A stretch of 64,000 nt of DNA from Acidimicrobiia bacterium UBA5794 (GTDB lineage: Bacteria; Actinomycetota; Acidimicrobiia; Spongiisociales; UBA5794): assembly GCA_002418265.1 (NCBI GenBank), contig DIDS01000032.1, positions 76,396 through 140,395 on the forward strand, given 5' to 3'. The notes under the pieces are model-generated. The model was not told where the DNA came from, searched no databases, and saw only the letters and a program-made list of their open reading frames with translations. Shown here piece by piece: positions 1-64,000 of this stretch; within the stretch, counting starts at the first letter, position 1; the number at the start of each line of letters is the position of its first letter. The translations under genes and the position numbers were made by a program.

Positions 1-347
1 GGCGAGGACGACTCCTGCGGTAGCTTCCCGCGGCAAGGAATCGAAACGGAACGTTTTTCCTTGATGCTCCGAGAGTGCGCTCGCGAGAAGGTCAGCAGTG
101 TTGTTGCCGATCGGACTGTGATAGTCGGTGAGTTCTGGTTCACCTGCGAACTGAACGAGGTCCTCAGAGACTGCGAGAGCCACCGCAGAGTCCTTGGTCG
201 TTGCAACGACGAGCTCCGACGTTGGATCGGTTCGATGTTTCCACACCGTTTCGAGAAATGGTTTGAACGGGAAGGGCCCTGTTCGAGGGGCCGTCGGTTC
301 CCCTTCAGTCGGGAAGTGTGTCCAATCACTGGCAATGTTGAGGGGAA

Positions 348-1280
348 TCACGCATTCACCAGCACAAGGTTGCCGACGCTGCGTCCGGCGCCCATGACGG
401 GTTGGTTGAGTTGTGGATCCAACGTGGTGCGCATGGCATCGGTCAACATGCCGAGCCGATCAGCGACATGGAGCGCAGCTGAGCAAGCCACGTCGCCGTC
501 GCCGGACATGGACTTGGTCGCGATCGCGACGCCATGTCTCACCATTGCATATGATCCTTCTGCGCCACCTTTCTGTGGCCCTCCCCACATGGCCCCGATT
601 CGGCCATTTGCAGCAACGTTGTCCGTGATGAGCGATGGGAACCGCGCCATGACATCCGCAATGGGTTCCATCTCCTCTTCGGTGTCGAGCCTGATGAACG
701 CCTTTGCGAGTCCTCGGATCGAACCACGCAACGTCGGAGCTCCGCAGCCGTCAACGCCAACTGGCAATGGGTTGATGCCGGTGAACTCGTGAACGATTTC
801 GACGATGGATGTCTGGATCGGATGGTTCGGTTCCAGATACGTGTCGAGATCCCAACCTGTGTGCACGCATGCGGCAAGCCACCCGGCGTGCTTTCCCGAA
901 CAGTTATGGAGGATGGACCGCCTGGAGCGGTCCCCCTTTGAAATCAGGTCGGCATTTGCGCGCCGTGCGAGTGGACGGTCTGGAGTTGTGCGTAACGATG
1001 CCTCCGTGATACCCGCATTGCTGAGAATCTGGCGGACGATCGCGATATGAACGGGGTAGCCATGGTGGCTGGCGCATGTCAGAGCAAGGTGCTCTGGCGG
1101 TAGGACAAGACCCGTTCGTCTGGCAGCGAGCGCCTGAAACGGTTTGATCGCCGATCGGTAGTACATGGGTCGGTCGGGATTGCCAGAGGTGAACAGCTCC
1201 CGCCCATTGGCATCAAGAGCGATGGCGTCGACGTCGTCGAACGATTCGGCAAGCCCGGATCGGACCCTTGCAAACCGCAT
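348..1280 (-). CDS. Asparaginase_II-family L-asparaginase
   Basis: 310 aa. Overall similarity pattern to Rhizobium-type asparaginase (PF06089), including the HNCSGKHAGWL motif region. Clean ORF in the same orientation as downstream neighbours. Confidence 0.7.
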   Translation of the reverse strand: MRFARVRSGLAESFDDVDAIALDANGRELFTSGNPDRPMYYRSAIKPFQALAARRTGLVLPPEHLALTCASHHGYPVHIAIVRQILSNAGITEASLRTTPDRPLARRANADLISKGDRSRRSILHNCSGKHAGWLAACVHTGWDLDTYLEPNHPIQTSIVEIVHEFTGINPLPVGVDGCGAPTLRGSIRGLAKAFIRLDTEEEMEPIADVMARFPSLITDNVAANGRIGAMWGGPQKGGAEGSYAMVRHGVAIATKSMSGDGDVACSAALHVADRLGMLTDAMRTTLDPQLNQPVMGAGRSVGNLVLVNA

Positions 1281-1286
1281 GACAGC

Positions 1287-1850
1287 TCAGTTCGCCGAAA
1301 GCAGTTCGTCTGCGTCCGCTGCACCTTCGCGGTAGCGACGCGTCAACTCCGTCGTGATGATCTCATAAGCGTCGTACACGGCACGCCGCTGATCGGAGAC
1401 TTCGCGTTCAGCAGCCCCGAGCCCGTCGCGAATGGTGACAAGTTCACTGTCTTGGAGAAAGGGGAGTCTGGCGAGGAAGTCATCGGCAAGTGCCCTGTCG
1501 ACCTCTCTCCGCCCTGCCCCTGCAAACTCGGGCGTATCGACCGATAGCTCGCGGTCGAGCGGATTCGATGTGTGGCTCGCCGATCCATCGCTCAAGATCT
1601 CGGGAAGCGCCTCGATCAGTGACCGGGACTCGGTGCCCGCTCTGCGTCGCATTTCGAAGTCGAGGAGGTCCATCCGACCATGGAGCACTCGCCGGTAATA
1701 GGAGAATTCGGTGTCGAGCTCGTCGAGCATCTTCCGACGGTTTCGGATCTCGTCAAGAGCAATCTCGTCAAGCCCCTCGGTGAAGGCTGGGTCCATGACC
1801 TGATCAATTCTTCTGCGGTGCTGTTCCATCTGTGCTCCTTGAACCCTCAC
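1287..1850 (-). CDS. conserved hypothetical coiled-coil protein (possibly RsiG-like anti-sigma, speculative)
   Basis: 187 aa, highly charged/helical, two long helices rich in E/R/D. 6 nt upstream of the asparaginase gene. No catalytic motifs recognised. Confidence 0.45.
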   Translation of the reverse strand: MRVQGAQMEQHRRRIDQVMDPAFTEGLDEIALDEIRNRRKMLDELDTEFSYYRRVLHGRMDLLDFEMRRRAGTESRSLIEALPEILSDGSASHTSNPLDRELSVDTPEFAGAGRREVDRALADDFLARLPFLQDSELVTIRDGLGAAEREVSDQRRAVYDAYEIITTELTRRYREGAADADELLSAN

Positions 1851-1908
1851 AAGTTAGCAAGCCGGACGACCGACCTCGACACCATTGACTGAGTCAGCGC
1901 CCTGGCCG

Positions 1909-3063
1909 TTAACAGACCGAGCGGACCGTCGGATAGGGGTTGACGGCCACACCACCCGGTCTGATTTCGAAGTGGAGGTGCGGTGAGGTGTACCGGGCAT
2001 TTCCGGAGTTTCCGAGGAATCCAACAACGGTTCCCTTGGAAACCCGCTGGCCTGAACTGATGTTCGAGGGATGTCCCTCGAGGTGGGTGTAGTAATACAC
2101 AACACCGTTGTCTGCATAGAGGTGGGTTGAACGTCCCCCGAGAGAGTTGGACGAGAACTTGACGCGCCCGTCTGCGACCGCGAGAACGGGTGTGTTGCGA
2201 GCGTTGAACATGTCGACACCCTTGTGGGTTCTCCCACCGGAGCGGCGAGCACCCCAGGTATTTGAGAACGATGCGCCACCCTGGACGGGACAGATGAATC
2301 CTGGCGTCGTGGCGGGGTCGGCTCCGCCAGCTCTTCCGGGTGCCTTGGCCGCTTTTTCTGCCGTCTGTCGCTTGATACGATCGTCCTCGACCTGCTTCTT
2401 CCGGATCTCTGCGCGCAGCTCATCGATTGCGTCAGCGAGTGCAGCGTCGGCGTTGTCGAGGATGGCCTGCCGCTCCTCATAAAGCTGGTTGATTTCGTCC
2501 ACCAGGGCTGCGGCCTTGTCCTCGGCGACCTTGACGACGGCCTTCTGTTCCTCGAGCTCTACCGTTGAGCGGTCAACCTGGCGCGAGATGGCTTCAAGAT
2601 TCCCGAGTGTTGCAAGCTCCGATTCGGCTGCTCGGTCCATGAGGGCTTGTGACGTGACGAGTTCCTGGATACTTCCGGCCGAGAACGCGGAACCGATCAT
2701 GGATGTCTGACGTCCACCGGTATAGGCATCGATGACGAGCTGGCGGGCCGTCCTTTCGATATCGGCTGCCTCACCGCGATACCGAGTCACAGCCTCATCC
2801 ATCTTGCCGAGTCGATATTGGAGGTCCGTGTGTTCGGCGTGAATCGCCTCGTATTCAGCAATTGCAGCGTCAAGGCGCTCGGACGCTGCAACGTACTCGG
2901 CGTAGGCAGCCGACTGCTTTGCCTCCGCCCTGGCCTTGGCTCTGGCTGCAGCATCGACGTCGCTTTGGGTTTGGGCGGACGCGGCGATCGGGACAATCGA
3001 AAGGAGGGCGATCGCCAGGAGGAGTGTCAGCACGCGTTGAACGCTGAATCGTGACATGCCCAA
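1909..3063 (-). CDS. secreted M23 (LytM-domain) metallopeptidase with N-terminal coiled coil
   Basis: 384 aa. N-terminal signal peptide (LTLLLAIALLSIVPIAASA), long coiled-coil region, C-terminal LytM domain with HKGVD ... HLHFE metal-binding motifs. Confidence 0.8.
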   Translation of the reverse strand: MGMSRFSVQRVLTLLLAIALLSIVPIAASAQTQSDVDAAARAKARAEAKQSAAYAEYVAASERLDAAIAEYEAIHAEHTDLQYRLGKMDEAVTRYRGEAADIERTARQLVIDAYTGGRQTSMIGSAFSAGSIQELVTSQALMDRAAESELATLGNLEAISRQVDRSTVELEEQKAVVKVAEDKAAALVDEINQLYEERQAILDNADAALADAIDELRAEIRKKQVEDDRIKRQTAEKAAKAPGRAGGADPATTPGFICPVQGGASFSNTWGARRSGGRTHKGVDMFNARNTPVLAVADGRVKFSSNSLGGRSTHLYADNGVVYYYTHLEGHPSNISSGQRVSKGTVVGFLGNSGNARYTSPHLHFEIRPGGVAVNPYPTVRSVC

Positions 3064-3110
3064 GGCAGGCTAGCGAGGGAGTTCGGGAACCGGACCAGGT
3101 TTCTGGTGGT

Positions 3111-4106
3111 CTACCCGAAGAACCAGACCGCCATCCAGAACAGGGGAGAGGCCAGGACTGCCCCGTCGAACATGGCAAGGGCGCCAGGTGCGTTCTCGGT
3201 GTGGACGATGGATCCGGTTCGAAGGGTCGATCCGAGAGCACGTCCCCCGATCACGCCGGCTGCTGCAGCCACGCCGCCAAGAAGTCCAGCGGCGACGTCA
3301 AGCTCGGAGATAGCGAATCCGGCAATCAATCCACCAATGAGGGCACCAAGAAGGGCTCCCACATTTGGATCGACTGATTGGATGGAGTCGCCGTAGGCGC
3401 CGGCGAGGAATGATCCGACGAGAGCGAAGGCCGTGACGAGTACGAAGGCCAGCACTGCGTACGAACCGATCAGCCTGATGAGTACGAGGCCAGCAGCCGC
3501 TGACGATGCAAGGATGGTGACCAGCGCGGTTGCGGCTGTGGTTCGAAAGTCCCGGTGCGCCTTGTCGAAGATTGGCCACGACACCGCAACGATGAACCCG
3601 AACGCGATCCCACCGGCAAATCCGTCGAACCCCCACGCGTAGGCGGCCGATGCCGCGACCGTCACTCCGATCATCGGCGGGTAGACGACAAACGAGTCTC
3701 GCGATGTTGAAGCGGTTTCGAAGGCATCCCAGATCCAGGCGATGATTGCGCCAACCGCAACGACCACAAACCACTGCGGATCTGCCCAGGCAACCGCGAG
3801 GAGGGCAGCAATCAGTGCAACCGACAGGATTCCGGGGATGTCGACTACGGACGCAGTGGTAGTTGCTCCACCCGATACGGGAGGGATCAACGCAATCTCG
3901 TCGGACGCGGAGATCGCCGTGGAGAGTTCAGCCTGTTCGCCGTTGACCCACACTCCGGCCGACTTGATGCCGGCCGCAAAGCGATCACCGAATTGCGTCG
4001 ATGCGCTGTCGAGCAGCTCCGCGACGGTGGAGGCATCGATGTCTACAGAATCGGTTCCCGCTGACTCGCGGAGATTGGCGAAGAGTCGGAGTGTGGCCAT
4101 GGCCAA
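3111..4106 (-). CDS. MoaD/ThiS-like beta-grasp domain fused to a polytopic membrane domain
   Basis: 331 aa. First ~85 aa match the MoaD pattern (MATLRLFANLRE ... IALIPPVSGG) ending in the diagnostic GG. This is followed, without a stop, by ~245 aa of Gly/Ala-rich predicted TM helices. Confidence 0.6.
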   Translation of the reverse strand: MAMATLRLFANLRESAGTDSVDIDASTVAELLDSASTQFGDRFAAGIKSAGVWVNGEQAELSTAISASDEIALIPPVSGGATTTASVVDIPGILSVALIAALLAVAWADPQWFVVVAVGAIIAWIWDAFETASTSRDSFVVYPPMIGVTVAASAAYAWGFDGFAGGIAFGFIVAVSWPIFDKAHRDFRTTAATALVTILASSAAAGLVLIRLIGSYAVLAFVLVTAFALVGSFLAGAYGDSIQSVDPNVGALLGALIGGLIAGFAISELDVAAGLLGGVAAAAGVIGGRALGSTLRTGSIVHTENAPGALAMFDGAVLASPLFWMAVWFFG

Positions 4107-4194
4107 AGCGTAGCGCCATCCACGATCGCGGCCGTGAATCAGGTGTCATGCAATCTCAAATGATGATTGTGTCGTCACCCCCATATTCGGATTG

Positions 4195-5115
4195 TCATGT
4201 GCCGCCTCCGAGCAGGTTCATGTCACGCAGCGCGCTGATCGGCTCATCGAAATCGGTTGCGTCGTAGGCGATGAACAGGTTCTGTCTCACCCGTCGCAGA
4301 GCCGATCCCGGCATCGTGATGTCGCGCCATGTCGCAAACGCCGGAGATATCGCAAAGGCAGTGCGATCGGTTTCGGACACGATCTCGATGATTGTCCCGA
4401 GTCCCGCCCCATCGGCAGCGGCTGCCGTTGCCATCAACATGTTGAGGAATCCGTGGCGGTAGATGCTCAGGGCTTCGTCGAAGTGACGGACGGGTTGATG
4501 GAGACCTGCGGTTGCCTTGTAGGGAAGACCGGCATCGACGCAGGACTTGATGAAGACGGCAAGCTCCTCTGCGGTGGGGAAAAGGTCTGAGGTCGCCCCG
4601 CCGCATCGGAGTTTCGCTCCACCGACTCGCCCTGCTCGTTTGATGACGTCAGCAATGCTGCGGACCTGTCCTTCGATGTTCGCCGACGGCGTCACCTCCA
4701 GGAACGCAACAACGTCGGGGCTGATCGAACCAACCGTGGTGAAGAGCCGTTCGATTCCATCAATCGTCGGATCAATGATGCGAGCTTCGGCAGCTGAAAC
4801 GGTCATCGCAGGCTCCATCTCAGCGTGGAACGCCGCGGCGAGGTCGGCCGATTGCGGGGCATCGAGATCGAAGGTGGCGCTTACCTCCCACGGCACTTCG
4901 CCAGCAACCATCGTTGCCTGGGCCACTGCGGCGAGTTCTTCGAGTTGCGAGGCCCGGATGAGGAATCGGCCCACAACCCACGAGGCCTCCGAGGCACGTG
5001 CTTCGCGGTAACCAGCAACGGCATCACCCACACTCAGCGACGCTGGAGGAAACACACCGCCATAGTCAACGAGGGCAGCGAATGCCGATGTTCGTGCATC
5101 AACGACGAGTCTCAT
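4195..5115 (-). CDS. conserved hypothetical protein
   Basis: 306 aa clean ORF with codon usage typical of the window. Contains AKLRCGG and KATAGLHQP motifs suggestive of a TIM-barrel-type enzyme. Family not recognised. Confidence 0.45.
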   Translation of the reverse strand: MRLVVDARTSAFAALVDYGGVFPPASLSVGDAVAGYREARASEASWVVGRFLIRASQLEELAAVAQATMVAGEVPWEVSATFDLDAPQSADLAAAFHAEMEPAMTVSAAEARIIDPTIDGIERLFTTVGSISPDVVAFLEVTPSANIEGQVRSIADVIKRAGRVGGAKLRCGGATSDLFPTAEELAVFIKSCVDAGLPYKATAGLHQPVRHFDEALSIYRHGFLNMLMATAAAADGAGLGTIIEIVSETDRTAFAISPAFATWRDITMPGSALRRVRQNLFIAYDATDFDEPISALRDMNLLGGGT

Positions 5116-5249
5116 GCATGCTCCCGCGGTGACGCAGCACTAGTGGCCTCTCGAACTTGGGCCAAGGTCGAGTCGCTGGAAGGTGTCAAGTGTAAAGAAT
5201 ATCTCGGTGCCTACAAGAGTCATGGGGCCTCGCTGTGTCGGTTGTCGGA

Positions 5250-6083
5250 TCAGTAGATTTCGGGGACGAAGGTTTGCTCGGTAATCGGGGGGCGGATGTA
5301 TGCCGAATCCTTTTGACGGGGAGGAAGCTCAACCCATCCCAGTGTCCGATCCTCGTATGGGATGAGCGAAAGCAGATGGCTGATGACGTTGAGGCGTGCT
5401 CGCTTCTTGTCTTCGGAGTTCACGACGTACCAAGGCGCCTGCTTGGTGTCGGTGTGGTCGAACATGATGTCTTTTGCCCGTGAGAAATCGACCCACCTGG
5501 TCCGTGATTCGAGATCCATACTCGAGAGCTTCCAGCGCTTTGTCTTGTCATTGATCCGACTTTGGAAACGGCGCTCCTGCTCTTCGTCACTCACCGAAAA
5601 CCAATACTTGATGAGGATGATCCCGCTGCGGACGAGCATCCGTTCGAACTCGGGACACGATCGGAGGAACTCCCGGTACTCCTCCTCCGTGCAAAACCCC
5701 ATCACGGGTTCAACGAGCGCCCGGTTGTACCACGATCGGTCGAAGAGGACCATCTCGCGTGCCGCCGGAAGCTGGGCGACATACCGCTGGAACCACCATT
5801 GCGTCTTTTCCCGTTCTGTTGGGGTTCCCAGAGCCACGATCCGACAGATCCGCGGATTCAGCCGCTCCGTGATTCGCTTGATCGCACCGCCCTTCCCTGC
5901 TGCATCTCTGCCTTCAAACACGACAACAACGCGGAGACCCTCGTCTCTGATGTAACTCTGGAGCTTGACGAGTTCTGTTTGGAGACGCGCGAGTTCCGAG
6001 TGGTAATACTTGTTCTTCAGCTTTGGTGGCCTTGCACGATTCGACCGTTCGATCGTTTCGGAGTCGCTTTCGTCGCTGCTCAC
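5250..6083 (-). CDS. ppk2: polyphosphate kinase 2 (PPK2) family
   Basis: 277 aa. Walker A-like GRDAAGKGG, PPK2 lid region and conserved blocks (FDRSWYNR, QAPWYVV). Confidence 0.85.
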   Translation of the reverse strand: MSSDESDSETIERSNRARPPKLKNKYYHSELARLQTELVKLQSYIRDEGLRVVVVFEGRDAAGKGGAIKRITERLNPRICRIVALGTPTEREKTQWWFQRYVAQLPAAREMVLFDRSWYNRALVEPVMGFCTEEEYREFLRSCPEFERMLVRSGIILIKYWFSVSDEEQERRFQSRINDKTKRWKLSSMDLESRTRWVDFSRAKDIMFDHTDTKQAPWYVVNSEDKKRARLNVISHLLSLIPYEDRTLGWVELPPRQKDSAYIRPPITEQTFVPEIY

Positions 6084-6190
6084 GATTCCTCCTGCCGGCG
6101 TTCGTCGTACCCGTGCACAATACCGACCTGGCGTTGCCCGACTTGGCGTTCACCCGACTCCCATGTCGACCCTGTCGGTAATCTCTCCAT

Positions 6191-7039
6191 ATGAACCAAC
6201 CGATCTCATTTCTTTCGGACTTTGGGTACGTCGACGAGTTCGTCGGTGTGGTTCACGGCGTCATCGCACGCATCGCCCCGACGACCAGGGTGATCGACAT
6301 CACACACGGGATCAGACGCGGCGACATCCACGGAGGGGCGATGTCACTCACGCGTGCTGTCCAGTTCATGCCTGACGGTGTGTTCCTCGCCGTTGTTGAT
6401 CCCGGTGTCGGAACTGACCGATTGGCAATCGCGGCGCGGACATCGGTCGGGTACTTCGTTGGACCCGACAACGGCCTGCTTGCACCCGCAGTTGCGATGG
6501 TTGGCGGCGCCGATCTGATTGTCTCTCTCGAGGACGAGCAGTTTCAGCTGCCACGCCAGGGGTCAACCTTTCACGGGAGGGACATCTTCGGGCCAGCTGC
6601 CGCGGTCCTGGCTGCGGGTCAGGCCGAGATCGGTGACCTCGGACCGGCCGTCAACCCGGATGCGATCACCCCGCTTTTGATACCTCTCTCCGAGCCGACC
6701 GGGCGCGGTTCCATCAAAGGTGCGGTTCTGTGGATCGACACCTACGGGAACATCCAGATCAACATCGGACCCGAGGACCTGAACGCCCTTGGCCTGTCAA
6801 AAGGTGATGACGTGTTGGTGAGTGCTGCCATGCACGAGTTCCGCATCACGTGGGGCGAGTCATACGGATCGGTCGAGGAGGGCGAAGCGGTTGTCCACGT
6901 CGACTCGCACGGTCAGATGGCGCTCGGAGTTCGTGGTGGCAGTGCCGAAGAGGATTTCGACCTGGTGGTTGGTGACCCAATCGTCCTCGGACGACCAGAT
7001 GGCGGCAACAGAATCAACCTTGAGATTGTCTCCTCTTAG
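6191..7039 (+). CDS. SAM hydroxide adenosyltransferase / fluorinase-chlorinase-like (DUF62)
   Basis: 282 aa. N-terminal ISFLSDFG, DITHG, VVDPGVG, FHGRDIF blocks typical of the S-adenosyl-L-methionine hydrolase family. Confidence 0.8.
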   Translation: MNQPISFLSDFGYVDEFVGVVHGVIARIAPTTRVIDITHGIRRGDIHGGAMSLTRAVQFMPDGVFLAVVDPGVGTDRLAIAARTSVGYFVGPDNGLLAPAVAMVGGADLIVSLEDEQFQLPRQGSTFHGRDIFGPAAAVLAAGQAEIGDLGPAVNPDAITPLLIPLSEPTGRGSIKGAVLWIDTYGNIQINIGPEDLNALGLSKGDDVLVSAAMHEFRITWGESYGSVEEGEAVVHVDSHGQMALGVRGGSAEEDFDLVVGDPIVLGRPDGGNRINLEIVSS

Positions 7040-7110
7040 TAGGCGGAAACCCTCGAAGGGTCGTGCCTGTTGGGCAAAAAAGTGTCATACCCGGTTGATA
7101 CGGTGTCTTC

Positions 7111-8505
7111 ATGGTCACTCAAGCGCCACCCATTACATCATCCACGACCCCGCCGACTGATTGGGATTTCGATACGAGTTGGTTCCCGTCCGATATTGGC
7201 GAGTGGGAGCCTTCCGTCGAGCTGGGGACGTACCTGACCGAGTTCGATCCGTCAGAACTCGAAAGCGGTGACCGCGTCAGGCTGCTCCAGGCCAGGGCTC
7301 GCCTCGCCTCTCACGTGACGGCGTCACTCCTGCGCGACATTGCCGGGGTGGTGGATGCATACGCTGTGGAGTGTCGCTTGGAGCCCACCGATGAGATCGT
7401 GTTGGACGATGCAGCGTCTGAGCTCCGCGCGGCGCTGCATCTAACACGTCGGGCAGCGGACGGATGGATACATCTCGCTCTTCGTCTGCGAAACGAGTTC
7501 CCCGACCTGTTGGCCCTCCTCAATTCGGGGGATCTCGATCTCCCTCGTGTACGGGCAATTGACTACGCCATCTTCGGATTACCGGACGAATACGCAAGAA
7601 ACGTTGTTGATGCGATCATTGACGATGCACCGCACCTGACAACCGGCCAGTTGGGTGCACGAATACGCAAGCTCATCATCGACCTGGAGCCGGAAGCCGC
7701 TCAGGACCAATACGAAGCCGCCGTCGAGCATCGTTCTGTTGTGGTGTACCCCGGTGAGGCCAACACGGCTGGTGTGAATGCAAGAAATCTTCCTCCCGAT
7801 CGTGTCGCAGCGATCTCGCGTCGCATTGACAAGATCGCAAAATCTCTGCGTACTGGCGGCGAGACGCGAACCATGGACCAGCTACGAGCCGATGTGTTCA
7901 TGGACCTGCTTGCGGGCACAAGCCACACGACGGTGGGACGAGGAGTTGTGGACATCCGAGTCGACCTCGAAACACTGACCGGGCTTGCTCAACGCTCCGG
8001 TGATCTGGGTGGGTACGGACCCGTCGTGGCCGACATTGCCCGCCAGACGGTGGAACAGAACCCGGATGCCGAGTTTCGATTCATGGTGACCGACCGCAAG
8101 ACCCGCCAGCTTGTGAGCCATGGAACCACCCGGAGGCGTCCGACCGCTGAGCAACGACGGCTCGTCGAGATGTTCCACCTGCGGTGTGTCTTCCCAGGCT
8201 GTCGCATGCCAGCGACGCAATGTGATCTTGATCACCGCATCGAATGGTTGGGGAATGGGCCTACGACGGTCGACAACCTTCTACCGCTTTGCAGACATGA
8301 TCACGTGATCCGTCACGATGCCGGGTGGAAACACTTCATCGATGATGTCGGCGACTACGTTTGGGTATCACCGCTCGGTGTCGCCTACCGACAACCACCA
8401 GACGACGACCAATTCCCAAATGCCGCGGCCATTGATGCCGTCGCTCCCGACGTGCCAGCAGTTGACAATGGTTCCGATCCCATGGGAACCCGAGCTCCTC
8501 CCTGA
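7111..8505 (+). CDS. DUF222 + HNH endonuclease protein (REP13E12-like)
   Basis: 464 aa. C-terminal HNH motif CVFPGCRMPATQCDLDHRIEW...NLLPLCRHDH after a long DUF222-like N-terminal region. Typical actinobacterial selfish-element-like protein. Confidence 0.8.
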   Translation: MVTQAPPITSSTTPPTDWDFDTSWFPSDIGEWEPSVELGTYLTEFDPSELESGDRVRLLQARARLASHVTASLLRDIAGVVDAYAVECRLEPTDEIVLDDAASELRAALHLTRRAADGWIHLALRLRNEFPDLLALLNSGDLDLPRVRAIDYAIFGLPDEYARNVVDAIIDDAPHLTTGQLGARIRKLIIDLEPEAAQDQYEAAVEHRSVVVYPGEANTAGVNARNLPPDRVAAISRRIDKIAKSLRTGGETRTMDQLRADVFMDLLAGTSHTTVGRGVVDIRVDLETLTGLAQRSGDLGGYGPVVADIARQTVEQNPDAEFRFMVTDRKTRQLVSHGTTRRRPTAEQRRLVEMFHLRCVFPGCRMPATQCDLDHRIEWLGNGPTTVDNLLPLCRHDHVIRHDAGWKHFIDDVGDYVWVSPLGVAYRQPPDDDQFPNAAAIDAVAPDVPAVDNGSDPMGTRAPP

Positions 8506-8655
8506 CAGATGGTCGCCGAGCATCCACGCTTGCTACGGTGAAAGCCCGCCAGTCAACAACTTGACGATGAATGCGATCACAATGAACGCAAGCAGCACAA
8601 CAACGGCGATTGAGGTGACGGGTCTCATGTCCGAAACGATAGTGAGCGACCCACG

Positions 8656-8910
8656 GTGACCGGCTCCGGCTCGATGCTGCGCTTCTTCACACGTAACGGA
8701 TGTCCGTTGTGCGACAAAGGACTGGCAGTCCTCCAACCAATTGCCGAAGGTGCCGGTTACACAATCGAGATCATCGACATCGATCTCGACCTCGCACTGC
8801 TGGAGCGCTACAACGATCGGGTACCTGTTATCGAAGCCTTGGACGGATCGGTGGTCGATGAAGGAATCATTGCTCCCCGAACCGTCGAGTCCGCGCTCCG
8901 AAATCCATAG
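8656..8910 (+). CDS. glutaredoxin-like small thiol-disulfide protein (DUF836-type)
   Basis: 84 aa. CPLCD redox motif near the N-terminus on a thioredoxin-fold-sized ORF. An alternative start at 8674 (MLRFFTRNGCPLCD) is more typical for the family. Confidence 0.6.
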   Translation: MTGSGSMLRFFTRNGCPLCDKGLAVLQPIAEGAGYTIEIIDIDLDLALLERYNDRVPVIEALDGSVVDEGIIAPRTVESALRNP

Positions 8911-8920
8911 TCGCTGACCG

Positions 8921-8937
8921 GCAATCTGACTTCTGAC
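8921..8937. repeat. (CTGACTT)2 heptamer repeat, inverted copy of the 10205..10240 array
   Basis: ctgacttctgacttc lies between the convergent glutaredoxin-like and geranylgeranyl reductase genes. It is the reverse complement of the GAAGTCA array found upstream of the reductase gene. Confidence 0.7.
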
Positions 8938-8952
8938 TTCGGTCATCGGAAA

Positions 8953-10185
8953 TCATCGTCCGGCGTTGACCACTCGTTCGATCGCTGTGTAGACGTGCTC
9001 GGACATCTTGGCTTCCTCGGGATCGAGAAGGTTGGCCATGACCTTGAGCGTCCATTCCATCAGTGGCTTTGACCGGAGACCGACGGTCGTCAGCGTCTTC
9101 ATCACCGTTGGGTTGCCGATGGCCCTGACAAACACCCGAGCGACCCGGTGGTAGTCGCCATACACATCCTCAAGTTCGACCGCATAATCGCTCAACGAAC
9201 CACCGGCCGCGGCCGAAGCGACATGCCTTGCGGCCATCCGGCCGGTCTCGTAGGCATAGTCGATGCCCTCACCATTGAACGGGTTCACCGCACCCGATGC
9301 GTCACCCACGAGTAGCCAATTGCGGCCGACCTTCGGTCCGACCGACAGACTCATGGGGAGTTTTCCTCCGATTGGCTTTGTGTGGGGTGTCAGGGAATCA
9401 ACCTTCCAGTGATCTGGCAGCGCCTCCGAGTAGGCCTCGAGGATGTGACTCGTGTTGACATCCTTCCAACCCTTGAACGTCGATACGAGTCCTGCACCCA
9501 CATTGATCTCACCGTCACCGAGCGGGAACACCCACCCATAGCCCGGCATCGCACGCCCCTTCTTGTCCCTGATGTCGAGTTGGCTTTCGATGAACGGATC
9601 GTCCGAGTTCGGACTCTCATAGTACGCACGGATGGCAAGCCCATAGGGATAGTCCCGTCGACGGCTCGCCCCCAGACTCCGGCCAAACTGGGAGTTCGAA
9701 CCGTCGGCAATGATCACAAATTCGGGATGAACGACACGACTGCCGTCGTCGGTCATCAGGTTCACGCCGGTGACTGCGTTGTTCTCAAGGATGGGTGTCG
9801 CCGTTGTTCCCTGTTCCACCACGGCGCCCTGTGCCGCGGCGAGCCCAGCCACGGTCCCATCAAGATCGGCTCGACGCATGGTTGCTCCCCAGTTTGGGAA
9901 CACCGAATGCTTGGGCCATGTCAGCTCAATCTCAAGATCGCCTGCATAGGACCGCAGACCGTCGATTCGGTGCAGGTCGAGACCGTCGAAATCGAAGCCC
10001 ATGTCGAGCAGTTGGTGTACGGCCCGCGGTGTGAGACCGTCGCCGCAGGCCTTTTCGCGGGGATAGCGCTTTTTCTCCACGAGGTGAACTTCCAGACCGT
10101 TGCGTGCAAGCCAGTACGCAGCCGATGCACCACCTGGGCCGCCCCCGACGACAAGAACAGATGGTGCAGATGGGAGGGAGGTCAT
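8953..10185 (-). CDS. geranylgeranyl reductase family FAD-dependent oxidoreductase (MenJ-like menaquinone reductase)
   Basis: 410 aa. N-terminal FAD fingerprint VLVVGGGPGGASAAYWLARNG, conserved GDGL, GDASGAVNPFNGEGI block. Confidence 0.85.
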   Translation of the reverse strand: MTSLPSAPSVLVVGGGPGGASAAYWLARNGLEVHLVEKKRYPREKACGDGLTPRAVHQLLDMGFDFDGLDLHRIDGLRSYAGDLEIELTWPKHSVFPNWGATMRRADLDGTVAGLAAAQGAVVEQGTTATPILENNAVTGVNLMTDDGSRVVHPEFVIIADGSNSQFGRSLGASRRRDYPYGLAIRAYYESPNSDDPFIESQLDIRDKKGRAMPGYGWVFPLGDGEINVGAGLVSTFKGWKDVNTSHILEAYSEALPDHWKVDSLTPHTKPIGGKLPMSLSVGPKVGRNWLLVGDASGAVNPFNGEGIDYAYETGRMAARHVASAAAGGSLSDYAVELEDVYGDYHRVARVFVRAIGNPTVMKTLTTVGLRSKPLMEWTLKVMANLLDPEEAKMSEHVYTAIERVVNAGR

Positions 10186-10204
10186 GTGATGAGGGTAATG
10201 AGGG

Positions 10205-10240
10205 GAAGTCAGAAGTCAGAAGTCAGAAGTCAGAAGTCAG
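10205..10240. repeat. (AGAAGTC)5 perfect heptanucleotide tandem repeat
   Basis: gaagtcagaagtcagaagtcagaagtcagaagtcagaa sits in the 61-nt gap between the reductase start and the stop of the repeat-bearing cytochrome c gene. Confidence 0.9.
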
Positions 10241-10246
10241 AAAGCT

Positions 10247-11704
10247 CTATCCCGCGGCTTCTACCGTGGCACCGTCGGTGGAGTCGGCGCCGTCGTCGGT
10301 GAACCCGCAGTCGGCTTCGGCCTCGGCGAGGTCTTCGCCACCGAATTGGACACGCTCATACAGCGCAACCTCGGCAATCTGGGTTTCGTCGAGTGTCGAA
10401 CCAAACGCCGGCATCAAGCCAAATCCCCCGACGGGTTTCGCGTTGGCTCCGTACGTCGGATCGGGCCAACCACTCGTACCGAGGGTGATCCACTCGATCT
10501 GATCTGCGCACGAGCCTGCCGGGAACGTTGTGAGGATCCCACCATCGGTAAAGGCGGGTCCTGCACCACCGGATCCGTCAGCGCCATGGCAAGCCTGGCA
10601 CTGTGCATAGACGGCGGCACCATTACCAAAGTAATCGGCAGTCGAAGTGCCATAGGCAGATCCATCGCAGTTGACGGCATTGCCCGTGACCGGATTGACG
10701 AGGAGTTGTCCTGATGTTCCACATTGGGGTCCGTTTGGTGAGATCAGGATGTAGGTCACGGCGAGGAGTGGAATGATCAGGAATGCTGCCGTGAGCCAAG
10801 CGGGATATCGACCGATCTTGGTACTCGGTGCCTCGACATCCTCCTCCACAATGTCTCCACCGATTGGTTCGATGATCTCGATTTCGTGGGATGTCGAGGA
10901 TGCGTCAGTGTCGGTGTCGGCAGGTTCAGAATCAGCCGGCTGGGTTGTCTTGACTTGATCGACGGGAGCGGGTTTCGCGGCAGACTCGGTTGACGCGACC
11001 GTTGCGGGATCGATCCCTGCCCACTCGGCGAGGACCGCCTCGAGGGACTCACCGGTCTTTTTGGCCCGTGCCTCAGCTGAACGCTTTGCGAGTGCTGCAG
11101 GCATCCCTTTGGCTTCGGCGACCTTGTCCAACAGCTCATCCATTCCTATCCCGCCGAGCGCCGCAGCGGCTACCGGTGCTGCGGCTGGTGAGGCTGGAGC
11201 CACAGGCTCGGATTCCGCTGCCGGTTGGTCGTCTGTCGCCGGTGCTCGGTCGTCGGGTTCCGGTGGTCGGGCTTCGGTCGTTGCTGCGGCCTGTTGCTTC
11301 AATTCATCAAGATCAACACCAGCCCATCCCGCGAGGACCTCATCGAGCGGTGTCCCTGAATGCTCGGCCCTGGCCCTTCCCGAACTCAGGATCAGCTTGG
11401 GTGGCATCCTCTTGGCATCGGCCGCCAGCTGGATCAAGTAGTCGGTCGTCACTTCACCCGGCACCCCCGATTCATCGGCAGGTTCATCGGCAGGTTCATC
11501 GGCGGGCGACGGAGAGGCTTCAGCAGGAGTCGAAGGCTCAGGTTCTGGCGGGACATCTTCGGCAGATACCTCAACGCCAGCCCACTCGGCCAGCACGGCC
11601 TCAAGCGTCATGCCCTCCTTCTCGGCCCGAGCCTCGGCAGATCGCTTCACGAGTGATGCCGGCATCCCACGAATCTCGGCGACCTGGTTGAGGAGTTCTT
11701 CCAT
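10247..11704 (-). CDS. membrane-anchored class I cytochrome c with three N-terminal cytoplasmic ~45-aa repeats
   Basis: 485 aa. Three copies of a KRSAEARAxKxGxxLEAVLAEWAG-type repeat. PADEPADEPADE acidic linker (12-nt DNA tandem repeat at 11471..11506). Single TM (AWLTAAFLIIPLLAVTYILI). C-terminal haem-binding CQACH domain. Confidence 0.7.
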   Translation of the reverse strand: MEELLNQVAEIRGMPASLVKRSAEARAEKEGMTLEAVLAEWAGVEVSAEDVPPEPEPSTPAEASPSPADEPADEPADESGVPGEVTTDYLIQLAADAKRMPPKLILSSGRARAEHSGTPLDEVLAGWAGVDLDELKQQAAATTEARPPEPDDRAPATDDQPAAESEPVAPASPAAAPVAAAALGGIGMDELLDKVAEAKGMPAALAKRSAEARAKKTGESLEAVLAEWAGIDPATVASTESAAKPAPVDQVKTTQPADSEPADTDTDASSTSHEIEIIEPIGGDIVEEDVEAPSTKIGRYPAWLTAAFLIIPLLAVTYILISPNGPQCGTSGQLLVNPVTGNAVNCDGSAYGTSTADYFGNGAAVYAQCQACHGADGSGGAGPAFTDGGILTTFPAGSCADQIEWITLGTSGWPDPTYGANAKPVGGFGLMPAFGSTLDETQIAEVALYERVQFGGEDLAEAEADCGFTDDGADSTDGATVEAAG

Positions 11705-11708
11705 CGCT

Positions 11709-13694
11709 CTACCTCAGCGTCTCGATGTAGCTGACCAACGCATCCATGTCGGCGTCAGATAGATATGAATACGACGGCATCGTTGACCAATCTCTCGAAA
11801 TCCGTGGATCGTTCAGATGCGCCTTGAGCCATCCAGAGTTGAAACCTTCCGAGCTTGCAACATGCATGACGTCGGGGCCAACTCTGAGGTGGCCGAGGAG
11901 GGCGGGGTTTTCGTGGACATAGTCTCCTGCGATGCTGACCGGTCCGAGCCCCACGTCTGTACCGACCGGTCGAACCGATTGTGTGTGGCATTCGCCGCAA
12001 CCTTCAGAGATGTAGATGTTTCGACCAGCGAGTTCAGTTGAACCGGCCGGGTATATGCGCGCCTCATCACCGAGGATTGTCGGTTCTGTATTCGCCGGAT
12101 CGATTGCGGGGAATGCCCCTGTGAGCAAGGCTGCTGCGATCCACACCGACGCGGCTCCCCACGCCAACCGCTTCCAGCTCGGCGCAATGACATCACCCTC
12201 AAACTCAAGGTCATAATCGATCGCACCGTCGCCGGTGCCGACCGATGTGGCATTGCCTTTCCCAAGCCGGGAGAAGGCGAACACGATCTGGGCTGCCGCA
12301 AACAACAGGAGGGAAACGGCCGTGATCCAAAGGAACGGCTCCATCGAAACTGTCGTGATTTCCCATGCACTCCCGTTGTTGGCGAAGGATCCGCTCGCCG
12401 GTCCGGAGGCCCACGAAAATCCAGCAACGACACCCCCAGCGATGGTTCCGAATGCCACGCCCGTGAGTCCAGCCACTGACCAGCTGAAGTGAAGTGGGCT
12501 ACCGGATCTGCTGCCGCCTCGGATGATCGAGTGGGTGGCGAACAAAGCAAATGAGCCGATACCGAGGACTACAAGGAGGTCCTTTGCTTGGCTGAAGCTC
12601 GTCGATTGAACAATTGCACTCGTGGAACGGAATGTGAGGAGCACGTTGACCATGGTCACAGCGCCGAGAGCCACGAACGCGACGGTTGCGTACCGCAACG
12701 TCGCGCGGTCGGCAATCCGTGTCACAGATCCATTCAGCATCAAACCCAGATCTGTTGCGATGGCCAGCAGCGGTACGAATGCCGTGATCGCCAATCCAGC
12801 ACCAAGAGTCTCATACCAATCGGGTGCCGCGGAGAACATGAGGCCCGTTGCACTCATGGAACCCCAAACCAACGCAAGTGACCAGAACCCGATTGCCCCG
12901 AGCGGGCGTGGAGCGCTCGGGTCCGTCCCTGTGAGCGACGTCGCCGCAAAGTAGATGAGCCCGACGCTTGTGACGATCACAAACAGACCGGTGATGCTCG
13001 CCGATGCAAAAGCCGTTTGGACCGAGCCACCGATTCCGTCCATGGGAGGGACCAGGCTGACCGCACTCGACAAAGCAAGCCACCAAGCGCCAGCGGTCAG
13101 ATACCAGCCGGTTGCCCCGAGTCTGTTCCTCGCAGCCATCGCTGTTGAAGCAATGGAGATCGCGGCGAGGATGAATCCGACGACCGTGATGGCTCGTGCC
13201 CATAATGGGGCTTCGAAGCCAGCGATTCCGGATTGCAGGCCGACGATGATCCCGATCGCGCCACCGAGCGTTCCAACGACGATGAGAAGCAGTGAAGCCG
13301 TTGAAAGTGCTGAACGCTTGATGTCGGTCTGGGTCGACCGCGAGATGGCAAACAGCGATGCACCGAGAAGGCCAGCAATGATCCAGCCATTCATCAAGAG
13401 GGTGCGGCCCGCCGGTGCGAGTCGTCCCGGCGACGTCGCGGCCGATCCGGAGAAAAGATCGGGAAGCACGCCCTGGAGCGCGGCGATGCCTGCCAGGATG
13501 AGTCCGAGGATCAGGAAAGCGGCTGCGACCATCAGGAACCGTTTCGCGGTGACCGAATCGGTCGTCGTCGACTCTCCCGTTGGAGTGTCTATGGTCGGAG
13601 TTTCCGCGGTCACGCTGGGGGCTTCCTCCTGCATACGGTGTGTTGCCCTGCCGACTTTCGGCCGTCGCAACTCTAGCCGTGCGACGGAGGTCAC
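11709..13694 (-). CDS. polytopic membrane protein fused to a C-terminal CcoO-like monohaem cytochrome c domain
   Basis: 661 aa with >=12 predicted TM helices, followed by a domain with the cbb3 CcoO-like signature YISEGCGECHTQSVRP. The membrane domain has almost no histidines, so it is not a catalytic haem-copper oxidase subunit I. Confidence 0.65.
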   Translation of the reverse strand: MTSVARLELRRPKVGRATHRMQEEAPSVTAETPTIDTPTGESTTTDSVTAKRFLMVAAAFLILGLILAGIAALQGVLPDLFSGSAATSPGRLAPAGRTLLMNGWIIAGLLGASLFAISRSTQTDIKRSALSTASLLLIVVGTLGGAIGIIVGLQSGIAGFEAPLWARAITVVGFILAAISIASTAMAARNRLGATGWYLTAGAWWLALSSAVSLVPPMDGIGGSVQTAFASASITGLFVIVTSVGLIYFAATSLTGTDPSAPRPLGAIGFWSLALVWGSMSATGLMFSAAPDWYETLGAGLAITAFVPLLAIATDLGLMLNGSVTRIADRATLRYATVAFVALGAVTMVNVLLTFRSTSAIVQSTSFSQAKDLLVVLGIGSFALFATHSIIRGGSRSGSPLHFSWSVAGLTGVAFGTIAGGVVAGFSWASGPASGSFANNGSAWEITTVSMEPFLWITAVSLLLFAAAQIVFAFSRLGKGNATSVGTGDGAIDYDLEFEGDVIAPSWKRLAWGAASVWIAAALLTGAFPAIDPANTEPTILGDEARIYPAGSTELAGRNIYISEGCGECHTQSVRPVGTDVGLGPVSIAGDYVHENPALLGHLRVGPDVMHVASSEGFNSGWLKAHLNDPRISRDWSTMPSYSYLSDADMDALVSYIETLR

Positions 13695-13809
13695 ATGTAT
13701 TCCGCCGGCTTGCTGGCCAGCAGGGCATTCGAGGACAGGTAGCCGATGCTGTTCATGATTGGTGAGTGATCGCGGAGCATTACAATGACGCCATCACGAA
13801 GGAACACGG

Positions 13810-14394
13810 TTGAACGAACGCAGACGACTTGTCATCGGATATCTCGCGATCCTCGTCGGGATCGCTACGACGATCCTTGCTTCCGTGGGTGTACACATGT
13901 CGGAAGCCCCCGAGTTCGATGAATTCGGCAAGGCCCTTTATTCGTTCATGCCACGGGGTTGGGTGATCGTGACGTTCTTCCAATCCGTCGCGCTCTGCGG
14001 TGTCCTTCTGGCGATGGCTGGTGCGACGTTCGGGTTCATCTACAAGCGACCGCTCACCTGGGCGCGAGCGATGCTCGGAGCCGTCCTCTTTTCTGCTTTG
14101 ATGATGATTCTGTTCGCGGTCATCCCGAACCAATTCCTCACTCTCGCGCAGTCTACACTTGAGTGGACTCCGCAGAAGGTCTTCGTGACCATTCCGCCGA
14201 TTCTTGTGCTCAACAACACCGTGGAGATTTCGTACGCTGCTCTGAAGGACATGATCTCGGCGGGTTATGTCACAACGATGCTCATCGTCATAGCAATCGT
14301 CATGTACCAGATCCAAGAGCGGGCGAAAAGAACAGACGTGCCGAAGCCAGCCCCGGTTTCGGACTACGGACGACCAATGCGATTGGAGCGCTGA
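13810..14394 (+). CDS. integral membrane protein, first gene of the b6c-type operon
   Basis: 194 aa with 4-5 predicted TM helices. Stop overlaps the start of the next gene (TGATG). No recognised family. Confidence 0.5.
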   Translation: MNERRRLVIGYLAILVGIATTILASVGVHMSEAPEFDEFGKALYSFMPRGWVIVTFFQSVALCGVLLAMAGATFGFIYKRPLTWARAMLGAVLFSALMMILFAVIPNQFLTLAQSTLEWTPQKVFVTIPPILVLNNTVEISYAALKDMISAGYVTTMLIVIAIVMYQIQERAKRTDVPKPAPVSDYGRPMRLER

Positions 14395-14837
14395 TGGCCA
14401 AAGAAGCCTGGCTCGAAACCCCGCCAATCCGCGATGACTATCAACTTGCCATTGTGGATACGGCATACATGACTGCTGCCGTCAAGCCAAAGCAGTTCAT
14501 TCACATCAATGAATCAGAGTGCATCCTCTGTGCCGGTTGTGTGGACATCTGCCCGTGGAAATGCATCCACTTCCTCACTCCCGACATCGTGACGGAAACG
14601 TTCGGTGTTGAACATCCAAGTGCCAAGGAAGAGAACGGAGCATTGTTCCTGATTGACGACACGGAATGCACACGGTGCAAACTATGCATCGATCGCTGCC
14701 CAACGAACGTGATCACGATCGGAAAGTTCGGCGGGTCCGTTGCGGATCAGGTCAGTGAATACGACTCAGCGCCATGGGAATACGACACGGGTGCCAGAGA
14801 CACCAAGAGCGGTGTCGCGTATGGTGTTCGCTGGTAG
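14394..14837 (+). CDS. 2x[4Fe-4S] ferredoxin
   Basis: 147 aa from the internal ATG overlapping the upstream stop. Two CxxCxxCxxxCP clusters (CILCAGCVDICP, CTRCKLCIDRCP). Confidence 0.7.
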   Translation: MAKEAWLETPPIRDDYQLAIVDTAYMTAAVKPKQFIHINESECILCAGCVDICPWKCIHFLTPDIVTETFGVEHPSAKEENGALFLIDDTECTRCKLCIDRCPTNVITIGKFGGSVADQVSEYDSAPWEYDTGARDTKSGVAYGVRW

Positions 14838-14840
14838 GGA

Positions 14841-15638
14841 TTGAGAAGGAGAAAGACGCACGTGGCAGACGGGAACGGGAAAGGCGGAGTACTCACCGCT
14901 GTGAAGGGGATGGGTACCCATCTTCGCAATTCCCAGGTGTGGAACTCGATCTTTCGGCCCGGCTCTCCCGCGCGAGCAGACAGCACCGATTCTCCGAGGA
15001 ACCGCGCCTACGTGGTGATGAACAATGTGCTGTACCACCTTCACCCGGTGAAGGTGAAGCGTCACGGGTTGAAGGTTTCGTATGTGCTGTGTCTCGGCGG
15101 ATTGAGTTTCTTCCTTTTCATCATCCTCACCGTGACCGGCATCTTCTTGATGTTCTACTACCGACCCACCTCGCCAGCGGCATACTTTGATCTCCAAGCT
15201 CTTGCAACCGACGTTGCATTCGGTCAGCTGGTGCGCAACATGCATCGATGGGGTGCTCACCTCATGGTCATCACCGTGTTCCTCCACATGACGCGCGTGT
15301 TCTATCACGGTGCATACAAACCGCCCCGCGAGTTCAACTGGGTGGTCGGCATCATCCTCCTGCTGTTGACACTTCTCCTGTCGTTCACCGGCTACCTCCT
15401 GCCATGGGATCAGCTTGCATTGTGGGCGGTCACTGTCGGCTCGAACATGGGCGCCTATGCACCGGTTTTCGGTGAGCAAGTGTCCTTCATCCTTGTGGGA
15501 GGGGTGCAGATCACTGCCGACACACTGTTGCGTTTTTATGTCCTCCATGTCCTCTTCCTTCCGTTTGTCATCGTCATCTTCATGGCCGTCCACTTCTGGC
15601 GGGTCCGTAAAGATGGCGGCATATCAGGACCCCTGTAA
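14841..15638 (+). CDS. petB: cytochrome b6-type (short, 4-helix) cytochrome b
   Basis: 265 aa. Colinear with b6 over blocks [31 protein letters not shown] and [15 protein letters not shown], ending in the b6-type ISGPL C-terminus. All four haem-ligating His are in place. ~50-aa N-terminal extension (alternative start at 14910). Confidence 0.85.
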
Positions 15639-15647
15639 GGAGATCGT

Positions 15648-16547
15648 GTGGCACAGCTACCAGAGAATCTCCTGAGGCGTGCAGCCGAGGCGAGAGCAAA
15701 AGCCGAAGGCATCCCAGTCGAGGAGGCGTTGGCTGAGATGAAAGGTGAAGCACCACCGGCTGGCGCCGACGCCGCCGCTCCTTCGGCCGGGGCACCGGCA
15801 CCCGTTGCCGCCTCTGGCGGGCCGGTTCGGGATCTCGACGCAGAATCGTCGAAGTTCGGTGTGCCACGACCGCTCCTCGACCGTGGCATGCGCGCACGAG
15901 CCCGAAAGGACGGAACCGCGGTACCGGCAATGGCGGGCGCGGCTGTAGCCGCTAGCCCTGCCGCCGGCAAAGCCGCTCCTGCTGCCCCTGCTGCGCCAGG
16001 TGGTCCACCTCCCGCTGCAGGTCCTCCTCCAGGGGTGCGTACGCAGCGCCTCCTGACCGTCGTCAAAGCAGGAGCCATCCAAGGAACGACGAAAGAGCCC
16101 CAGGACAAGGTCAACGTGTGGCCACATCTGCTCGCCATCGAGTTTGTCGCACTCTTGGCAATGCTTGCGCTACTCACATTGATGTCTGCATTCATCGACG
16201 CACCACTGCTTGAATTCGCAAACTTCAACCAGCAGCCGAACCCGTCGAAGGCACCGTGGTACTTCCTCGGCCTCCAGGAGTTGCTCGCATACTTCGACCC
16301 TCAGGTCGCAGGCGTCCTGCTACCCACGTTCGGCATGATTGCGTTGATGTTCATTCCCTACGTGGACCGGAACCCATCCGTCCGCCCGTCCGATCGCAAG
16401 CTCGCGTTCTCGATCTTCACGGTCTTTTTCATGGCTGCCTCGATCCTCACCATTTTCGGATCATTCTTCCGAGGACCGGGGTTCAACTTTGTGTTCCCAT
16501 GGCGCGATGGCATATTCTTTGACGACTTAAAGACGTTACTCGAATGA
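15648..16547 (+). CDS. petD: cytochrome b6f subunit IV-like (C-terminal half of split cytochrome b) with repeat-bearing N-terminal extension
   Basis: 299 aa, GTG start preceded by AAGGAG. C-terminal 150 aa carry the PEWY-box equivalent APWYFLGLQELL and three TM helices. N-terminal ~150 aa contain two copies of the AEARAKxxG repeat also seen in the 10247..11704 protein. Confidence 0.8.
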   Translation: MAQLPENLLRRAAEARAKAEGIPVEEALAEMKGEAPPAGADAAAPSAGAPAPVAASGGPVRDLDAESSKFGVPRPLLDRGMRARARKDGTAVPAMAGAAVAASPAAGKAAPAAPAAPGGPPPAAGPPPGVRTQRLLTVVKAGAIQGTTKEPQDKVNVWPHLLAIEFVALLAMLALLTLMSAFIDAPLLEFANFNQQPNPSKAPWYFLGLQELLAYFDPQVAGVLLPTFGMIALMFIPYVDRNPSVRPSDRKLAFSIFTVFFMAASILTIFGSFFRGPGFNFVFPWRDGIFFDDLKTLLE

Positions 16548-17392
16548 CCACGACCACCTTCATCCTCATCCTGATTGGCGCTGGCGTTGTTGCCCTGGCC
16601 GGCATCATTGTTGTCGCTGCGCGCCGATCCGAATCGGAGGGTGCCGCAACCCCAGCCGAGCTGGATCGGAAGGCGGTCAAGGCTGATCGTGCTCGTCGGG
16701 CGAGACTTGCCGAGGCCCAGGCCGAAGGCGGAAACGGTGGTGGCGTTGCGACGATGGTCGCCGCTCCTGCCGAGTTCGACGATGATCCTCCCAAACAGGA
16801 GATCTCCTCCGAGGAATACGGCGTCACCCGTCGCAAGTTCTTCAATCGTGCGCTTACCGCTGTGTTCGGTCTCTTCATGTTGCAGTTTACGCTCGCGAGC
16901 CTTGCGTTCATGTGGCCAAAGCTCAAAGGTGGCTTCGGAACACCCATCAATGCTGGCAAGGTCTCCGATCTCAAGGCTGAGGTCCTCGTTGCTGGTTCTC
17001 TCGTGCCCAAGTTCGTGCCACCAGCCCAGGCGTGGATCGTTCCATTCGAGATGTCGAAACTCAAAGGCTCCTCGTTTGAATCGGTTCCCTTTGTGGTCGC
17101 TGGGGGTGAATCGGACGGTGTCGGTCTCATGGCGCTGTGGCAACGCTGCGTCCACCTTGGGTGTCGGGTTCCTTCATGTGAGTCATCCCAGGGTTTCGAA
17201 TGTCCGTGTCATGGATCCAAATACAACGGTCACGGAGAGTATTCACAGGGACCTGCCCCACGAAATCTCGACCGCTTTGGCGTGTCGGTCAACGACGCTG
17301 GCGAACTGATCGTCGAGACCGGCAACATCGTCCAAACCTCTCGGTCCAAGCACTTCACGATCCTGTATCCCCAAGGGCCCTTCTGTGTTTGA
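16544..17392 (+). CDS. petC: Rieske [2Fe-2S] protein
   Basis: 282 aa. Box I CVHLGC and box II CPCHGS. N-terminal TM plus an internal twin-arginine-like RRKFFNRAL. ATGA start overlaps the upstream stop. Confidence 0.85.
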   Translation: MTTTTFILILIGAGVVALAGIIVVAARRSESEGAATPAELDRKAVKADRARRARLAEAQAEGGNGGGVATMVAAPAEFDDDPPKQEISSEEYGVTRRKFFNRALTAVFGLFMLQFTLASLAFMWPKLKGGFGTPINAGKVSDLKAEVLVAGSLVPKFVPPAQAWIVPFEMSKLKGSSFESVPFVVAGGESDGVGLMALWQRCVHLGCRVPSCESSQGFECPCHGSKYNGHGEYSQGPAPRNLDRFGVSVNDAGELIVETGNIVQTSRSKHFTILYPQGPFCV

Positions 17393-18977
17393 TGGCGCGG
17401 CGGTTCACACACTGAGTTTCGTTTTCGCGACCGAAAGCTCCGAACCGGTCTCAACCGGTGGCGTTGGCATGGGTGCGCTCGTCCTCACATTGGCAGTCAT
17501 CCTCCTGCTCAGTTGGATGGCTTATCTGTATGTCAACACTCGGAGAAAGCGGGCAGCAGCGAATGAGGCTGCGCCGCCCAACCTCGCTCAACCGATATCG
17601 GACGACGAGTTCGAGAACGTGAAGCTGACCCGTGTGCTTCGTGCAGCGCTGTTCGGATCCATCCTCCTTGCGATCGCCATGCCGTGGTATGCCCTCAATG
17701 AGCCTGACCGCCAAGCTGAGGCTGCCGAGATGATTGTTGATGCTGACATCGAGGCCGGGGCACATTGGTACAGCATCAACGGGTTCCAGTGTGTCAACTG
17801 CCATGGACCGTCTGCCGGGGGTGGTGCAGCACCGTTCACGGAGCCTCGTTCTGGTGTCGCCACCAGCTGGAAGGTTCCATCACTCAACGACATCTTTTTT
17901 CGATACACCGATGATGAGGTCAAGCATTGGATCGTCTTTGGACGTGACGGTACACCCATGCCGGCAAACGGTTTGGAGGGTGGCGGTGCCATGACCGTTC
18001 AGGAAGTCGATCAGGTCATGGCATACCTCAAGTCGATCCAGATCACTCAACAGGAAGCCTTCGCACAGGCAGAATCCGCCACCAGCCTCGCATTGGCGGC
18101 AATAGAGGGTGGTGCGACCGCTACCCGGGATCTGATCGCCGCCCAAGAGGCGAAGATCGCGTTGGTCAAAGATGCTGGACGCCAACTTGACATCATCGGT
18201 GGCTTCCCTGATGACATCAAGGATCTGTTCCAAGCTGATGGTTCATGCACTGTCGAATCGGCGGCACTCGTGACGGCTACGTGTGCCAATCCCGCTCCTG
18301 ACGCGGACAGGGATGGGCTGGCAGATGTCGTTGAGGGACCCCTGACGGCGATGGCAAACGCCACGCTTCAAGCCGTGGTGGGAGCCCCGGCGACTGCTCA
18401 GGCGATTTACTCGTTCACGTTTGACCCAACGAATGCCTTCACCAACGAAGATCCTGTTGCGAAGGCGCCTCTGCCCGACCTTGAAGCGGCGAAGGAATTC
18501 CTCAATGCCGTCGAAACAGAGGTGCTACTGCTCGGAGTCACGTTCGACCGTGAAGACGCATTTCTTGCCGATCTGGTTTCGGGACTCGACTTCCTGAACG
18601 CGGCCGCCGAGACCCAACTGTGGGACGTCGACTATGACGCGAAGGCAGTCGAGATGGACGTCACCTTGGAAGAAGCAAAGCAGGCAGCCGGGTTGTTCAA
18701 CGCCTACTGTGCCCGCTGCCACACCGGTGGATACTCTGCAGGTGCGGCATTCGAACAGGGAGCCGGGTCGGGAGCGTGGGGTCCTTCCCTTCTCGACAAC
18801 CGCGCAGTCACCCAGTTTCCCGAGATCCAAGATCACATCAATTTCATCATCGATGGATCTGAGGACGCGAAGAAGTACGGAATCAATGGGCTCGGATCCG
18901 GTCGTATGCCTGCGTTCGGTGAAATCCTGTCGGTGACACAGATTGAGCTCATCGCCAAGTACGAAAGGACATTGTGA
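17385..18977 (+). CDS. large membrane-anchored dihaem cytochrome c
   Basis: 530 aa. N-terminal TM. Two CXXCH sites (CVNCHG at ~aa 130, CARCHTGG at ~aa 445) separated by a ~300-aa insertion. GTG start overlaps the Rieske stop; the true start may be the downstream MGALV (17469). Confidence 0.7.
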   Translation: MFDGAAVHTLSFVFATESSEPVSTGGVGMGALVLTLAVILLLSWMAYLYVNTRRKRAAANEAAPPNLAQPISDDEFENVKLTRVLRAALFGSILLAIAMPWYALNEPDRQAEAAEMIVDADIEAGAHWYSINGFQCVNCHGPSAGGGAAPFTEPRSGVATSWKVPSLNDIFFRYTDDEVKHWIVFGRDGTPMPANGLEGGGAMTVQEVDQVMAYLKSIQITQQEAFAQAESATSLALAAIEGGATATRDLIAAQEAKIALVKDAGRQLDIIGGFPDDIKDLFQADGSCTVESAALVTATCANPAPDADRDGLADVVEGPLTAMANATLQAVVGAPATAQAIYSFTFDPTNAFTNEDPVAKAPLPDLEAAKEFLNAVETEVLLLGVTFDREDAFLADLVSGLDFLNAAAETQLWDVDYDAKAVEMDVTLEEAKQAAGLFNAYCARCHTGGYSAGAAFEQGAGSGAWGPSLLDNRAVTQFPEIQDHINFIIDGSEDAKKYGINGLGSGRMPAFGEILSVTQIELIAKYERTL

Positions 18978-19492
18978 TGCCGAACCCCAAGCGCGACTTC
19001 ATCGATGTCATTCGCAGGGACGAGTCAGGGCTTTCGAAGCTCGAAATGCTCGGTCTGATTGCCTTCATCCTGTCCCTGCTCGCCATGGTCCCGTTCATCA
19101 GAGACTTCACGATCAACCTCGTGGGAACGGTCTTCGATCAATTTGACGAAGAGACGGGGCAGCACAGCGACCTGTCCATTGCAGCACGCGGGATCGTGAT
19201 CGTGGCTGGCGCCGTCCTCGTTTTCATCGGCTCCGGTTGGCTGATTCTTTGGACCGACGTGGGAAAACGCCTTGCCTTCTTGCTCACCGGAGCCGCCACG
19301 TTTGGATGGCTGACCGTCAACGGAATTTTGTTCACCGTGTACGCACCGCGAGGTATCCGACCCGCGAACCTCGAGGGACTCAGTGCCCTCCAGATGCGTC
19401 TCCCGGCCATAGCGATGTCCCTTGGTGCTTTCGTTCTCTTCCTGATGTTCTCCGTAGCCCTCACCCGCTACGAGGCAGATGTGGAGGAATGA
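18974..19492 (+). CDS. small integral membrane protein, last gene of the b6c-type operon
   Basis: 172 aa, four predicted TM helices. Start overlaps the upstream stop (GTGATG). Confidence 0.55.
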   Translation: MMPNPKRDFIDVIRRDESGLSKLEMLGLIAFILSLLAMVPFIRDFTINLVGTVFDQFDEETGQHSDLSIAARGIVIVAGAVLVFIGSGWLILWTDVGKRLAFLLTGAATFGWLTVNGILFTVYAPRGIRPANLEGLSALQMRLPAIAMSLGAFVLFLMFSVALTRYEADVEE

Positions 19493-19524
19493 ATCGCCAA
19501 AGGCGATTCACTCCGGCTTTCAGC

Positions 19525-19559
19525 TGAATCGTCCGTGAGCCGATGGCTCACGGACGATT
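19525..19559. terminator. perfect 16-bp-stem hairpin between convergent operons (probable bidirectional terminator)
   Basis: GAATCGTCCGTGAGCC-gat-GGCTCACGGACGATTC, preceded by a second short palindrome GAATCGCC-aa-GGCGATTC at 19491..19508. It lies directly after the stop of the + strand operon and overlaps the last codons of rex. Confidence 0.5.
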
Positions 19560-20168
19560 CAAGTGATACGCCAAGATTCCGAGTTCGGTTGACAGGTCGA
19601 CCCTCCGCACGGAGACGTCCTCGTGGGTCTTCAGTGTTGTTGGTGCCAGGTTGAGGATGGATCTGACGCCAGCCTCGATGAGTCGGTCCGCGGCGCTCTG
19701 GGCAGCGGAAGGGGGAGTGGCGATGATTCCGATCTTGATCGCCTTGGCCTTGACGATCTGGGGGAGACGGTGCAGAGACTCGACGATGAGTCCATCCACC
19801 CGCGTGCCGATCTTGTCCTCGTCCACATCCACGATCGCTTCAATTTCGAAACCCCAGTTCTCGAAGCCACCATAATTCGCGAGCGCAGTTCCGAGATTCC
19901 CGGCACCAATGATCACAACGGGATGGTCGTTGAGCATTCCGAGTGCCTTGCGGATTTGGGCACGCAGCTCGCCGATGTCATAGCCGACTCCCCGGGTGCC
20001 ATGACTCCCGAGGTAGGACAGGTCTTTGCGAACCTGTGCCGCGTTGACACCAGCGACTTCAGCCAACTCCTCGGAGGAGCACCCTGACGCGGTCTCAGCC
20101 ATGTCGGACAAACAGCGGAGGTATCGCGGCAGCCTCGCAACGGTCGCTGATGGGATTCGTGTCGTCAT
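19548..20168 (-). CDS. rex: redox-sensing transcriptional repressor Rex
   Basis: 207 aa from MTTRIPSATVARLPRYLRCL, the winged-helix N-terminus typical of Rex. NAD(H)-binding Rossmann VVIIGAGNLG. The longer ORF to 20252 is probably not used. Confidence 0.8.
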   Translation of the reverse strand: MTTRIPSATVARLPRYLRCLSDMAETASGCSSEELAEVAGVNAAQVRKDLSYLGSHGTRGVGYDIGELRAQIRKALGMLNDHPVVIIGAGNLGTALANYGGFENWGFEIEAIVDVDEDKIGTRVDGLIVESLHRLPQIVKAKAIKIGIIATPPSAAQSAADRLIEAGVRSILNLAPTTLKTHEDVSVRRVDLSTELGILAYHLNRP

Positions 20169-20257
20169 CTGTTTGAGGTTAGGACGGCTTGTTGCTGACG
20201 CTGAATCCAGTTCCGATGATTTCTGGTCGAGCCGGAGCACCAGTATCCTCACACTTC

Positions 20258-20680
20258 ATGGAGTTCGCCGATTACCTACCCATCGCACTGATGTCAATCC
20301 TCGGTATTGGTTTTGCCGGAGTGTCGATATTTCTGTCGAAGAAACTGGCCCCTCACAACCCGACTCCAGAGAAGCTTGCTCCGTACGAATGTGGGATCGT
20401 TCCGCTACAGGATCCTGTCATCCGTTTCCCGGTCAAGTTCTATCTCGTGGCCATGCTGTTTGTGATCTTCGATGTGGAGATCGTCTTCCTGTTCCTGTGG
20501 GCGGTCCGGATGGATCAGTTCGGATGGGTCGGCATTGGGGCTGTCGTCCTGTTCATGTTGATGCTCATCGAAACGCTTGGGTACGTCTGGAAACGTGGTG
20601 CACTCGACTGGAACGTTGCCAGACGCGCAAGAAACCGTCGTGTCGTAGCACCTGTCGCCACGCTCGATGAGGCTGCGTGA
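20258..20680 (+). CDS. nuoA: NADH-quinone oxidoreductase subunit A
   Basis: 140 aa from [11 protein letters not shown]. Three TM helices with conserved PYECG and FDVE blocks. Confidence 0.85.
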
Positions 20681-21165
20681 TGGCCTCTCAATCAACCGCA
20701 CCGGGAATTCTCATGACCACCCTTGAGAAGGGTGTCAACTGGGCACGGACCCAGTCCATGTGGCCCGCGTCGTTCGGACTTGCGTGTTGCGCAATCGAGA
20801 TGATGGGGACCGGTGCGGCCCACAACGACCTGGCACGATTCGGAATGGAGATCTTCCGGGCCTCACCCCGCCAAGCAGATCTCATGATCGTGGCAGGCCG
20901 TGTATCGCAGAAGATGGCTCCCGTTCTCCGACAGGTGTATGACCAGATGGTTGAACCGAAGTGGGTCCTCTCCATGGGTGCGTGCGCCTCGACGGGAGGC
21001 ATGTTCAACAACTATGCGCTCGTACAGGGGGTCGATCAGGTCGTGCCTGTGGACATGTACGTCCCCGGATGCCCGCCGGGCCCCCAGTCCCTCATGCACG
21101 GGATCCTGACCCTCCAGCAAATGATCATGGACGGCAAGATTCAGAATTCCACAGGGGTGCTGTGA
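20677..21165 (+). CDS. nuoB: NADH-quinone oxidoreductase subunit B
   Basis: CCAIEMM, GxCASTGG and PGCPP motifs for the N2 cluster. Start overlaps nuoA stop. Confidence 0.9.
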
Positions 21166-21166
21166 A

Positions 21167-21742
21167 ATGACCGATGCCACATCGACGCCCGCTGATGCCG
21201 CGGGAAACCAAGACGCTGGCACCGAGCAAGAACCGATGTCACCAACCATTGAGAATGCTCTGATCGCAACTGCGTTTGCCGAGGTGGTTGGTGTTGACGA
21301 CGTAACCGAACACAAGTACGCCTCATCCGACACCACATACCATTTTGCCCACGTCGACCCAAGGTCGTGGCTTGACGCCATCGCGGGCGCCAAGGATGCC
21401 GGGTTCGACTTCTTCATTGACCTGTATGCGGTGGATCACTTTTCCCAGGCTCCCCGTTTCGAGGTTGGGATCAATCTTGTGTCAATGGAGATGAACCAGC
21501 GACTCATCATTTCGACAAGAGTCCCCTATGACGAGCCAACGCTCCCATCAGCGACCGGTCTGTTCGTTGGTGCCAACTTCTATGAGCGTGAGGCGTATGA
21601 CCTTTTTGGGATCGGATTCGTCGGACACCCTGACCTCACACGCATTCTCCTCCCAGACGATTGGGAGGGACATCCGCTTCTCAAGGACTATGGAGCAACA
21701 CCGATCCCTGTCGAGTTCAAGGCCGGGAGCGCTGATCTATGA
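21167..21742 (+). CDS. nuoC: NADH-quinone oxidoreductase subunit C
   Basis: 191 aa. NuoC/30 kDa subunit blocks ([19 protein letters not shown]). Confidence 0.85.
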
Positions 21743-23181
21743 GCGACACCACCAACATCCCGGACAATGAGATGATCGACGCAGCCGCGGTCGCAACCGA
21801 TGACAGTGCCGGGACGCACGATCGGGAGTCGGGTGAAACCCGACGTCGTGACATCCATACGATCTGGGTCAGTGGGACGGAGGAGCGTTACCCCTTCGCC
21901 GCTGAAACCGGTGAGGGCGCCCAAGAAATGCTGCCAGCGGACGTCGACCCCACCGCCCGTCTCCAGGGTGGAATCGTGGTCGACGACGACTATGTGTCCC
22001 AAGGCGAGGATGACCCAAGCGAACGCCAGATCATCAACATGGGTCCCCAGCATCCCTCGACGCACGGCGTGCTCCGGCTTCAACTGGAGCTCGAGGGCGA
22101 AACCATCAAGCGCGTGAAACCGATCATTGGGTACCTCCATACCGGTATGGAAAAGACCGCCGAGACACTCAACTATGCCCAAGGCTCAACGAATGTCACC
22201 CGAATGGACTATCTCGCCCCGTTCAACAATGAGCTCACGTTCTCTCTGACGGTCGAGCAGCTCCTCGGTATCGACGTCCCCGAACGTGCCCAAGCCATCC
22301 GCGTTCTCATGACCGAGCTGGACCGGGTGGCGAGCCACCTCATTTGGGCCGCCACCCAGGGCATGGACATCGGGGCGGTCTCGATGATGATCTACGGCTG
22401 GCGCGAGCGTGAGATCTGTCTCGATTTCTTTGAGACGGTGACTGGGCTTCGGATGAATCACAATTACATCCGTCCCGGGGGTGTCGCAGCCGATCTTCCT
22501 GATGGCTGGGAGGACGGCGTGACCAACCTCATCGCAAAGGTTTCCGTCGGCGTGGACGAATATGAGGAACTGCTCAACGACACTTCGATCTTCCTCGACC
22601 GCACCTTGGGTGTCGGTGTGATCACCCCTGAAGAATGCAAGCAGTACGGCATCACGGGACCCATTGCACGCGCATCGGGTGTCAACTGGGATCTCCGCAA
22701 GTCGGCCCCTTACAGCGGTATCGACAAGTATGAGTTCCACGTACCGCTCGGCCGCTACGGAGATGTACACGACCGTTGGCTCGTTCGTATGGCCGAGATC
22801 CGCGAGTCGCTCAAGATCGTCAAACAGGTGATGGACACGATTCCCGAGGGCGACTACCGCCATGAGGATCGCAAGATCACACCACCACCGCGCAAACGCA
22901 TCGATGAGTCAATGGAGGCGCTCATTCATCACTTCAAGCTCTTCACCGAGGGGATACTTGTTCCACCGGGCACCGCATATCAATCCGTTGAGGGTCCCCG
23001 CGGTGAGCTTGGATGTCTGATGGTCTCCAAAGGCGGTGCACGGCCATGGAGGATGCACTGGCGGGCCCCGTCGTTTGCAGCCGTGCAGGCCCTGCCCGTC
23101 ATGCTGACAGACTCTCTTGTGGCAGACGTCATCGCCTCACTGGCCTCAAGCGATCCGGTACTGGGAGATGTGGATCGATGA
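21739..23181 (+). CDS. nuoD: NADH-quinone oxidoreductase subunit D (with ~100-aa N-terminal extension)
   Basis: 480 aa. [15 protein letters not shown] and the C-terminal [18 protein letters not shown] NuoD signature. Confidence 0.9.
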
Positions 23182-23807
23182 CCAGTCCCATTGCAAACTG
23201 GTCGCCGGAGAATCAAGAGCGAGCCAACAAGATCCTCGCCACCTATCCCGAGAAGCGTTCAGCAATCATGCCGCTGCTGTACCTTGCCAGCCTTGAGCAC
23301 AACCATGCATCCAATGAGGCGATGTGTCAGGTGGCCGAACTCATCGGCATCACACCCTCACAGGTGCGGTCAGTGTCGACGTTCTACACGATGTTCAAAC
23401 AAGAACCGGTCGGCAAATATCTTGTGTCGGTATGCACATCGATCTCCTGCCACCTCCTCGGTGGGAACGAGGTGTTTGATTCCGTTTCCGATGCTGCCGG
23501 TGTCGGGCACAACCAAACCACCGAAGATGGACAGATATCCGTTGAACACGTCGAGTGCATCGGTGCATGTGGTGGGGCGCCAGCCGTGCAGGTCAACTAC
23601 GAACTGATCGAAGGCGTCACTCCTGACAAGGCACGGGCTCTCGTTGAATGGCTCACCCAGACAACGCCAGCGGTTGTCCTCGCCGATGAGATGCAACAGC
23701 TCTTCGGAGGTCAACGATCCTTTGACTGGGGGCCCGCAGAACATGCCGGGGCCATTGCGCCCGTCCCTGCATTCGGTCCCTACGGATCGGCTGGGGGCGA
23801 CCAATGA
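23178..23807 (+). CDS. nuoE: NADH-quinone oxidoreductase subunit E
   Basis: 209 aa from the ATGA overlap. [2Fe-2S] ligands in CTSISCHLLGG ... CIGACGGAPA. Confidence 0.85.
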   Translation: MTSPIANWSPENQERANKILATYPEKRSAIMPLLYLASLEHNHASNEAMCQVAELIGITPSQVRSVSTFYTMFKQEPVGKYLVSVCTSISCHLLGGNEVFDSVSDAAGVGHNQTTEDGQISVEHVECIGACGGAPAVQVNYELIEGVTPDKARALVEWLTQTTPAVVLADEMQQLFGGQRSFDWGPAEHAGAIAPVPAFGPYGSAGGDQ

Positions 23808-25093
23808 CGACCCAGATCCTCACCGCACGGATGGAAGCTCACCCTTCCGACAGCCACACCATCGAGCGCTATCTCGATACGGGGGGATACGCGACGCTCA
23901 AGAAAACCGTGGCCTCGTCGAAGCGAGAAGACATCGTTGAGCAGGTCAAGGCATCGAACATCCGTGGCCGTGGCGGCGCTGGTTTTCCCATGGGTATGAA
24001 ATGGGGCTTCTTGGCTGCCAGCGACCCGAAATATCTCGTTGTCAATGCTGACGAATCAGAGCCGGGAACCTTCAAGGACCGTCAGCTTCTGGAACGCGAT
24101 CCACACCAGCTCATCGAGGGAATAGCGATTGCCAGCTTCGCACTCGGCGTCAACCGAGCATTTGTTTATATCCGTGGTGAGTATTCGAAACCAGCAAGGC
24201 GACTCCAGCGTGCCGTCGAGGAAGCCCATGAAGCGGGCTACCTGGGAGAGAACATTGCCGGGTCCGGATTCTCGCTCGATGTTACGGTTCACCTCGGCGC
24301 CGGCGCCTACATCTGTGGTGAAGAGACGGCCCTCCTCAACAGTATCGAGGGACGCCGAGGAGAACCGCGGCTCAAGCCACCCTTCCCAGCCGTTGAGGGT
24401 TTGTACGCGAGGCCGACGATCGTCAACAACGTCGAGTCGTTGAGCAATGTCCCATGGATCGTGGCCAACGGTGGCGAGGCATACGCAGCAATCGGACCGG
24501 AACGATCCGCAGGGACACGCATGTTCTCGCTGTCGGGCCATGTCAAGAAGCCGGGAAACTACGAGATCGTGATGGGTATGTCATGGCGCGATCTGATATA
24601 CGGAATCGGTGGGGGCATCAGGGATGACAATGAACTCAAGACCTGGATTCCCGGTGGTGCATCCTCCCCATGGCTGATCCCTGAACATCTCGACACGGCC
24701 ATCACGATCGATGGCGTTGTCGAGTTTGGGACCATGCTTGGTTCGGGCGCCGTTGTGGTGATGGACGAAACGACCGATGTCGTTGCAGCAGCTCACAGCA
24801 TCGTTCGCTTCTTCGCTCACGAATCGTGCGGACAATGCACCCCGTGTCGTGAGGGCACCAAATGGCTTCAGGACATCCTCGAACGGATCATGGCCGGGAA
24901 CGGGCGACCCGAGGACGTCGACCTCCTCCTCGACGTGTCGGACAACATCTCTCCAGGACTCGTGTGGCCGCCCGCAATGACGACCATCTGTCCCCTCGGT
25001 CCCTCGGCGACTGCACCGATCATCTCAATCACGAAGTATTTCCTCGATGAGGTCAATGCCGCCATCGAAGGAAGGCAGGCAGCCGTTGTCTGA
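23804..25093 (+). CDS. nuoF: NADH-quinone oxidoreductase subunit F
   Basis: 429 aa. FMN/NADH site GRGGAGFPMGMKW. N3 cluster ESCGQCTPCREGT. Confidence 0.9.
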   Translation: MTTQILTARMEAHPSDSHTIERYLDTGGYATLKKTVASSKREDIVEQVKASNIRGRGGAGFPMGMKWGFLAASDPKYLVVNADESEPGTFKDRQLLERDPHQLIEGIAIASFALGVNRAFVYIRGEYSKPARRLQRAVEEAHEAGYLGENIAGSGFSLDVTVHLGAGAYICGEETALLNSIEGRRGEPRLKPPFPAVEGLYARPTIVNNVESLSNVPWIVANGGEAYAAIGPERSAGTRMFSLSGHVKKPGNYEIVMGMSWRDLIYGIGGGIRDDNELKTWIPGGASSPWLIPEHLDTAITIDGVVEFGTMLGSGAVVVMDETTDVVAAAHSIVRFFAHESCGQCTPCREGTKWLQDILERIMAGNGRPEDVDLLLDVSDNISPGLVWPPAMTTICPLGPSATAPIISITKYFLDEVNAAIEGRQAAVV

Positions 25094-25112
25094 TACAAAG
25101 AACGCCCCAGAG

Positions 25113-27620
25113 ATGGTCAACATCACGATCAACGGGATCCAGCACGAAGCCGTAGCGGGGGAGCGTGTCATCATTGCTGCCGAAAAGGCGGGCGAGTACA
25201 TCCCTCGGTTTTGCCACCATCCCAAGCTTGACCCGGTCGGCAAGTGTCGCCAATGTCTTGTTGAGGTCGAAGGACCCCGCGGCAAACAGCTGCTGCCGAG
25301 TTGTGCCATCTACGTGACCGATGGCATGGTGATCGACACCCAGTCCGATGTGGTCAAGAAGGCACAAAAGGGTGTGCTTGAGTATTTGTTGATCAATCAT
25401 CCCCTTGACTGCCCTGTCTGTGACAAGGCAGGCGAATGTCCGCTTCAGGACCAGACGATGACCCACGGGCCTGGTGAAAGTCGGTTCGTGGAGGCAAAAC
25501 GAAAGTTCAAGAAGCCGATCCCTGTCTCCGACCTGGTCCTCCTCGACCGGGAACGCTGCATCCTTTGTGACCGATGCGTGCGGGTGGCCGACCAGATCGC
25601 CGGTGATCCGCTGATCACGTTCAACGAGCGCGGGAATCAGACACAGATCCTGACCTTTCCCAACGAGCCATTTGCTTCGTACTTTTCGGGAAACACCGTC
25701 CAGGTCTGCCCGGTTGGGGCCCTGACCTCGACCGACTACCGCTTCCGTGCCCGCCCATGGGACCTTGAGATCACCCCCACGGTCTCGCTTCGTGACACCG
25801 TTCACTCCAACGCCGAAATCAACACCAGCCGAGGCAGAGTGATCCGGGTCTACGGGGCAACCAACGACCACGTCAATGACGGCTGGCTGTCGGACAAGGA
25901 TCGTTTCTCGTTCGGGGCGATCAACTCGGACGAGAGGGTGACGACACCGCTGCGCAAGACAGGAACCGGTTTCGAGGAAATCACCTGGGCAGATGCAATC
26001 GATACGGTTTCGGCCAGACTCGGTGCGATGATCGGCACCGAGGTGGGGTCCATCGGAGGAGCCAACAACACCAACGAAGAGGCCTACGCCCTTTCGAAGT
26101 TCATGCGAACCGTCATTGGATCCCCCCACGTTGATGCCCAGCTCGGTGACGGGTTTGAACCCCAGCTTGCCGCCGCCGTGATTCCAAGGGCAAAGATCGA
26201 CGATATCGATGCTGCAACAACGATCCTTGTGTGGGGACCCGACCTGAAGGAACGACTCCCCGTCCTGTACCTCAGGGTTCGAAAGGCCGTGCGTAACGGC
26301 GCCAACCTCGTTGTCGTTGCTCCCACCCGTACCGGACTCGATGCGATCGCAACTCATGTCATTCGGTATCGGGCCGGGTCTGGTCAGGACGTGATTCGCA
26401 AGCTCGCCAACGCCGACAAGAGCATGACGGCGATTCTTGAAACCCTCGCCGAAGGGCCGGTTGTCACCCTCTTCGGACGAACGTCGATCGCAGAGGATCC
26501 CCGTCTTGCCGAATCGGTTGCTGCATACGGACGAACTCTTGACGGCGCCAAGCTGATGCCGCTCCTTCAGCGGGCGAATGTTTTCGGTGCACTCGACATG
26601 GGGCTGGCACCGAACCTTCTCCCTGGCCGAATTTCGACGACCGACACCGATGCCAGTTCCCACATTGAGGAAACCTGGGGGCCATTGCCCGATGCTTTGG
26701 GGCGCGACACCGCCGCAATGCTGTCTGGTGCCGTTTCCGGTGACATCAGGGCACTCATTCTGGTCGGTGCCGACCCAGTACGCGATTTTCCGGATCCCCA
26801 AGCAGCAGAAAAGGCACTCGAAGAAGCAGAGTTTGTGGTTGCGATCGACGCATTCGTCACCGATTCGAGTCGCCATGCCGACATCATCCTGCCTGCTGCG
26901 CTGTGGAGTGAGGTCGAAGGGACCGTGACGAATCTCGAAGGGAGGGTTCAGGTCGTCGGTGCGGCACTTCCCCCGAAGGGACAGGCTCGGTCGGTGATTG
27001 GGATGCTCAACGACATCGCCACTTCCATGGGTGCAGAGCTGACGTCGTTCGACGTGTCAGTGGTATCGAAAGAGATCGCAACGGTTGCTCCCGCGTACCA
27101 GGGGATCACTCGAGACGGGATTGTCTTCACATCGTCAGGTGCCGGTATCGTCGTTCCGTCCCAGGAGGCGGAGATCATCGTCGAGATGGCACCACGATAC
27201 GCAAGCATGGCACCGGACGCGGTTCCCACGGAGGCCTCGGGATCGGCCGTCATCGTGCCGGCACAAGGCACTCAGCCCCTCGGATACATTCCAACCGATC
27301 AGGCGGTTCCGATGGTCACCGACCGCTACACGTTGCACTATGCACCTGCCATGTACGACGACGGCGTCATCACCCGGCATGCCCCGTCGATCGCAGATCT
27401 GGTCAGAGACCCAACGGTGGGCCTCAACCCAAGGGATGCCTCGATTCTCGCAGTTGCGAACGGCTCGATCGTTGTCGTGGACGGCAGTGTTGAACTGCCG
27501 GTCCGTATCGACGAAGCCGTCCCGGAAGGTTCCGTTGTGTTGCCGTTCAACCATGCTGCCACCAAGGGACTTCAGGCAGTTCCTGCCGTAACCGTCGAGC
27601 CGATCCGGGATGAATCATGA
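25113..27620 (+). CDS. nuoG: NADH-quinone oxidoreductase subunit G
   Basis: 835 aa from MVNITINGIQ. N-terminal 2Fe ferredoxin CxxxxCRQC, HPLDCPVCDKAGEC, followed by a molybdopterin-like domain. Confidence 0.85.
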   Translation: MVNITINGIQHEAVAGERVIIAAEKAGEYIPRFCHHPKLDPVGKCRQCLVEVEGPRGKQLLPSCAIYVTDGMVIDTQSDVVKKAQKGVLEYLLINHPLDCPVCDKAGECPLQDQTMTHGPGESRFVEAKRKFKKPIPVSDLVLLDRERCILCDRCVRVADQIAGDPLITFNERGNQTQILTFPNEPFASYFSGNTVQVCPVGALTSTDYRFRARPWDLEITPTVSLRDTVHSNAEINTSRGRVIRVYGATNDHVNDGWLSDKDRFSFGAINSDERVTTPLRKTGTGFEEITWADAIDTVSARLGAMIGTEVGSIGGANNTNEEAYALSKFMRTVIGSPHVDAQLGDGFEPQLAAAVIPRAKIDDIDAATTILVWGPDLKERLPVLYLRVRKAVRNGANLVVVAPTRTGLDAIATHVIRYRAGSGQDVIRKLANADKSMTAILETLAEGPVVTLFGRTSIAEDPRLAESVAAYGRTLDGAKLMPLLQRANVFGALDMGLAPNLLPGRISTTDTDASSHIEETWGPLPDALGRDTAAMLSGAVSGDIRALILVGADPVRDFPDPQAAEKALEEAEFVVAIDAFVTDSSRHADIILPAALWSEVEGTVTNLEGRVQVVGAALPPKGQARSVIGMLNDIATSMGAELTSFDVSVVSKEIATVAPAYQGITRDGIVFTSSGAGIVVPSQEAEIIVEMAPRYASMAPDAVPTEASGSAVIVPAQGTQPLGYIPTDQAVPMVTDRYTLHYAPAMYDDGVITRHAPSIADLVRDPTVGLNPRDASILAVANGSIVVVDGSVELPVRIDEAVPEGSVVLPFNHAATKGLQAVPAVTVEPIRDES

Positions 27621-28660
27621 CGGTGTTCATCGAAGCCGCCATCAAGGTTGCCGTAGCGTTCGTGTTCATCATGTTGACAACCCTCGTCCTCGTCTGGGCA
27701 GAGCGGAAGTGGGTATCGGATCTCCAGAACCGCATCGGACCCGATCGTGCCGGTCCTTTTGGAATTCTTCAGACCCTCGCCGATGGCTTGAAGGCGTTCT
27801 TCAAGGAATCCATCAGGCCGACACAATCCATATATTTGTTGTACCTCGTTGCCCCGATCGCCGCCCTCATACCGGCACTTTTGATCTTCCTCGTCATCCC
27901 GATCGGTGCGCCAATCGAGATCGGGGGAACAACGTACACACTTCAGGTGATGGACCTCAACATTGGACTGCTTTATGTGCTCGCTGTGTCGTCCCTTGCC
28001 GTGTACGCCATCACGCTTGCCGGATGGTCGTCCGGATCGAAGTACCCGCTTCTTGGCGCGGTCCGTGCTTCTGCCCAGATGATCTCATATGAGGCTGCAA
28101 TGGGACTCGCCCTCGTTCCCGTGGTTCTGTTGACGAGTACGACATCGATTGCAGGGATTGTCGATGCCCAGCAAGGAACCTTCGGATCGTTCATCCCGGC
28201 ATGGAACATCGTCCTGATCCCGTCATTCATCATCTTCCTCATTGCAGGCTTCGCCGAGACCAACCGGCCTCCGTTCGACCTTGTCGAGGCGGAGTCCGAG
28301 ATCGTCGGCTACCACACCGAGTATTCGGGCTTCGCTTTCGCATTGTTCTTCCTCGCGGAGTACATCAACGTCTTCAACATGTCAGCCCTCACCGTCACAC
28401 TCTTTCTCGGAGGCTGGGCTGGTCCTGTTCCATCATTTCTCCCGACCTGGATCCAGTGGCTCGTTCCCGTCTTTTGGTTCCTGCTCAAGACCTGGGCCTT
28501 TGTGTTCCTGTTCGTATGGGTCAGGGCAACGCTTCCACGCATGCGATACGACAAGCTGATGACATTCGGATGGAAGCGGCTCATCCCCGTGTCACTGGCG
28601 TGGATCATCCTCTGCGCGGTGGCAATCGGCTTCCGAGAATTTGGAGCGCCGTGGTCATGA
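27617..28660 (+). CDS. nuoH: NADH-quinone oxidoreductase subunit H
   Basis: 347 aa, 8 TM. Blocks RIGPDRAGPFG, LADGLK and NRPPFDLVEAESEIVGYHTEYSG. Confidence 0.9.
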   Translation: MTVFIEAAIKVAVAFVFIMLTTLVLVWAERKWVSDLQNRIGPDRAGPFGILQTLADGLKAFFKESIRPTQSIYLLYLVAPIAALIPALLIFLVIPIGAPIEIGGTTYTLQVMDLNIGLLYVLAVSSLAVYAITLAGWSSGSKYPLLGAVRASAQMISYEAAMGLALVPVVLLTSTTSIAGIVDAQQGTFGSFIPAWNIVLIPSFIIFLIAGFAETNRPPFDLVEAESEIVGYHTEYSGFAFALFFLAEYINVFNMSALTVTLFLGGWAGPVPSFLPTWIQWLVPVFWFLLKTWAFVFLFVWVRATLPRMRYDKLMTFGWKRLIPVSLAWIILCAVAIGFREFGAPWS

Positions 28661-28670
28661 GGAGGCAGAA

Positions 28671-29321
28671 ATGAGTTGGCTCAGTGATCTTCTCGGTCCA
28701 TTGAAGGGGTTCCTCGTTCCGTTGCGTCAGATCCGCAAGGGGCCTGTGACCAGGAAATATCCACAGGTGAAACGAGTCAAGCCCCAACGGTTCCACGGTC
28801 GCCACACCCTCAATCGGTACCCGAACGGGATGGAGAAATGCATCGGCTGTGAGCTCTGTGCAGGCGTGTGCCCGGCGAATTGCATCTATGTGCGTGGCAA
28901 GGACAACCCACCTGACAATCCCGTGAGCCCGGGTGAACGGTGGGGATTCGTCTACGAAATCAACATGTTGCGTTGCATCTTCTGCGCGATGTGTGTTGAG
29001 GCATGTCCCACCCAGGCGATCACGATGACGCACCTGTTCGAGATGTCCGTCACCAACCGCGACGATGCCATCTACACGAGGACAGAGCTGCTCGTGGATC
29101 GTGACGGGACACCGAACTATCCCCCGCACGAAGACAGTCCTCTGACCAACCTTGAGGAACTGAGAAAGGGCGACGGATGGATGCGTGCGACGTCGCCATC
29201 GGGACGCAGGGAGTATGAGGGGATCGTCGCGTGGACCCCTTCCGCCCGAACGGGTGAGCTGCCAGCCGAGCGTGGCCAATCGTCTGGAACGCCGCAGGTC
29301 TCGGAGGATGCGGATGGCTGA
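28671..29321 (+). CDS. nuoI: NADH-quinone oxidoreductase subunit I (with ~50-aa C-terminal extension)
   Basis: 216 aa. ATG after GAGGAGG. Two 4Fe-4S motifs CIGCELCAGVCP and CIFCAMCVEACP. Confidence 0.85.
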   Translation: MSWLSDLLGPLKGFLVPLRQIRKGPVTRKYPQVKRVKPQRFHGRHTLNRYPNGMEKCIGCELCAGVCPANCIYVRGKDNPPDNPVSPGERWGFVYEINMLRCIFCAMCVEACPTQAITMTHLFEMSVTNRDDAIYTRTELLVDRDGTPNYPPHEDSPLTNLEELRKGDGWMRATSPSGRREYEGIVAWTPSARTGELPAERGQSSGTPQVSEDADG

Positions 29322-29844
29322 GGTCATCGTGTTCATCATCTTCGCCATGGTCGCTCTCATCGGTGGGATCACCATCTTGGTCGCACCGGATCCTGTGTAC
29401 TCAGCGATCGGATTGCTTGCAGCGATGTTTTCTCTTGCTGTCATGTACGTGCTCCTTGATGCCCACCTCGTTGCTGTTATCCAGGTGATCATCTATGCCG
29501 GTGCCGTGATGACGCTGTTCCTGTTCGTGATCATGCTCATCGGCGTGGACACGACGGACAAATACGGCATCGTCGCACCGGCACAGCGGATCATGACCAC
29601 CGTGGTGGCCCTTGGGCTCTTCGTGGCCATTCTTCTCGCGGGTCGAAGCGCCTGGATCACCGGAACAAATCTGTTCGGAACACCCGACCTCAATGGAACC
29701 ATCGAGAACGTGGCTGACGAACTCTTCGGCACCTGGACGATCGTGTTCCTTTCGACCGTGCTGCTTCTGACCATTGCCGCACTCGGAACGATCGCCCTTG
29801 CCTATTTCGGGAACGAAGTCGAAGACGAGGAGGCGACCCTGTAA
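29314..29844 (+). CDS. nuoJ: NADH-quinone oxidoreductase subunit J
   Basis: 176 aa. ATG overlaps nuoI stop. 5 TM, NuoJ-like. Confidence 0.8.
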
Positions 29845-30158
29845 TGGACGGTCTCGAAGTCACGGCATCGTGGTATCTCATCCTTGCCGCAGCGCTGTTC
29901 GCCATCGGTGTCGCTGGCGTGGTGGTTCGCCGCAACGCCCTTGTGATGTTCATGTCGATCGAGTTGATGCTCAACAGCGTCAACCTCACGTTCGTGGCCG
30001 TCAGCAAAGATCTCGGGTTGATAGAAGGTCAGGTTGCTTCGCTGTTCGTGATGGTCGTTGCCGCAGCTGAAGTAACGGTCGGCCTCGCGATCATTGTTGC
30101 AGTCTTCAGGAAGCGCTCAAGCGCCAATGTGGACGAACTCGCAGAGTTGAAGGGCTGA
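29844..30158 (+). CDS. nuoK: NADH-quinone oxidoreductase subunit K
   Basis: 104 aa, 3 TM, conserved [12 protein letters not shown]. Confidence 0.85.
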
Positions 30159-30160
30159 CC

Positions 30161-32032
30161 ATGACTGATCTCTTGTGGCTCGTCATCGCCATCCCACTCG
30201 CCATGGCCACGATCAACATCCTCATTGGTCGCAGATTGGGTGAACCCCTTTCGGGCATCCTTGCCACCGTGGCTGTCGGGGTGTCGTTCGTTCTTGCCGC
30301 CATCCCGGCAGTTGACTTCATTGCAGGAACCGGCGAACCCGTCACGATCAGGCTGTTCACCTGGATACCGACGATGGGCGTCGAGGCCGAACTGCTATGG
30401 GATCCGCTTTCGATGCTGCTGACCTTGATCGTCACGGGAGTTGGTGCCCTGATCCACCTGTACTCGATTGGGTACATGCACGGAGACGAACGATTCCCAC
30501 GGTTCTTCTCCTTCCTCAATCTGTTCATTGGCTCGATGCTGATCCTCGTGCTCGCAGCCAACTACGCCATCATGTTCATCGGGTGGGAGCTCGTGGGTCT
30601 GTGCTCATATCTCCTCATCTCATTCTGGTTCACCAAGCCAACAGCAGCGGCCGCCGGAAAGAAGGCATTCATCGTCAATCGAATCGGCGACTGGGGCTTC
30701 CTGATCGCTTTGATGCTGCTCTTTGCTTCCTTCGGTACCTTCGATTTCGGGGTGATCTTTGCCACGGCACCCGCCGTGCTCTCCGTCGGGATGGCGACAG
30801 CGATCACCTTGATGCTGTTTGCGGCAGCCACCGGTAAGTCAGCCCAGATCCCACTCTATGTGTGGCTGCCCGACGCCATGGAAGGCCCCACACCGGTTTC
30901 TGCCCTCATCCACGCCGCAACAATGGTGGCTGCCGGTGTGTTCATGATGGCGCGCTCGGCTGTCCTCTTCGAACTCGCTCCGGCCACGGGGGTGGTCGTG
31001 GCAATCGTCGGCGTGGCGACGGCGCTGCTCGCCGCGGTCATAGCGATGGCGCAGAAGGACATCAAGAAGGTGCTTGCGTACTCAACGATCAGCCAGCTCG
31101 GCTACATGGTGTTGGCCATCGGTGTCGGTGCCTACAGCGCCGGGATCTTCCACATGACAACGCATGCGTTCTTCAAGGCGTTGCTCTTCCTTGGTGCCGG
31201 ATCGGTCATCCACGCAATGGCCGGTGAGCAGGACATGCCCAAGATGGGCGGGCTCCGCAAGCTCTTGCCGATCACGTTCCTCACCATGGCTGCCGCCTGG
31301 CTCGCGATTTCGGGGATCTTCCCGTTCTCGGGCTTCTGGTCAAAGGATGAGATCCTTGCAGCGACCTTCAACGAGGGCGGTGTGTTCTACGTACTTTGGT
31401 TGGTCGGCGTCGTCGTTGCGTTGCTGACCGCCTTCTACATGACGCGTCTCATGGTCATGACGTTCTTTGGTTCCGGGCGTTGGGATGAAGGGGTTGAGCC
31501 CCACGAATCTCCCGCATCCATGACGATTCCGCTCATCGTTCTCGGATTGTTCACCGTAGGCATCGGATTCATCAACACGCCATTCCGGCTGGGATTCGAG
31601 CACTTTCTCGATCCTGCGTTCCAGGGCGTTGCCCATCCGGAAGAGATGTCAGCAGCACTCATCTGGACTCTGGCTGCTCTGACCACGGTCGTTACCCTTG
31701 GTGGGATCGCATGGGCCTGGGCCCGCTATCGCCGGTCCGAACTCCCAGCCGAGAGCGGTGTGTGGTGGAGGCGTGCGCTCGGTGGATTCTTTGTCGATGA
31801 TTTCTACGGCGACGTCATTGTTGCACCCAGTAGGGCAGCGGCTGATCTCGCGGTCACGACGGATGAAAAGGCGCTCGACGGTGTGGCCTACGGTTTGGGA
31901 TCCGGTGTCAAGTCACTTGGAACGACACTTCGACCAGTCCAGAGCGGCAAGGTGCGTTCCTATGCCGGCGTATTGGCGATCGCAGGCATCGTGTTGATCG
32001 TTGCAATGGTGATCATCGGGGGTGGGTTCTGA
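30161..32032 (+). CDS. nuoL: NADH-quinone oxidoreductase subunit L
   Basis: 623 aa antiporter-like subunit. WLPDAMEGPTPVSALIHAATMV block and long C-terminal helix. Confidence 0.9.
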   Translation: MTDLLWLVIAIPLAMATINILIGRRLGEPLSGILATVAVGVSFVLAAIPAVDFIAGTGEPVTIRLFTWIPTMGVEAELLWDPLSMLLTLIVTGVGALIHLYSIGYMHGDERFPRFFSFLNLFIGSMLILVLAANYAIMFIGWELVGLCSYLLISFWFTKPTAAAAGKKAFIVNRIGDWGFLIALMLLFASFGTFDFGVIFATAPAVLSVGMATAITLMLFAAATGKSAQIPLYVWLPDAMEGPTPVSALIHAATMVAAGVFMMARSAVLFELAPATGVVVAIVGVATALLAAVIAMAQKDIKKVLAYSTISQLGYMVLAIGVGAYSAGIFHMTTHAFFKALLFLGAGSVIHAMAGEQDMPKMGGLRKLLPITFLTMAAAWLAISGIFPFSGFWSKDEILAATFNEGGVFYVLWLVGVVVALLTAFYMTRLMVMTFFGSGRWDEGVEPHESPASMTIPLIVLGLFTVGIGFINTPFRLGFEHFLDPAFQGVAHPEEMSAALIWTLAALTTVVTLGGIAWAWARYRRSELPAESGVWWRRALGGFFVDDFYGDVIVAPSRAAADLAVTTDEKALDGVAYGLGSGVKSLGTTLRPVQSGKVRSYAGVLAIAGIVLIVAMVIIGGGF

Positions 32033-33609
32033 TGCCGCTGCTCAGCTGGCTGATCGTCCTGCCGCTGCTGGGTGCCATCGTGGTTGCATTGCTGCCAGCA
32101 AGACGACCTGAAGTGGTCTTCCCTGTGGCCTTGGGGGTTTCGACTGCACCGCTGGGTCTCGCCTGCTACATCCTCTGGGTTTTCGATGCTGGAAGCCCTG
32201 GAGTGCAGTTTGGCGAATTCCATTCGATCTCTGACACGTTCGGTCTGTCGTGGACCCTGGGAATCGACGGCATATCACTGTTCATGGTTCTCCTCACGGT
32301 GATTCTGTTCACGTTGTCGATTGCCGCTTCACGGTCGATCACACACAAGACCAAAACCTACATGGCGCTCCTCCTCGTGCTTGAGGCTGCCTGCATTGGT
32401 GTCTTTCTTGCGCTCGACCTCCTCGTGTTCTTTGCATTCTTCGAGTTCGTTCTGATCCCCATGTATCTCCTCATCTTGATCTGGGGATCAGGGGATAGCT
32501 CGCGCGCGGCGTTGAAGTTTGTGCTGTTCACGGCGTTCGGTTCAGCGTTCCTTCTCGCAGGAATCATCGTACTTTCCATCTTGGCTGGAGATACGGTGGG
32601 TACGGCCTCGTCCTTCAGCTTCTTCGCAGCGCTGGCGACCGATTTGTCCGACACTGCACAATTCTGGCTGTTCCTGGCATTCGGCATCGGATTTGCAATA
32701 AAGGTCCCGATGTTCCCATTCCACACCTGGTTGCCCGATGCCCACACCCAGGCACCGACTGCGGGATCCGTTGTCCTGGCTGGCGTCCTCCTCAAGCTCG
32801 GTGCATACGGATTCATTCGTTTCAACCTGACGCTGTTTCCTGACGCCACCGTGCAGCTCGGTCTGATCCTTGCTGTGCTTGGTGTCATTGGAATCATCTA
32901 CGGCGCGGCTGCCGCAACCGTTCAACCCGACTTCAAGCGAGTGATCGCCTATTCCTCGGTGAGCCACATGGGCTTCATCCTGCTCGGTACCTTTGCCTTG
33001 ACAAGCCAAGCCCTTGGGGGCTCCATTTTCGTGATGATCAGCCATGGGCTGACCACTGGTGCCTTGTTCCTGCTCATCGGCATGATCTACGATCGGACGC
33101 ATACCCGTGTGATCGCTGATTACGGCGGCCTCGCAAAGACCATGCCCATCTACGGAGGCATCTTCCTTTTCGCGGTCTTCGCGTCGGCCGGTCTACCAAG
33201 CTTGTCCGGTTTCATCGGTGAGTTTCTGGTACTCATCGGTTCATACCTGACTCTGCCGGTCTTGGCCATCAGCGCCGGATTTGGAGTGATCCTCGCAGCC
33301 GTATATCTCCTTTGGATGTATGAGCGGATATTCCATGGTCCGGTGGTGAATCCGAAGATCGAAGCCCTCAAGGATCTCAACTTCCGTGAGATCGCAATCA
33401 TGGTTCCCCTTGTCGTGCTGATCATCGGCCTGGGCGTGTATCCCAAGCCGGTCTTGGACCGGGTACAGCCGAGCGTCGAGATCATCCTCGATCGGATTGA
33501 GGGGATTACCGGACATGAAGCACCCGAGTTCGGGCGTGACGGCGATCTGTCCGTGCAGGTCTCGGCGGACAGTGTGAACGGGACGAATCACGGGGACGGT
33601 GACGGCTGA
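32032..33609 (+). CDS. nuoM: NADH-quinone oxidoreductase subunit M
   Basis: 525 aa. HTWLPDAHTQAPTAGSVVLAG block. Confidence 0.9.
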   Translation: MPLLSWLIVLPLLGAIVVALLPARRPEVVFPVALGVSTAPLGLACYILWVFDAGSPGVQFGEFHSISDTFGLSWTLGIDGISLFMVLLTVILFTLSIAASRSITHKTKTYMALLLVLEAACIGVFLALDLLVFFAFFEFVLIPMYLLILIWGSGDSSRAALKFVLFTAFGSAFLLAGIIVLSILAGDTVGTASSFSFFAALATDLSDTAQFWLFLAFGIGFAIKVPMFPFHTWLPDAHTQAPTAGSVVLAGVLLKLGAYGFIRFNLTLFPDATVQLGLILAVLGVIGIIYGAAAATVQPDFKRVIAYSSVSHMGFILLGTFALTSQALGGSIFVMISHGLTTGALFLLIGMIYDRTHTRVIADYGGLAKTMPIYGGIFLFAVFASAGLPSLSGFIGEFLVLIGSYLTLPVLAISAGFGVILAAVYLLWMYERIFHGPVVNPKIEALKDLNFREIAIMVPLVVLIIGLGVYPKPVLDRVQPSVEIILDRIEGITGHEAPEFGRDGDLSVQVSADSVNGTNHGDGDG

Positions 33610-35090
33610 TGGGAAACGCATCATTTATCGCTGTCGCCTTCGAAGTGGTTCTCCTTACCGGGGCCTTGGTCACCATTCTGGTCGGTGTGGTTGCAGGACG
33701 AAACCGTTCTGTGTGGGGACCGCTCGTGGGTATGTTCTTTTTGCTGTCTGCAGTAGCGGGACTCTGGCAATGGCTTGAGGTTCAGGCCGATGGTGGCGGT
33801 CTCTACTTCTCCACTCAGAACCTTCCGATCATGCGGTCGCCAATGGTTGTCATGGATGGTTTCTCCTCGTTTGCCGCGGTCATTCTCGGATTGGTCGGGT
33901 TCGTGGCATTCCTCGGATCATGGGATCTGCAAGTGCGTCTCGGCAAGCGAGCGGTCGAGTTCAGTTCGCTGATGCTGCTCGGTGTTGCGGGACTTCACAT
34001 GATGGCCGCGACCCCCAACCTGGTCGTCGTCTTCATCGGGCTTGAAACCGCATCGATCGCGTTCTACGTCCTTGCTGGCTTCACCCGCACGGTGCACGGT
34101 TCCGACGAAGCCGCCCTCAAGTATTTCCTCCTCGGGTCACTCGCATCAGCCATGTTCTTGTACGGCGTTGCCCTCACGTTCGCAGCCACAGGTTCGCTGT
34201 CGTTGTACGGTGAGAACTCGATTCTCAACTTCCTGTCGTCACACATCGTGTCGCAGCCGGGCATTCTGCTCGCCGGTATGAGCCTGATGCTGGTCGGTTT
34301 GATGTTCAAGATCTCGGCGGCACCGTTCCACCAGTGGGCACCCGACGTGTATCAGGGAGCCCCGAATGCCGCCCTCGGACTTCTGGTCGCTGGCGTCAAG
34401 ATTGCGGGTTTTGCAGCCATTGCCCGCATCTTTGTCGAGGGGATGGCGAGCCAAATCGACACATGGGCACCGATCGTGGCGGTAATTGCAACGATTTCCA
34501 TGATCGTCGGAGTCGTGATGGCGCTCGTCCAGGACGATATCAAGCGACTGCTCGCGTACTCGGGAGTCTCACATGCCGGATACATACTTACGGCAATCGT
34601 CGCGGGATCGGGTGGATATTCAGCCATGTGGTTCTATCTCGCAACCTACGCATTCATGGTGGTTGGTGCCTTCACGGTGGTGTCGATGGTCAGTGGACCA
34701 GGTTCTTCAGCGACGTCCATTGACAGCCTGAAGGGCCTTGGCAAACGAAATCCAGAAGCGGCGTGGCTGATGGCCGTGCTGATGCTCGGTATGGCAGGCA
34801 TCCCCTTCTTTACCGGGTTTGTCGGCAAGGTTCTTGCGTTCACCTCCGCGGCAAATGCCGACTACGTGTGGCTCGTTGTGATCGGCGTGGTGACCACCGT
34901 GATCGGGCTTGCGTACTACCTGCGCGTGATATTGACCATGTTCAGTTCCGATGAGGGAGTGGAGCTCGCAACCCTCGACGTGTCGATGTCGGCGAGATTC
35001 GCAGTCATCATCGGTGCAACCGTCACGGTGGTGTTCGGTGTTGTACCGTGGCCGCTCCTTGATGTCGTCAGAAACGCACTCCCGTTGTAG
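33609..35090 (+). CDS. nuoN: NADH-quinone oxidoreductase subunit N
   Basis: 493 aa. FHQWAPDVYQGAPNA block. Start overlaps nuoM stop. Confidence 0.9.
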   Translation: MGNASFIAVAFEVVLLTGALVTILVGVVAGRNRSVWGPLVGMFFLLSAVAGLWQWLEVQADGGGLYFSTQNLPIMRSPMVVMDGFSSFAAVILGLVGFVAFLGSWDLQVRLGKRAVEFSSLMLLGVAGLHMMAATPNLVVVFIGLETASIAFYVLAGFTRTVHGSDEAALKYFLLGSLASAMFLYGVALTFAATGSLSLYGENSILNFLSSHIVSQPGILLAGMSLMLVGLMFKISAAPFHQWAPDVYQGAPNAALGLLVAGVKIAGFAAIARIFVEGMASQIDTWAPIVAVIATISMIVGVVMALVQDDIKRLLAYSGVSHAGYILTAIVAGSGGYSAMWFYLATYAFMVVGAFTVVSMVSGPGSSATSIDSLKGLGKRNPEAAWLMAVLMLGMAGIPFFTGFVGKVLAFTSAANADYVWLVVIGVVTTVIGLAYYLRVILTMFSSDEGVELATLDVSMSARFAVIIGATVTVVFGVVPWPLLDVVRNALPL

Positions 35091-36366
35091 TCGTCCAAGG
35101 CGTAGCGTCCCGTTTTTCGGGTTGGCTTTCGTCGGACTTCTTGCCGTGCTGGGGTCACTTGTCGGGTCGCTCGTTACAACAAACATCTTTGTCGTGTCGG
35201 AGAATGATCCAATCTCTGAGGATGTGTACGTCACATCGACGCGTGGTGTTGTCGATGGCGTCATCGATGGTGATCTGACAATCTTTACCGGGAATCTCGT
35301 GATCAACGGCGAGGTGACGGGCACCGTCCAGGTGTTCTCATCTGGATCGGTGACGATCAACGAAGGTGCCAAGATCGGTGGTTCCCTTCGCGGCGCCGCA
35401 CTCAATGTCACGGTCGGCGGTGAAATCGGAGCCGATGTGTTCGCGTCTGCTGCATCGGTGGTTGTCGAAGAAACGGGGACGGTGGCTCGTGATGTCATGG
35501 CATTCGGTGGCGTGGTGCGGGTTGAAGGGGACGTCGGACGCGACGTGCGGGGACGGATGATCAGGACCGTCATCGACGGAAGCGTTGGTGGAGACATTGA
35601 CGTCGCCACGCAGCGCTTTGAGGCCGGTTCGAGTGCCATGGTGGACGGCGATGTCCTGTATCGGTCTCCAACCGGGGCGTCGATCGACGACGGCGCCGAG
35701 ATTCTGGGAACCATCACCAGGCTTCCCTCTCAGAGCAATTTCGTTTACGGGGTCATTCTCACGATTGCCAACCTGGTTGGCTTCCTTGGATTCCTGTTGT
35801 CGGGTCTTGTCGTGCTGTTCGTGTTGCGTGGATCTTCAAGTCGAGCCACCGGCGCCGTGGTGACAAAGCCAATCCGGAGCTTCCTCTACGGACTGGTGGC
35901 GGTGGTGGTGGCTCCGATCGCTGTCGTCGTCCTCGCTGCGACGCTCGTGGGACTTCCTCTTGCGATCATGCTTGCCATGGCAATGGTTGCGTCGCTCATC
36001 GTTGGACCCGTGCCTGCGGTCGCGGCTCTCGGAAACCGCTTGCTGTGGAAGAAGGGCGGAATTCTTGCGGCGTTTGCGGTCGGTGCAGTTCTGTGGCGTG
36101 CCACAATCTGGCTGATCCCTGTGGTCGGCGGGGTCCTCTACGTCATCGCTCTCGTATGGGGCATCGGCGCCTGGATCATCGGTTTCGTTGAGACCCGCCG
36201 TGGTGATGAGATTCCGCTTTCTCTGCTTCCAGAGCGGCTCGTAGCTGAAGACCGGGTACCAGACGACTGGGTGCCGCCGTTGAGCCCGTCATCGGGCCTT
36301 CGGGTAGACAACCGCGTCGAGAACCTCAAGGTCGACGGTGTCCCCAACGTGGATGGCGTGGAGTGA
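35062..36366 (+). CDS. beta-helical (bactofilin / polymer-forming cytoskeletal-like) repeat protein with C-terminal polytopic membrane domain
   Basis: ~435 aa. N-terminal TM, then ~200 aa of degenerate GxVxGxV repeats (GDLTIFTGNLVINGEVTGTVQVFSSGSVTINEGAKIGGSL...), then 5-6 TM helices. Start uncertain (ATG 35062 overlaps the nuoN end; TTG 35122 or GTG 35146 are alternatives). Confidence 0.5.
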   Translation: MSSETHSRCSRPRRSVPFFGLAFVGLLAVLGSLVGSLVTTNIFVVSENDPISEDVYVTSTRGVVDGVIDGDLTIFTGNLVINGEVTGTVQVFSSGSVTINEGAKIGGSLRGAALNVTVGGEIGADVFASAASVVVEETGTVARDVMAFGGVVRVEGDVGRDVRGRMIRTVIDGSVGGDIDVATQRFEAGSSAMVDGDVLYRSPTGASIDDGAEILGTITRLPSQSNFVYGVILTIANLVGFLGFLLSGLVVLFVLRGSSSRATGAVVTKPIRSFLYGLVAVVVAPIAVVVLAATLVGLPLAIMLAMAMVASLIVGPVPAVAALGNRLLWKKGGILAAFAVGAVLWRATIWLIPVVGGVLYVIALVWGIGAWIIGFVETRRGDEIPLSLLPERLVAEDRVPDDWVPPLSPSSGLRVDNRVENLKVDGVPNVDGVE

Positions 36367-37314
36367 CGACACGAGGGCCTCAACTCTGTCGGCGCTCTCG
36401 GCAAGTTCGATCTCAACCCTTTGGTCGTGCCCATAGAACTCAGTGTCGACCACACGGTGTGTGCCTGTTGGCGAAACGGTTGGACTGATCCACTCTGGTC
36501 GGATCATCACGGTCACGTCGGTCCCATCTGAGAGGTCGGTCTCGATCTCCGCGATAGAGGTCGGGATCGACCCCGACTCGACAGTACCGGAGAGAATCAA
36601 CGCATCCCCGAGGAAATGTGCAACCCATCGGTTGACTGGTACTCGATAAACGGCATCTGGTTTACCGATTTGGACGATCGCACCCTCATGCATGACCGCA
36701 ACGATGTCTGCGATCGCAAGTGCCTCTGCCTGGTCATGGGTCACGAGGACCGCGGTGACGCCAGCGGCCCGGATGATCTCCTTGATCTCCCTGCGCATGC
36801 GCTCGCGTTTGGGTGCATCAAGATTCGAGAACGGCTCGTCAAGGAGTACGACATCGGGACCGGGTGCGAGTGCGCGTGCAAGCGCGACGCGCTGCTGCTC
36901 GCCGCCCGAGAGCTCGTGCGGAAACCTCGATCCGTGCCCGCTCAACCCGACCAGTTCAAGCACTTCATCCACGCGATGCACTCGGTCGGACCCCCGTACC
37001 CCGTACCCGACGTTCTCAGCGACGGAGATATGTGGAAACAGCGCATATTCCTGGAACACCATGCCGACCCGTCGCTTCTCGGGTGGCACGTTGACCTTTC
37101 CGTCGAGGACCGGGGTGTCTCGGATCGACACCGATCCCGTGTCCACGTCCTGAAACCCAGCGATGACCCGCAGGGCCGTGGTCTTGCCACATCCGGATGG
37201 GCCCACGAGGGCGAGGAGACTTCCGGTCGGCACATCGAGCGAGAACCGGTCAAGTGCCTTGGCTTCGCCGAATGTCACGGTGACGTCGCGCACGGAGATG
37301 ACATGATCGCTCAT
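36289..37314 (-). CDS. ABC transporter ATP-binding protein (Fe3+/spermidine-type, FbpC/PotA-like with C-terminal TOBE domain)
   Basis: 341 aa from MSDHVISVRD. Walker A GPSGCGKTT, signature LSGGEQQRVALARAL, Walker B VVLLDEPFSNLD. The long ORF upstream of the M is not used because the permease stop lies there. Confidence 0.85.
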   Translation of the reverse strand: MSDHVISVRDVTVTFGEAKALDRFSLDVPTGSLLALVGPSGCGKTTALRVIAGFQDVDTGSVSIRDTPVLDGKVNVPPEKRRVGMVFQEYALFPHISVAENVGYGVRGSDRVHRVDEVLELVGLSGHGSRFPHELSGGEQQRVALARALAPGPDVVLLDEPFSNLDAPKRERMRREIKEIIRAAGVTAVLVTHDQAEALAIADIVAVMHEGAIVQIGKPDAVYRVPVNRWVAHFLGDALILSGTVESGSIPTSIAEIETDLSDGTDVTVMIRPEWISPTVSPTGTHRVVDTEFYGHDQRVEIELAESADRVEALVSSLHAIHVGDTVDLEVLDAVVYPKAR

Positions 37315-38933
37315 CGCTCGACAACAGCCTTTGGCTTGATGGAGAGGAAATAGACAGGAAGCACCGACATGGCGATGAGGATAAGCGCAGCAGTCGCTGC
37401 TCGTGTGTAGAGCAATTCGTCGGCGGCCGCCCACACACGAACAGCGAGTGTCGAGAATCCTGGCGGACTCAACAGCAGTGTGACGGGAAGCTCCTTGAGA
37501 GTCGTGACGAACACCAAGGCGCCACCGGCCAGAAGGCCCTTCGCCATCAATGGAACGGTCACTCGCATCAAGGTCGCGAAAGGGCCACGCCCGAGCGATC
37601 GTGATGCATCTTCGACGGCAGGGTCGACTTGGAGGAGCGACGCTTTCGCCGCACTGGTTGATTGGGCAATGAACATGCCTGCATAGACCGTTACGAGAAC
37701 GAACATGGTCTGGTAGACCGGCCGTGCCCACCTGATGGTGAAGGCAACGACGGCGATGGCAATCGTGATATGTGGAAGCGAGAAGATCACGAACACCGAT
37801 CGCTCAAGGAGCATCGTTCGCTTCGACGCGTAGCGAACGGCGAGGACGACGATCGGTACGGTGAACACCATGGCCACCAACGCAGCGAGTGAGCCACCGG
37901 TCAACGATCCAACAACGGCATTCCACGGGACCGAGATGTCCGCTCCGTGATACGCCCCGCGCGCCACCCAGGTCGTCAACACCCCGATGGGAATCACCGT
38001 CCCGATGACCACGACTGTTCCCAAACCGGCAACGGCGAGGACATGTTTCGCTCCTCGGAGCCGATGCAAGGCCGGGGGCCGGTTCGGTGTCGACGAGAAC
38101 GTCGTGCCCCTACCCGATGTTCGCCGCTCCGCCCAGATGATCACGCTGGCAAAGAGAATCAACACGATCGAGAGCACGATCGCCGGTGATCGGTCGATAC
38201 GACCCGAGTACTGGGCGTAGATCACCCTCGTGAAGGCATCAAAACGCATGAGTGAAACCGCGCCGAAATCCGACAACGTGTAGAGCGCGGCAAGCAGAGC
38301 ACCCGCGCCAACTGCAGGTCGAAGTTGAGGAAGCACGACGGTGCGGAACACCCGCCACGGTGATGCCCCAAGTCCGCGAGCCGCCTCCTCAAGTGCGGGA
38401 TCGATCCGTCCGATCGAGGCGGCCGTGATGAGGTAGACGTACGGATACGTGGCAAGCGTCAGGGCGACCCACGCCCCGGGAAACCCCGTCAGTCTGGGGA
38501 TCTCGAAGCCAACGAGCTGAGCGACAAGTCCGCGTGGACCCGACGACGAGACGAGGACCATCGCAATCACATACGACGGAATGACAAGCGGGAGAGCGAA
38601 CGCGACACCCCACATCCTTTTGAACCCAATATCGGTCCTTGCCAGGATCCACGCACCGGCCACGCCGATGGCGGTTGCGGCCATCGTAACGAGGGCCGTG
38701 AGAGCAAAGGATCGCCACACCAACTCGAGTGTGCGGATCGACAACAGCGTCGACCATGCCGAGTCCGTCGCGTCGAGAACCCGAACCAGGAGCGCGACGA
38801 TGGCAAGTCCGAGCGGGAGAACGATCAGTAGTGAAGCGACCCAGAGCCACCAAGGTGCCTTGGCGGCTGATACCCGTGACCGACGGATCGGATCCGTCTG
38901 CGGTAAGGCATTCGGATCGATGTCGATCATCAT
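37311..38933 (-). CDS. ABC transporter permease, fused two-domain (FbpB-like)
   Basis: ~540 aa, 12 TM. Two EAA-like loops (LSDFGAVSLMRFD.., GRGPFATLMRVTVP). Stop overlaps the ATPase start. Confidence 0.8.
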   Translation of the reverse strand: MMIDIDPNALPQTDPIRRSRVSAAKAPWWLWVASLLIVLPLGLAIVALLVRVLDATDSAWSTLLSIRTLELVWRSFALTALVTMAATAIGVAGAWILARTDIGFKRMWGVAFALPLVIPSYVIAMVLVSSSGPRGLVAQLVGFEIPRLTGFPGAWVALTLATYPYVYLITAASIGRIDPALEEAARGLGASPWRVFRTVVLPQLRPAVGAGALLAALYTLSDFGAVSLMRFDAFTRVIYAQYSGRIDRSPAIVLSIVLILFASVIIWAERRTSGRGTTFSSTPNRPPALHRLRGAKHVLAVAGLGTVVVIGTVIPIGVLTTWVARGAYHGADISVPWNAVVGSLTGGSLAALVAMVFTVPIVVLAVRYASKRTMLLERSVFVIFSLPHITIAIAVVAFTIRWARPVYQTMFVLVTVYAGMFIAQSTSAAKASLLQVDPAVEDASRSLGRGPFATLMRVTVPLMAKGLLAGGALVFVTTLKELPVTLLLSPPGFSTLAVRVWAAADELLYTRAATAALILIAMSVLPVYFLSIKPKAVVER

Positions 38934-38943
38934 TCCCTCGCCG

Positions 38944-39939
38944 TCACAACAGCCCGGCGTCAGCCACCAGATCTGTCGCAAGATCGAGGACGCCCGCGAG
39001 ATCCGAAAGATTGATATCCGGCGTCGCGATCGTGTCGATCGGTGGCAGCGCAGGGTTGGCGGCTACGCCCGGCACCATCGGGTATTCGAACGTCTCGTCT
39101 GCAAAGTAGGTCTGGGATTCGTCATTGAGCAGCCACTCGATGAACGTTCGACCTTCGTCCTTGTGCTCTGAGCTTGAGAGGATGCCGGCTCCAGCTGGCA
39201 TCACAAGCGATCCAGCAGTCGGTTCGGGGAAAAAATAGTTCAATCCGACCACATCCGGGTTCTCAGACAACGCTCGTAGTAGGTAGTAGTGGTTGACAAG
39301 TCCGGCGTCGATCTCGCCAGCGTTGACCGCAGCAACGATTGGTGAGTTCTTCGGATAGGTGGGCGAGTTGTTCGCCGCCATGCCCTTGAGCCACGTGAGG
39401 GTCGACTCTTCGCCGTCGATCAGGATCTTGGCGGCAACGAACGCAAGAAATGAACCGTTGGTGGGCGCGATTCCGACCCGACCCTTCCATTGCTCGTCTA
39501 CAAAGGCATCCTCTGTCGGAGGAAGCGTGGCTTCGCTGACCGACGTCGGATCGTAGACCACGACCCTGGCTCGCCCCGATGTCCCGACCCAATGCCCTGC
39601 ATCATCGGAGAATCGGGACGGCACCTTCCCAAGTAGTTCGTTTGGGAGCGTTTCGAACAATCCCGCGAGCGCAACGGTTCCGAGCGATGCGGGATCCTGG
39701 GCGAAGAACACATCGGCGGGGGAGGCGGCACCTTCCTCAAGAATCGTTCCGGCGAGATCGGCTGAATCGGCATATTTGACCACGACGTTGATGCCGGTGT
39801 CCTTCGTGAACGCATCGATCACCGGTTGAACCAGATCCTCGCTCCGCCCCGAGTACAACGTGATGTGTGCATCTCCTGACGAAGAACACCCGGATGCGAC
39901 GATTGCGGCCACCACCGCAAGCAGTGTGATTCGCCTCAT
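38944..39939 (-). CDS. Fe(III)-type ABC transporter substrate-binding lipoprotein
   Basis: 331 aa. Lipobox LLAVVAAIVASGC. Periplasmic-binding-protein fold blocks of the FbpA/AfuA type. Confidence 0.75.
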   Translation of the reverse strand: MRRITLLAVVAAIVASGCSSSGDAHITLYSGRSEDLVQPVIDAFTKDTGINVVVKYADSADLAGTILEEGAASPADVFFAQDPASLGTVALAGLFETLPNELLGKVPSRFSDDAGHWVGTSGRARVVVYDPTSVSEATLPPTEDAFVDEQWKGRVGIAPTNGSFLAFVAAKILIDGEESTLTWLKGMAANNSPTYPKNSPIVAAVNAGEIDAGLVNHYYLLRALSENPDVVGLNYFFPEPTAGSLVMPAGAGILSSSEHKDEGRTFIEWLLNDESQTYFADETFEYPMVPGVAANPALPPIDTIATPDINLSDLAGVLDLATDLVADAGLL

Positions 39940-40052
39940 GATCCAAGACCTTCCGATTCTTTCGCTATGCCTTATGAATTAATTAGGCAAGATTATATTC
40001 ACTACGTTCGTAGGGCAAATTAGAGCGACAGCACCGATGTCCGGCGAAATCC

Positions 40053-41159
40053 TCACGCCTCGGACGGTCGGACCAGAAAGGGTATCTCGACGTCCGCTCG
40101 TTCGGCTCCGCCGTGGTGTCCGACGAGTTTCCGATTTGACTGGGGCCCAAATGCGGTGGTCCCTTGCGGCAGGAACACGATCCCTGAAGGTGCTCTGGCG
40201 ACGAACTGAGGGTGCATCGGGCCTGGCCCCCACCACTCGGGTCCCGTTTCAAGCGGTGACCATGCTCCGCCGTGACGATCGGCGAGCTTTGATCCGTCGC
40301 CATGAACGAACACGACTCGGCCATCCTCAGAAACGAAGCCTCCGTCCAGATCGTCCATATCGATGAGATGGCGTGAGGATTCGTCGATATCGATGTGGCC
40401 GTGATCGGCGGTCCCGATCAGACACACATCGGAAGGGAGCATGGTTGCGAGACTGGCCCAGATTGTGTTTGCGCGTGTCATCGCCTCGTCGTACATCTCG
40501 GACCTTTGTCCAGCGATGTGTGCGGCAAAGTCAACGTCTGGGACATATACGAACACGAGCCGCTTGCCGATCGAAGCGACATCGGTCGCGATCGTGGCGA
40601 TCTCATCGATGTTCCAGTAGCCCTCGAATCTGGCGCCCCGATACAGCGCTTTCGTGAGGGGGGTCGACGCAAAGTTGCCAGGCTGTATCACGACTGGCTC
40701 AATCCCTGACGCATTGAGCCGTTCCCACAGGTTCGGTGACGGAAGAAGCCCGGGCGCATCGAGGTCAGGAATCGGCTCCCCGATCGGTGTTGTCATGTGG
40801 ATCGTGTTGACCACCGAACCGATGTCGGGCATCCACATCTTGTATGCAATCAAACCGTGCTGGGAAGGAGGGAGCCCTGTTGCGACCGTCGCGAGGCTCA
40901 CGGTGGTTGTTGCAGGGAACGGAGCGTCGAGCACGCCTGTCGTGGCGGCAGCCAGATCGTGTGCATTTGGGTGGTTGAGCTGGTGTGCTCCGAGACCGTC
41001 AAACAGCACGAGGACGCAGGTTGAAGCAGAAGGAATGGAATCTGCCAGGTCCGGATCCAGCGTGGGCGACGGGGCGGCTCCCGTGAGCCGATGTTCGATC
41101 TCTGCCACGAGATTGACCAGCCCACGCCCGACATAATTGGGTACTTGAGGAACATCCAT
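40053..41159 (-). CDS. alkaline phosphatase-superfamily protein (nucleotide pyrophosphatase/phosphodiesterase-like)
   Basis: 368 aa. Metal-site-like blocks LVLFDGLGAH and GTADHGH. Confidence 0.65.
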   Translation of the reverse strand: MDVPQVPNYVGRGLVNLVAEIEHRLTGAAPSPTLDPDLADSIPSASTCVLVLFDGLGAHQLNHPNAHDLAAATTGVLDAPFPATTTVSLATVATGLPPSQHGLIAYKMWMPDIGSVVNTIHMTTPIGEPIPDLDAPGLLPSPNLWERLNASGIEPVVIQPGNFASTPLTKALYRGARFEGYWNIDEIATIATDVASIGKRLVFVYVPDVDFAAHIAGQRSEMYDEAMTRANTIWASLATMLPSDVCLIGTADHGHIDIDESSRHLIDMDDLDGGFVSEDGRVVFVHGDGSKLADRHGGAWSPLETGPEWWGPGPMHPQFVARAPSGIVFLPQGTTAFGPQSNRKLVGHHGGAERADVEIPFLVRPSEA

Positions 41160-41305
41160 CGGTGCGGAAACTAACAGTCATGGGCTGCGAGCCCTAGGCC
41201 TGCGTCGATCGGCTTTCGTCTAATTACAAGTGCCTCCACGGACTGCGATAGAATCGCAACCCGTAAGGGAACGACCAACCTGTCTGCTTCGAAGGGTTAC
41301 TCGGG

Positions 41306-41689
41306 GTGCTCAATCAGTACTACGGCGACTACCTGACCGTCGCGCTGTTCATCGCGGTTGGTGCAATATTGGTGGGTGGGGCAGTCGGTGCGTCGAAACT
41401 CCTTGCCCCCAAGAATCCGGGTGGTTTCAAAGATGTTGCGTATGAATCTGGAATCGAGCCTGTTGGTGGGGGCTGGAACCAGAGTCACATCCGGTACTAC
41501 ATCTTCGCCCTGATGTTCCTGATTTTCGACGTCGAGGCTGTGTTCATCTTTCCGTGGGCGATCACACTTGATGCGTTCCAAGCAGCTGGGCGCGGTGTCT
41601 TCATTCTTGTCGAGATGTTCCTTTTCATTCTGATTCTTCTGTCCGGTCTGCTCTACGCCATAAGGAAGGGCGTCCTCAAATGGGAGTGA
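41306..41689 (+). CDS. nuoA: NADH-quinone oxidoreductase subunit A, second copy
   Basis: 127 aa, GTG start, 3 TM with [11 protein letters not shown]. Confidence 0.8.
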
Positions 41690-42177
41690 TCGACAGATTC
41701 AACACCCCAAAACCTCTGTCATGGCTGCTCAACTGGTCCCGCAAGTATTCCCTCTGGTATTTCCAGTTCGGGCTTGCATGCTGTGCAATCGAGGTCATGG
41801 CCGTGTCGAGCTCACGGTACGACTTCATGCGTTTCGGGATCACCCCGCTCCCCGCTTCACCCAGGCAAGCTGACCTCATGGTCGTCGCAGGGACCGTGAC
41901 CGACAAGATGGCTCCTGCGATCCGTCGTCTGTACGATCAAATGCCCGAACCCAAGTACGTGATCTCGATGGGATCATGCTCGAATTCTGGTGGTCCCTAC
42001 TGGGATTCGTACTCGGTGACGAAGGGTGTTGATCAGTTGATGCCGGTCGACATCTATGTCCCTGGTTGTCCTCCCCGCCCAGAGGCACTCCTTCAGGGCA
42101 TCATCCTGCTTCAGGAACGTATCCAGAACGAGGACTTGAAAAAGAAGTGGAGTGGGGTTGATGAGCGACACGCCTGA
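41680..42177 (+). CDS. nuoB: NADH-quinone oxidoreductase subunit B, second copy
   Basis: 165 aa. [27 protein letters not shown]. Confidence 0.9.
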
Positions 42178-42820
42178 CACGCCAACCACGGAAACCGACG
42201 TCGTCGAAGCGGCTGAGCATGACGGGGTTGAGACCGGTGCACTTCAACAGTGGGCCGATGCACTCGTTGAGGAACTCGGTGCCCTCGGTTCAACGGTCGA
42301 GTTCGACACGGTCCGCATCCATGTCGATCCCGCACGGTGGGTCGAAACGATCAATCAGGCCCGTAAGAAACTTGAACTCTTTTCGTGGCTGTCGGCAATC
42401 GACTGGTCAAAGGATGTCGAGGTCGGGGATCCGGTCGATGATGTCGACACATTGGAGGAACGTTTCGAGGTCCTCTGTCGTCTTTCGTCGGTCGAAAACG
42501 CCGATGGTGCCATCTTCGTTGCTGTGATCGACCGGGAGAACCCCTTCATCGACTCGCTGATGCCGACAATCGGTGGCGCCGAATGGCACGAGCGCGAAGC
42601 ACACGAAATGTTCGGCATTGACTTTGTCGGAAACACGAATCTGATCCCGCTCTATCTCCCCGACGACTTCATCGGGAACCCCCTCCTCAAGTCATACCCC
42701 CTGCTCAGCCGTGAGGTCAAGCCGTGGCCGGGCGACGTCGACGTGGAACCGATGCCCGAACTGCCCGAGATCGAAGCAACCGACGACGTTGAATCGGACA
42801 CCGAAGGTGAGGAATCATGA
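42161..42820 (+). CDS. nuoC: NADH-quinone oxidoreductase subunit C, second copy
   Basis: ~219 aa. [16 protein letters not shown] block. Start uncertain (42152 or 42161). Confidence 0.8.
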
Positions 42821-44001
42821 CTGACCTCGCCATGATCCATCGCTCCGAGTCGGCGGTCTCCATCGAACTCCAGACACCTGACATGACGCTCAACATCGGA
42901 CCCCAGCACCCCTCCACGCACGGGGTCCTCAGGCTCATTGCCAAGGTCGCAGGCGAACGCGTCACCGATGTCGAGCCCGTGATCGGGTACATGCATCGTG
43001 GGTACGAAAAGTTGTCCGAGGTTCGCACGTATGCCCAGATCACCACATTGGTGAACCGCATCGACTGGGTAGCAGGGTTTGCCAGTGAGGTTCCGTTCAT
43101 CATCGGTGTCGAAAAACTCATGGGTGTCGAAGCGCCTCCGCGTGCCCAATACATTCGGATGATCCTCACCGAGCTTGCCCGTATGGCGTCCCATCTTGTT
43201 TTCATGTCGTCTTACCCCCTTGAACTTGGCGCCACGACCCCCCTCATGTACGCATTGCGTGAACGTGAATACATCCTTGAGCTGATCGAGGAAGTGACCG
43301 GCGGCCGGTTCCACCCCAACTTCAACCGAGTCGGGGGTGTCAAGCCGGTCTATGGCGGTGGATCGATGACCAAGAAGTGGTCCTTGGATCTCCCTGAGGG
43401 CTTCCTCCAGCGGGCACGGGATGCCATGGATCGTATGGAGCAGATCTGTGACGACATCGACACCCTCGTCAGCGACAACGAGCTCATCAAGATGCGAACC
43501 GTCGGTATCGGTGTGATTCCTCGCGACAAGGCGCTCGAGTATGGGTTGACGGGTCCGAACCTACGGGCTTCGGGAGTGGCGTACGATTTGCGGAAGGTCG
43601 AAAATCTCTTGCCATACGATGAGATCGACTTCGACATCGCCGTTCGCCAAGGCGGGGACTGTTATGACCGATACGTTCTGCGGATCGAGGAGGTCCGGCA
43701 GTCGTCAAGGATCGTCCGTCAGGCAGTTGACCAGATCCCCTCCGGGCCGTTGCAGACCAAGGTACCCCGTGTCCTGAAGGCACCCCGCGGTCAGGTCTAC
43801 TCACGGGGCGAGAACCCGAAGGGTGAGTTCGGGTACCACATCGTTTCTGAGGGCGCACGGATGCCATACCGTCTCAAGATCCGTTCGACGAGTTTCTCGA
43901 ACCTCTCGATTCTCCCCTGGATCCTCCAGGATGCCCTCATCCCTGACCTGGTTGCAATCATGGGTTCACTCGACTTCGTCCTCGGAGATGTTGATCGATG
44001 A
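42817..44001 (+). CDS. nuoD: NADH-quinone oxidoreductase subunit D, second copy
   Basis: 394 aa. [16 protein letters not shown]-terminal SLDFVLGDVDR. Confidence 0.9.
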   Translation: MTDLAMIHRSESAVSIELQTPDMTLNIGPQHPSTHGVLRLIAKVAGERVTDVEPVIGYMHRGYEKLSEVRTYAQITTLVNRIDWVAGFASEVPFIIGVEKLMGVEAPPRAQYIRMILTELARMASHLVFMSSYPLELGATTPLMYALREREYILELIEEVTGGRFHPNFNRVGGVKPVYGGGSMTKKWSLDLPEGFLQRARDAMDRMEQICDDIDTLVSDNELIKMRTVGIGVIPRDKALEYGLTGPNLRASGVAYDLRKVENLLPYDEIDFDIAVRQGGDCYDRYVLRIEEVRQSSRIVRQAVDQIPSGPLQTKVPRVLKAPRGQVYSRGENPKGEFGYHIVSEGARMPYRLKIRSTSFSNLSILPWILQDALIPDLVAIMGSLDFVLGDVDR

Positions 44002-45008
44002 ACTTCTGGCTTGAGCTGATCATCAAACTCGTCGCGATCCTCGGGTTCGTTCTGACCGGCGCGCTCGTCGTCATTTATGCCGAGTTGAAAGCTGGTTCGC
44101 ACATGCAGGGCCGGATAGGTCCGTACTACGCAGGGGTTCGTTGGGGATGGGCCCAGCCTCTTGCCGACGGTCTCAAGTTCCTTCAGAAGGAAGACCTGTC
44201 ACCCACCGGAGCAGACCGCACCATCTATGGGCTTGCACCCTACGTCGTGATGATGTCGACCATTGCAGTGTTCGTGGTGATCCCATTCGGCCCCGACATG
44301 GTGGGTCGTGACCTCGATCTGGGCATCTACTTCATCCTTGCCATATCGTCGCTTTCAGTCCTCGGCATTCTCATGGCCGGCTGGTCATCGGCGAACAAGT
44401 ACTCGCTGATGGGTGGTTTGCGTGCCGCTGCCCAGCTCATTGCCTATGAGCTCCCGCTCGTCCTCGCTGCTGCTGCGGTTGTGGTGCAGGCGGGAACGAT
44501 GTCAATGAACGGCATTGTCCTTGCCCAATCGGAAACGTGGTTCACGGTCGCCGGAATCGACGTTGCGATGCCGTTCCTGCTCAAGGGACAGATCATCAGT
44601 TTCATCATCTTCATGATTGCTGTGGTCGCAGAGCTCTCCCGAATCCCGTTCGACATGCCCATTGCCGAATCTGAACTGACCATGGGATATCTCACCGAGT
44701 ACTCGGGAATCCGGTTCACGATGTTCTTCCTCGGTGAGTACGCATCGATGATTGCCTTCAGCGCCATTGCCGCAACGTTGTTCCTTGGCGGATACGCAGC
44801 TCCTGGCGTTCCTGACGGCCTGGCGAACCTTGTGGGGCCCGGGGTGATGCTGCTCAAGATCGCCCTACTCGTCTTTGTGATCATCTGGATCAGATGGACG
44901 TGGCCTCGACTTCGAGAAGACCAGCTCCAGCGGTTGGCGTGGTTCTGGCTCATCCCCATCGCCCTTGCCAACATTGCCGTTGTCGCGATCTTCAAAGTGG
45001 TGTTCTAG
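43998..45008 (+). CDS. nuoH: NADH-quinone oxidoreductase subunit H, second copy
   Basis: 336 aa. RIGPYYAGVRWGWAQPLADGLK and ESELTMGYLTEYSG blocks. Confidence 0.9.
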   Translation: MNFWLELIIKLVAILGFVLTGALVVIYAELKAGSHMQGRIGPYYAGVRWGWAQPLADGLKFLQKEDLSPTGADRTIYGLAPYVVMMSTIAVFVVIPFGPDMVGRDLDLGIYFILAISSLSVLGILMAGWSSANKYSLMGGLRAAAQLIAYELPLVLAAAAVVVQAGTMSMNGIVLAQSETWFTVAGIDVAMPFLLKGQIISFIIFMIAVVAELSRIPFDMPIAESELTMGYLTEYSGIRFTMFFLGEYASMIAFSAIAATLFLGGYAAPGVPDGLANLVGPGVMLLKIALLVFVIIWIRWTWPRLREDQLQRLAWFWLIPIALANIAVVAIFKVVF

Positions 45009-45485
45009 ATGAGCGACAAGCAAATCAGATTCCCATTCCGCGGCCTTTGGGAAGGCATGTGGTTGACGCTCAAGACGATGCTCAAACCTGCACCGGTCAC
45101 CATGTATCCCCAGGTCCAGGAGGAACCCGTCCCCCGTGCCAGGGGCGTCATCGCACTCGACGTCGAAGCGTGCACGGTCTGCATGTTGTGCGCCCGAGAA
45201 TGTCCCGATTGGTGCATCTACATCGAGGGTCACAAAGAAGAGCAGCCTCCGTCCAAGCCAGGCGGTCGGCCCCGTGTCCGTGCAACGCTCGACCGGTTCG
45301 ACATCGACTACTCACTGTGCATGTATTGCGGGATCTGCGTTGAGGTGTGCCCATTCGATGCCCTCTTCTGGACACCCGAATATGAGTACAGCGAACCGAA
45401 AATCACCAACCTCCTCCACAATATGGACAAGCTCACGTACTGGCTCGGAACCGTCCCCGACCAGCCACCGCTGGAGAAATCATGA
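45009..45485 (+). CDS. nuoI: NADH-quinone oxidoreductase subunit I, second copy
   Basis: 158 aa. [12 protein letters not shown] and [12 protein letters not shown]. Confidence 0.9.
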
Positions 45486-46021
45486 CGGTTACGATCTCTG
45501 AGTTCTTCAAAGAATCAGCCAACTGGGCCTTTCTCGCAATCGCTGTTCCGACGTTGTTTGCGGGGTGGCGGACCGTCACGAGCAACAACATCGTGCGTGC
45601 GGTTCTGTATCTGGTGGTTTCCCTTGGCGGCACCGCTGGCTTGTTCTTCATGCTCGGAGCCGAGTTCGTGGGATGGACAGTCGTGCTTGTGTACATCGGC
45701 GCCGTCATCATCTTGTTCCTGATCGGCATCATGATCACCAGGGCGCCGTTGGGTCAGGAGGCCGACCTCAGTCACGCCATGAATGTCAAGGCTCCTGCTG
45801 CGCTACTTTCCACGGTCGTTTTCGGTGTCATCACCTGGGCCATGATCGATGCTTTCGGCAACAACATGATTCCACCGTTCGAGCCCACAGCCACTTCGGA
45901 TCTGTCACTGCTCCTGTTCGATCGATTCGTGATCCCATTCGAGGTTGTGTCCTTTGTGCTCCTGGCCGCGCTCATCGGTGGAATCGCCATCGCCAGACAG
46001 GATGAGGAGGTGGTGTCATGA
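45482..46021 (+). CDS. nuoJ: NADH-quinone oxidoreductase subunit J, second copy
   Basis: 179 aa, 5 TM. Confidence 0.8.
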
Positions 46022-46323
46022 CGCTGATCCAATTCCTCATCGTTGCCACAGCCCTCTTCTCGTTTGGCCTCTATGGAGTGATTACCAGAAAGAACGCGGT
46101 CCTCGTTCTCGCATCGGTGGAGTTGATGCTCGCTGCCGTCAACATCAACCTGGTCGCATTCGACGTGTACCTTGACGATCCCCTCAACTCGGGCCAGATC
46201 TTTACCTTGTTCACCATTGCACTTGCTGCCGCCGAGGTGGGTATTGGTATTGCGATCATCTTGATGATCTACCGCAATCGTCAGTCCGCTGATGTCGACG
46301 ACCTCGATTTGATGAAGGGCTGA
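46018..46323 (+). CDS. nuoK: NADH-quinone oxidoreductase subunit K, second copy
   Basis: 101 aa, 3 [14 protein letters not shown]. Confidence 0.85.
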
Positions 46324-46325
46324 GC

Positions 46326-48410
46326 ATGCTCCCACTCGCAACATTTGCCCAGCAACTCATCCTTGCTACCGAGGAGACCACGGGCGGCCATTCGGGCATC
46401 GAACCTGGCATCACATCGGGTGCACTGGTGGAGTGGGCCTGGCTCATCGTTGTGGTCCCGCTTGTCGCCACATTCCTCATCCTGTTCTTCGGCAAGAAAC
46501 TGCCGATGAAGGGCTGGGAGCTCGCGGTGGGATCCATCGGCTTCGTCGGTGTCTACGGCACGATCCTGTTCATCCTCAATGCGACGGAGGGGATTCTCTA
46601 CGAAGGACATCTTGAAGTAGCCAAGATGGGGGACTTCATCATCGAGTGGGGCTGGATGGTCGACGGCTTGTCGATCATGATGTACTTCCTTGTCGGTGTC
46701 GTGGGAACGCTCGTGTTCGTGTACGCCAAGTCGTACATGGACGGAGACATCCGGTTCACCTGGTTCTTCGTGTCTTTCTCATTGTTCGCCGGCGGCATGC
46801 TGGTTTTGGTCTCGGCACCCAACTTCCTGCAGCTCATCGTCGGCTGGGAGCTCGTTGGTGTGTCCTCGTATCTGCTCATCGGGCACTACTGGGAGGATTT
46901 CGAGAACGTCGATGCGGGCAACAAGGCGTTCATGGTCAACAAGGTTGCCGATGCTGCGCTGTTCATCGGGGCAATCATCATGGCGGTATCGGTCGGCTCG
47001 TTCAGCTTCAACGACATCATCGATGTCGTGATGCACGGCGAGGCCGGACCCCTTTCCCAGTTCGGTTTCTGGGCAGGTCTGGCCGTCTTCATCGGGGCAA
47101 TGGGCAAATCGGCACAGTTCCCGTTGCACGTGTGGTTGCCCGATGCCATGGCGGGCCCCACACCGGTGTCCGCTCTCATGCACGCTGCAACCATGGTGAC
47201 CGCGGGTGTCTATCTCCTCGGCCGGCTGTTCCCGTTCTATCTCGATGTCGGTGGCATGTTCGGGGGCGATGTCAGGAACATCATCATCGTGATCGGTGGG
47301 TTGACACTCTTCCTCATGGGTCTTGTTGCGATTGTCCAGGATGACATCAAGAAGGTTCTTGCCTACTCCACCGTGTCACAGCTCGGGTACATGGTCGCCG
47401 CGATGGGAGCGGGTGCGTACACCGCTGGGTTGTTCCATCTGTTCACCCATGCGTTCTTCAAGGCGCTGTTGTTCCTCGGAGCTGGTTCGCTGATCCATGC
47501 GGTGCATTCCAACGACATGTCAGACATGGGTGGCCTCCGCAAGAAAATGCCGGCCACGTTCTGGACCTTCATCTTGGGGACCCTCGCCCTCGTTGCCGTG
47601 TTTCCATTCGCCGGGTTCTTCTCCAAGGACGAAATACTGGCTTCCATCAAGTATGCGGGTGGGTCTGGTCAGGACGTTGCGAACTCCATTCTCATCCTCG
47701 GCCTGCTTGGATCGTTCATCACAGCCTTCTACATGGTGCGCGTGATCGCCCTCACCTTCTTCGGTGAGTACAAGGGTGCGGCCCATCCGCACGAGTCCCC
47801 GAAGCTCATGACCTATCCCCTCATCGTTCTTGCGTTCTTTGCCGTGACCGCCGGATGGGTGAACATCCCCGGTGTCTACACCGGCTTCACCGAGTGGGTG
47901 GCGACTCGCGTCCCACTTGTGGGGATGGGGGATCACCACGCAGAAGGGTTCGACTGGCCGGTCGTGCTCGTGTCGAGTGGCCTTGTGCTCGTTGGTGTTG
48001 TGATCGCGTGGATGATCTACAACAAGGACGCGGAGACAAATGCGGCCCGTGACTGGTTCCGGATCCCCGTTCTGTGGCCACTTCTGGAGAACAAGTACTT
48101 CATCGACGACCTCTACATGAGTGGTGTGGTTCGACCTGTCATGGGGCCGATCGCAAGCACGGTGCTGTGGTTCGACATGAACGTGGTTGACGGCATCGTC
48201 AACGGGGCAGGAGCCGCGGGCAAGGTTCTTTCCAAGGGTGTGTTGGTGATCGACGACAACGTGGTCGACGGGGTATTCAACGCATCGGGTGCCGTAACCG
48301 GTGCCTCGGGATCCGTTCTGAGAAGGTCTTTCACAGGCCGCGTGCAGCAGTATGCGGCGTTCGGTTTTGTCGGCGTGATCGTGATCGTCGTCCTTTTCGT
48401 CATCATCTAG
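46326..48410 (+). CDS. nuoL: NADH-quinone oxidoreductase subunit L, second copy (extended C-terminus)
   Basis: 694 aa. WLPDAMAGPTPVSALMHAATMV. Confidence 0.9.
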   Translation: MLPLATFAQQLILATEETTGGHSGIEPGITSGALVEWAWLIVVVPLVATFLILFFGKKLPMKGWELAVGSIGFVGVYGTILFILNATEGILYEGHLEVAKMGDFIIEWGWMVDGLSIMMYFLVGVVGTLVFVYAKSYMDGDIRFTWFFVSFSLFAGGMLVLVSAPNFLQLIVGWELVGVSSYLLIGHYWEDFENVDAGNKAFMVNKVADAALFIGAIIMAVSVGSFSFNDIIDVVMHGEAGPLSQFGFWAGLAVFIGAMGKSAQFPLHVWLPDAMAGPTPVSALMHAATMVTAGVYLLGRLFPFYLDVGGMFGGDVRNIIIVIGGLTLFLMGLVAIVQDDIKKVLAYSTVSQLGYMVAAMGAGAYTAGLFHLFTHAFFKALLFLGAGSLIHAVHSNDMSDMGGLRKKMPATFWTFILGTLALVAVFPFAGFFSKDEILASIKYAGGSGQDVANSILILGLLGSFITAFYMVRVIALTFFGEYKGAAHPHESPKLMTYPLIVLAFFAVTAGWVNIPGVYTGFTEWVATRVPLVGMGDHHAEGFDWPVVLVSSGLVLVGVVIAWMIYNKDAETNAARDWFRIPVLWPLLENKYFIDDLYMSGVVRPVMGPIASTVLWFDMNVVDGIVNGAGAAGKVLSKGVLVIDDNVVDGVFNASGAVTGASGSVLRRSFTGRVQQYAAFGFVGVIVIVVLFVII

Positions 48411-48423
48411 GAGGAGCAACAAG

Positions 48424-50016
48424 ATGGATTGGTTAGATAACGGCTTGGCGCTGAGCCTGGTCGTGTTCCTACCGGTCGTCGGCGCGGGAATCGTGCTGGC
48501 CATCCCGAAGGCGCAGGAGGCGGCAATCAAATGGACTGCCCTCATCGTCTCGCTGGTCACACTCGCCCTCGCCGTCGTGCTGGCGGTGCAGTTCGACTAT
48601 TCGGCTGCGGACACGTACCAGTTCGGGACCGCCATCGATACGCCATGGATTGAGGCTATCAACGCCCATTTCCACATCGGTGTGGATGGCATCTCGCTAC
48701 CCATGGTGGTGCTCACCACCCTCATCACGATGCTGTGCATCGTCTACTCCTTCAACCACTTGCCCGAACCACACAACCCGAAGCTTCTCCTGGCGATGAC
48801 GCTCCTCCTCGGCACCGGAATGGCTGGCACGTTTGTGGCACTCGACCTTGTGTTGTTCTTCGTCTTCTTCGAGATCGTCCTGTTGCCGATGTACTTCATG
48901 ATCGGCATCTGGGGTGACCGAGGCATCAGGTATGTCCCGATATTCGGTTGGAAGATGGAGATGCGCCTGTATGCGTCCCTGAAGTTCTTCGTGTTCACCC
49001 TGTTCGGGTCGGCCTTCATGCTGTTGAGCTTCCTGGCCCTGTACTTCCGATCAGGTGACACACTTGGCTACAACTCGTTCTCGATGGTTGAGCTCTCCAA
49101 CATCGGTCCGGCGGGTGCGTTCACGGGAACATTTGCGTTCTTGGTATTCCTCGGGCTGTTCCTCGGGTTTGCCGTCAAGGTTCCGATGTGGCCGGTCCAC
49201 ACGTGGTTGCCCGATGCACATACTGCTGCACCGACCATCGGTTCGGTGATTCTTGCTGCCATCCTCCTGAAGCTCGGTACGTATGGGTTCATCCGGATAG
49301 CGTTGCCGATTCTCCCGGACGAAGCGATCAACTGGGCCCCGTTCATCGGCGTCCTTGCAGTGATCGGGATCATCTACGGTTCGCTTGCATGTTTGGCCCA
49401 GACCGACATGAAGCGGCTGATCGCCTATTCATCGGTCGGGCACATGGGCTTTGTCATGCTCGGCATTGCCACGCTGACCGATATCGGCATCAACGCCGCC
49501 ATCATCGGGATGGTCGCCCACGGCCTCATCACCGGCTTGCTGTTCTTCGTTGTCGGTTCGATGTCGCATCGATATCACACCCGAGACATGAACCGTCTCG
49601 GTGGCGCGATGGTGTCCCTGCCAAGGATGGGTCTGATCCTGGGGTTCGCCGCGATGGCATCGCTCGGGTTGCCGTCACTTGCCGGCTTCTGGGGTGAGTT
49701 CATGTCGCTGATGGCATCGTTCGATCCGCTCGAAGCAATTGGTGCAACGGGTCTGTTCAGGGGCTTCATGGTGGTTGGTGCTGTCGGCACGGTCCTCACC
49801 GCTGCCTACATGTTGTATCTGTTGCGAAGCGTCATTTTCGGTGAACCAGCCGAGGAGTGGGTCAGTCAGGAATTCCACGACGTGGACACCGCCGAGTGGC
49901 TTGCATGGGCACCGCTCATTGCTGGCATCATCGCCATCGGCATCTTCCCGAAGATCGTCTTCGGCGCAACCAACGACGCCGTTGTCTCCCTCGTCCAGAA
50001 AGCCTTCGGAGCCTGA
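48424..50016 (+). CDS. nuoM: NADH-quinone oxidoreductase subunit M, second copy
   Basis: 530 aa. HTWLPDAHTAAPTIGSVILAA. Confidence 0.9.
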   Translation: MDWLDNGLALSLVVFLPVVGAGIVLAIPKAQEAAIKWTALIVSLVTLALAVVLAVQFDYSAADTYQFGTAIDTPWIEAINAHFHIGVDGISLPMVVLTTLITMLCIVYSFNHLPEPHNPKLLLAMTLLLGTGMAGTFVALDLVLFFVFFEIVLLPMYFMIGIWGDRGIRYVPIFGWKMEMRLYASLKFFVFTLFGSAFMLLSFLALYFRSGDTLGYNSFSMVELSNIGPAGAFTGTFAFLVFLGLFLGFAVKVPMWPVHTWLPDAHTAAPTIGSVILAAILLKLGTYGFIRIALPILPDEAINWAPFIGVLAVIGIIYGSLACLAQTDMKRLIAYSSVGHMGFVMLGIATLTDIGINAAIIGMVAHGLITGLLFFVVGSMSHRYHTRDMNRLGGAMVSLPRMGLILGFAAMASLGLPSLAGFWGEFMSLMASFDPLEAIGATGLFRGFMVVGAVGTVLTAAYMLYLLRSVIFGEPAEEWVSQEFHDVDTAEWLAWAPLIAGIIAIGIFPKIVFGATNDAVVSLVQKAFGA

Positions 50017-50018
50017 CA

Positions 50019-51530
50019 ATGGACGCCATCGACTACCACGCGCTGCTACCAGAGATCATCCTTGCGGTCACTGTGTTGGCGACGCTGTTGGTCGACCTGT
50101 TCACGAGCAGGAAGTCGTTTGCGGCCATAACCGCGATGATCGGCATGTTTGCCTCATTCGTTGCGATCTTGACGCTTGCATTCTGTGACAACCTTACGTT
50201 TTGTACTTCGACGGGTGATCGAGTCCTCTTCGGAGGATCGTTCGTCGTCGACGGTTATGCGATCGTTCTCCAGGGGTTGTTCATCTTTGCCGGGTTCATC
50301 GTGGTCCTGATGTCCGTCGGCTATCTCGAAACCGACCGGTATTACGAGGGGGAGTTCTATTTCCTGATCGTCTCTGCCGTACTCGGCGCTGCCGTGATGG
50401 CGTCGTCTCGGGATTTCATCTCGATGATTGTCGCCCTTGAGATCGTGTCGGGATCGGGATTCCTGCTCGCTGGTTGGCGAAAGGGAGATGCCCGATCAAA
50501 CGAAGCCTCGCTCAAGTTCTTCATCATTGGGGTACTTGCCCTTGCGCTGCTCCTGTTCGGTGTGTCGTTGATCTACGGCCTCACCGGCACCCAGGTGTTC
50601 AGCGAGATTGCTGCAGCCTCTTCCAGTGTGGAAGACATTGCACTGTTCAACCTCGGAGCGATTTTCGTATTGCTCGGCTTCGGGTTCAAGGTTTCGGCTG
50701 TCCCATTCCACTTCTGGACGCCCGACGTCTATGAGGGTTCGCCACCTCCGGTCACCGCTTGGCTCTCGGTGGGTTCCAAGGGTGCCGGGTTCGTGGGCCT
50801 GCTATCGGTTTGTTACCTGGCCCTGCCATCCGTCACCGAGATCTGGGGACCCGTGCTGTGGCTGGTTGCAGCGTTGTCGATGACGATCGGAAACATCGTC
50901 GCCATCAAACAGACGAACGTGATCCGACTGCTTGGCTACTCGTCGATCGCCCAGGCGGGGTTCATGCTGGCACCATTCGGAGCGGCTGCCGCCACCGGTG
51001 CCGATCTGAGTCAGACATTCAGCGCAACGGTGACCTACCTCGTGATCTACGCCGTGATGAACCTCGGTGCCTTTGCCGTGGTGATCATCGTTGGAACCCG
51101 CGTCGGCTCGTACGAACTCGAACGCTGGTCGGGACTCAACACATGGGCCCCCGGCCTTGCGTTGTCGCTGGCAGCGTTCTTCATGTCCTTGGCCGGGATC
51201 CCGCCACTTGCAGGGTGGTTCGCCAAGTTCGTCATGTTCAGCGCCACGATTGGTGTTGGCAGCTGGTGGGGATATTCGATTGCCATCGTTGCGGCTCTCA
51301 ACGCGGTGATTGCCCTCGTGTATTACCTCAAGGTGCTCAAGTCCGCGTTCTTCGATACGGTGCCTGCGGATCTTGATGTTGCGACGTTGGAGGCAGGCAC
51401 GGTCCCTGGCCCGACCAGCTTTGCCATCGGTCTCACCGCAGCGGCAGTCCTGGTGCTCGGCATCTTCCCCGGCCTCGCAGCCAACCTCGGCGACTTCAGC
51501 TCTGACTTCCTAGCAACCCTCGGCCTTTAA
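50019..51530 (+). CDS. nuoN: NADH-quinone oxidoreductase subunit N, second copy
   Basis: 503 aa from MDAIDYHALLPEI. FHFWTPDVYEGSPPPV block. Confidence 0.85.
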   Translation: MDAIDYHALLPEIILAVTVLATLLVDLFTSRKSFAAITAMIGMFASFVAILTLAFCDNLTFCTSTGDRVLFGGSFVVDGYAIVLQGLFIFAGFIVVLMSVGYLETDRYYEGEFYFLIVSAVLGAAVMASSRDFISMIVALEIVSGSGFLLAGWRKGDARSNEASLKFFIIGVLALALLLFGVSLIYGLTGTQVFSEIAAASSSVEDIALFNLGAIFVLLGFGFKVSAVPFHFWTPDVYEGSPPPVTAWLSVGSKGAGFVGLLSVCYLALPSVTEIWGPVLWLVAALSMTIGNIVAIKQTNVIRLLGYSSIAQAGFMLAPFGAAAATGADLSQTFSATVTYLVIYAVMNLGAFAVVIIVGTRVGSYELERWSGLNTWAPGLALSLAAFFMSLAGIPPLAGWFAKFVMFSATIGVGSWWGYSIAIVAALNAVIALVYYLKVLKSAFFDTVPADLDVATLEAGTVPGPTSFAIGLTAAAVLVLGIFPGLAANLGDFSSDFLATLGL

Positions 51531-51591
51531 CCCGACAAAGCCGTCCCCCCTCAGACATGGTCCGCACAGGCTTGCAACTCCTCTTGGCTCA

Positions 51592-52227
51592 TCATCGACC
51601 AACGACGTCGGGCTCGGTTGGGTTCGAGAGGTTTGCTGCTCGGATGCCTGCCATCCAACCGGGCACACGCCCGTGGCTCGGCGGGTGAATCGTGTCAACC
51701 GGCAGCCCGCTTCTTCCCAGCACCCAGGCCGTGACGGAGTTCGAGTTCCACATCTCGCCAGCTCCGATCTCGTCCCGACCCCAAGTCAACGTTGGTGTCG
51801 ATCCCACGCAGTCCAGGACTCGCCGCGCCTGTTGGGGGTCTTCGGTGAGTAGCTGTGGGCTGTCAACCGCCAGGTGAGCGTCAGGTATCTTGCCGTCGTG
51901 CCAGCACCGGACCTCGTATCGGAAAAGCCGATAACGCATGAGGGCGCGACTGAAGACTGGGCCTTCGGCAACAACTCCACGGGAGGCAATGTCCGCATTG
52001 GGACTTGGCCACCCGTTCTCAATCGTGTATCGGCACCCCTCCAAATGCACCTCAAGAGCCGTGTGATACAGATCAAGTCGACGACGGTGCTCAAGCCGAG
52101 CTTGGACAACCTCATAGACACGCCCGTTGAATCGAACAAAGCCAACTCCGCCTGCTCCGAGTGGTATCCAGTACAGCTGAACCGCAGCGGCCGGGTCATC
52201 TGTTCCGAAGTGGTGTTCGTATTTCAT
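51592..52227 (-). CDS. hypothetical protein
   Basis: 211 aa ORF convergent on nuoN(2). Codon usage consistent with the window. No recognised motifs. Confidence 0.4.
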   Translation of the reverse strand: MKYEHHFGTDDPAAAVQLYWIPLGAGGVGFVRFNGRVYEVVQARLEHRRRLDLYHTALEVHLEGCRYTIENGWPSPNADIASRGVVAEGPVFSRALMRYRLFRYEVRCWHDGKIPDAHLAVDSPQLLTEDPQQARRVLDCVGSTPTLTWGRDEIGAGEMWNSNSVTAWVLGRSGLPVDTIHPPSHGRVPGWMAGIRAANLSNPTEPDVVGR

Positions 52228-52368
52228 GTTCTACCTTTCAGCCAGGTGCGGTCTCCTCGGAGATTCCTGGAAAACTCTGACACTAGGGTCGAACGGAGGT
52301 AGCGACGGGCCCAAATGCCCTAGCACCCCGATGGGCAACGATGCTTTACTCATGTGCAAAGGAGGTTC

Positions 52369-52779
52369 ATGATGATTGTCGTGGCAGGAGTTGATGGGTC
52401 GGAACACACGAAGTCGGTCGTCGATGCAGCAGTTCAGTACGCCGCTGACGGCGAAATCCACTTTGTTTACGTGACGAGTTACGCCATCTATCCGTACGGC
52501 GCGCTTGACGGCGGTCCACCCGTCGATTTCGAGAGAATTCAAAGAGCCCACACGGACGCCGTATGGGCAGAAGTTGGGGAACTCCCACAGAATGCACAAG
52601 CTGTGACGATTGAGGGTGATGCCGCATCCACCATTGTCGACTATGCCAAGAGTGTGGATGCAGATCTGATCGTCATCGGATCCCGTGGCCGGGGAGCATT
52701 CGGCTCCCTGCTCCTTGGTTCGGTGAGCCATGGCGTCGTACATGCAGCCGATCGCAACGTTCTCATCGTGAGACCGTAG
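52369..52779 (+). CDS. universal stress protein (UspA family)
   Basis: ~136 aa from ATG after AAGGAGG. IVVAGVDGS ... ADLIVIGSRGRGAFGSLLLGSVSHGVVHAADRNVLIV ATP-binding-type Usp motif. Confidence 0.75.
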   Translation: MMIVVAGVDGSEHTKSVVDAAVQYAADGEIHFVYVTSYAIYPYGALDGGPPVDFERIQRAHTDAVWAEVGELPQNAQAVTIEGDAASTIVDYAKSVDADLIVIGSRGRGAFGSLLLGSVSHGVVHAADRNVLIVRP

Positions 52780-52821
52780 GTCTCACCGACGTCAACCATC
52801 GACCAACCTCACCGAATCGGC

Positions 52822-53136
52822 TCATTTCCTCGTGTCGAAGAGCCACTGGATCATGGCGCCAACGACCACACCAAGACCTGCCCCGATGCCAGCCCCGATT
52901 GCAAGGCCTGATCCCCCGCCAAGGATCAACCCCATTGAGCCGCCCGCGGCTGCTCCGATGACAATCCCGATTCCCGCCGCAGAGTCAGCCCATTTGTTCG
53001 TGGACTTGCCATTCACGCCGGAACTCCCGGCTCTTGTGCTGCCTTCTGGTCGGCTCGGTGGGTCCCAAACAGGGGCTTGTAGGCAACGAACGCAAACCAA
53101 ATCGCCACAGCGGCGTACTTGGCTTTTCTGACCCAC
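52822..53136 (-). CDS. small glycine-zipper membrane protein
   Basis: C-terminal 60 aa form a GxxxG-rich stretch (IGIVIGAAAGGSMGLILGGGSGLAIGAGIGAGLGVVVGAMIQW). Start uncertain, possibly internal. Confidence 0.35.
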   Translation of the reverse strand: MGQKSQVRRCGDLVCVRCLQAPVWDPPSRPEGSTRAGSSGVNGKSTNKWADSAAGIGIVIGAAAGGSMGLILGGGSGLAIGAGIGAGLGVVVGAMIQWLFDTRK

Positions 53137-53161
53137 TGGCTGTCCCGTGCGGTTGTATCCG

Positions 53162-54601
53162 TCATTGTTGGCCCTCCTGTGGGGACGCTGAGTCGGTATC
53201 GAGCATCGATGGGGTTGTTTGCGGTAGGACGGGTTCGAATTCGCCTTGATCTAGGTGGAACGGGGGGTATTCGTCTCGCATGAGCGCGGCGTAGGCCCAG
53301 ACTCGGTAGGCCCAACGGTTCAGGCCGATCACGAAGTCGAACAGCGGACGTGGATAACGACCGGTGAACAGCAGAATGAACGCTGCGACAAGAACGAGCA
53401 GGCTGATCAGACCACCTCCGAACGTGATCGCAACCCGTCCCGAACCACCGGCCCGCGTTGCCCACCCGATGAGACCGGTGGTGAAGAATCCGACGATGAG
53501 GTATTGGGGTATTGCCAGGAGCCACCACTTGATCAGGACGAGCCCTCGGGACAGCTTTTCGGGGTACTCAACATCGAAGGTCGCGGGATAGTCCGTTTCA
53601 GCAAGGGTGAACGGCGGATACCGGTCACTGCCGAGCGCCCCGTAGGTGTAGTAGCTGACCCGCCACGTCCAGCGCAACACACCGACGTTGAAGTCGAAGA
53701 TCGACCGCGGGTAGCGTCCGGTGAACAGAATCGAAAACCCTGCGGCCACGGTCAGGACCATGAATCCGAGCCACAGGAAGAAGAGCACGATGAAGTGGGG
53801 GATGGCGAGCAGCCATTTGAACAGCCACTGCCATCGGCTCACGTCTGGATCGAGTGTGGCCTCGAGCCTGGCCGGGTATCGGCCCTCACCCACAGGACGC
53901 GATTCTGCATCGGCACGTGGCTCTGAGGGCGGCTGGCGAAATGCGACCATGAGTAGTACAGCGGCAATCGACAATCCAATGAGTCCTATGACGAGGAGAC
54001 CCCAGGCAATCGGAACCAAAAGGTCTGTGGCCACGCCAGCTGTCATCTCGATTGCCACGCGAGGGGTTGCGTCAGCATTCATGATGACCGCTTTCCAGTC
54101 GCCGTCGGATGTATCCCAGGTGAGTGTCTGCGGGGCGCTCCCTTCAGCTGACGCAACCCAGAATGACTGCAACCCTGGGAGATCGGGTGTTCCGACACCA
54201 TCAACGACTTCGAATACGGGGTTCTTTAGGTCATAACTCATACGGACGACACGGTCGTGTGCGACACCCGAGAGGTAGTTGTCAACCGCATCGGACGGTC
54301 CAATCCCTATGAACACCGGTGCCTCTGCGGCTGCTACATGAAAGCGGACGTTCCCGAGCTGTCCGGAGGGAAACCATCCCCTGGGTTTAACGACAAGGTC
54401 AACCGCAGGCGATGTGATCGCGTAGCTATCTACCGCCAAACCGACAACAGGCGACGTGAAGTAGCCGTCGTCATCACGCTGCGTGGCGTCTGCCCAAAGC
54501 AATGCGCCACCACCAAACACGAACCCGACCGCGACAAGGGCCATCAGCGATGCAACCACCGCCGCAAGAACCTTTCCCGCACTCATCTTTCCGGCGCTCA
54601 T
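53162..54601 (-). CDS. membrane protein with tandem DUF4389-like domains
   Basis: 479 aa. Two copies of the block GRYPRxxFDFxxGxxRWxxRVxxYxxxxxDxYPPF, each followed by TM helices. N-terminal TM plus an extracytoplasmic domain. Confidence 0.65.
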   Translation of the reverse strand: MSAGKMSAGKVLAAVVASLMALVAVGFVFGGGALLWADATQRDDDGYFTSPVVGLAVDSYAITSPAVDLVVKPRGWFPSGQLGNVRFHVAAAEAPVFIGIGPSDAVDNYLSGVAHDRVVRMSYDLKNPVFEVVDGVGTPDLPGLQSFWVASAEGSAPQTLTWDTSDGDWKAVIMNADATPRVAIEMTAGVATDLLVPIAWGLLVIGLIGLSIAAVLLMVAFRQPPSEPRADAESRPVGEGRYPARLEATLDPDVSRWQWLFKWLLAIPHFIVLFFLWLGFMVLTVAAGFSILFTGRYPRSIFDFNVGVLRWTWRVSYYTYGALGSDRYPPFTLAETDYPATFDVEYPEKLSRGLVLIKWWLLAIPQYLIVGFFTTGLIGWATRAGGSGRVAITFGGGLISLLVLVAAFILLFTGRYPRPLFDFVIGLNRWAYRVWAYAALMRDEYPPFHLDQGEFEPVLPQTTPSMLDTDSASPQEGQQ

Positions 54602-54729
54602 GTCAATCTCCGTTCGCCATGGGTGCTCACAATATCAATCCTCACGGACCGGACACCTTCGCGGTAGTGACAGAAGTAACCGACTGGCAGGACTTTCGGC
54701 CGCAAAGCCCGTTTTCTTGAAGTCGTATC

Positions 54730-55131
54730 TCAGGAGATTGGAGAGGATTGAGCAAGGGACTCGATCCCGTACCAGATGTAGGCGATCAGAAACATGATGC
54801 GCTGGAGGACGCCGTCTGCATTTCCGTAGATCGACATCGCAATCGGGAGAACGACGGATGCGAGCACCGCCACTCCATCGAGGAATCGCCAGTGATGTTC
54901 GTTCTGGTGGCGACAGACCGCAACGGCGAGTACGCCGAAGGCAAACGCGAACCCCATTGCCGTCGCAAAGACCGAGTGCAACAGATCCTCGGTCGTGTCG
55001 TACGGAGCGTCAGGAATCCATGATTGAAGCGAGAATGCCGCAACCGCGAACATGGAGACTGCGAACACGACATGGAAGGCGGTTCCGGGTTGCCCCCACC
55101 TGTTACGCGACTGATGGGCAATCCAGAGCAC
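54730..55131 (-). CDS. small integral membrane protein
   Basis: 133 aa, four predicted TM helices. No recognised family. Confidence 0.45.
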   Translation of the reverse strand: MLWIAHQSRNRWGQPGTAFHVVFAVSMFAVAAFSLQSWIPDAPYDTTEDLLHSVFATAMGFAFAFGVLAVAVCRHQNEHHWRFLDGVAVLASVVLPIAMSIYGNADGVLQRIMFLIAYIWYGIESLAQSSPIS

Positions 55132-55432
55132 AGCGAGCCCGAAGAGGAGAAACCCTGCCCTCGCAAGCCACGCACCGTCGACCCCTTGGCCTGCCGAACC
55201 TCAATCCGTTCGCTCTTGGTGTGCTTTGTCGGTGTTGTCATCTCGACTCCTCGTGTACGGCGATTGTACGGATGCTCTCTCTGATCTCAACATGGATGGC
55301 CGGCGGGTAGAGAGGCTTTTCACCCGAGGACGCTGCGATCACGTTTTCTTTGGCTGCGCCCCGGTGACGGATCTCAGCGGTCAGCGCTGCCGGTATGGTC
55401 AACCGCATTACGTGCAATCCAAGGGGCCAGCA

Positions 55433-55837
55433 ATGAAAGTCGCATACATATTGAACATGCCGAAGGCGGCGAGCTACAAGGTTCAGAAGATGATCCTCCC
55501 ACAGCTCGAAGCTGGAACACATGGTGTCGAGGTGGTCGGGATGTTCTTTTTCGATGACAACGTCTGGGCACTCCGGAAGGGTGACCCGATCGGTGAACGT
55601 CTTGCAGCGGTCGCTAAGAAAACAGGCATGCTGCTCATGGGATGTGACATGTGCTCTCTTGAACGCAACCTTGCCGAAGGTGAACCACGCTGGTGCGACC
55701 CCGCGACCGGCGAGGGTCGGGAGAACCCTGCTGAGTGCGAACCGGCTGGCATGGTCGACGGTGCCCACGTGGGCTGTTTCCCTGACCTGTACGCGGCCCT
55801 TGCGGGTAACCCGCCCGATCAGGTCATATCGCTCTAG
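55433..55837 (+). CDS. DsrE/DsrF-like (YchN-fold) small protein at the head of the cox cluster
   Basis: 134 aa from MKVAYILNM. Beta-alpha pattern and LLMGCDMC cysteine pair reminiscent of the sulfur-relay DsrE family. Weak assignment. Confidence 0.4.
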   Translation: MKVAYILNMPKAASYKVQKMILPQLEAGTHGVEVVGMFFFDDNVWALRKGDPIGERLAAVAKKTGMLLMGCDMCSLERNLAEGEPRWCDPATGEGRENPAECEPAGMVDGAHVGCFPDLYAALAGNPPDQVISL

Positions 55838-55859
55838 GTATGCAACTAGGGTCGTAGGT

Positions 55860-56732
55860 ATGGCGATTCCTGATACGGTCGATGCGCTTGAAGCGGGATT
55901 GATGCAGCATGGCTACATCTCGGACCGTGGTTTGACCGTTGCGATTCACCTTGCCATCCAAATGGGGCGTCCTCTGTTCGTCGAGGGTGAGCCTGGCGTC
56001 GGTAAGACCGAGATTGCAAAGGTGCTCGCAGCGATCGCCGGTGCTGAACTCATCCGTCTCCAGTGCTACGAGGGTCTCGATGCCTCCCATGCCATCTACG
56101 AATGGGACTATGCCAAGCAAATGCTTGCGATCCGGATGCTTGAAGCCACCGGCAAGGATGTTTCGCAGACGGACATCATGAGTGAGGAGTATCTGGTTGC
56201 TCGTCCGCTTCTCAAAGCAATTCGGCGTGCGGCGGCCAGCGAGCCGACAGTGCTTCTGATCGATGAACTGGACAGGGCTGATGAGGAGTTCGAGGCGTAT
56301 CTCCTTGAGATTCTGTCCGACTTCCAGATCACGATCCCCGAGATCGGAACGGTGGCGGCGACAACACCCCCGATCGTGGTGATCACGTCCAATCGGACGC
56401 GCGAGATCCACGACGCCGTGAAGCGACGGTGCATCTATCACTGGATCGACTATCCGAGTGTTGAGCGTGAGATCCAGATTCTGAAGGCCAAGGCACCTGG
56501 CACCTCCGACGAGTTGTCGAAGCAACTTGCCATGGCCATGGAGAAGCTCCGGAGCCTTGACCTCTTCAAACCGCCCGGTGTGGCAGAAACGATCGACTGG
56601 GCGAAGGCTCTTGCCGTCTTGGGGGCTGACACCCTTGCCGCCGAGACCATCGATGCGACGCTCGGTGTCGTGGTGAAGTACGAAGAGGACCTTGCCGCGG
56701 TGAGAACCTTTGGCGTCGGATCGATGGAATGA
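55860..56732 (+). CDS. coxD: MoxR-type AAA+ ATPase (CoxD-like)
   Basis: 290 aa from MAIPDTV. Walker A GEPGVGKTE. Walker B LLIDELDRAD. Sensor region. Confidence 0.85.
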   Translation: MAIPDTVDALEAGLMQHGYISDRGLTVAIHLAIQMGRPLFVEGEPGVGKTEIAKVLAAIAGAELIRLQCYEGLDASHAIYEWDYAKQMLAIRMLEATGKDVSQTDIMSEEYLVARPLLKAIRRAAASEPTVLLIDELDRADEEFEAYLLEILSDFQITIPEIGTVAATTPPIVVITSNRTREIHDAVKRRCIYHWIDYPSVEREIQILKAKAPGTSDELSKQLAMAMEKLRSLDLFKPPGVAETIDWAKALAVLGADTLAAETIDATLGVVVKYEEDLAAVRTFGVGSME

Positions 56733-57912
56733 TGATCCGATGACATCCGATTCCATGTCGATCGGTGAGACCGCGGAAGTGAACTTGGTCATGTTCACGA
56801 GGGCGCTTCACGACGCAGGCTTCGCCGTCACACCACAAACGACCCGAGACCTTGTGAGGGTCGCTTCCATCATCGGACTCCATGTGGGAAACGATGTACG
56901 AAACGCGTTCTGTGGCGTTGTTGTGACGCGCCACTCCCAGATCGGACGCTTCAACGAGATCTTCGATCAGTTCTTCTCAGGTGGGGTCGTGTACCGGCTC
57001 GATGACGTGATGGATCGTGCGACCAAAGAGCAGACCGACCGCCGAATGCCACGATTGGCGGTCGCCGGTAGCCTCGATCAGGCTGACGGGGACGAAGTCG
57101 TCGAAGTGCCAAACGTCGTTGGGGGCTCGTACGGTGAGCGCCTTGTTGACGTCGACTTCGCTGACCTCAACGACGAGGAAGCTGCCGCGATGGCCGACAT
57201 GCTCGCATCGATGGTGTGGACTCCTTCGAGCTACCGATCGCGGCGGTGGATGCGGGCAAGCGGTGGATCGGTTCCAGACATGCGGAGAACCCTTCGCATG
57301 GTGACCGGACCGAAGGGTGATCTCATGCCTCTGGCGTTCTCAACGCGAAGACCCAAACAGCGGCCGCTCGTCGTCCTGGCAGATATCTCGGGTTCCATGG
57401 AGCGATATGCCGAGATGCTGCTCCATTTTGTCCACGGTGCCCAACACCGGTTCTCATCCGTCGAGTCGTTCGTTTTCGCCACTCGCCTCACGCGGATCAC
57501 CCGTCAGTTGCGCCGTAGAAACGCGGGCGACGCCCTCAAAGATGTGTCTCAAGTCGTTCACGACTGGTCTGGGGGCACACGGATCGGTGATGCAGTCGCT
57601 TCGTACAACAAAGATTGGGCCAGGCGGATTGGGGGAGGGCCCATCGTCCTCATCATCTCCGACGGGTGGGACACGGGCGATCCCGAGCAACTCGCGGTCG
57701 AGATGCGGCGTCTCGCCCGATCTGCTCACAGGGTCATTTGGCTGAACCCCCTCGCTGGCCACGTAGAATTCACACCAGAAGCGAGGGGTATGGCGGCAGC
57801 TGCCCCTTTCGTCGACGATTTGTTGGCTGGTGGCACTGCCCGTAGCCTGATCGAATTGGTCGATCTGTTGCAGATGGACCGTACAGAGCGAAGGAGCATC
57901 GCAGTCAGATGA
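56710..57912 (+). CDS. coxE: VWA-domain protein (CoxE-like)
   Basis: 400 aa. MIDAS-containing block [11 protein letters not shown] and C-terminal VWA fold. Confidence 0.8.
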
Positions 57913-58217
57913 GAGAAATCCTTGAAGTTAGGGACCGATGGACGGCTGAGGGCAAGGAGGTGGCCGTCGCCACCGTTGTGTCTGTCAAAGGCTCCGCACC
58001 ACGCGGAGTGGGGGCCAAGATGCTGATTTCCTCCGATGGCGAAATGGAGGGTTCGGTGTCTGGCGGGTGCGTCGAGAACGATGTGCGCGAACACGCTGCA
58101 GGTGTGCTTTCTACCGGCGAACCACGACTCGTGACATACGGCATTGCTGATGACGACGCGTTTGAGGTCGGGCTGACCTGTGGCGGCACGATCGAAGTGT
58201 TCATTGCACCATGGTGA
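57909..58217 (+). CDS. xdhC: XdhC/CoxI-family N-terminal domain (split ORF)
   Basis: 102 aa XdhC_CoxI N-domain ([21 protein letters not shown] ... GSVSGGCVE). It ends 7 nt into the next ORF, which carries the rest of XdhC in another frame. Confidence 0.55.
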
Positions 58218-58969
58218 ACCCGATCGTTGAGGCGGTTTCCGGTCTCAAGAAGGCAGAGCGCCTCGGGGCGATGATCTCGGTCATTGACGGTCCCGGGATT
58301 GGTGAGGCAGTCGTCATCGATCGCGATGACGGCATCGTCACAGGAGAGACCCCTGGTTGGTTCAGCGATGCCGTTCATGCCGATGCCACTGTGCTGATGG
58401 ATTCCGAGGAGAGCAAGGCGCTCGTCTACGACGACAGACGCATCTTCATCGACGTGATCGCCCCATCGCCGGTCATGATGATCTTTGGGGCTGGTCATAT
58501 TGCTCAGCCGCTGTCGCTCTTCGCTCGCGAGCTCGGATTCCGTGTCGTCGTGGCAGATGCACGAGCGGCATGGGCGACACCCGAGCGCTTTCCACACGTC
58601 GATGACCTGATCGTGGCGTGGCCGAACACGGTTTTCGAAACAGTCGTCCCTGACCGAAGAACCTACGTCGTGTTGTTGAGTCATGACAGCCGGTTCGAGA
58701 TCCCGGTCTTCGACGCAATCCACGGTGTTCCCGTTCGCTACCTTGGCGCAATGGGTTCACGACGCACCCATGGGCTCAGAGTGGACCGCCTCAAGGCAGC
58801 GGGATGGACCGAGGACGAGGTTGCTGCGATCCATGGTCCGATCGGTCTTGACCTCAAGGCCAAGACGCCGGCCGAGACGGCCATATCCATCCTTGCCGAG
58901 ATCATCCAGGTTCGATACGGCACGGGCTCCGCTGCTCCATTACGAGGTTCTGATGCCCCGGTTCATTGA
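58211..58969 (+). CDS. xdhC: XdhC/CoxI-family C-terminal Rossmann domain (split ORF)
   Basis: 252 aa. [11 protein letters not shown] Rossmann-like block and the XdhC C-domain. Confidence 0.6.
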
Positions 58970-58987
58970 CGAGCGAACGAAACGATC

Positions 58988-59560
58988 ATGAAGATCAATG
59001 AGGGATTCGTCGTCGAACGGCCGATCGCGGAAATGTGGCCGCTGTTCAAGGATGTCCCGGAACTGGCCCGATGTCTTCCCGGTGCTGAACTGACCGCGGA
59101 CCACGGAGACGGAAGCTATGACGGGAAGGTTTCCGTCAAGCTTGGCCCGATTGCCACTTCCTTCGAGGGGAAGGCAACGGTTGATTTCGATGAATCTGCC
59201 CACACCGCCAAGATCAAGGGCAGAGGCGTCGACAGATCCGGCGGCAGCCAGGGTCAGGTGATGGTCGATATCGCGTTGGATGAGAACGAGGAGCACCACA
59301 CCGCGGTGTCAATCGATGCGGAAGTGACGCTCGTCGGTCCGATCGCGCAGTTCGGAAGTACCGGGTTGGTGAGCGAGGTGTCCCGACGACTCATCGATGA
59401 ATTCTCCCAATGCGTGCACGCAAAGCTTGATGCCGAGACAGCGGAAGAGGCTGCTGCGGTGACCGCTGGTCAAGTCAAGGGGTTCTCACTCGTCGTTGCG
59501 AGCACCTGGAGTTCTCTCATCGGATGGCTCAAGCGCGTGTTTTCTCGTCGCCGTTCGTAG
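58988..59560 (+). CDS. coxG: CoxG-like SRPBCC protein
   Basis: 190 aa. CoxG pattern MKINEGFVVERPIAEMWPLFKDVPELARCLPGAEL. Confidence 0.75.
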   Translation: MKINEGFVVERPIAEMWPLFKDVPELARCLPGAELTADHGDGSYDGKVSVKLGPIATSFEGKATVDFDESAHTAKIKGRGVDRSGGSQGQVMVDIALDENEEHHTAVSIDAEVTLVGPIAQFGSTGLVSEVSRRLIDEFSQCVHAKLDAETAEEAAAVTAGQVKGFSLVVASTWSSLIGWLKRVFSRRRS

Positions 59561-59677
59561 TCGTTGAAGACTGCTCATCGTTGCACCTGCACACCGCTCT
59601 CGTTTGGCGTATCGTGGGGTCTGGCAGGGTCTGCGGCTCTGCCAAAGGTGGTTTCGATCGATTCGGAGGTTTGTGTC

Positions 59678-60178
59678 GTGGAAGTCAGCATTACCGTCAA
59701 CGGGGCGAAGCACAGTTCGGAAGTCGAACCCCGCCTCCTGCTTGTCCACTATCTCCGAGAGGTTCTTGGACTCACCGGAACGCATGTCGGCTGTGACACT
59801 GGCTACTGCGGCGCCTGCACCGTCATCGTCGACGGTATCCCGATCAAGTCGTGTTCGATGCTGACCGTTCAGGCTGACGGCTGCGAGGTTCGCACCGTTG
59901 AAGGCGTTGCAAACGGTCCCGAGCTCCACCCGGTCCAAGAGGGGTTCTGGGAGTGTCACGGGCTGCAATGCGGATTCTGCACCCCTGGCATGATCATGAG
60001 TTCCGTGGCGCTGCTTGAAAGGAACGCCAACCCTTCCGAAACCGAGATCAGACAGGGAATTGAGGGCAATCTCTGTCGCTGCACCGGCTATCACAACATT
60101 GTCAAGTCTGTCCAATATGCCGGGGCGAAGATGCGTGGTGAAGATCCGAAAGGTGCATCATCGGAGGTGGCATCGTGA
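59678..60178 (+). CDS. coxS: molybdenum hydroxylase small [2Fe-2S] subunit
   Basis: 166 aa from GTG preceded by [16 protein letters not shown] and [13 protein letters not shown] iron-sulfur motifs. The annotated longer ORF from 59564 is probably not used. Confidence 0.85.
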
Positions 60179-62550
60179 CCAGCACAAGCGTGATGGGCGG
60201 CATTGTCCGTCGCAAGGAAGATCCATCTCTCATCCAGGGAAAAGGTGCCTATGTGGACGACGTCAAGAGGACCGGCGAACTCGCTGCGGTCTTTGTGCGC
60301 AGTCCCTTCGCTGCTGCGACCATCACCAGTATCGATATCGAGGCCGCCAAAGCAGCCCCCGGTGTACACGCCGTCTACACCGCAGACGATGTCCGGCACC
60401 TCGGACCGAATCCTGCACAGGTTGCCGTCGGCACGCTTCGTCCTCTCCTGGCTGACGGAGCGGTCAAACATGTCGGTGAAGCGGTGGCGATGGTGGTTGC
60501 CGAGAACCGATATCTCGCACAAGACGCCGCCGACCTCGTCTTTGTCGATTACGAACCCGGTGAGGTAGTCGTTGATCTAAAGGATGCCTTTGCCGACAAG
60601 GTCAAGGTGCATGGCGATGCCTCCAACATCCTCCTGACATGGCACGGGCACGGTTGGTGGGAGGGCGTGATTGACCTCCCCGATCCTTCCCCCGGCATTC
60701 AGGAGGCCAAGGAACGCGACGACACCGTCACGGTCAGCCTCGAGATGGTCAACCAGCGGCTCCTCCCCACGGCGATTGAGCCTCGCGCGGTACTCGCAGA
60801 TTGGAACAGCGGCTACGGATCGGTTGAACTGTGGTCGAGCTCCCAGATTCCCCATGCTGTCGCGGGCGCTGTCGGCGTGACGTTTGGGATTCCATCGAAC
60901 AAGGTCAGGGTCGTGGCACCCGAGGTTGGCGGTGGCTTTGGCGTCAAGCTCAACGTCTATCCCGATGAGATCCTCGTGTGCTTTGCATCCAAGGAGCTTG
61001 GTCGGCCGGTGCGCTGGACCGAGACCCGGCGTGAGGCTGGATTTGCATCCACCCAGGGACGCGGCTGGGTCGGTACCGCAACGATCACCGGAACCGCCGA
61101 TGGAAAAATCCTTGGATACGAGCTTGAAGCGATCTGTGACATGGGTGCCTATTCGCACAACTTCACCGTGGCGGTCCCGCTGCTCGGGCTGTTCATCGCC
61201 GGAGGTCAATACAACTTCCCAACGTCCTATGCACTCCACTGCGTCGTAACCAACACCCAGACCACCGATGCCTATCGAGGTGCGGGGAGACCAGAAGCTG
61301 CTTACTACCTCGAACGGATCGTCGATCATTTCGCTCGAGAGATCGGGATGGATCCGGCCGATGTTCGCAAAGCGAATTATTGGAAGCCCGAGGACTTCCC
61401 CGTACAGACAGCCATCGGGCTCACGATGGACAGCGGCGACTACGAGAAGAACCTTGATGCGCTGCTTGATCGTGTCGGATACGAGGACCTCAAGGCGAAA
61501 CGAGACGCTGCCCGTGCCGAAGGCAGACTGCTGGGGCTTGGGCTGAGCACATACGTCGAGGTGTGTGGATTTGGCCCCTCTGCTCTTGCGGGACTCGGAT
61601 TCTCATGGGGTGCGTACGGTCTACCAACCGCGTTCAACGGGTCTGGTGTGGTCCGAGTCCAGCCAGATGGCACGTGTACGGTCACGATCGGGACCGGACC
61701 GAGCGGTCAGGGACACGAGACGACATGGGCACAGATTGTGTCGGACGGGCTTGGAATCGCAATGGACAACATCGAGGTCCACCATGGCGACTCAGTCGAC
61801 TTGCCGATGGGTATCGGCACCTTCGGTTCACGATCCATCGCGGTTGACGGAACCGCGACATTCGAAGCCACAGCACGGGTCAGGAAGAAGGCTGCAATCA
61901 TTGCGGGCCATCTGCTTGAGGCTGCACCCGAAGACATCCAATTCGCAGATGGCCGTGCGCACGTTGCTGGCTCTCCCGACCGGGCAGTTGAATGGGGACA
62001 GATCGCAGAGTCGGCGTATCAGCCACACACGTTGCCAGAGGGCGTCGAGGGTGGCCTTGAGTCTTCGGTTGTGTTCAGTCCTCCGAACGCCACATGGCCC
62101 TTCGGTTCACACATGGCACTCGTTGAGGTCGACCCGGAGACGGGTGACGTCGATCTCCTTGAGTATTGGGCCACGGACGATTGTGGCAATGTCATCAACC
62201 CGATGATCGTTGACGGACAGCTCCATGGTGGTATTGCTCAAGGTATCGCCCAGGCGCTCTATGAAGAAGCCATCTACGACGACATGGGCAACCTGCTCAC
62301 GAGTTCGATGGCCAACTACACCCTGCCTGTATCGACGAGTCTGCCCTTGTTCAGTCTCGACCGAACGGTCACGCCGACGGATGTGAACCCCCTTGGTGTG
62401 AAAGGTGTTGGCGAGGCTGGAACAATCGGTTCGGCACAGACCATCGTCAACGCGGTAGTGGACGCCGTGGCACATCTCGGCGTCAGACACATCGACATGC
62501 CTTTGAGACCCAAGCGGGTGTGGCAGGCGATTCAGGATGCAAAGGAGTAG
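60175..62550 (+). CDS. coxL: molybdenum hydroxylase large subunit, form II (AYRGAGR) CoxL-like
   Basis: 791 aa. Active-site loop [12 protein letters not shown] (form II, not the form I VAYRCSFR of bona fide CO dehydrogenase). MoCo-binding blocks. Confidence 0.85.
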
Positions 62551-62552
62551 CC

Positions 62553-63401
62553 ATGTACCCACCAAACTTTGACTACGTCGCTCCGACATCGCTCGATGAG
62601 GCGCTTGCCGCGCTCGCCGGTGCGGAGAATACCAAGGTTCTCAGCGGCGGCATGAGCCTGATTCCCCTCATGAAGATGCGATTCGTTCGCCCGACCACGG
62701 TCGTCGACATTTCCCGGATTCCAGGTTTGGATGACGTGACCGACGACGGCGACCACATCACGATCGGTGCAATGGTGCGTCACGCCACAACGGCATCACA
62801 CCCATTGGTCCAAGAGCACGCGTCGGCACTTGCCGAGGCAGCGAACGGAACCGCTGATCTCTTGGTGCGCAATCGAGGTACCACGTGTGGATCGTTGGCG
62901 CTCAACGCTGTTGCAGCAGATCAGCCTGGGGCAGCGCTCGCGCTCAACGCGACAATGCACGCAGCGTCAGTGCGCGGGACCCGTGAGATCGCAGCTGCCG
63001 ACTTCTTTCTGGACGCCATGACGTCCGCCCTTGCACCAGACGAGATCTTGACCAAGATCACGATCCCCAAAGGTGGCGTGTCCACCTATCGGAAGCTCGG
63101 TCGCAGGGGAGGTAGTTCCGACTACCCCATCGCCGCGGCCGCTGTGTGGGTTGACGTATCGGATGGGTCGGTTTCAGATGCCCGAATAGCTTTGAACGGG
63201 GTGTCATCGACGCCGTACCTTGCCGTCGGCAGCGCTGAGGCACTTGTTGGGTCCGACGGATCCGCGGACGCGATTGCTTCGGCCGCCTCCCATGCAACTG
63301 ATGGAGTCAACGTGCTCGAGGATCTCTACGCGACGGTTGCGTTTCGTACCCATCTTGCCGGTGTGTACGTTCGCAGGGCACTTGAGGATGTTCTCGCGTA
63401 A
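62553..63401 (+). CDS. coxM: molybdenum hydroxylase FAD-binding medium subunit
   Basis: 282 aa from MYPPNFDYVAP. FAD-binding blocks VLSGGMSLIPLMK and CGSLALNA. Confidence 0.85.
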   Translation: MYPPNFDYVAPTSLDEALAALAGAENTKVLSGGMSLIPLMKMRFVRPTTVVDISRIPGLDDVTDDGDHITIGAMVRHATTASHPLVQEHASALAEAANGTADLLVRNRGTTCGSLALNAVAADQPGAALALNATMHAASVRGTREIAAADFFLDAMTSALAPDEILTKITIPKGGVSTYRKLGRRGGSSDYPIAAAAVWVDVSDGSVSDARIALNGVSSTPYLAVGSAEALVGSDGSADAIASAASHATDGVNVLEDLYATVAFRTHLAGVYVRRALEDVLA

Positions 63402-63415
63402 AGGGGACTGACTCC

Positions 63416-64000
63416 ATGTCCGCTGAAAACCCGCGCGTCGCTGGGATCGTGCTGGCTGCTGGCGAGGCCACGCGCATGGGCGAGCCCAAGGTGACGCTTC
63501 CCTACGGAGGGTCGACCATTGTCGAAGCTGTCGTGTCTGTCGCATCAGCCGCTCGCCTTGAACCAATCATCGTCGTAACAGGCTTCTATCACGAGGCGGT
63601 GACAGCGGTGATCGGGGATACTGCCACGGTCGTCCACAATCCGGATGCGGCATCTGGCAATCTGTCGTCGCTCAGAGTCGGGGTATCGGCAGCCGGTGAC
63701 GTCGATGCCGCGGTGATCTTGCTTGGCGATATGCCCGAAATCGAATCGGAAACCGTGCAGCAACTTGCGCACCAGGTGGTGTCATCAGGTGCCGTTGGCG
63801 GATGGGTGCGGTACCGCGGCGACCAACACGACGGAGATACCCGCGGGGGAGATGACCGCGGGGAAGATGACCGCGGGGAAGATGACCGCGGGGAAGATGA
63901 AATGGGGCATCCGATGGTGCTGTCCCGACACGGTCTGGCCGGTTTTTCCGCTCTCACCGGGAGAAGGCCGGTGTGGCGCTACCTGACCAGCCTTGACTCA
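63416..64000 (+). CDS. MocA/MobA-like molybdenum cofactor nucleotidyltransferase (runs off window end)
   Basis: N-terminal AGIVLAAGEATRMGEPK and ILLGDMPEI blocks. Contains an in-frame acidic pentapeptide repeat insertion encoded by 63833..63907. Confidence 0.7.
   Translation, partial: MSAENPRVAGIVLAAGEATRMGEPKVTLPYGGSTIVEAVVSVASAARLEPIIVVTGFYHEAVTAVIGDTATVVHNPDAASGNLSSLRVGVSAAGDVDAAVILLGDMPEIESETVQQLAHQVVSSGAVGGWVRYRGDQHDGDTRGGDDRGEDDRGEDDRGEDEMGHPMVLSRHGLAGFSALTGRRPVWRYLTSLDS
63833..63907 (+). repeat. 15-nt tandem repeat x5 (GGAGATGACCGCGGG-type) inside the mocA-like gene
   Basis: ggagatacccgcggg / ggagatgaccgcggg / gaagatgaccgcggg x2 / gaagatgaaatgggg. Encodes GDTRG-GDDRG-EDDRG-EDDRG-EDEMG. 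Confidence 0.85.

What the first reader, a model, noticed from the sequence alone, without database searches (positions are those of the whole stretch)
11010..11704. ~45-aa cytoplasmic repeat shared by two different respiratory proteins
The N-terminal region of the 485-aa cytochrome c carries three tandem copies of a motif with the core ...GMPxxLxKRSAEARAxKxGxxLEAVLAEWAG. They are separated by Pro/Ala/Asp/Glu-rich linkers, including a PADEPADEPADE stretch.

Two recognisable copies of the same motif (RRAAEARAKAEGIPVEEALAEM and RGMRARARKDGTAV) occur in the cytoplasmic N-terminal extension of the subunit IV-like protein (15648..15920), encoded in the divergent operon.

A shared cytoplasmic module on two membrane complexes suggests a docking/tethering function. 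It could mediate supercomplex assembly or bind a common soluble partner such as the operon ferredoxin.
Basis: seen in the sequence. Interest (0 to 1): 0.7.

Follow-up and report, generated by a model that had tools for sequence, protein, structure and literature searches.

The report
Unannotated helical module on respiratory subunits
A small, previously unannotated three-helix protein module is strung like beads on flexible acidic tails at the cytoplasmic ends of several different membrane subunits of one conserved respiratory gene cluster in uncultured Acidimicrobiia; it probably serves as a shared docking tag, but what it binds is not known.

Summary
The 485-aa cytochrome c (10247-11704, -) has three copies of a ~45-aa module (aa 1-45, 87-131, 188-232). 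The subunit-IV-like protein (15648-16547, +) has two (aa 1-35, 61-98). Similarity far exceeds shuffled controls.

The module has no Pfam, NCBIfam or PDB-sequence relative. AlphaFold2 predicts a confident three-helix bundle (pLDDT 95). The three copies behave as independent beads on disordered, strongly acidic Pro/Ala/Glu linkers.

An exhaustive profile search of 1.84 billion representatives found only 402 clusters. The named ones are almost all Acidimicrobiia. The module always lies N-terminal to the first membrane helix of four host types: PetD-like subunit IV, a CcoP-like cytochrome c, a separate CcoO-like cytochrome c, and rarely a 4-TM protein. The genes for these four types belong to one cluster of two divergent operons that recurs in ~80 loci (the rare 4-TM fusion was seen only on a 3.9-kb contig).

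In 46 of 49 loci both subunit IV and the CcoP-like protein carry it. Copy number varies from 1 to 7, and modules have been copied between the two genes.

A shared protein-docking or tethering role is the best reading but is inferred only. Ferredoxin as partner is not favoured. Separately, the adjacent "cbb3 oxidase" subunit lacks its catalytic histidines.

The parts
11570..11704 (-). Module copy 1 of the CcoP-like cytochrome c (aa 1-45). W-type three-helix bundle with helices at aa 2-12, 16-30 and 34-42.
   Evidence: HMM domain score 83.6 bits. AlphaFold2 pLDDT 95, three helices. Conserved in 92 orthologues.
11447..11569 (-). Linker 1 (aa 46-86). Pro/Glu/Ala-rich, net charge -12, includes PADEPADEPADE.
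   Evidence: pLDDT below 50 and no secondary structure. Not conserved. Composition.
11312..11446 (-). Module copy 2 (aa 87-131). A divergent variant (SSGRARAEHSG) followed by a fourth helix at aa 132-145; 'DLDEL' at aa 131-135 is conserved, the rest of that helix only partly.
   Evidence: HMM 81.0 bits. Helices at aa 87-98, 102-116, 120-128 and 132-145. Its own variant sequence is conserved across orthologues.
11144..11311 (-). Linker 2 (aa 132-187). It begins with the extra helix of copy 2 and continues as an Ala/Pro-rich disordered stretch.
   Evidence: pLDDT 38-47 over aa 154-183. Not conserved.
11009..11143 (-). Module copy 3 (aa 188-232), W-type.
   Evidence: HMM 81.5 bits. 71% identical to copy 1. 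Helices at aa 188-199, 203-217 and 221-229.
10805..11008 (-). Linker 3 (aa 233-300), acidic (net -13), running up to the membrane anchor.
   Evidence: Composition. Poorly conserved.
10736..10804 (-). Single transmembrane anchor (about aa 301-323). K/R residues lie on the N-terminal side only, which places the modules in the cytoplasm.
   Evidence: Read from the sequence. Conserved in orthologues. The topology is inferred from the external haem c domain.
10247..10735 (-). Extracytoplasmic mono-haem cytochrome c domain (CxxCH at aa 369-373) and stop codon.
   Evidence: PF13442 27.8 bits and PF00034 23.5 bits. TIGR00782 ccoP scored only 23.4 bits against a cut-off of 179.95.
15648..15752 (+). Module copy 1 of the subunit-IV-like protein (aa 1-35). 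M-type: it starts at residue 1 and lacks helix 1 (LPENLLRRAAEARAKAEGIPVEEALAEMKG).
   Evidence: HMM 51.5 bits. The same N-terminal form is found in 63 distinct orthologous copies.
15828..15941 (+). Module copy 2 of the subunit-IV-like protein (aa 61-98). Degenerate variant (RDLDAESSKFGVPRPLLDRGMRARARKDGTAVPAMAG).
   Evidence: HMM 55.1 bits. The same variant recurs in orthologues.
16119..16547 (+). PetD-like membrane domain of subunit IV (aa 158-299).
   Evidence: PF00032 34.2 bits against a cut-off of 20.7. 85-96% identical in the best 120 homologues.
11709..13694 (-). CcoN-like 12-TM protein fused to a CcoO/FixO haem c domain, encoded 4 nt upstream of the module-bearing cytochrome c. Where CcoO is a separate gene in other genomes, it carries one module.
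   Evidence: PF02433 84.6 bits. 3mk7_B E=6e-17. Separate CcoO with a module in 13 of 14 loci.
13810..14394 (+). First gene of the divergent operon: a 194-aa membrane protein with no family match.
   Evidence: No match above the curated cut-off. Present in 77 loci.
14394..14837 (+). Operon 2x[4Fe-4S] ferredoxin, soluble and acidic (net -10). It is a candidate partner, but not a favoured one.
   Evidence: Fer4 family hits. Charge. Present in 71 loci.
14841..15638 (+). Cytochrome b6 with a very basic N-terminal extension (first 75 aa net +11).
   Evidence: PF00033 165.6 bits; NF040969 304 bits. Charge.
16544..17392 (+). Rieske iron-sulfur subunit.
   Evidence: PF00355 36.2 bits.
17385..18977 (+). 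Di-haem cytochrome c subunit.
   Evidence: PF13442 with two stretches.
18974..19492 (+). 172-aa 4-TM protein with no module here. Homologues elsewhere (P0008, P0022) carry 7 and 3 modules.

Best explanation
The repeat is a genuine, independently folding mini-domain of 35-45 residues. Its signature is hPxxLhxRSAxARAxxxGxxh[ED]xhLAx[WM]xG.

It comes in two forms:
- A three-helix form ('W-type') sits at the N-terminus of the CcoP-like and CcoO-like cytochromes.
- A form lacking helix 1 ('M-type') begins at residue 1 of subunit IV.

One to seven copies are strung on disordered, acidic Pro/Ala/Glu linkers (median 34 aa). They lie on the cytoplasmic N-terminal tails of membrane subunits encoded by one conserved Acidimicrobiia gene cluster. 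That cluster combines a b6c-type menaquinol:cytochrome c reductase operon with a divergent CcoN(O)-CcoP-like operon.

Most likely mechanism: the module is a shared protein-protein docking tag. The face of helix 2 carrying the conserved R-S-A-x-A-R-A residues would bind one common cytoplasmic surface belonging to this same assembly. Tails from the b6c side and from the CcoNOP-like side would then be tied together, in assembly or in a stable tethered supercomplex. The flexible linkers would give reach, and the copy number would set the valency.

Shown here: existence, fold, disorder of the linkers, purifying selection, cytoplasmic placement (by topology), restriction to these subunits, co-occurrence, and exchange between genes.

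Inferred only: that it binds anything, and what it binds.
For: 1. The repeat is real and not compositional (shuffle z-scores; HMM specificity in the window).
2. The fold is confident. One module gives pLDDT 95.1 and three helices. In the 238-aa tail, three separate bundles score pLDDT 92-98 and are separated by linkers with pLDDT below 50.
3. Selection acts on the modules, not the linkers. Modules are as conserved as the haem domain in 92 orthologues. The universal core is P15, L18, R21-S22-A23, A25-R26-A27, G31, L38 and W/M41 in every host type. This conserves more than a buried face of helix 2, as expected for a binding surface.
4. Distribution is narrow and specific. There are 402 clusters among 1.84e9 representatives. 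Every classifiable host is subunit IV, CcoP-like, CcoO-like or memb172-like, and the module is always N-terminal to the first TM helix.
5. The genes for the four host types belong to one syntenic cluster seen in ~80 loci; the memb172-like fusion itself was seen outside those loci, on a 3.9-kb contig. Both subunit IV and the CcoP-like protein carry the module in 46 of 49 loci with complete N-termini. A separate CcoO carries it in 13 of 14.
6. Modules are interchangeable between hosts. In L055 and L002 a subunit-IV copy is 83-94% identical (core positions) to a CcoP-like copy of the same genome.
7. Copy number changes quickly (1-7). L061 has an exact tandem duplication of module plus linker. This is typical of valency-tuned tether modules.
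8. The CcoN-like subunit lacks its catalytic histidines. The two gene sets are therefore more plausibly parts of one electron-transfer assembly than two autonomous enzymes.
Against: No result here demonstrates binding.

AlphaFold2 does not pack the three modules of one chain together (pTM 0.34), so simple homotypic association is not supported.

Copy numbers on the two proteins do not correlate (Spearman -0.03).

The genome scan was seeded with the subunit-IV form. That subunit IV carries the module is therefore partly by construction; the presence of the module on CcoP-like and CcoO-like proteins is not.

Only the best 150 of the 402 clusters could be inspected. Many of those are gene fragments, so a soluble host among the weaker hits cannot be excluded.

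No structure, proteomic data or cultured representative was found in the literature held.
Confidence: 0.38

Rival explanations
1. Fishing line for a soluble redox partner. The modules capture a diffusible cytoplasmic protein and hold it near the n-side of both assemblies. Candidates are the operon 2x[4Fe-4S] ferredoxin, the cluster-associated FAD-dependent oxidoreductase of the geranylgeranyl-reductase type, or another enzyme. This would resemble the way the peripheral-subunit-binding domain of E2 holds E1 and E3.
For: The architecture fits: a helical mini-domain between Ala/Pro-rich flexible linkers, with conserved Arg/Lys on one helix. A ferredoxin (71 loci) and the FAD protein (50 loci) are conserved parts of the cluster. 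The same module on several subunits fits a common ligand.
Against: The tail is extremely acidic (net -39, pI 4.1). The ferredoxin (net -10) and the FAD protein (net -8) are acidic too, so long-range electrostatics oppose capture, although helix 2 is locally basic (+0.3 to +2.5). No natural fusion of the module to a soluble protein was seen among the classifiable hits. There is no homology to the E2 binding domain (hhalign probability 0.3%).
Confidence: 0.25
2. No specific ligand. The folded beads and polyanionic linkers form a cytoplasmic brush. It could act sterically or electrostatically by spacing the complexes, keeping the n-side face clear, or fixing N-in topology and stabilising subunits during insertion.
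For: The linkers are long, disordered and strongly acidic. Copy number is free to vary from 1 to 7 and does not correlate between partners. AlphaFold2 shows no inter-module contacts.
Against: A brush does not need a precisely conserved folded domain. The R-S-A-x-A-R-A residues and the W/M41 position are conserved in every host type and over deep divergence, while the linkers drift freely. Restriction to the subunits of one gene cluster is also not expected for a generic solubility or topology device.
Confidence: 0.15
3. RNA-binding three-helix domain of the ANTAR kind, for example tethering the cluster's own mRNAs to the membrane for co-translational assembly.
Against: These scores are at the level expected for any small three-helix bundle. 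All Foldseek E-values exceed 1, de novo designed helical repeats score higher, and identity is 2-15%. The isolated modules match no Pfam family, ANTAR included, even at E<=10. The modules are net acidic and sit in polyanionic tails.
Confidence: 0.03
4. Low-complexity Ala/Arg/Glu similarity with no domain behind it.
For: The region is rich in A, E, P and R.
Against: Shuffled controls almost never reach the observed scores: 0 of 1000 for nine of the ten pairs, and 11 of 1000 for the weakest. Conservation is position-specific across hundreds of copies. The fold prediction is confident. Only 402 clusters match in 1.84e9 proteins.
Confidence: 0.01

Closest known systems
Peripheral-subunit-binding domain (PSBD, Pfam PF02817 E3_binding) of 2-oxo-acid dehydrogenase E2 chains
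   Same: Both are helical mini-domains of about 35-45 residues set between flexible Ala/Pro-rich linkers. The segments start similarly ('MPxx..R..A.E.G'), and basic residues sit on one helix. In PSBD these residues dock partner enzymes (established knowledge). This is the best analogy for how the module may work.
   Different: Not homologous. hhalign probability is 0.3% and there is no Pfam hit, even at E<=10. This module has three regular helices and lacks the GTGxxGRI loop. It occurs in 1-7 copies and sits on cytoplasmic tails of membrane respiratory subunits rather than in a soluble E2 core.
ANTAR RNA-binding domain (Pfam PF03861; NasR 4akk, EutV 6wsh, Rv1626 1sd5, AmiR 1qo0)
   Different: There is no detectable sequence relationship and the Foldseek E-values are not significant. 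ANTAR sits in soluble response regulators and binds RNA hairpins. This module is acidic, repeated and tethered to the membrane.
Bacterial quinol:cytochrome c reductase - haem-copper oxidase supercomplexes (Rhodobacter capsulatus bc1-cbb3, PMC7876108; actinobacterial bcc-aa3)
   Same: A Rieske/cytochrome b complex is functionally paired with CcoN/O/P-type subunits, and membrane-anchored c-type cytochromes are used.
   Different: To my knowledge, association in the known supercomplexes runs through transmembrane and periplasmic contacts and tethered cytochrome domains, not through repeated cytoplasmic modules. Here the CcoN homologue lacks the haem b, haem b3 and CuB histidines, so it is not a working cbb3 oxidase.
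Multivalent repeat-and-linker scaffolds (CsoS2 N-repeats, CcmM SSUL modules, cohesin-dockerin scaffoldins)
   Same: Small modules are repeated on flexible linkers, and copy number varies through tandem duplication (L061; 1-7 copies). This is the logic of valency-driven assembly.
   Different: The sequences and folds are unrelated. Those systems organise soluble enzymes or extracellular enzymes. No partner has been identified here.
Canonical CcoP (TIGR00782; FixP_N PF14715) and PetD/subunit IV N-termini
   Same: The host proteins are recognisable relatives: a cytochrome c domain of the CBB3 type and a PetD membrane domain.
   Different: Canonical CcoP is di-haem with a short N-terminal region, and canonical PetD has a short n-side N-terminus. 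Neither family model covers the module. The CcoP equivalog scores 23 bits against a cut-off of 180.

Membership tests
Genuine protein repeat/domain (versus compositional similarity) | Pairwise similarity well above shuffled-sequence controls | tested here: met
   z = 3.3-25.4. No shuffle of 1000 reached the observed score for nine of ten pairs.
Genuine protein repeat/domain (versus compositional similarity) | Position-specific conservation across orthologues, with unconserved linkers | tested here: met
   92-sequence alignment; consensus by host type.
Genuine protein repeat/domain (versus compositional similarity) | Autonomous fold | tested here: met
   AlphaFold2 pLDDT 95.1 and pTM 0.71 for one module. 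Three separate bundles in the tail. This is a prediction only.
E3_binding / PSBD (PF02817) | Match to the family profile | tested here: not met
   No Pfam hit for the whole proteins at E<=0.1 or for isolated modules at E<=10. hhalign against the B. stearothermophilus PSBD gave probability 0.3%.
E3_binding / PSBD (PF02817) | Binds a peripheral enzyme through conserved basic residues | not testable with these tools
   Needs complex prediction or a binding assay.
ANTAR (PF03861) | Match to the family profile | tested here: not met
   No Pfam family matched the modules at E<=10.
ANTAR (PF03861) | Three-helix ANTAR fold | tested here: inconclusive
cbb3 oxidase subunit CcoP (TIGR00782) | Equivalog score at or above 179.95, and two haem c domains | tested here: not met
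   23.4 bits. A single CxxCH at aa 369-373.
cbb3 oxidase subunit CcoN (TIGR00780 / PF00115) | Six histidine ligands of haem b, haem b3 and CuB | tested here: not met
   Only His 19, 388 and 402 occur in the TM part, and only H402 is conserved in 46 sequences (the window protein plus 45 orthologues). Aligned to 3mk7_A and 8smr_E, 'LRPLHTN', 'WYGHNAVG' and 'GPHHLHY' face 'LAPAGRT', 'AFASASITG' and 'SATGLMF'. TIGR00780 scored 31.7 bits against a cut-off of 583.
CcoO / FixO (PF02433) | Family score above the gathering cut-off, plus CxxCH | tested here: met
   84.6 bits against 29.6. 3mk7_B E=6e-17. C566/C569/H570 are conserved.
Cytochrome b6f/b6c subunit IV (PetD, PF00032) | Family score above the gathering cut-off | tested here: met
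   34.2 bits against 20.7, over aa 191-272. Sources name the homologues 'menaquinol-cytochrome c reductase cytochrome b subunit'.
Respiratory supercomplex tether (functional class) | Physical association of the two subunit sets mediated by the module | not testable with these tools
   The evidence is genomic only: synteny, co-occurrence and module exchange.

The most novel reading that the evidence does not exclude
The module is a multivalent cytoplasmic 'velcro'. Through a common binding site it ties a b6c-type menaquinol:cytochrome c reductase to a catalytically dead, CcoN-scaffolded pair of c-type cytochromes. The result would be one megacomplex, or two-dimensional respiratory clusters. That would be a mode of supercomplex organisation based on repeated docking domains on disordered n-side tails, which has not been described for any respiratory chain.
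Probability: 0.2. Interest if true: 0.8.

Novelty: new variant of a known kind. Interest (0 to 1): 0.6.

Why it matters
Three points make this worth attention.

**A new domain family.** It is not covered by Pfam, NCBIfam or any solved structure. Yet it is under strong selection in an abundant, uncultured actinobacterial class.

**An unusual distribution.** One module is shared, exchanged and copy-number-tuned among up to four different membrane subunits of a single respiratory gene cluster. That is a clear genomic pointer to physical coupling on the cytoplasmic side. Known bacterial supercomplexes are not held together there.

**A testable handle.** The system combines a b6c complex with its own ferredoxin and a CcoN homologue without catalytic histidines. 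Its electron path is unknown. The module gives a short folded peptide that can be used as bait.

If the module turns out to be only a passive spacer, the finding reduces to a clade-specific decoration.

Tried and rejected
- **Known-domain searches.** Pfam and NCBIfam on the whole proteins and Pfam on isolated modules at E<=10 found nothing on the repeat.
- **PDB sequence search** with the module profile gave no hit better than E=0.38.
- **PSBD homology**, suggested by the 'MP..R..A.E.G' start and the Ala/Pro linkers, was rejected (hhalign probability 0.3%).
- **ANTAR and other three-helix folds** match only generically. The afdb50 fold library was not available.
- **Word-indexed homologue search** with the module profile found only 6 fragments. 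The exhaustive profile search was needed.
- **Locus search with the five-copy alignment** failed because no stretch was conserved enough. A tighter subunit-IV-type alignment worked.
- **P0069**, a 929-aa hit with 7 stretches, is a wrong-frame translation of a DNA tandem repeat, not a host.
- **Several hosts with no class** are frameshifted long-read contigs or gene fragments. The 'GGR + module' ORF in L055 is such an artefact. Subunit-IV homologues of about 215 aa are start-codon miscalls inside copy 2.
- **The cytoplasmic loop of the Rieske protein** ('PAELDRKAVKADRARRARLAEAQAEG') looked like a degenerate copy by eye, but no module HMM detects it.
- **Intramolecular module packing** is not predicted.
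- **Copy-number correlation** between the two proteins is absent.
- **Literature searches** for the motif string, for Acidimicrobiia b6c/cbb3 systems and for His-less CcoN found nothing relevant.
Full report
**1. The observation**

The - strand ORF 10247-11704 encodes a 485-aa protein, and its N-terminal 232 residues span the reported interval. It holds three copies of a ~45-residue unit:
- aa 1-45: MEELLNQVAEIRGMPASLVKRSAEARAEKEGMTLEAVLAEWAGVE
- aa 87-131: TDYLIQLAADAKRMPPKLILSSGRARAEHSGTPLDEVLAGWAGVD
- aa 188-232: MDELLDKVAEAKGMPAALAKRSAEARAKKTGESLEAVLAEWAGID

The + strand ORF 15648-16547 (299 aa) holds two shorter copies at aa 1-35 and 61-98.

An HMM of the five copies finds only these two proteins among the 1188 six-frame ORFs of the window. 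So does a broader HMM built later from 244 distinct copies. The DNA copies are only 73-76% identical, so the duplications are old.

**2. The host proteins and topology**

The 485-aa protein ends in a single cytochrome c domain (PF13442, PF00034). This domain follows one hydrophobic anchor at about aa 301-323. The protein resembles CcoP only weakly (23 bits against a cut-off of 180). A c-type haem domain must lie outside the cell and there is no N-terminal signal peptide, so the 300-residue tail is cytoplasmic. This is an inference from topology.

The 299-aa protein has a PetD/subunit-IV membrane domain (PF00032). In that family the N-terminus lies on the n-side (established knowledge).

The surrounding genes form two divergent operons.

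On the - strand:
- A CcoN-like 12-TM protein fused to a true CcoO/FixO haem domain (11709-13694).
- The module-bearing cytochrome c, starting 4 nt downstream.
- A FAD protein of the geranylgeranyl-reductase type (8953-10185).

On the + strand:
- A 194-aa membrane protein.
- A 2x[4Fe-4S] ferredoxin.
- Cytochrome b6.
- Subunit IV.
- Rieske protein.
- A di-haem cytochrome c.
- A 172-aa 4-TM protein.

Rex and the nuo operon follow.

**3. What the module is**

No Pfam or NCBIfam model touches it. Isolated modules match nothing in Pfam even at E<=10. A module profile finds no PDB sequence better than E=0.38.

AlphaFold2 on one module, using an 11-row alignment, gives a three-helix bundle with helices at aa 2-12, 16-30 and 34-42. 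Mean pLDDT is 95.1 and pTM is 0.71.

AlphaFold2 was then run on aa 1-238 with 22 orthologues. It gives three separate bundles (pLDDT 92-98), with an extra helix after copy 2. The linkers have pLDDT below 50, and overall pTM is 0.34. These are beads on a string with no predicted packing between modules.

The resemblance to the E2 peripheral-subunit-binding domain is architectural, not homologous (hhalign probability 0.3%). That resemblance consists of Ala/Pro linkers, an 'MP..R..A.E.G' start and a basic helix.

**4. Distribution**

A profile of 11 copies was scored against 1.84 billion representative proteins. It found 402 clusters at E<=1e-3, 106 at E<=1e-10 and 19 at E<=1e-30.

Among listed hits of 150 aa or more, the classifiable ones fall into four types:
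- 21 subunit IV.
- 17 CcoP-like.
- 2 CcoO-like (one module, a TM helix, then a FixO domain).
- 2 homologues of the 172-aa membrane protein, with 7 and 3 modules.

One further hit was a cytochrome b6/subunit-IV boundary fragment. The rest are fragments, frameshifted genes, or one wrong-frame artefact.

A scan of one genome per species returned 80 loci, nearly all labelled Acidimicrobiia or Actinomycetota MAGs. The few contigs with other labels show the same gene order.

Gene order is conserved across these loci: [FAD protein] CcoP-like, CcoN(O) | 194-aa protein, ferredoxin, b6, subunit IV, Rieske, di-haem c, 172-aa protein. In one subclade the FAD protein sits at the other end.

In 46 of 49 loci with N-terminally complete genes, both subunit IV and the CcoP-like protein carry the module. 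Where CcoO is a separate gene it carries one copy in 13 of 14 loci. The scan was seeded with the subunit-IV form, so the informative result is the presence on the other proteins.

Close orthologues of the window cytochrome have 3 copies (99 of 118) or 4 copies (18 of 118). Overall, copy number ranges from 1 to 7.

Public sources name the hosts only 'cytochrome c', 'mono/diheme cytochrome c family protein', 'menaquinol-cytochrome c reductase cytochrome b subunit' or 'hypothetical'.

**5. Anatomy and evolution**

There are two forms:
- W-type has three helices and ends ..LAxW.GG. It sits at the N-terminus of CcoP-like and CcoO-like proteins.
- M-type starts at residue 1-3 of subunit IV, lacks helix 1 and ends ..LAEMKGE. 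The tryptophan presumably packs on helix 1 and is replaced where helix 1 is absent (inference).

The core shared by all host types is P15, L18, R21-S22-A23, A25-R26-A27, G31, L38 and W/M41. Seven of ten consecutive residues on helix 2 are conserved. That is more than a buried stripe requires, so an exposed functional face is likely (inference).

Modules are as conserved as the haem domain, and the linkers are not. Linkers have a median length of 34 residues. They are Pro/Ala/Glu-rich and acidic, and the whole 295-aa tail has net charge -39.

Modules move between genes and duplicate:
- In L055 and L002, a W-type copy in subunit IV is 83-94% identical (core positions) to a copy in the CcoP-like protein of the same genome.
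- L061 shows an exact tandem duplication of module plus linker.

**6. Mechanism**

The evidence shows a folded, selected, cytoplasmic module that is confined to the subunits of one gene cluster and is interchangeable among them. The most economical reading is a shared docking tag. All tails would recognise the same surface, most plausibly on the assembly itself. The b6c-type and CcoNOP-like subunits would then be tethered or assembled together.

Binding and partner identity are inferred, not shown.

The variant in which the partner is a soluble protein remains open. The tails, the ferredoxin and the FAD protein are all acidic, which counts weakly against ferredoxin capture. By contrast, the N-terminus of cytochrome b6 is very basic (+11).

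A ligand-free spacer role explains the linkers but not the conserved residues. An RNA-binding role rests only on a generic fold match and conflicts with the charge.

**7. Side finding**

The CcoN-like part of the 661-aa protein cannot be a cbb3 catalytic subunit. It has three histidines before the CcoO domain, and only H402 is conserved in 46 sequences (the window protein plus 45 orthologues).

Aligned to P. stutzeri CcoN and a related structure, the ligand motifs LRPLH, WYGH and GPHHLH face LAPAG, AFAS and SATGLM. The CcoO part is intact (E=6e-17).

The 'oxidase' operon therefore looks like a cofactor-less scaffold carrying two c-type cytochromes. This makes a single combined assembly with the b6c complex more plausible.

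**8. Novelty**

Nothing on the motif or on this gene cluster was found in the literature held. The module is a new domain family. The kind of device, a mini-domain on flexible linkers used for docking, is known. Its place on the n-side tails of several respiratory subunits is not.

Interest is moderate to high.

Noticed in passing
window 11709-13694 (-): The CcoN-like 12-TM domain fused to a genuine CcoO/FixO haem domain lacks the canonical histidine ligands of haem b, haem b3 and CuB. Only H402 is conserved across 46 sequences (the window protein plus 45 orthologues). It looks like a catalytically dead scaffold rather than a cbb3 oxidase.
   Followed up: partly
window 16544-17392 (+): The Rieske protein has an extra N-terminal hydrophobic helix (aa 5-26). 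A ~70-aa Arg/Ala/Glu-rich loop follows, and only then a twin-arginine-like 'TRRKFF' motif with the usual anchor. The loop looks module-like by eye, but the module HMMs do not detect it.
   Followed up: partly
window 14841-15638 (+): Cytochrome b6 carries an N-terminal extension of about 60-75 aa that is very basic (net +11, pI 11.7). This contrasts with the polyanionic module tails. It exceeds the cut-off of NCBIfam's ExtP cytochrome b model (304 vs 290 bits).
   Followed up: no
window 8953-10185 (-); loci L011-L034 and others: A FAD-dependent oxidoreductase of the geranylgeranyl-reductase type is always attached to the cluster. It sits either after the CcoP-like gene or, in one subclade, after the 172-aa membrane protein gene at the opposite end.
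   Followed up: partly
window 19548-25093: A Rex-type redox-sensing repressor (CoA_binding + Put_DNA-bind_N) lies directly downstream on the - strand, followed by nuoA-F. Rex adjacency is conserved in 60 loci, so the region is a respiratory island.
   Followed up: partly
window 11267-11311 (-), aa 132-146 of the cytochrome c: Module copy 2 is followed by a fourth helix beginning with the conserved 'DLDEL', which the other copies lack. Copy 2 also has its own conserved helix-2 variant (SSGRARAEHSG).
   Followed up: no
L082 2-2524 (+): On a 3.9-kb metagenome contig, a homologue of the 194-aa membrane protein is followed directly by a 618-aa protein with seven modules fused to a homologue of the 172-aa membrane protein. 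This suggests that the two small membrane proteins work together.
   Followed up: partly
L061 7866-8972 (+); L055 and L002 subunit IV genes: L061 has an exact tandem duplication of module plus linker. L055 and L002 have a W-type module in subunit IV nearly identical to copies in the CcoP-like protein of the same genome. The module array is therefore evolving by duplication and exchange between genes.
   Followed up: yes
window 8656-8910 (+) and 6191-7039 (+): A glutaredoxin-like DUF836 protein and a SAM hydroxide adenosyltransferase-family protein flank the cluster. The latter is conserved near the cluster in 42 loci.
   Followed up: no

Follow-up and report, generated by a model that had tools for sequence, protein, structure and literature searches.

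What does an 11-subunit relative of complex I do in a bacterium that also encodes a complete, NADH-oxidizing complex, and where do its electrons come from? The question is raised by a 64-kb stretch of DNA from a member of the Acidimicrobiia (the window, meaning the whole stretch analyzed), for which a second nuo gene set, ordered A,B,C,D,H,I,J,K,L,M,N and devoid of E, F, and G, had been predicted next to a complete operon. Both operons are indeed present: ORFs, Pfam, NCBIfam, and tblastn agree on the second set, and Pfam identifies E, F, and G in the first.

The nuo2 operon and its surroundings

Positions 41306-51530 of the forward strand hold 11 tightly packed genes, identified from the ORF list and Pfam as nuoA,B,C,D,H,I,J,K,L,M,N. 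The Pfam families follow in the order Oxidored_q4, Oxidored_q6, Complex1_30kDa, Complex1_49kDa, NADHdh, a Fer4 dicluster, Oxidored_q3, Oxidored_q2, and three times Proton_antipo_M, with E-values of 1e-25 to 1e-102. NCBIfam is concordant for the 10 proteins tested (NuoA to NuoM), and independent gene calling on identical public contigs yields the same 11 genes. Since the gene junctions measure -17 to +13 nt, the genes form one operon, here termed nuo2.

It begins with nuoA2 (41306..41689; 127 aa; Oxidored_q4, 1.3e-31), which has the acidic pair in 'DVE', and nuoB2 (41680..42177; 165 aa; Oxidored_q6, and above the cut-off of the NCBIfam NuoB subfamily), the carrier of cluster N2. The product of nuoC2 (42152..42820; Complex1_30kDa, 2.1e-25) measures 219-222 aa owing to an alternative start at 42161, and is called as 219 aa on the public contigs. 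The quinone-site subunit is encoded by nuoD2 (42817..44001; 394 aa; Complex1_49kDa, 1.1e-84), followed by nuoH2 (43998..45008; 336 aa; NADHdh, 1.8e-102) and by nuoI2 (45009..45485; 158 aa, or 142 aa from an alternative start at 45057; Fer4 families), the carrier of N6a and N6b. Next come nuoJ2 (45482..46021; 179 aa; Oxidored_q3, 9e-31), nuoK2 (46018..46323; 101 aa; Oxidored_q2), nuoL2, which encodes the antiporter-like subunit with the lateral helix (46326..48410; 694 aa; Proton_antipo_N and Proton_antipo_M), nuoM2 (48424..50016; 530 aa; Proton_antipo_M; 542 bits with NCBIfam NDH_I_M), and nuoN2 (50019..51530; 503 aa; Proton_antipo_M). The ATG of nuoN2 lies 2 bases past the nuoM2 stop, and the public contigs also give 503 aa; the 557-aa ORF starting at 49857 is too long and overlaps nuoM2. 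By ORF layout and sequence, the 146-bp divergent intergenic region at 41160..41305, between a Phosphodiest-family gene and nuoA2, is the putative promoter region; neither a sigma-70 consensus site nor a Rex-box consensus was found in it.

The canonical 14-gene operon nuo1 (nuoA-N including E, F, and G) occupies 20189..35090 of the same strand according to ORF layout, Pfam, and BLAST; genes A to I were assigned by Pfam, and J to N by ORF layout and BLAST paralogy to nuo2. The gene rex (19548..20252, reverse strand; Pfam Put_DNA-bind_N and CoA_binding) is divergent from nuoA1 and, as predicted, adjoins the canonical operon only. Between the operons, the reverse strand encodes an ABC ATPase, a double permease, a solute-binding protein, and the Phosphodiest-family protein (36289..41159; Pfam). 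This intervening neighborhood is conserved across the class: the Phosphodiest-family gene adjoins nuoA2 in most of 80 loci from related species, often together with the ABC genes. A distance of 5-8 kb separates the two operons, both in the window and in the 7 relatives whose upstream flank reaches the tail of nuo1.

The original prediction that no input module adjoins nuo2 also holds. Upstream lies the Phosphodiest-family gene and downstream a convergent 211-aa ORF without a Pfam match; within the inspected flanks (41 kb upstream, 12.5 kb downstream) the genes just outside nuo2 are non-nuo genes on the opposite strand. In a tblastn search of the 64-kb window, NuoE1, F1, and G1 matched the nuo1 operon only, and the window has no antiporter-like genes beyond the three of nuo1 and the three of nuo2. 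Gene order in nuo2 is identical in all informative loci among the 80 related species; none of these loci contains nuoE/F/G or additional pump genes, and no conserved partner gene was found upstream, downstream, or in the intra-operon gaps. A relative of NuoD2 is present in at least 590 species genomes.

Cofactor ligands, quinone site, and lateral helix

The cofactor ligands and the membrane-arm residues that were checked are in place. The N2 cysteines of NuoB2 (CC...GSC...GCPP) are invariant in 72/72 species, as are, in 69/69 species, all cysteines of the two CxxCxxCxxxCP motifs of NuoI2. Across the species loci, NuoD2 has His38 (80/80), Glu at the position of Asp139 (80/80), and Asp401 (79/80); its sole cysteines are C211 and C282, so the NiFe ligands are absent. 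NuoH2 contains the conserved loop motifs RIGP, AQxIAYE, AExxRxPFDxxxAESEL, and EYSG. In the membrane arm, both membrane glutamates of NuoK2 are present, as are the canonical Glu, Lys, His, and Lys-Asp motifs of NuoL2, the TM5 Glu, TM7 and TM8 Lys, and TM12 Glu of NuoM2, and the Glu and three Lys of NuoN2. None of the canonical Glu, Lys, His, and Tyr residues checked in the NuoL, M, N, K, A, J, and H subunits has been lost. Judged by these residues, the nuo2 complex looks like a working redox-driven proton pump.

The best solved relative of NuoD2 is T. thermophilus Nqo4 (346 bits), the second being T. elongatus NdhH (318 bits). HMMER aligns 'RMDY' of Nqo4 with 'RIDW' of NuoD2 without a gap, which puts Trp84 (TGG, 43066..43068) at the position of Tyr87. 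Trp is found there in 120/120 close homologues and in 80/80 species loci; NuoD1 has Tyr. Tyr87 of NuoD has been described as 'strictly conserved', quinone-binding, and proton-donating (PMC8119997). With Trp replacing it throughout the clade, canonical quinone chemistry in nuo2 is therefore not assured. Alignment also reveals a 13-residue insertion, 'PVYGGGSMTKKWS' (43345..43383), after the GGVK motif; its length is the same in 80/80 species, and neither T. thermophilus Nqo4 nor cyanobacterial NdhH has it.

NuoL2 scores 588 bits with the NCBIfam NuoL model (cut-off 556), its homologues measure 685-705 aa, and its best solved match is T. elongatus NdhF1 (357 bits). The lateral helix contains a duplicated 26-residue module (48171..48326), with copy 1 at residues 616-641 and copy 2 at residues 642-667. 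Alignment of NuoL1 to NuoL2 leaves a 27-residue gap at this place, and the solved NuoL/NdhF chains have a single module, alignable to either copy. The two-copy helix, with a duplication of 26-27 residues, occurs in 55/55 species. As the copies have only 9/26 residues and 39/78 bases in common, the duplication is old. If the helix is straight, about 27 extra residues would lengthen it by roughly 40 Å. It should be noted that the original prediction mentioned neither this duplicated segment nor the change of Tyr87 to Trp. To judge from these alignments, Trp at the Tyr87 position and the longer NuoL helix are the two points in which the nuo2 clade differs from all characterized enzymes. Neither the clade-wide Trp nor the clade-wide duplication seems to have been reported earlier.

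Relation to known complexes

The pairing of a full nuo operon with an EFG-less one is already published for the class Acidimicrobiia and is not new. Ca. Actinomarinales have two neighboring nuo clusters, one of them without EFG (PMC7771536; bioRxiv 10.1101/2021.02.01.429150). They belong to the same class and share with the window the gene order A,B,C,D,H,I,J,K,L,M,N, the distance of a few kb from the 14-gene operon, and an Fe(III)-type ABC transporter between the operons. The window lineage differs in having a Phosphodiest-family gene, and no heliorhodopsin, in this interval; in some relatives, as in Ca. Actinomarinales, the gene after nuoN2 is NDUFAF7-like, which is not the case in the window. 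A related 'nuo2' set is known in Streptomyces (PMC8388888), from which the window operon differs by including nuoC2 and nuoD2. The accounts of Actinomarinales (PMC7771536) and Streptomyces (PMC8388888) mention neither Trp at the Tyr87 position nor a lateral-helix duplication.

The NUO11 enzymes of Firmicutes, Chlorobi, Bacteroidetes, Chloroflexi, and others (PMC3144371; PMC11238625) have the same gene set and likewise lack the N-module; they resemble nuo2 in their intact Q- and P-modules, the absence of NiFe ligands, and the lack of a donor encoded nearby. However, their described Q-site signature includes Tyr87 (PMC4758237), where nuo2 has Trp, and nuo2 coexists with, and adjoins, a full 14-subunit operon. 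The NuoL lateral-helix insertion of about 26 residues in the Nitrospira '2M' and Ca. Manganitrophaceae complexes resembles that of NuoL2, as far as the available descriptions go, and there too NuoC and NuoD are separate proteins (PMC9040806; PMC12342949); unlike '2M', nuo2 has no second nuoM.

The predicted likeness to archaeal Fpo and to NDH-1 stands for the architecture, but not beyond it: the NCBIfam models of both fall far below their cut-offs on nuo2 proteins, and FpoF, FpoO, and NdhS-type genes are absent from the locus. Cyanobacterial and chloroplast NDH-1 is a ferredoxin:plastoquinone oxidoreductase that receives ferredoxin electrons at the NdhI side. It has the 11 core subunits in common with nuo2, whereas the oxygenic-specific subunits (NdhS, V, O, L to Q) are missing from the nuo2 locus, NdhH has Tyr at the Tyr87 position, and the lateral-helix module of NdhF1 is single-copy. 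Fpo has 11 homologous core genes in the same order; it reportedly possesses Tyr87 and lacks His38 and Asp139 (PMC4758237), the opposite of the nuo2 pattern.

Electron donor and rival readings

We tentatively favor, with a probability of about 0.45, the reading that nuo2 forms an 11-subunit pump fed by a soluble low-potential carrier such as ferredoxin. As NuoEFG are absent, the complex by itself does not oxidize NADH. Its donor is most likely a ferredoxin-like carrier, if cyanobacterial NDH-1 and other NUO11 enzymes are a guide. Genes for a ferredoxin, a flavodoxin, or NdhS/V/O-like proteins are not linked to the operon, and no partner gene is conserved next to it; the donor is therefore assigned purely by analogy and, in line with the original prediction, cannot be deduced from the locus. 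Enzymes of the 11-subunit type are widespread, have no partner gene common to all of them, and have been proposed to offer soluble donors a docking platform (PMC3144371). Desulfitobacterium requires such an enzyme when its electron donors are cytoplasmic, and ferredoxin is the donor proposed for the enzyme (PMC11238625); 11-subunit enzymes whose donors are not known are a recognized class (PMC3144371, PMC11238625).

A serious rival, although in our opinion an unlikely one, is that the Q- and P-modules of nuo2 dock NuoEFG made from nuo1, or swap other subunits; in that case, nuo2 would represent an alternative isoform of NADH:quinone oxidoreductase, distinct in its quinone site and membrane arm. 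To our knowledge, one N-module serving two complexes has no experimental precedent, which counts against this reading, as do the full Q-module that nuo2 of Acidimicrobiia possesses, NuoC2 included, and the low identity (30-38%) between the subunits on which binding of NuoG1 would depend (NuoC2, D2, and I2) and their nuo1 paralogues. On the other hand, nuo1 and nuo2 are neighbors in the window and its 7 relatives, and likewise in Ca. Actinomarinales (PMC7771536), and the nearest relative of NuoD2 outside the clade, a Trp-type NuoD of Nocardioidaceae, is an orphan gene. Streptomyces nuo2 lacks nuoC/E/F/G, with nuoD2 located apart, and must therefore combine with nuo1 products; the missing nuoC is a hint that proteins of the nuo2 set can enter complexes with those of nuo1, and NuoL/L2 and NuoM/M2 have been proposed to be assembled differentially (PMC8388888). 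The constant proximity to nuo1, within a few kb, was also counted against a stand-alone nuo2 complex (see also PMC7771536).

It is improbable that nuo2 runs mainly in reverse, with proton-motive force pushing menaquinol electrons to a low-potential carrier and the longer helix holding an extra pump subunit. The operon has only three antiporter-like genes, with no further one for nuo2 in the window or the 80 loci, and we know of no need for reduced ferredoxin for CO2 fixation in these heterotroph-like genomes. Reverse running has been proposed for the Nitrospira 2M complex I, whose NuoL insertion, as described, is of the same length class (26 residues) as that of NuoL2 (PMC9040806; PMC12342949), but NuoL of Manganitrophaceae has the same insertion without a second NuoM (PMC9040806). 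Less probable again is an Fpo-like F420H2 dehydrogenase, in which case an FpoF-like subunit, with its gene elsewhere, would pass on the electrons of reduced F420; for the paralogue of Actinomarinales this reading has been put forward, the arguments being ~35% identity with the Methanosarcina mazei cluster and the presence of F420 in Actinobacteria (PMC7771536). However, neither the window nor any of the 80 loci has an FpoF or FpoO gene within the operon or next to it, the NCBIfam scores for FpoD, FpoH, and FpoL are 332, 252, and 344 against cut-offs of 600, 475, and 1050, generic bacterial Nuo models outscore the Fpo models, and NuoD2 has the His38 reported missing from archaeal Fpo (PMC4758237). 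Finally, the loss of canonical Tyr87 could be read as inactivation of a decaying or non-functional duplicate, a reading that we strongly disfavor as extremely improbable: Trp is invariant in 200 sequences and thus not a product of random decay, the checked cofactor ligands and pump residues are conserved among species 65-89% identical, and the frames are intact in the loci examined, except where a few MAG contigs have local gaps or are broken.

If nuo2 is a carrier-fed pump, as we favor, it would take up electrons at the exposed [4Fe-4S] clusters of NuoI2, and N6a and N6b would relay them to N2 on NuoB2; from there they would reduce a membrane quinone, probably menaquinone given the actinobacterial host, in the NuoD2/NuoB2/NuoH2 pocket. 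Quinone reduction would drive proton pumping via NuoH/A/J/K and the three antiporter-like subunits. The reduced carrier could come from 2-oxoacid:ferredoxin oxidoreductases. The nuo1 and nuo2 paralogues are only 27-52% identical (BLAST) and GC content is uniform across the 64-kb window, with no compositional sign of recent transfer; the nuo2 copy is therefore old and vertically kept. As a paralogue, nuo2 is ancient, and the class Acidimicrobiia has retained it throughout, alongside the canonical NADH-oxidizing complex.

Gene content, spread and ancestry of nuo2

The nuo2 operon consists of 11 adjoining ORFs at 41306-51530 on the forward strand, as delimited by the ORF layout of the window. Pfam places them in the order NuoA, B, C, D, H, I (an Fe-S dicluster protein), J and K, followed by three Proton_antipo_M proteins that show the features of NuoL, NuoM and NuoN; NCBIfam, applied to ten of these proteins (A to M), concurs with Pfam, and independent gene calls on identical public contigs yield the same 11 genes. 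The start of nuoN2 was set at the ATG at 50019 (forward strand, 503 amino acids), a longer ORF from 49857 overlapping nuoM2. Neighboring genes overlap by up to 17 nt or are separated by up to 13 nt (-17 to +13 nt), which is consistent with a single transcription unit. NuoE, F and G, which carry the FMN and the NADH site of the 14-subunit complex I, are absent from nuo2, whereas nuo1, the canonical operon at 20189-35090 of the same strand, has all three. As tblastn queries, NuoE1, F1 and G1 match solely nuo1 within the 64-kb window; the 80 related nuo2 loci are likewise free of E, F and G hits. The original prediction of a second set ordered A, B, C, D, H, I, J, K, L, M, N without E, F or G is thus confirmed by Pfam, NCBIfam, gene calls and tblastn.

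In nuo1, genes A to I, E, F and G included, were assigned by Pfam, and J to N by ORF layout and BLAST against the nuo2 paralogues. A Rex-family gene lies upstream of nuoA1 and divergent from it, in keeping with the original placing of rex beside the canonical operon. The flanks of nuo2 also agree with the alkaline-phosphatase-family and hypothetical neighbors noticed at the outset: on the 5' side lies a divergent Phosphodiest (alkaline-phosphatase superfamily) gene, and on the 3' side a convergent ORF of 211 amino acids with no Pfam match. The space between nuo1 and nuo2 (36289-41159, reverse strand) holds the Phosphodiest-family gene and a Fe(III)-type ABC transporter (ATPase, double permease, solute-binding protein), which have no evident functional tie to complex I.

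NuoD2 has hundreds of metagenomic relatives at 79-97% identity, and in a survey of one genome per species, at least 590 genomes carry a NuoD2 relative. The loci examined are the best 80 of these at least 590 (65-89% identity), nearly all from Acidimicrobiia MAGs. Complete Acidimicrobiia chromosomes with nuo2 include OY970227.1, OY282370.1, OZ241390.1 and OY762464.1. Among these 80, the order A-B-C-D-H-I-J-K-L-M-N is kept in every locus with sufficient DNA. A Phosphodiest-family gene (40-63% identity) adjoins nuoA2 in most of them, often together with ABC-transporter genes, and in the 7 loci with a long enough flank nuo1 ends 5-8 kb upstream of nuo2, as it does in the window. At 8400-9300 of one locus (L027), the 3' end of nuoD2 and the next ~220 bp are tandemly repeated, with a 650-bp D-H gap in the MAG contig; either misassembly or a local tandem duplication is the probable cause.

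The choice between paralogous and lateral origin, raised with the original prediction, falls to an old, vertically inherited paralogue. The nuo1 and nuo2 paralogues are 27-52% identical by BLAST, 61 full-length cluster representatives from elsewhere are nearer to NuoD2 than NuoD1 is, and GC content is uniform over the window; this makes nuo2 an old paralogous lineage, passed down within the class Acidimicrobiia. A recent duplication of nuo1 was rejected on the first two of these grounds, and a recent lateral acquisition on the uniform GC content and the synteny kept across the class.

The initial interpretation of nuo2 is supported, and the arrangement itself has been published before. A 2011 paper (PMC3144371) described the 11-subunit class, noting that it occurs in Actinobacteria and that its partner was unknown. 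Moreover, Ca. Actinomarinales, of the same class, have two neighboring nuo clusters, one of them without EFG, with a Fe(III) ABC transporter between the two (PMC7771536; bioRxiv 10.1101/2021.02.01.429150). At the operon level, our finding is a further case of an arrangement already described.

Scans for regulatory sites say little about nuo2. In the 64-kb window, the vicinity of rex (19548-20680) included, no sequence comes within 3 mismatches of the Gram-positive consensus of the Rex operator, TTGTGAANNNNTTCACAA. The Rex operator of the Acidimicrobiia lineage may differ from this consensus, and the scan is silent on nuo2 regulation. Between 39.9 and 53.2 kb, no sigma-70 site was found and terminator-like sites are fewer than in shuffled sequence; these scans are uninformative.

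Several other genes of the window deserve mention. Upstream of rex lies a respiratory gene island (8953-18977) with a geranylgeranyl-reductase-like FAD protein (8953-10185, reverse strand), and two cytochrome c proteins (10247-13694, reverse strand) of 485 and 661 amino acids, the latter with a FixO-like domain. In the same island, cytochrome b is split over two genes (14841-15638 and 15648-16547), followed by a gene for a Rieske protein (16544-17392) and one for a cytochrome c that has two c-type domains (17385-18977). Further out, a DUF222 and HNH endonuclease gene (7111-8505, forward strand) is found 12 kb upstream of nuo1; actinobacteria commonly carry such genes, which are frequently considered mobile. 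On the other side of nuo2, a universal stress protein (Usp) gene at 52372-52779 (forward strand) was called on identical public contigs, and the 170-amino-acid ORF that overlaps it on the reverse strand (52231-52743) is probably spurious. A cluster resembling the aerobic CO dehydrogenase or xanthine dehydrogenase family follows 4-12 kb downstream of nuo2 (55521-63401, forward strand), encoding AAA MoxR-like ATPase, VWA CoxE-like, XdhC-like and CoxG-like proteins and then the small [2Fe-2S], large molybdopterin and FAD subunits; within the span of their flanks, the related loci do not have this cluster beside nuo2.

Cofactor ligands, the quinone site and the lateral helix

The residues expected of a complex I are largely in place. 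NuoB2 has the four N2 cysteines, invariant in 72/72 species, and NuoI2 has both CxxCxxCxxxCP motifs (N6a/N6b), with cysteines invariant in 69 of 69. In pairwise alignment with the nuo1 paralogues, L2, M2 and N2 all retain the TM5 Glu, the TM7 and TM8 Lys/His and the TM12 Lys (Glu in NuoM), and both NuoK2 Glu, the NuoA2 Asp-x-Glu, the NuoJ2 TM3 Tyr and the NuoH2 acidic loop motifs are also present. Judged by these residues, nuo2 looks like a functional proton pump driven by redox reactions. NuoD2 carries the N-terminal motif GPQHPSTHG and ends in SLDFVLGDVDR; its only cysteines are C211 and C282. Unlike the large subunits of membrane-bound [NiFe] hydrogenases (Ech/Mbh/FHL), it has no Cys at the NiFe-ligand positions and is thus not a hydrogenase; MBH and FHL chains are its weakest solved matches (146 and 137 bits).

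The quinone site departs from the known pattern at one position. When NuoD2 is aligned without gaps to T. thermophilus Nqo4, whose numbering is used here for the signature residues, the 'RMDY' motif containing Tyr87 is matched by 'RIDW', with Trp84 of NuoD2 at the Tyr87 position. His38 and Asp401 are retained and Asp139 is replaced by Glu; the quinone-site signature formed by Tyr87 with these three residues is therefore incomplete in NuoD2, Tyr87 being Trp. This Trp is found in 120 of 120 close NuoD2 homologues and in all 80 of 80 species, while NuoD1 has Tyr. Reviews describe Tyr87 as 'strictly conserved' and as a proton donor to quinone (PMC8119997), and elsewhere it has been read as the earliest mark of reactivity with quinone (PMC4758237). 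In our opinion, Trp84 bears on the chemistry of the site and is no bar to family membership. We did not find it described in the literature. A 13-residue insertion after the GGVK motif of NuoD2 is likewise clade-wide.

Outside the class, the nearest Trp-type NuoD proteins belong to Nocardioidaceae/Propionibacteriales, at 48% identity. At the one Nocardioidaceae locus examined (L081), a Trp-type nuoD with the motif 'NRHDW', 48% identical to NuoD2, occupies 10001-11206 and stands alone, the 10 kb on each side being free of nuo genes; it resembles in this the Streptomyces 'nuoD2', reported as a separate gene. An archaeal NuoCD-like fusion of Ca. Methanofastidiosia (P0134) has Trp at the Tyr87 position as well ('DRMDW'). 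As a lead only, complex I-like enzymes with an acceptor other than a standard quinone may repeatedly have Trp at this position.

The orphan nuoD lies 3 kb from a gene for an NDUFAF7-like methyltransferase (Pfam Methyltransf_28; L081 6033-7007). A gene of this kind is directly 3' of nuoN2 in five related loci (L009, L010, L011, L015 and L016) and ~1 kb downstream of it in two more (L039 and L075); the window has no homologue. Mitochondrial NDUFAF7 methylates an arginine of the NuoD homologue, and NuoD2 has the HRG arginine at that position.

NuoL2 differs from NuoL1 in two regions. Its lateral helix contains a tandem duplication of 26-27 residues, in which the module 'D-x-N-V-V-D-G-x-x-N-x-x-G' occupies residues 616-641 and 642-667; NuoL1 shows a 27-residue gap opposite the duplication, and in solved NuoL/NdhF chains the module occurs once and aligns with one or other copy of NuoL2. 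The duplication is present in 55/55 species, and since the two copies share 9 of 26 residues, it is old. In an AlphaFold2 model built from 57 sequences (mean pLDDT 78), the lateral helix is predicted as one long helix at 590-651, but residues 635-684 score below 50, which makes the geometry of the extension tentative. The second region is an N-terminal extension of ~33 residues (residues 1-35, window 46326-46430), absent from NuoL1 and from solved NuoL chains; its length is conserved (homologues of 685-705 amino acids), its sequence partly so ('LAAEE...PGIT.G.LVEW'), and AlphaFold2 confidence in it is low.

A 26-residue insertion at a similar position marks the NuoL of the Nitrospira '2M' complex I and is thought to span a fourth pump subunit, and some Manganitrophaceae NuoL proteins have the insertion without an extra NuoM (PMC9040806). 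The likeness to NuoL2 lies in length (~26 residues in 2M) and position. The 2M enzyme has a second nuoM as its fourth antiporter-like subunit, whereas nuo2 has L, M and N only. By tblastn, the window holds no antiporter-like gene beyond the three of each operon; no second nuoM was found in any of the 80 related loci, and a fourth antiporter-like gene is missing from the operon, the window and these loci alike. We did not find the module duplication of NuoL2 described in the literature.

Taken together, these features raise the possibility, to which we assign a probability of about one in five, that nuo2 of Acidimicrobiia, perhaps with the whole actinobacterial 'nuo2' lineage, is a mechanistically distinct variant of complex I. 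Here a Trp, unable to donate a proton, occupies the place of the Tyr that holds the quinone head group and protonates it, and the clamp helix of NuoL is lengthened by about the width of one antiporter-like subunit. If so, the enzyme could use another acceptor or protonation route, and a fourth pump subunit encoded elsewhere could give a different H+/e- ratio and possibly reverse operation.

The electron donor

The original prediction likened nuo2 to the 11-subunit archaeal Fpo and cyanobacterial and plastid NDH-1. The gene set bears this out, but the likeness does not extend to the family models. Scores fall well below the NCBIfam cut-offs of Fpo (FpoD 332 vs 600, FpoH 252 vs 475, FpoL 344 vs 1050, FpoK 106 vs 145, FpoI 48 vs 180) and NDH-1 (NdhH 362 vs 583, NdhF 468 vs 963, NdhI 50 vs 302), and both sets of models score below generic bacterial Nuo models. 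FpoF and FpoO are absent from around the operon in the window and from the 80 loci; NdhS, V, O, L, M, N and other cyanobacterial/plastid NDH-1 subunits are absent from the operon.

Nor is another partner linked to nuo2, as had been predicted for its immediate neighborhood: the flanks, intergenic gaps and downstream ORFs of the related loci hold no conserved candidate. No gene is conserved 3' of nuoN2, the largest ORF cluster there (18 of 50 loci) having no likeness to redox proteins, and the long D-H, K-L, L-M or M-N gaps of eight loci (L027, L048, L057, L069, L070, L019, L010 and L044) hold no conserved ORF for an extra small subunit. The conserved upstream genes, a phosphodiesterase-family enzyme and the Fe(III)-type ABC transporter, are not electron carriers.

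By analogy with published cases, we favor a soluble low-potential carrier such as ferredoxin (PMC3144371; PMC11238625), which would dock at NuoI2. The main rival is that nuo2 borrows NuoEFG from nuo1 or exchanges other subunits with it. That the two operons always lie close together in the genome is consistent with such sharing, as is the case of Streptomyces, where nuo2 lacks nuoC/E/F/G, nuoD2 is separate and mixed assemblies have been proposed (PMC8388888). F420, raised as a donor source for Ca. Actinomarinales (PMC7771536), finds no support in the nuo2 sequences examined.

Significance of the nuo2 lineage

Complex I-like enzymes without the N-module (NuoEFG) are widespread, and their donor has been a question since at least 2011. 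Acidimicrobiia, in which nuo2 is inherited, are abundant in oceans, lakes, soils and sponges. Two conserved oddities of nuo2, Trp84 and the lengthening of the lateral helix, can be put to the test. A clade-wide natural Tyr87-to-Trp enzyme tests models in which Tyr protonates quinone and starts the coupling stroke, and a helix 26-27 residues longer with no fourth pump gene in the operon bears on the role of this helix and on the origin of '2M'-type enzymes. Cultivable relatives in which such testing may be done are indicated by the orphan nuoD2 of Trp type in Nocardioidaceae and, by way of published work, by the nuo2 of Streptomyces.
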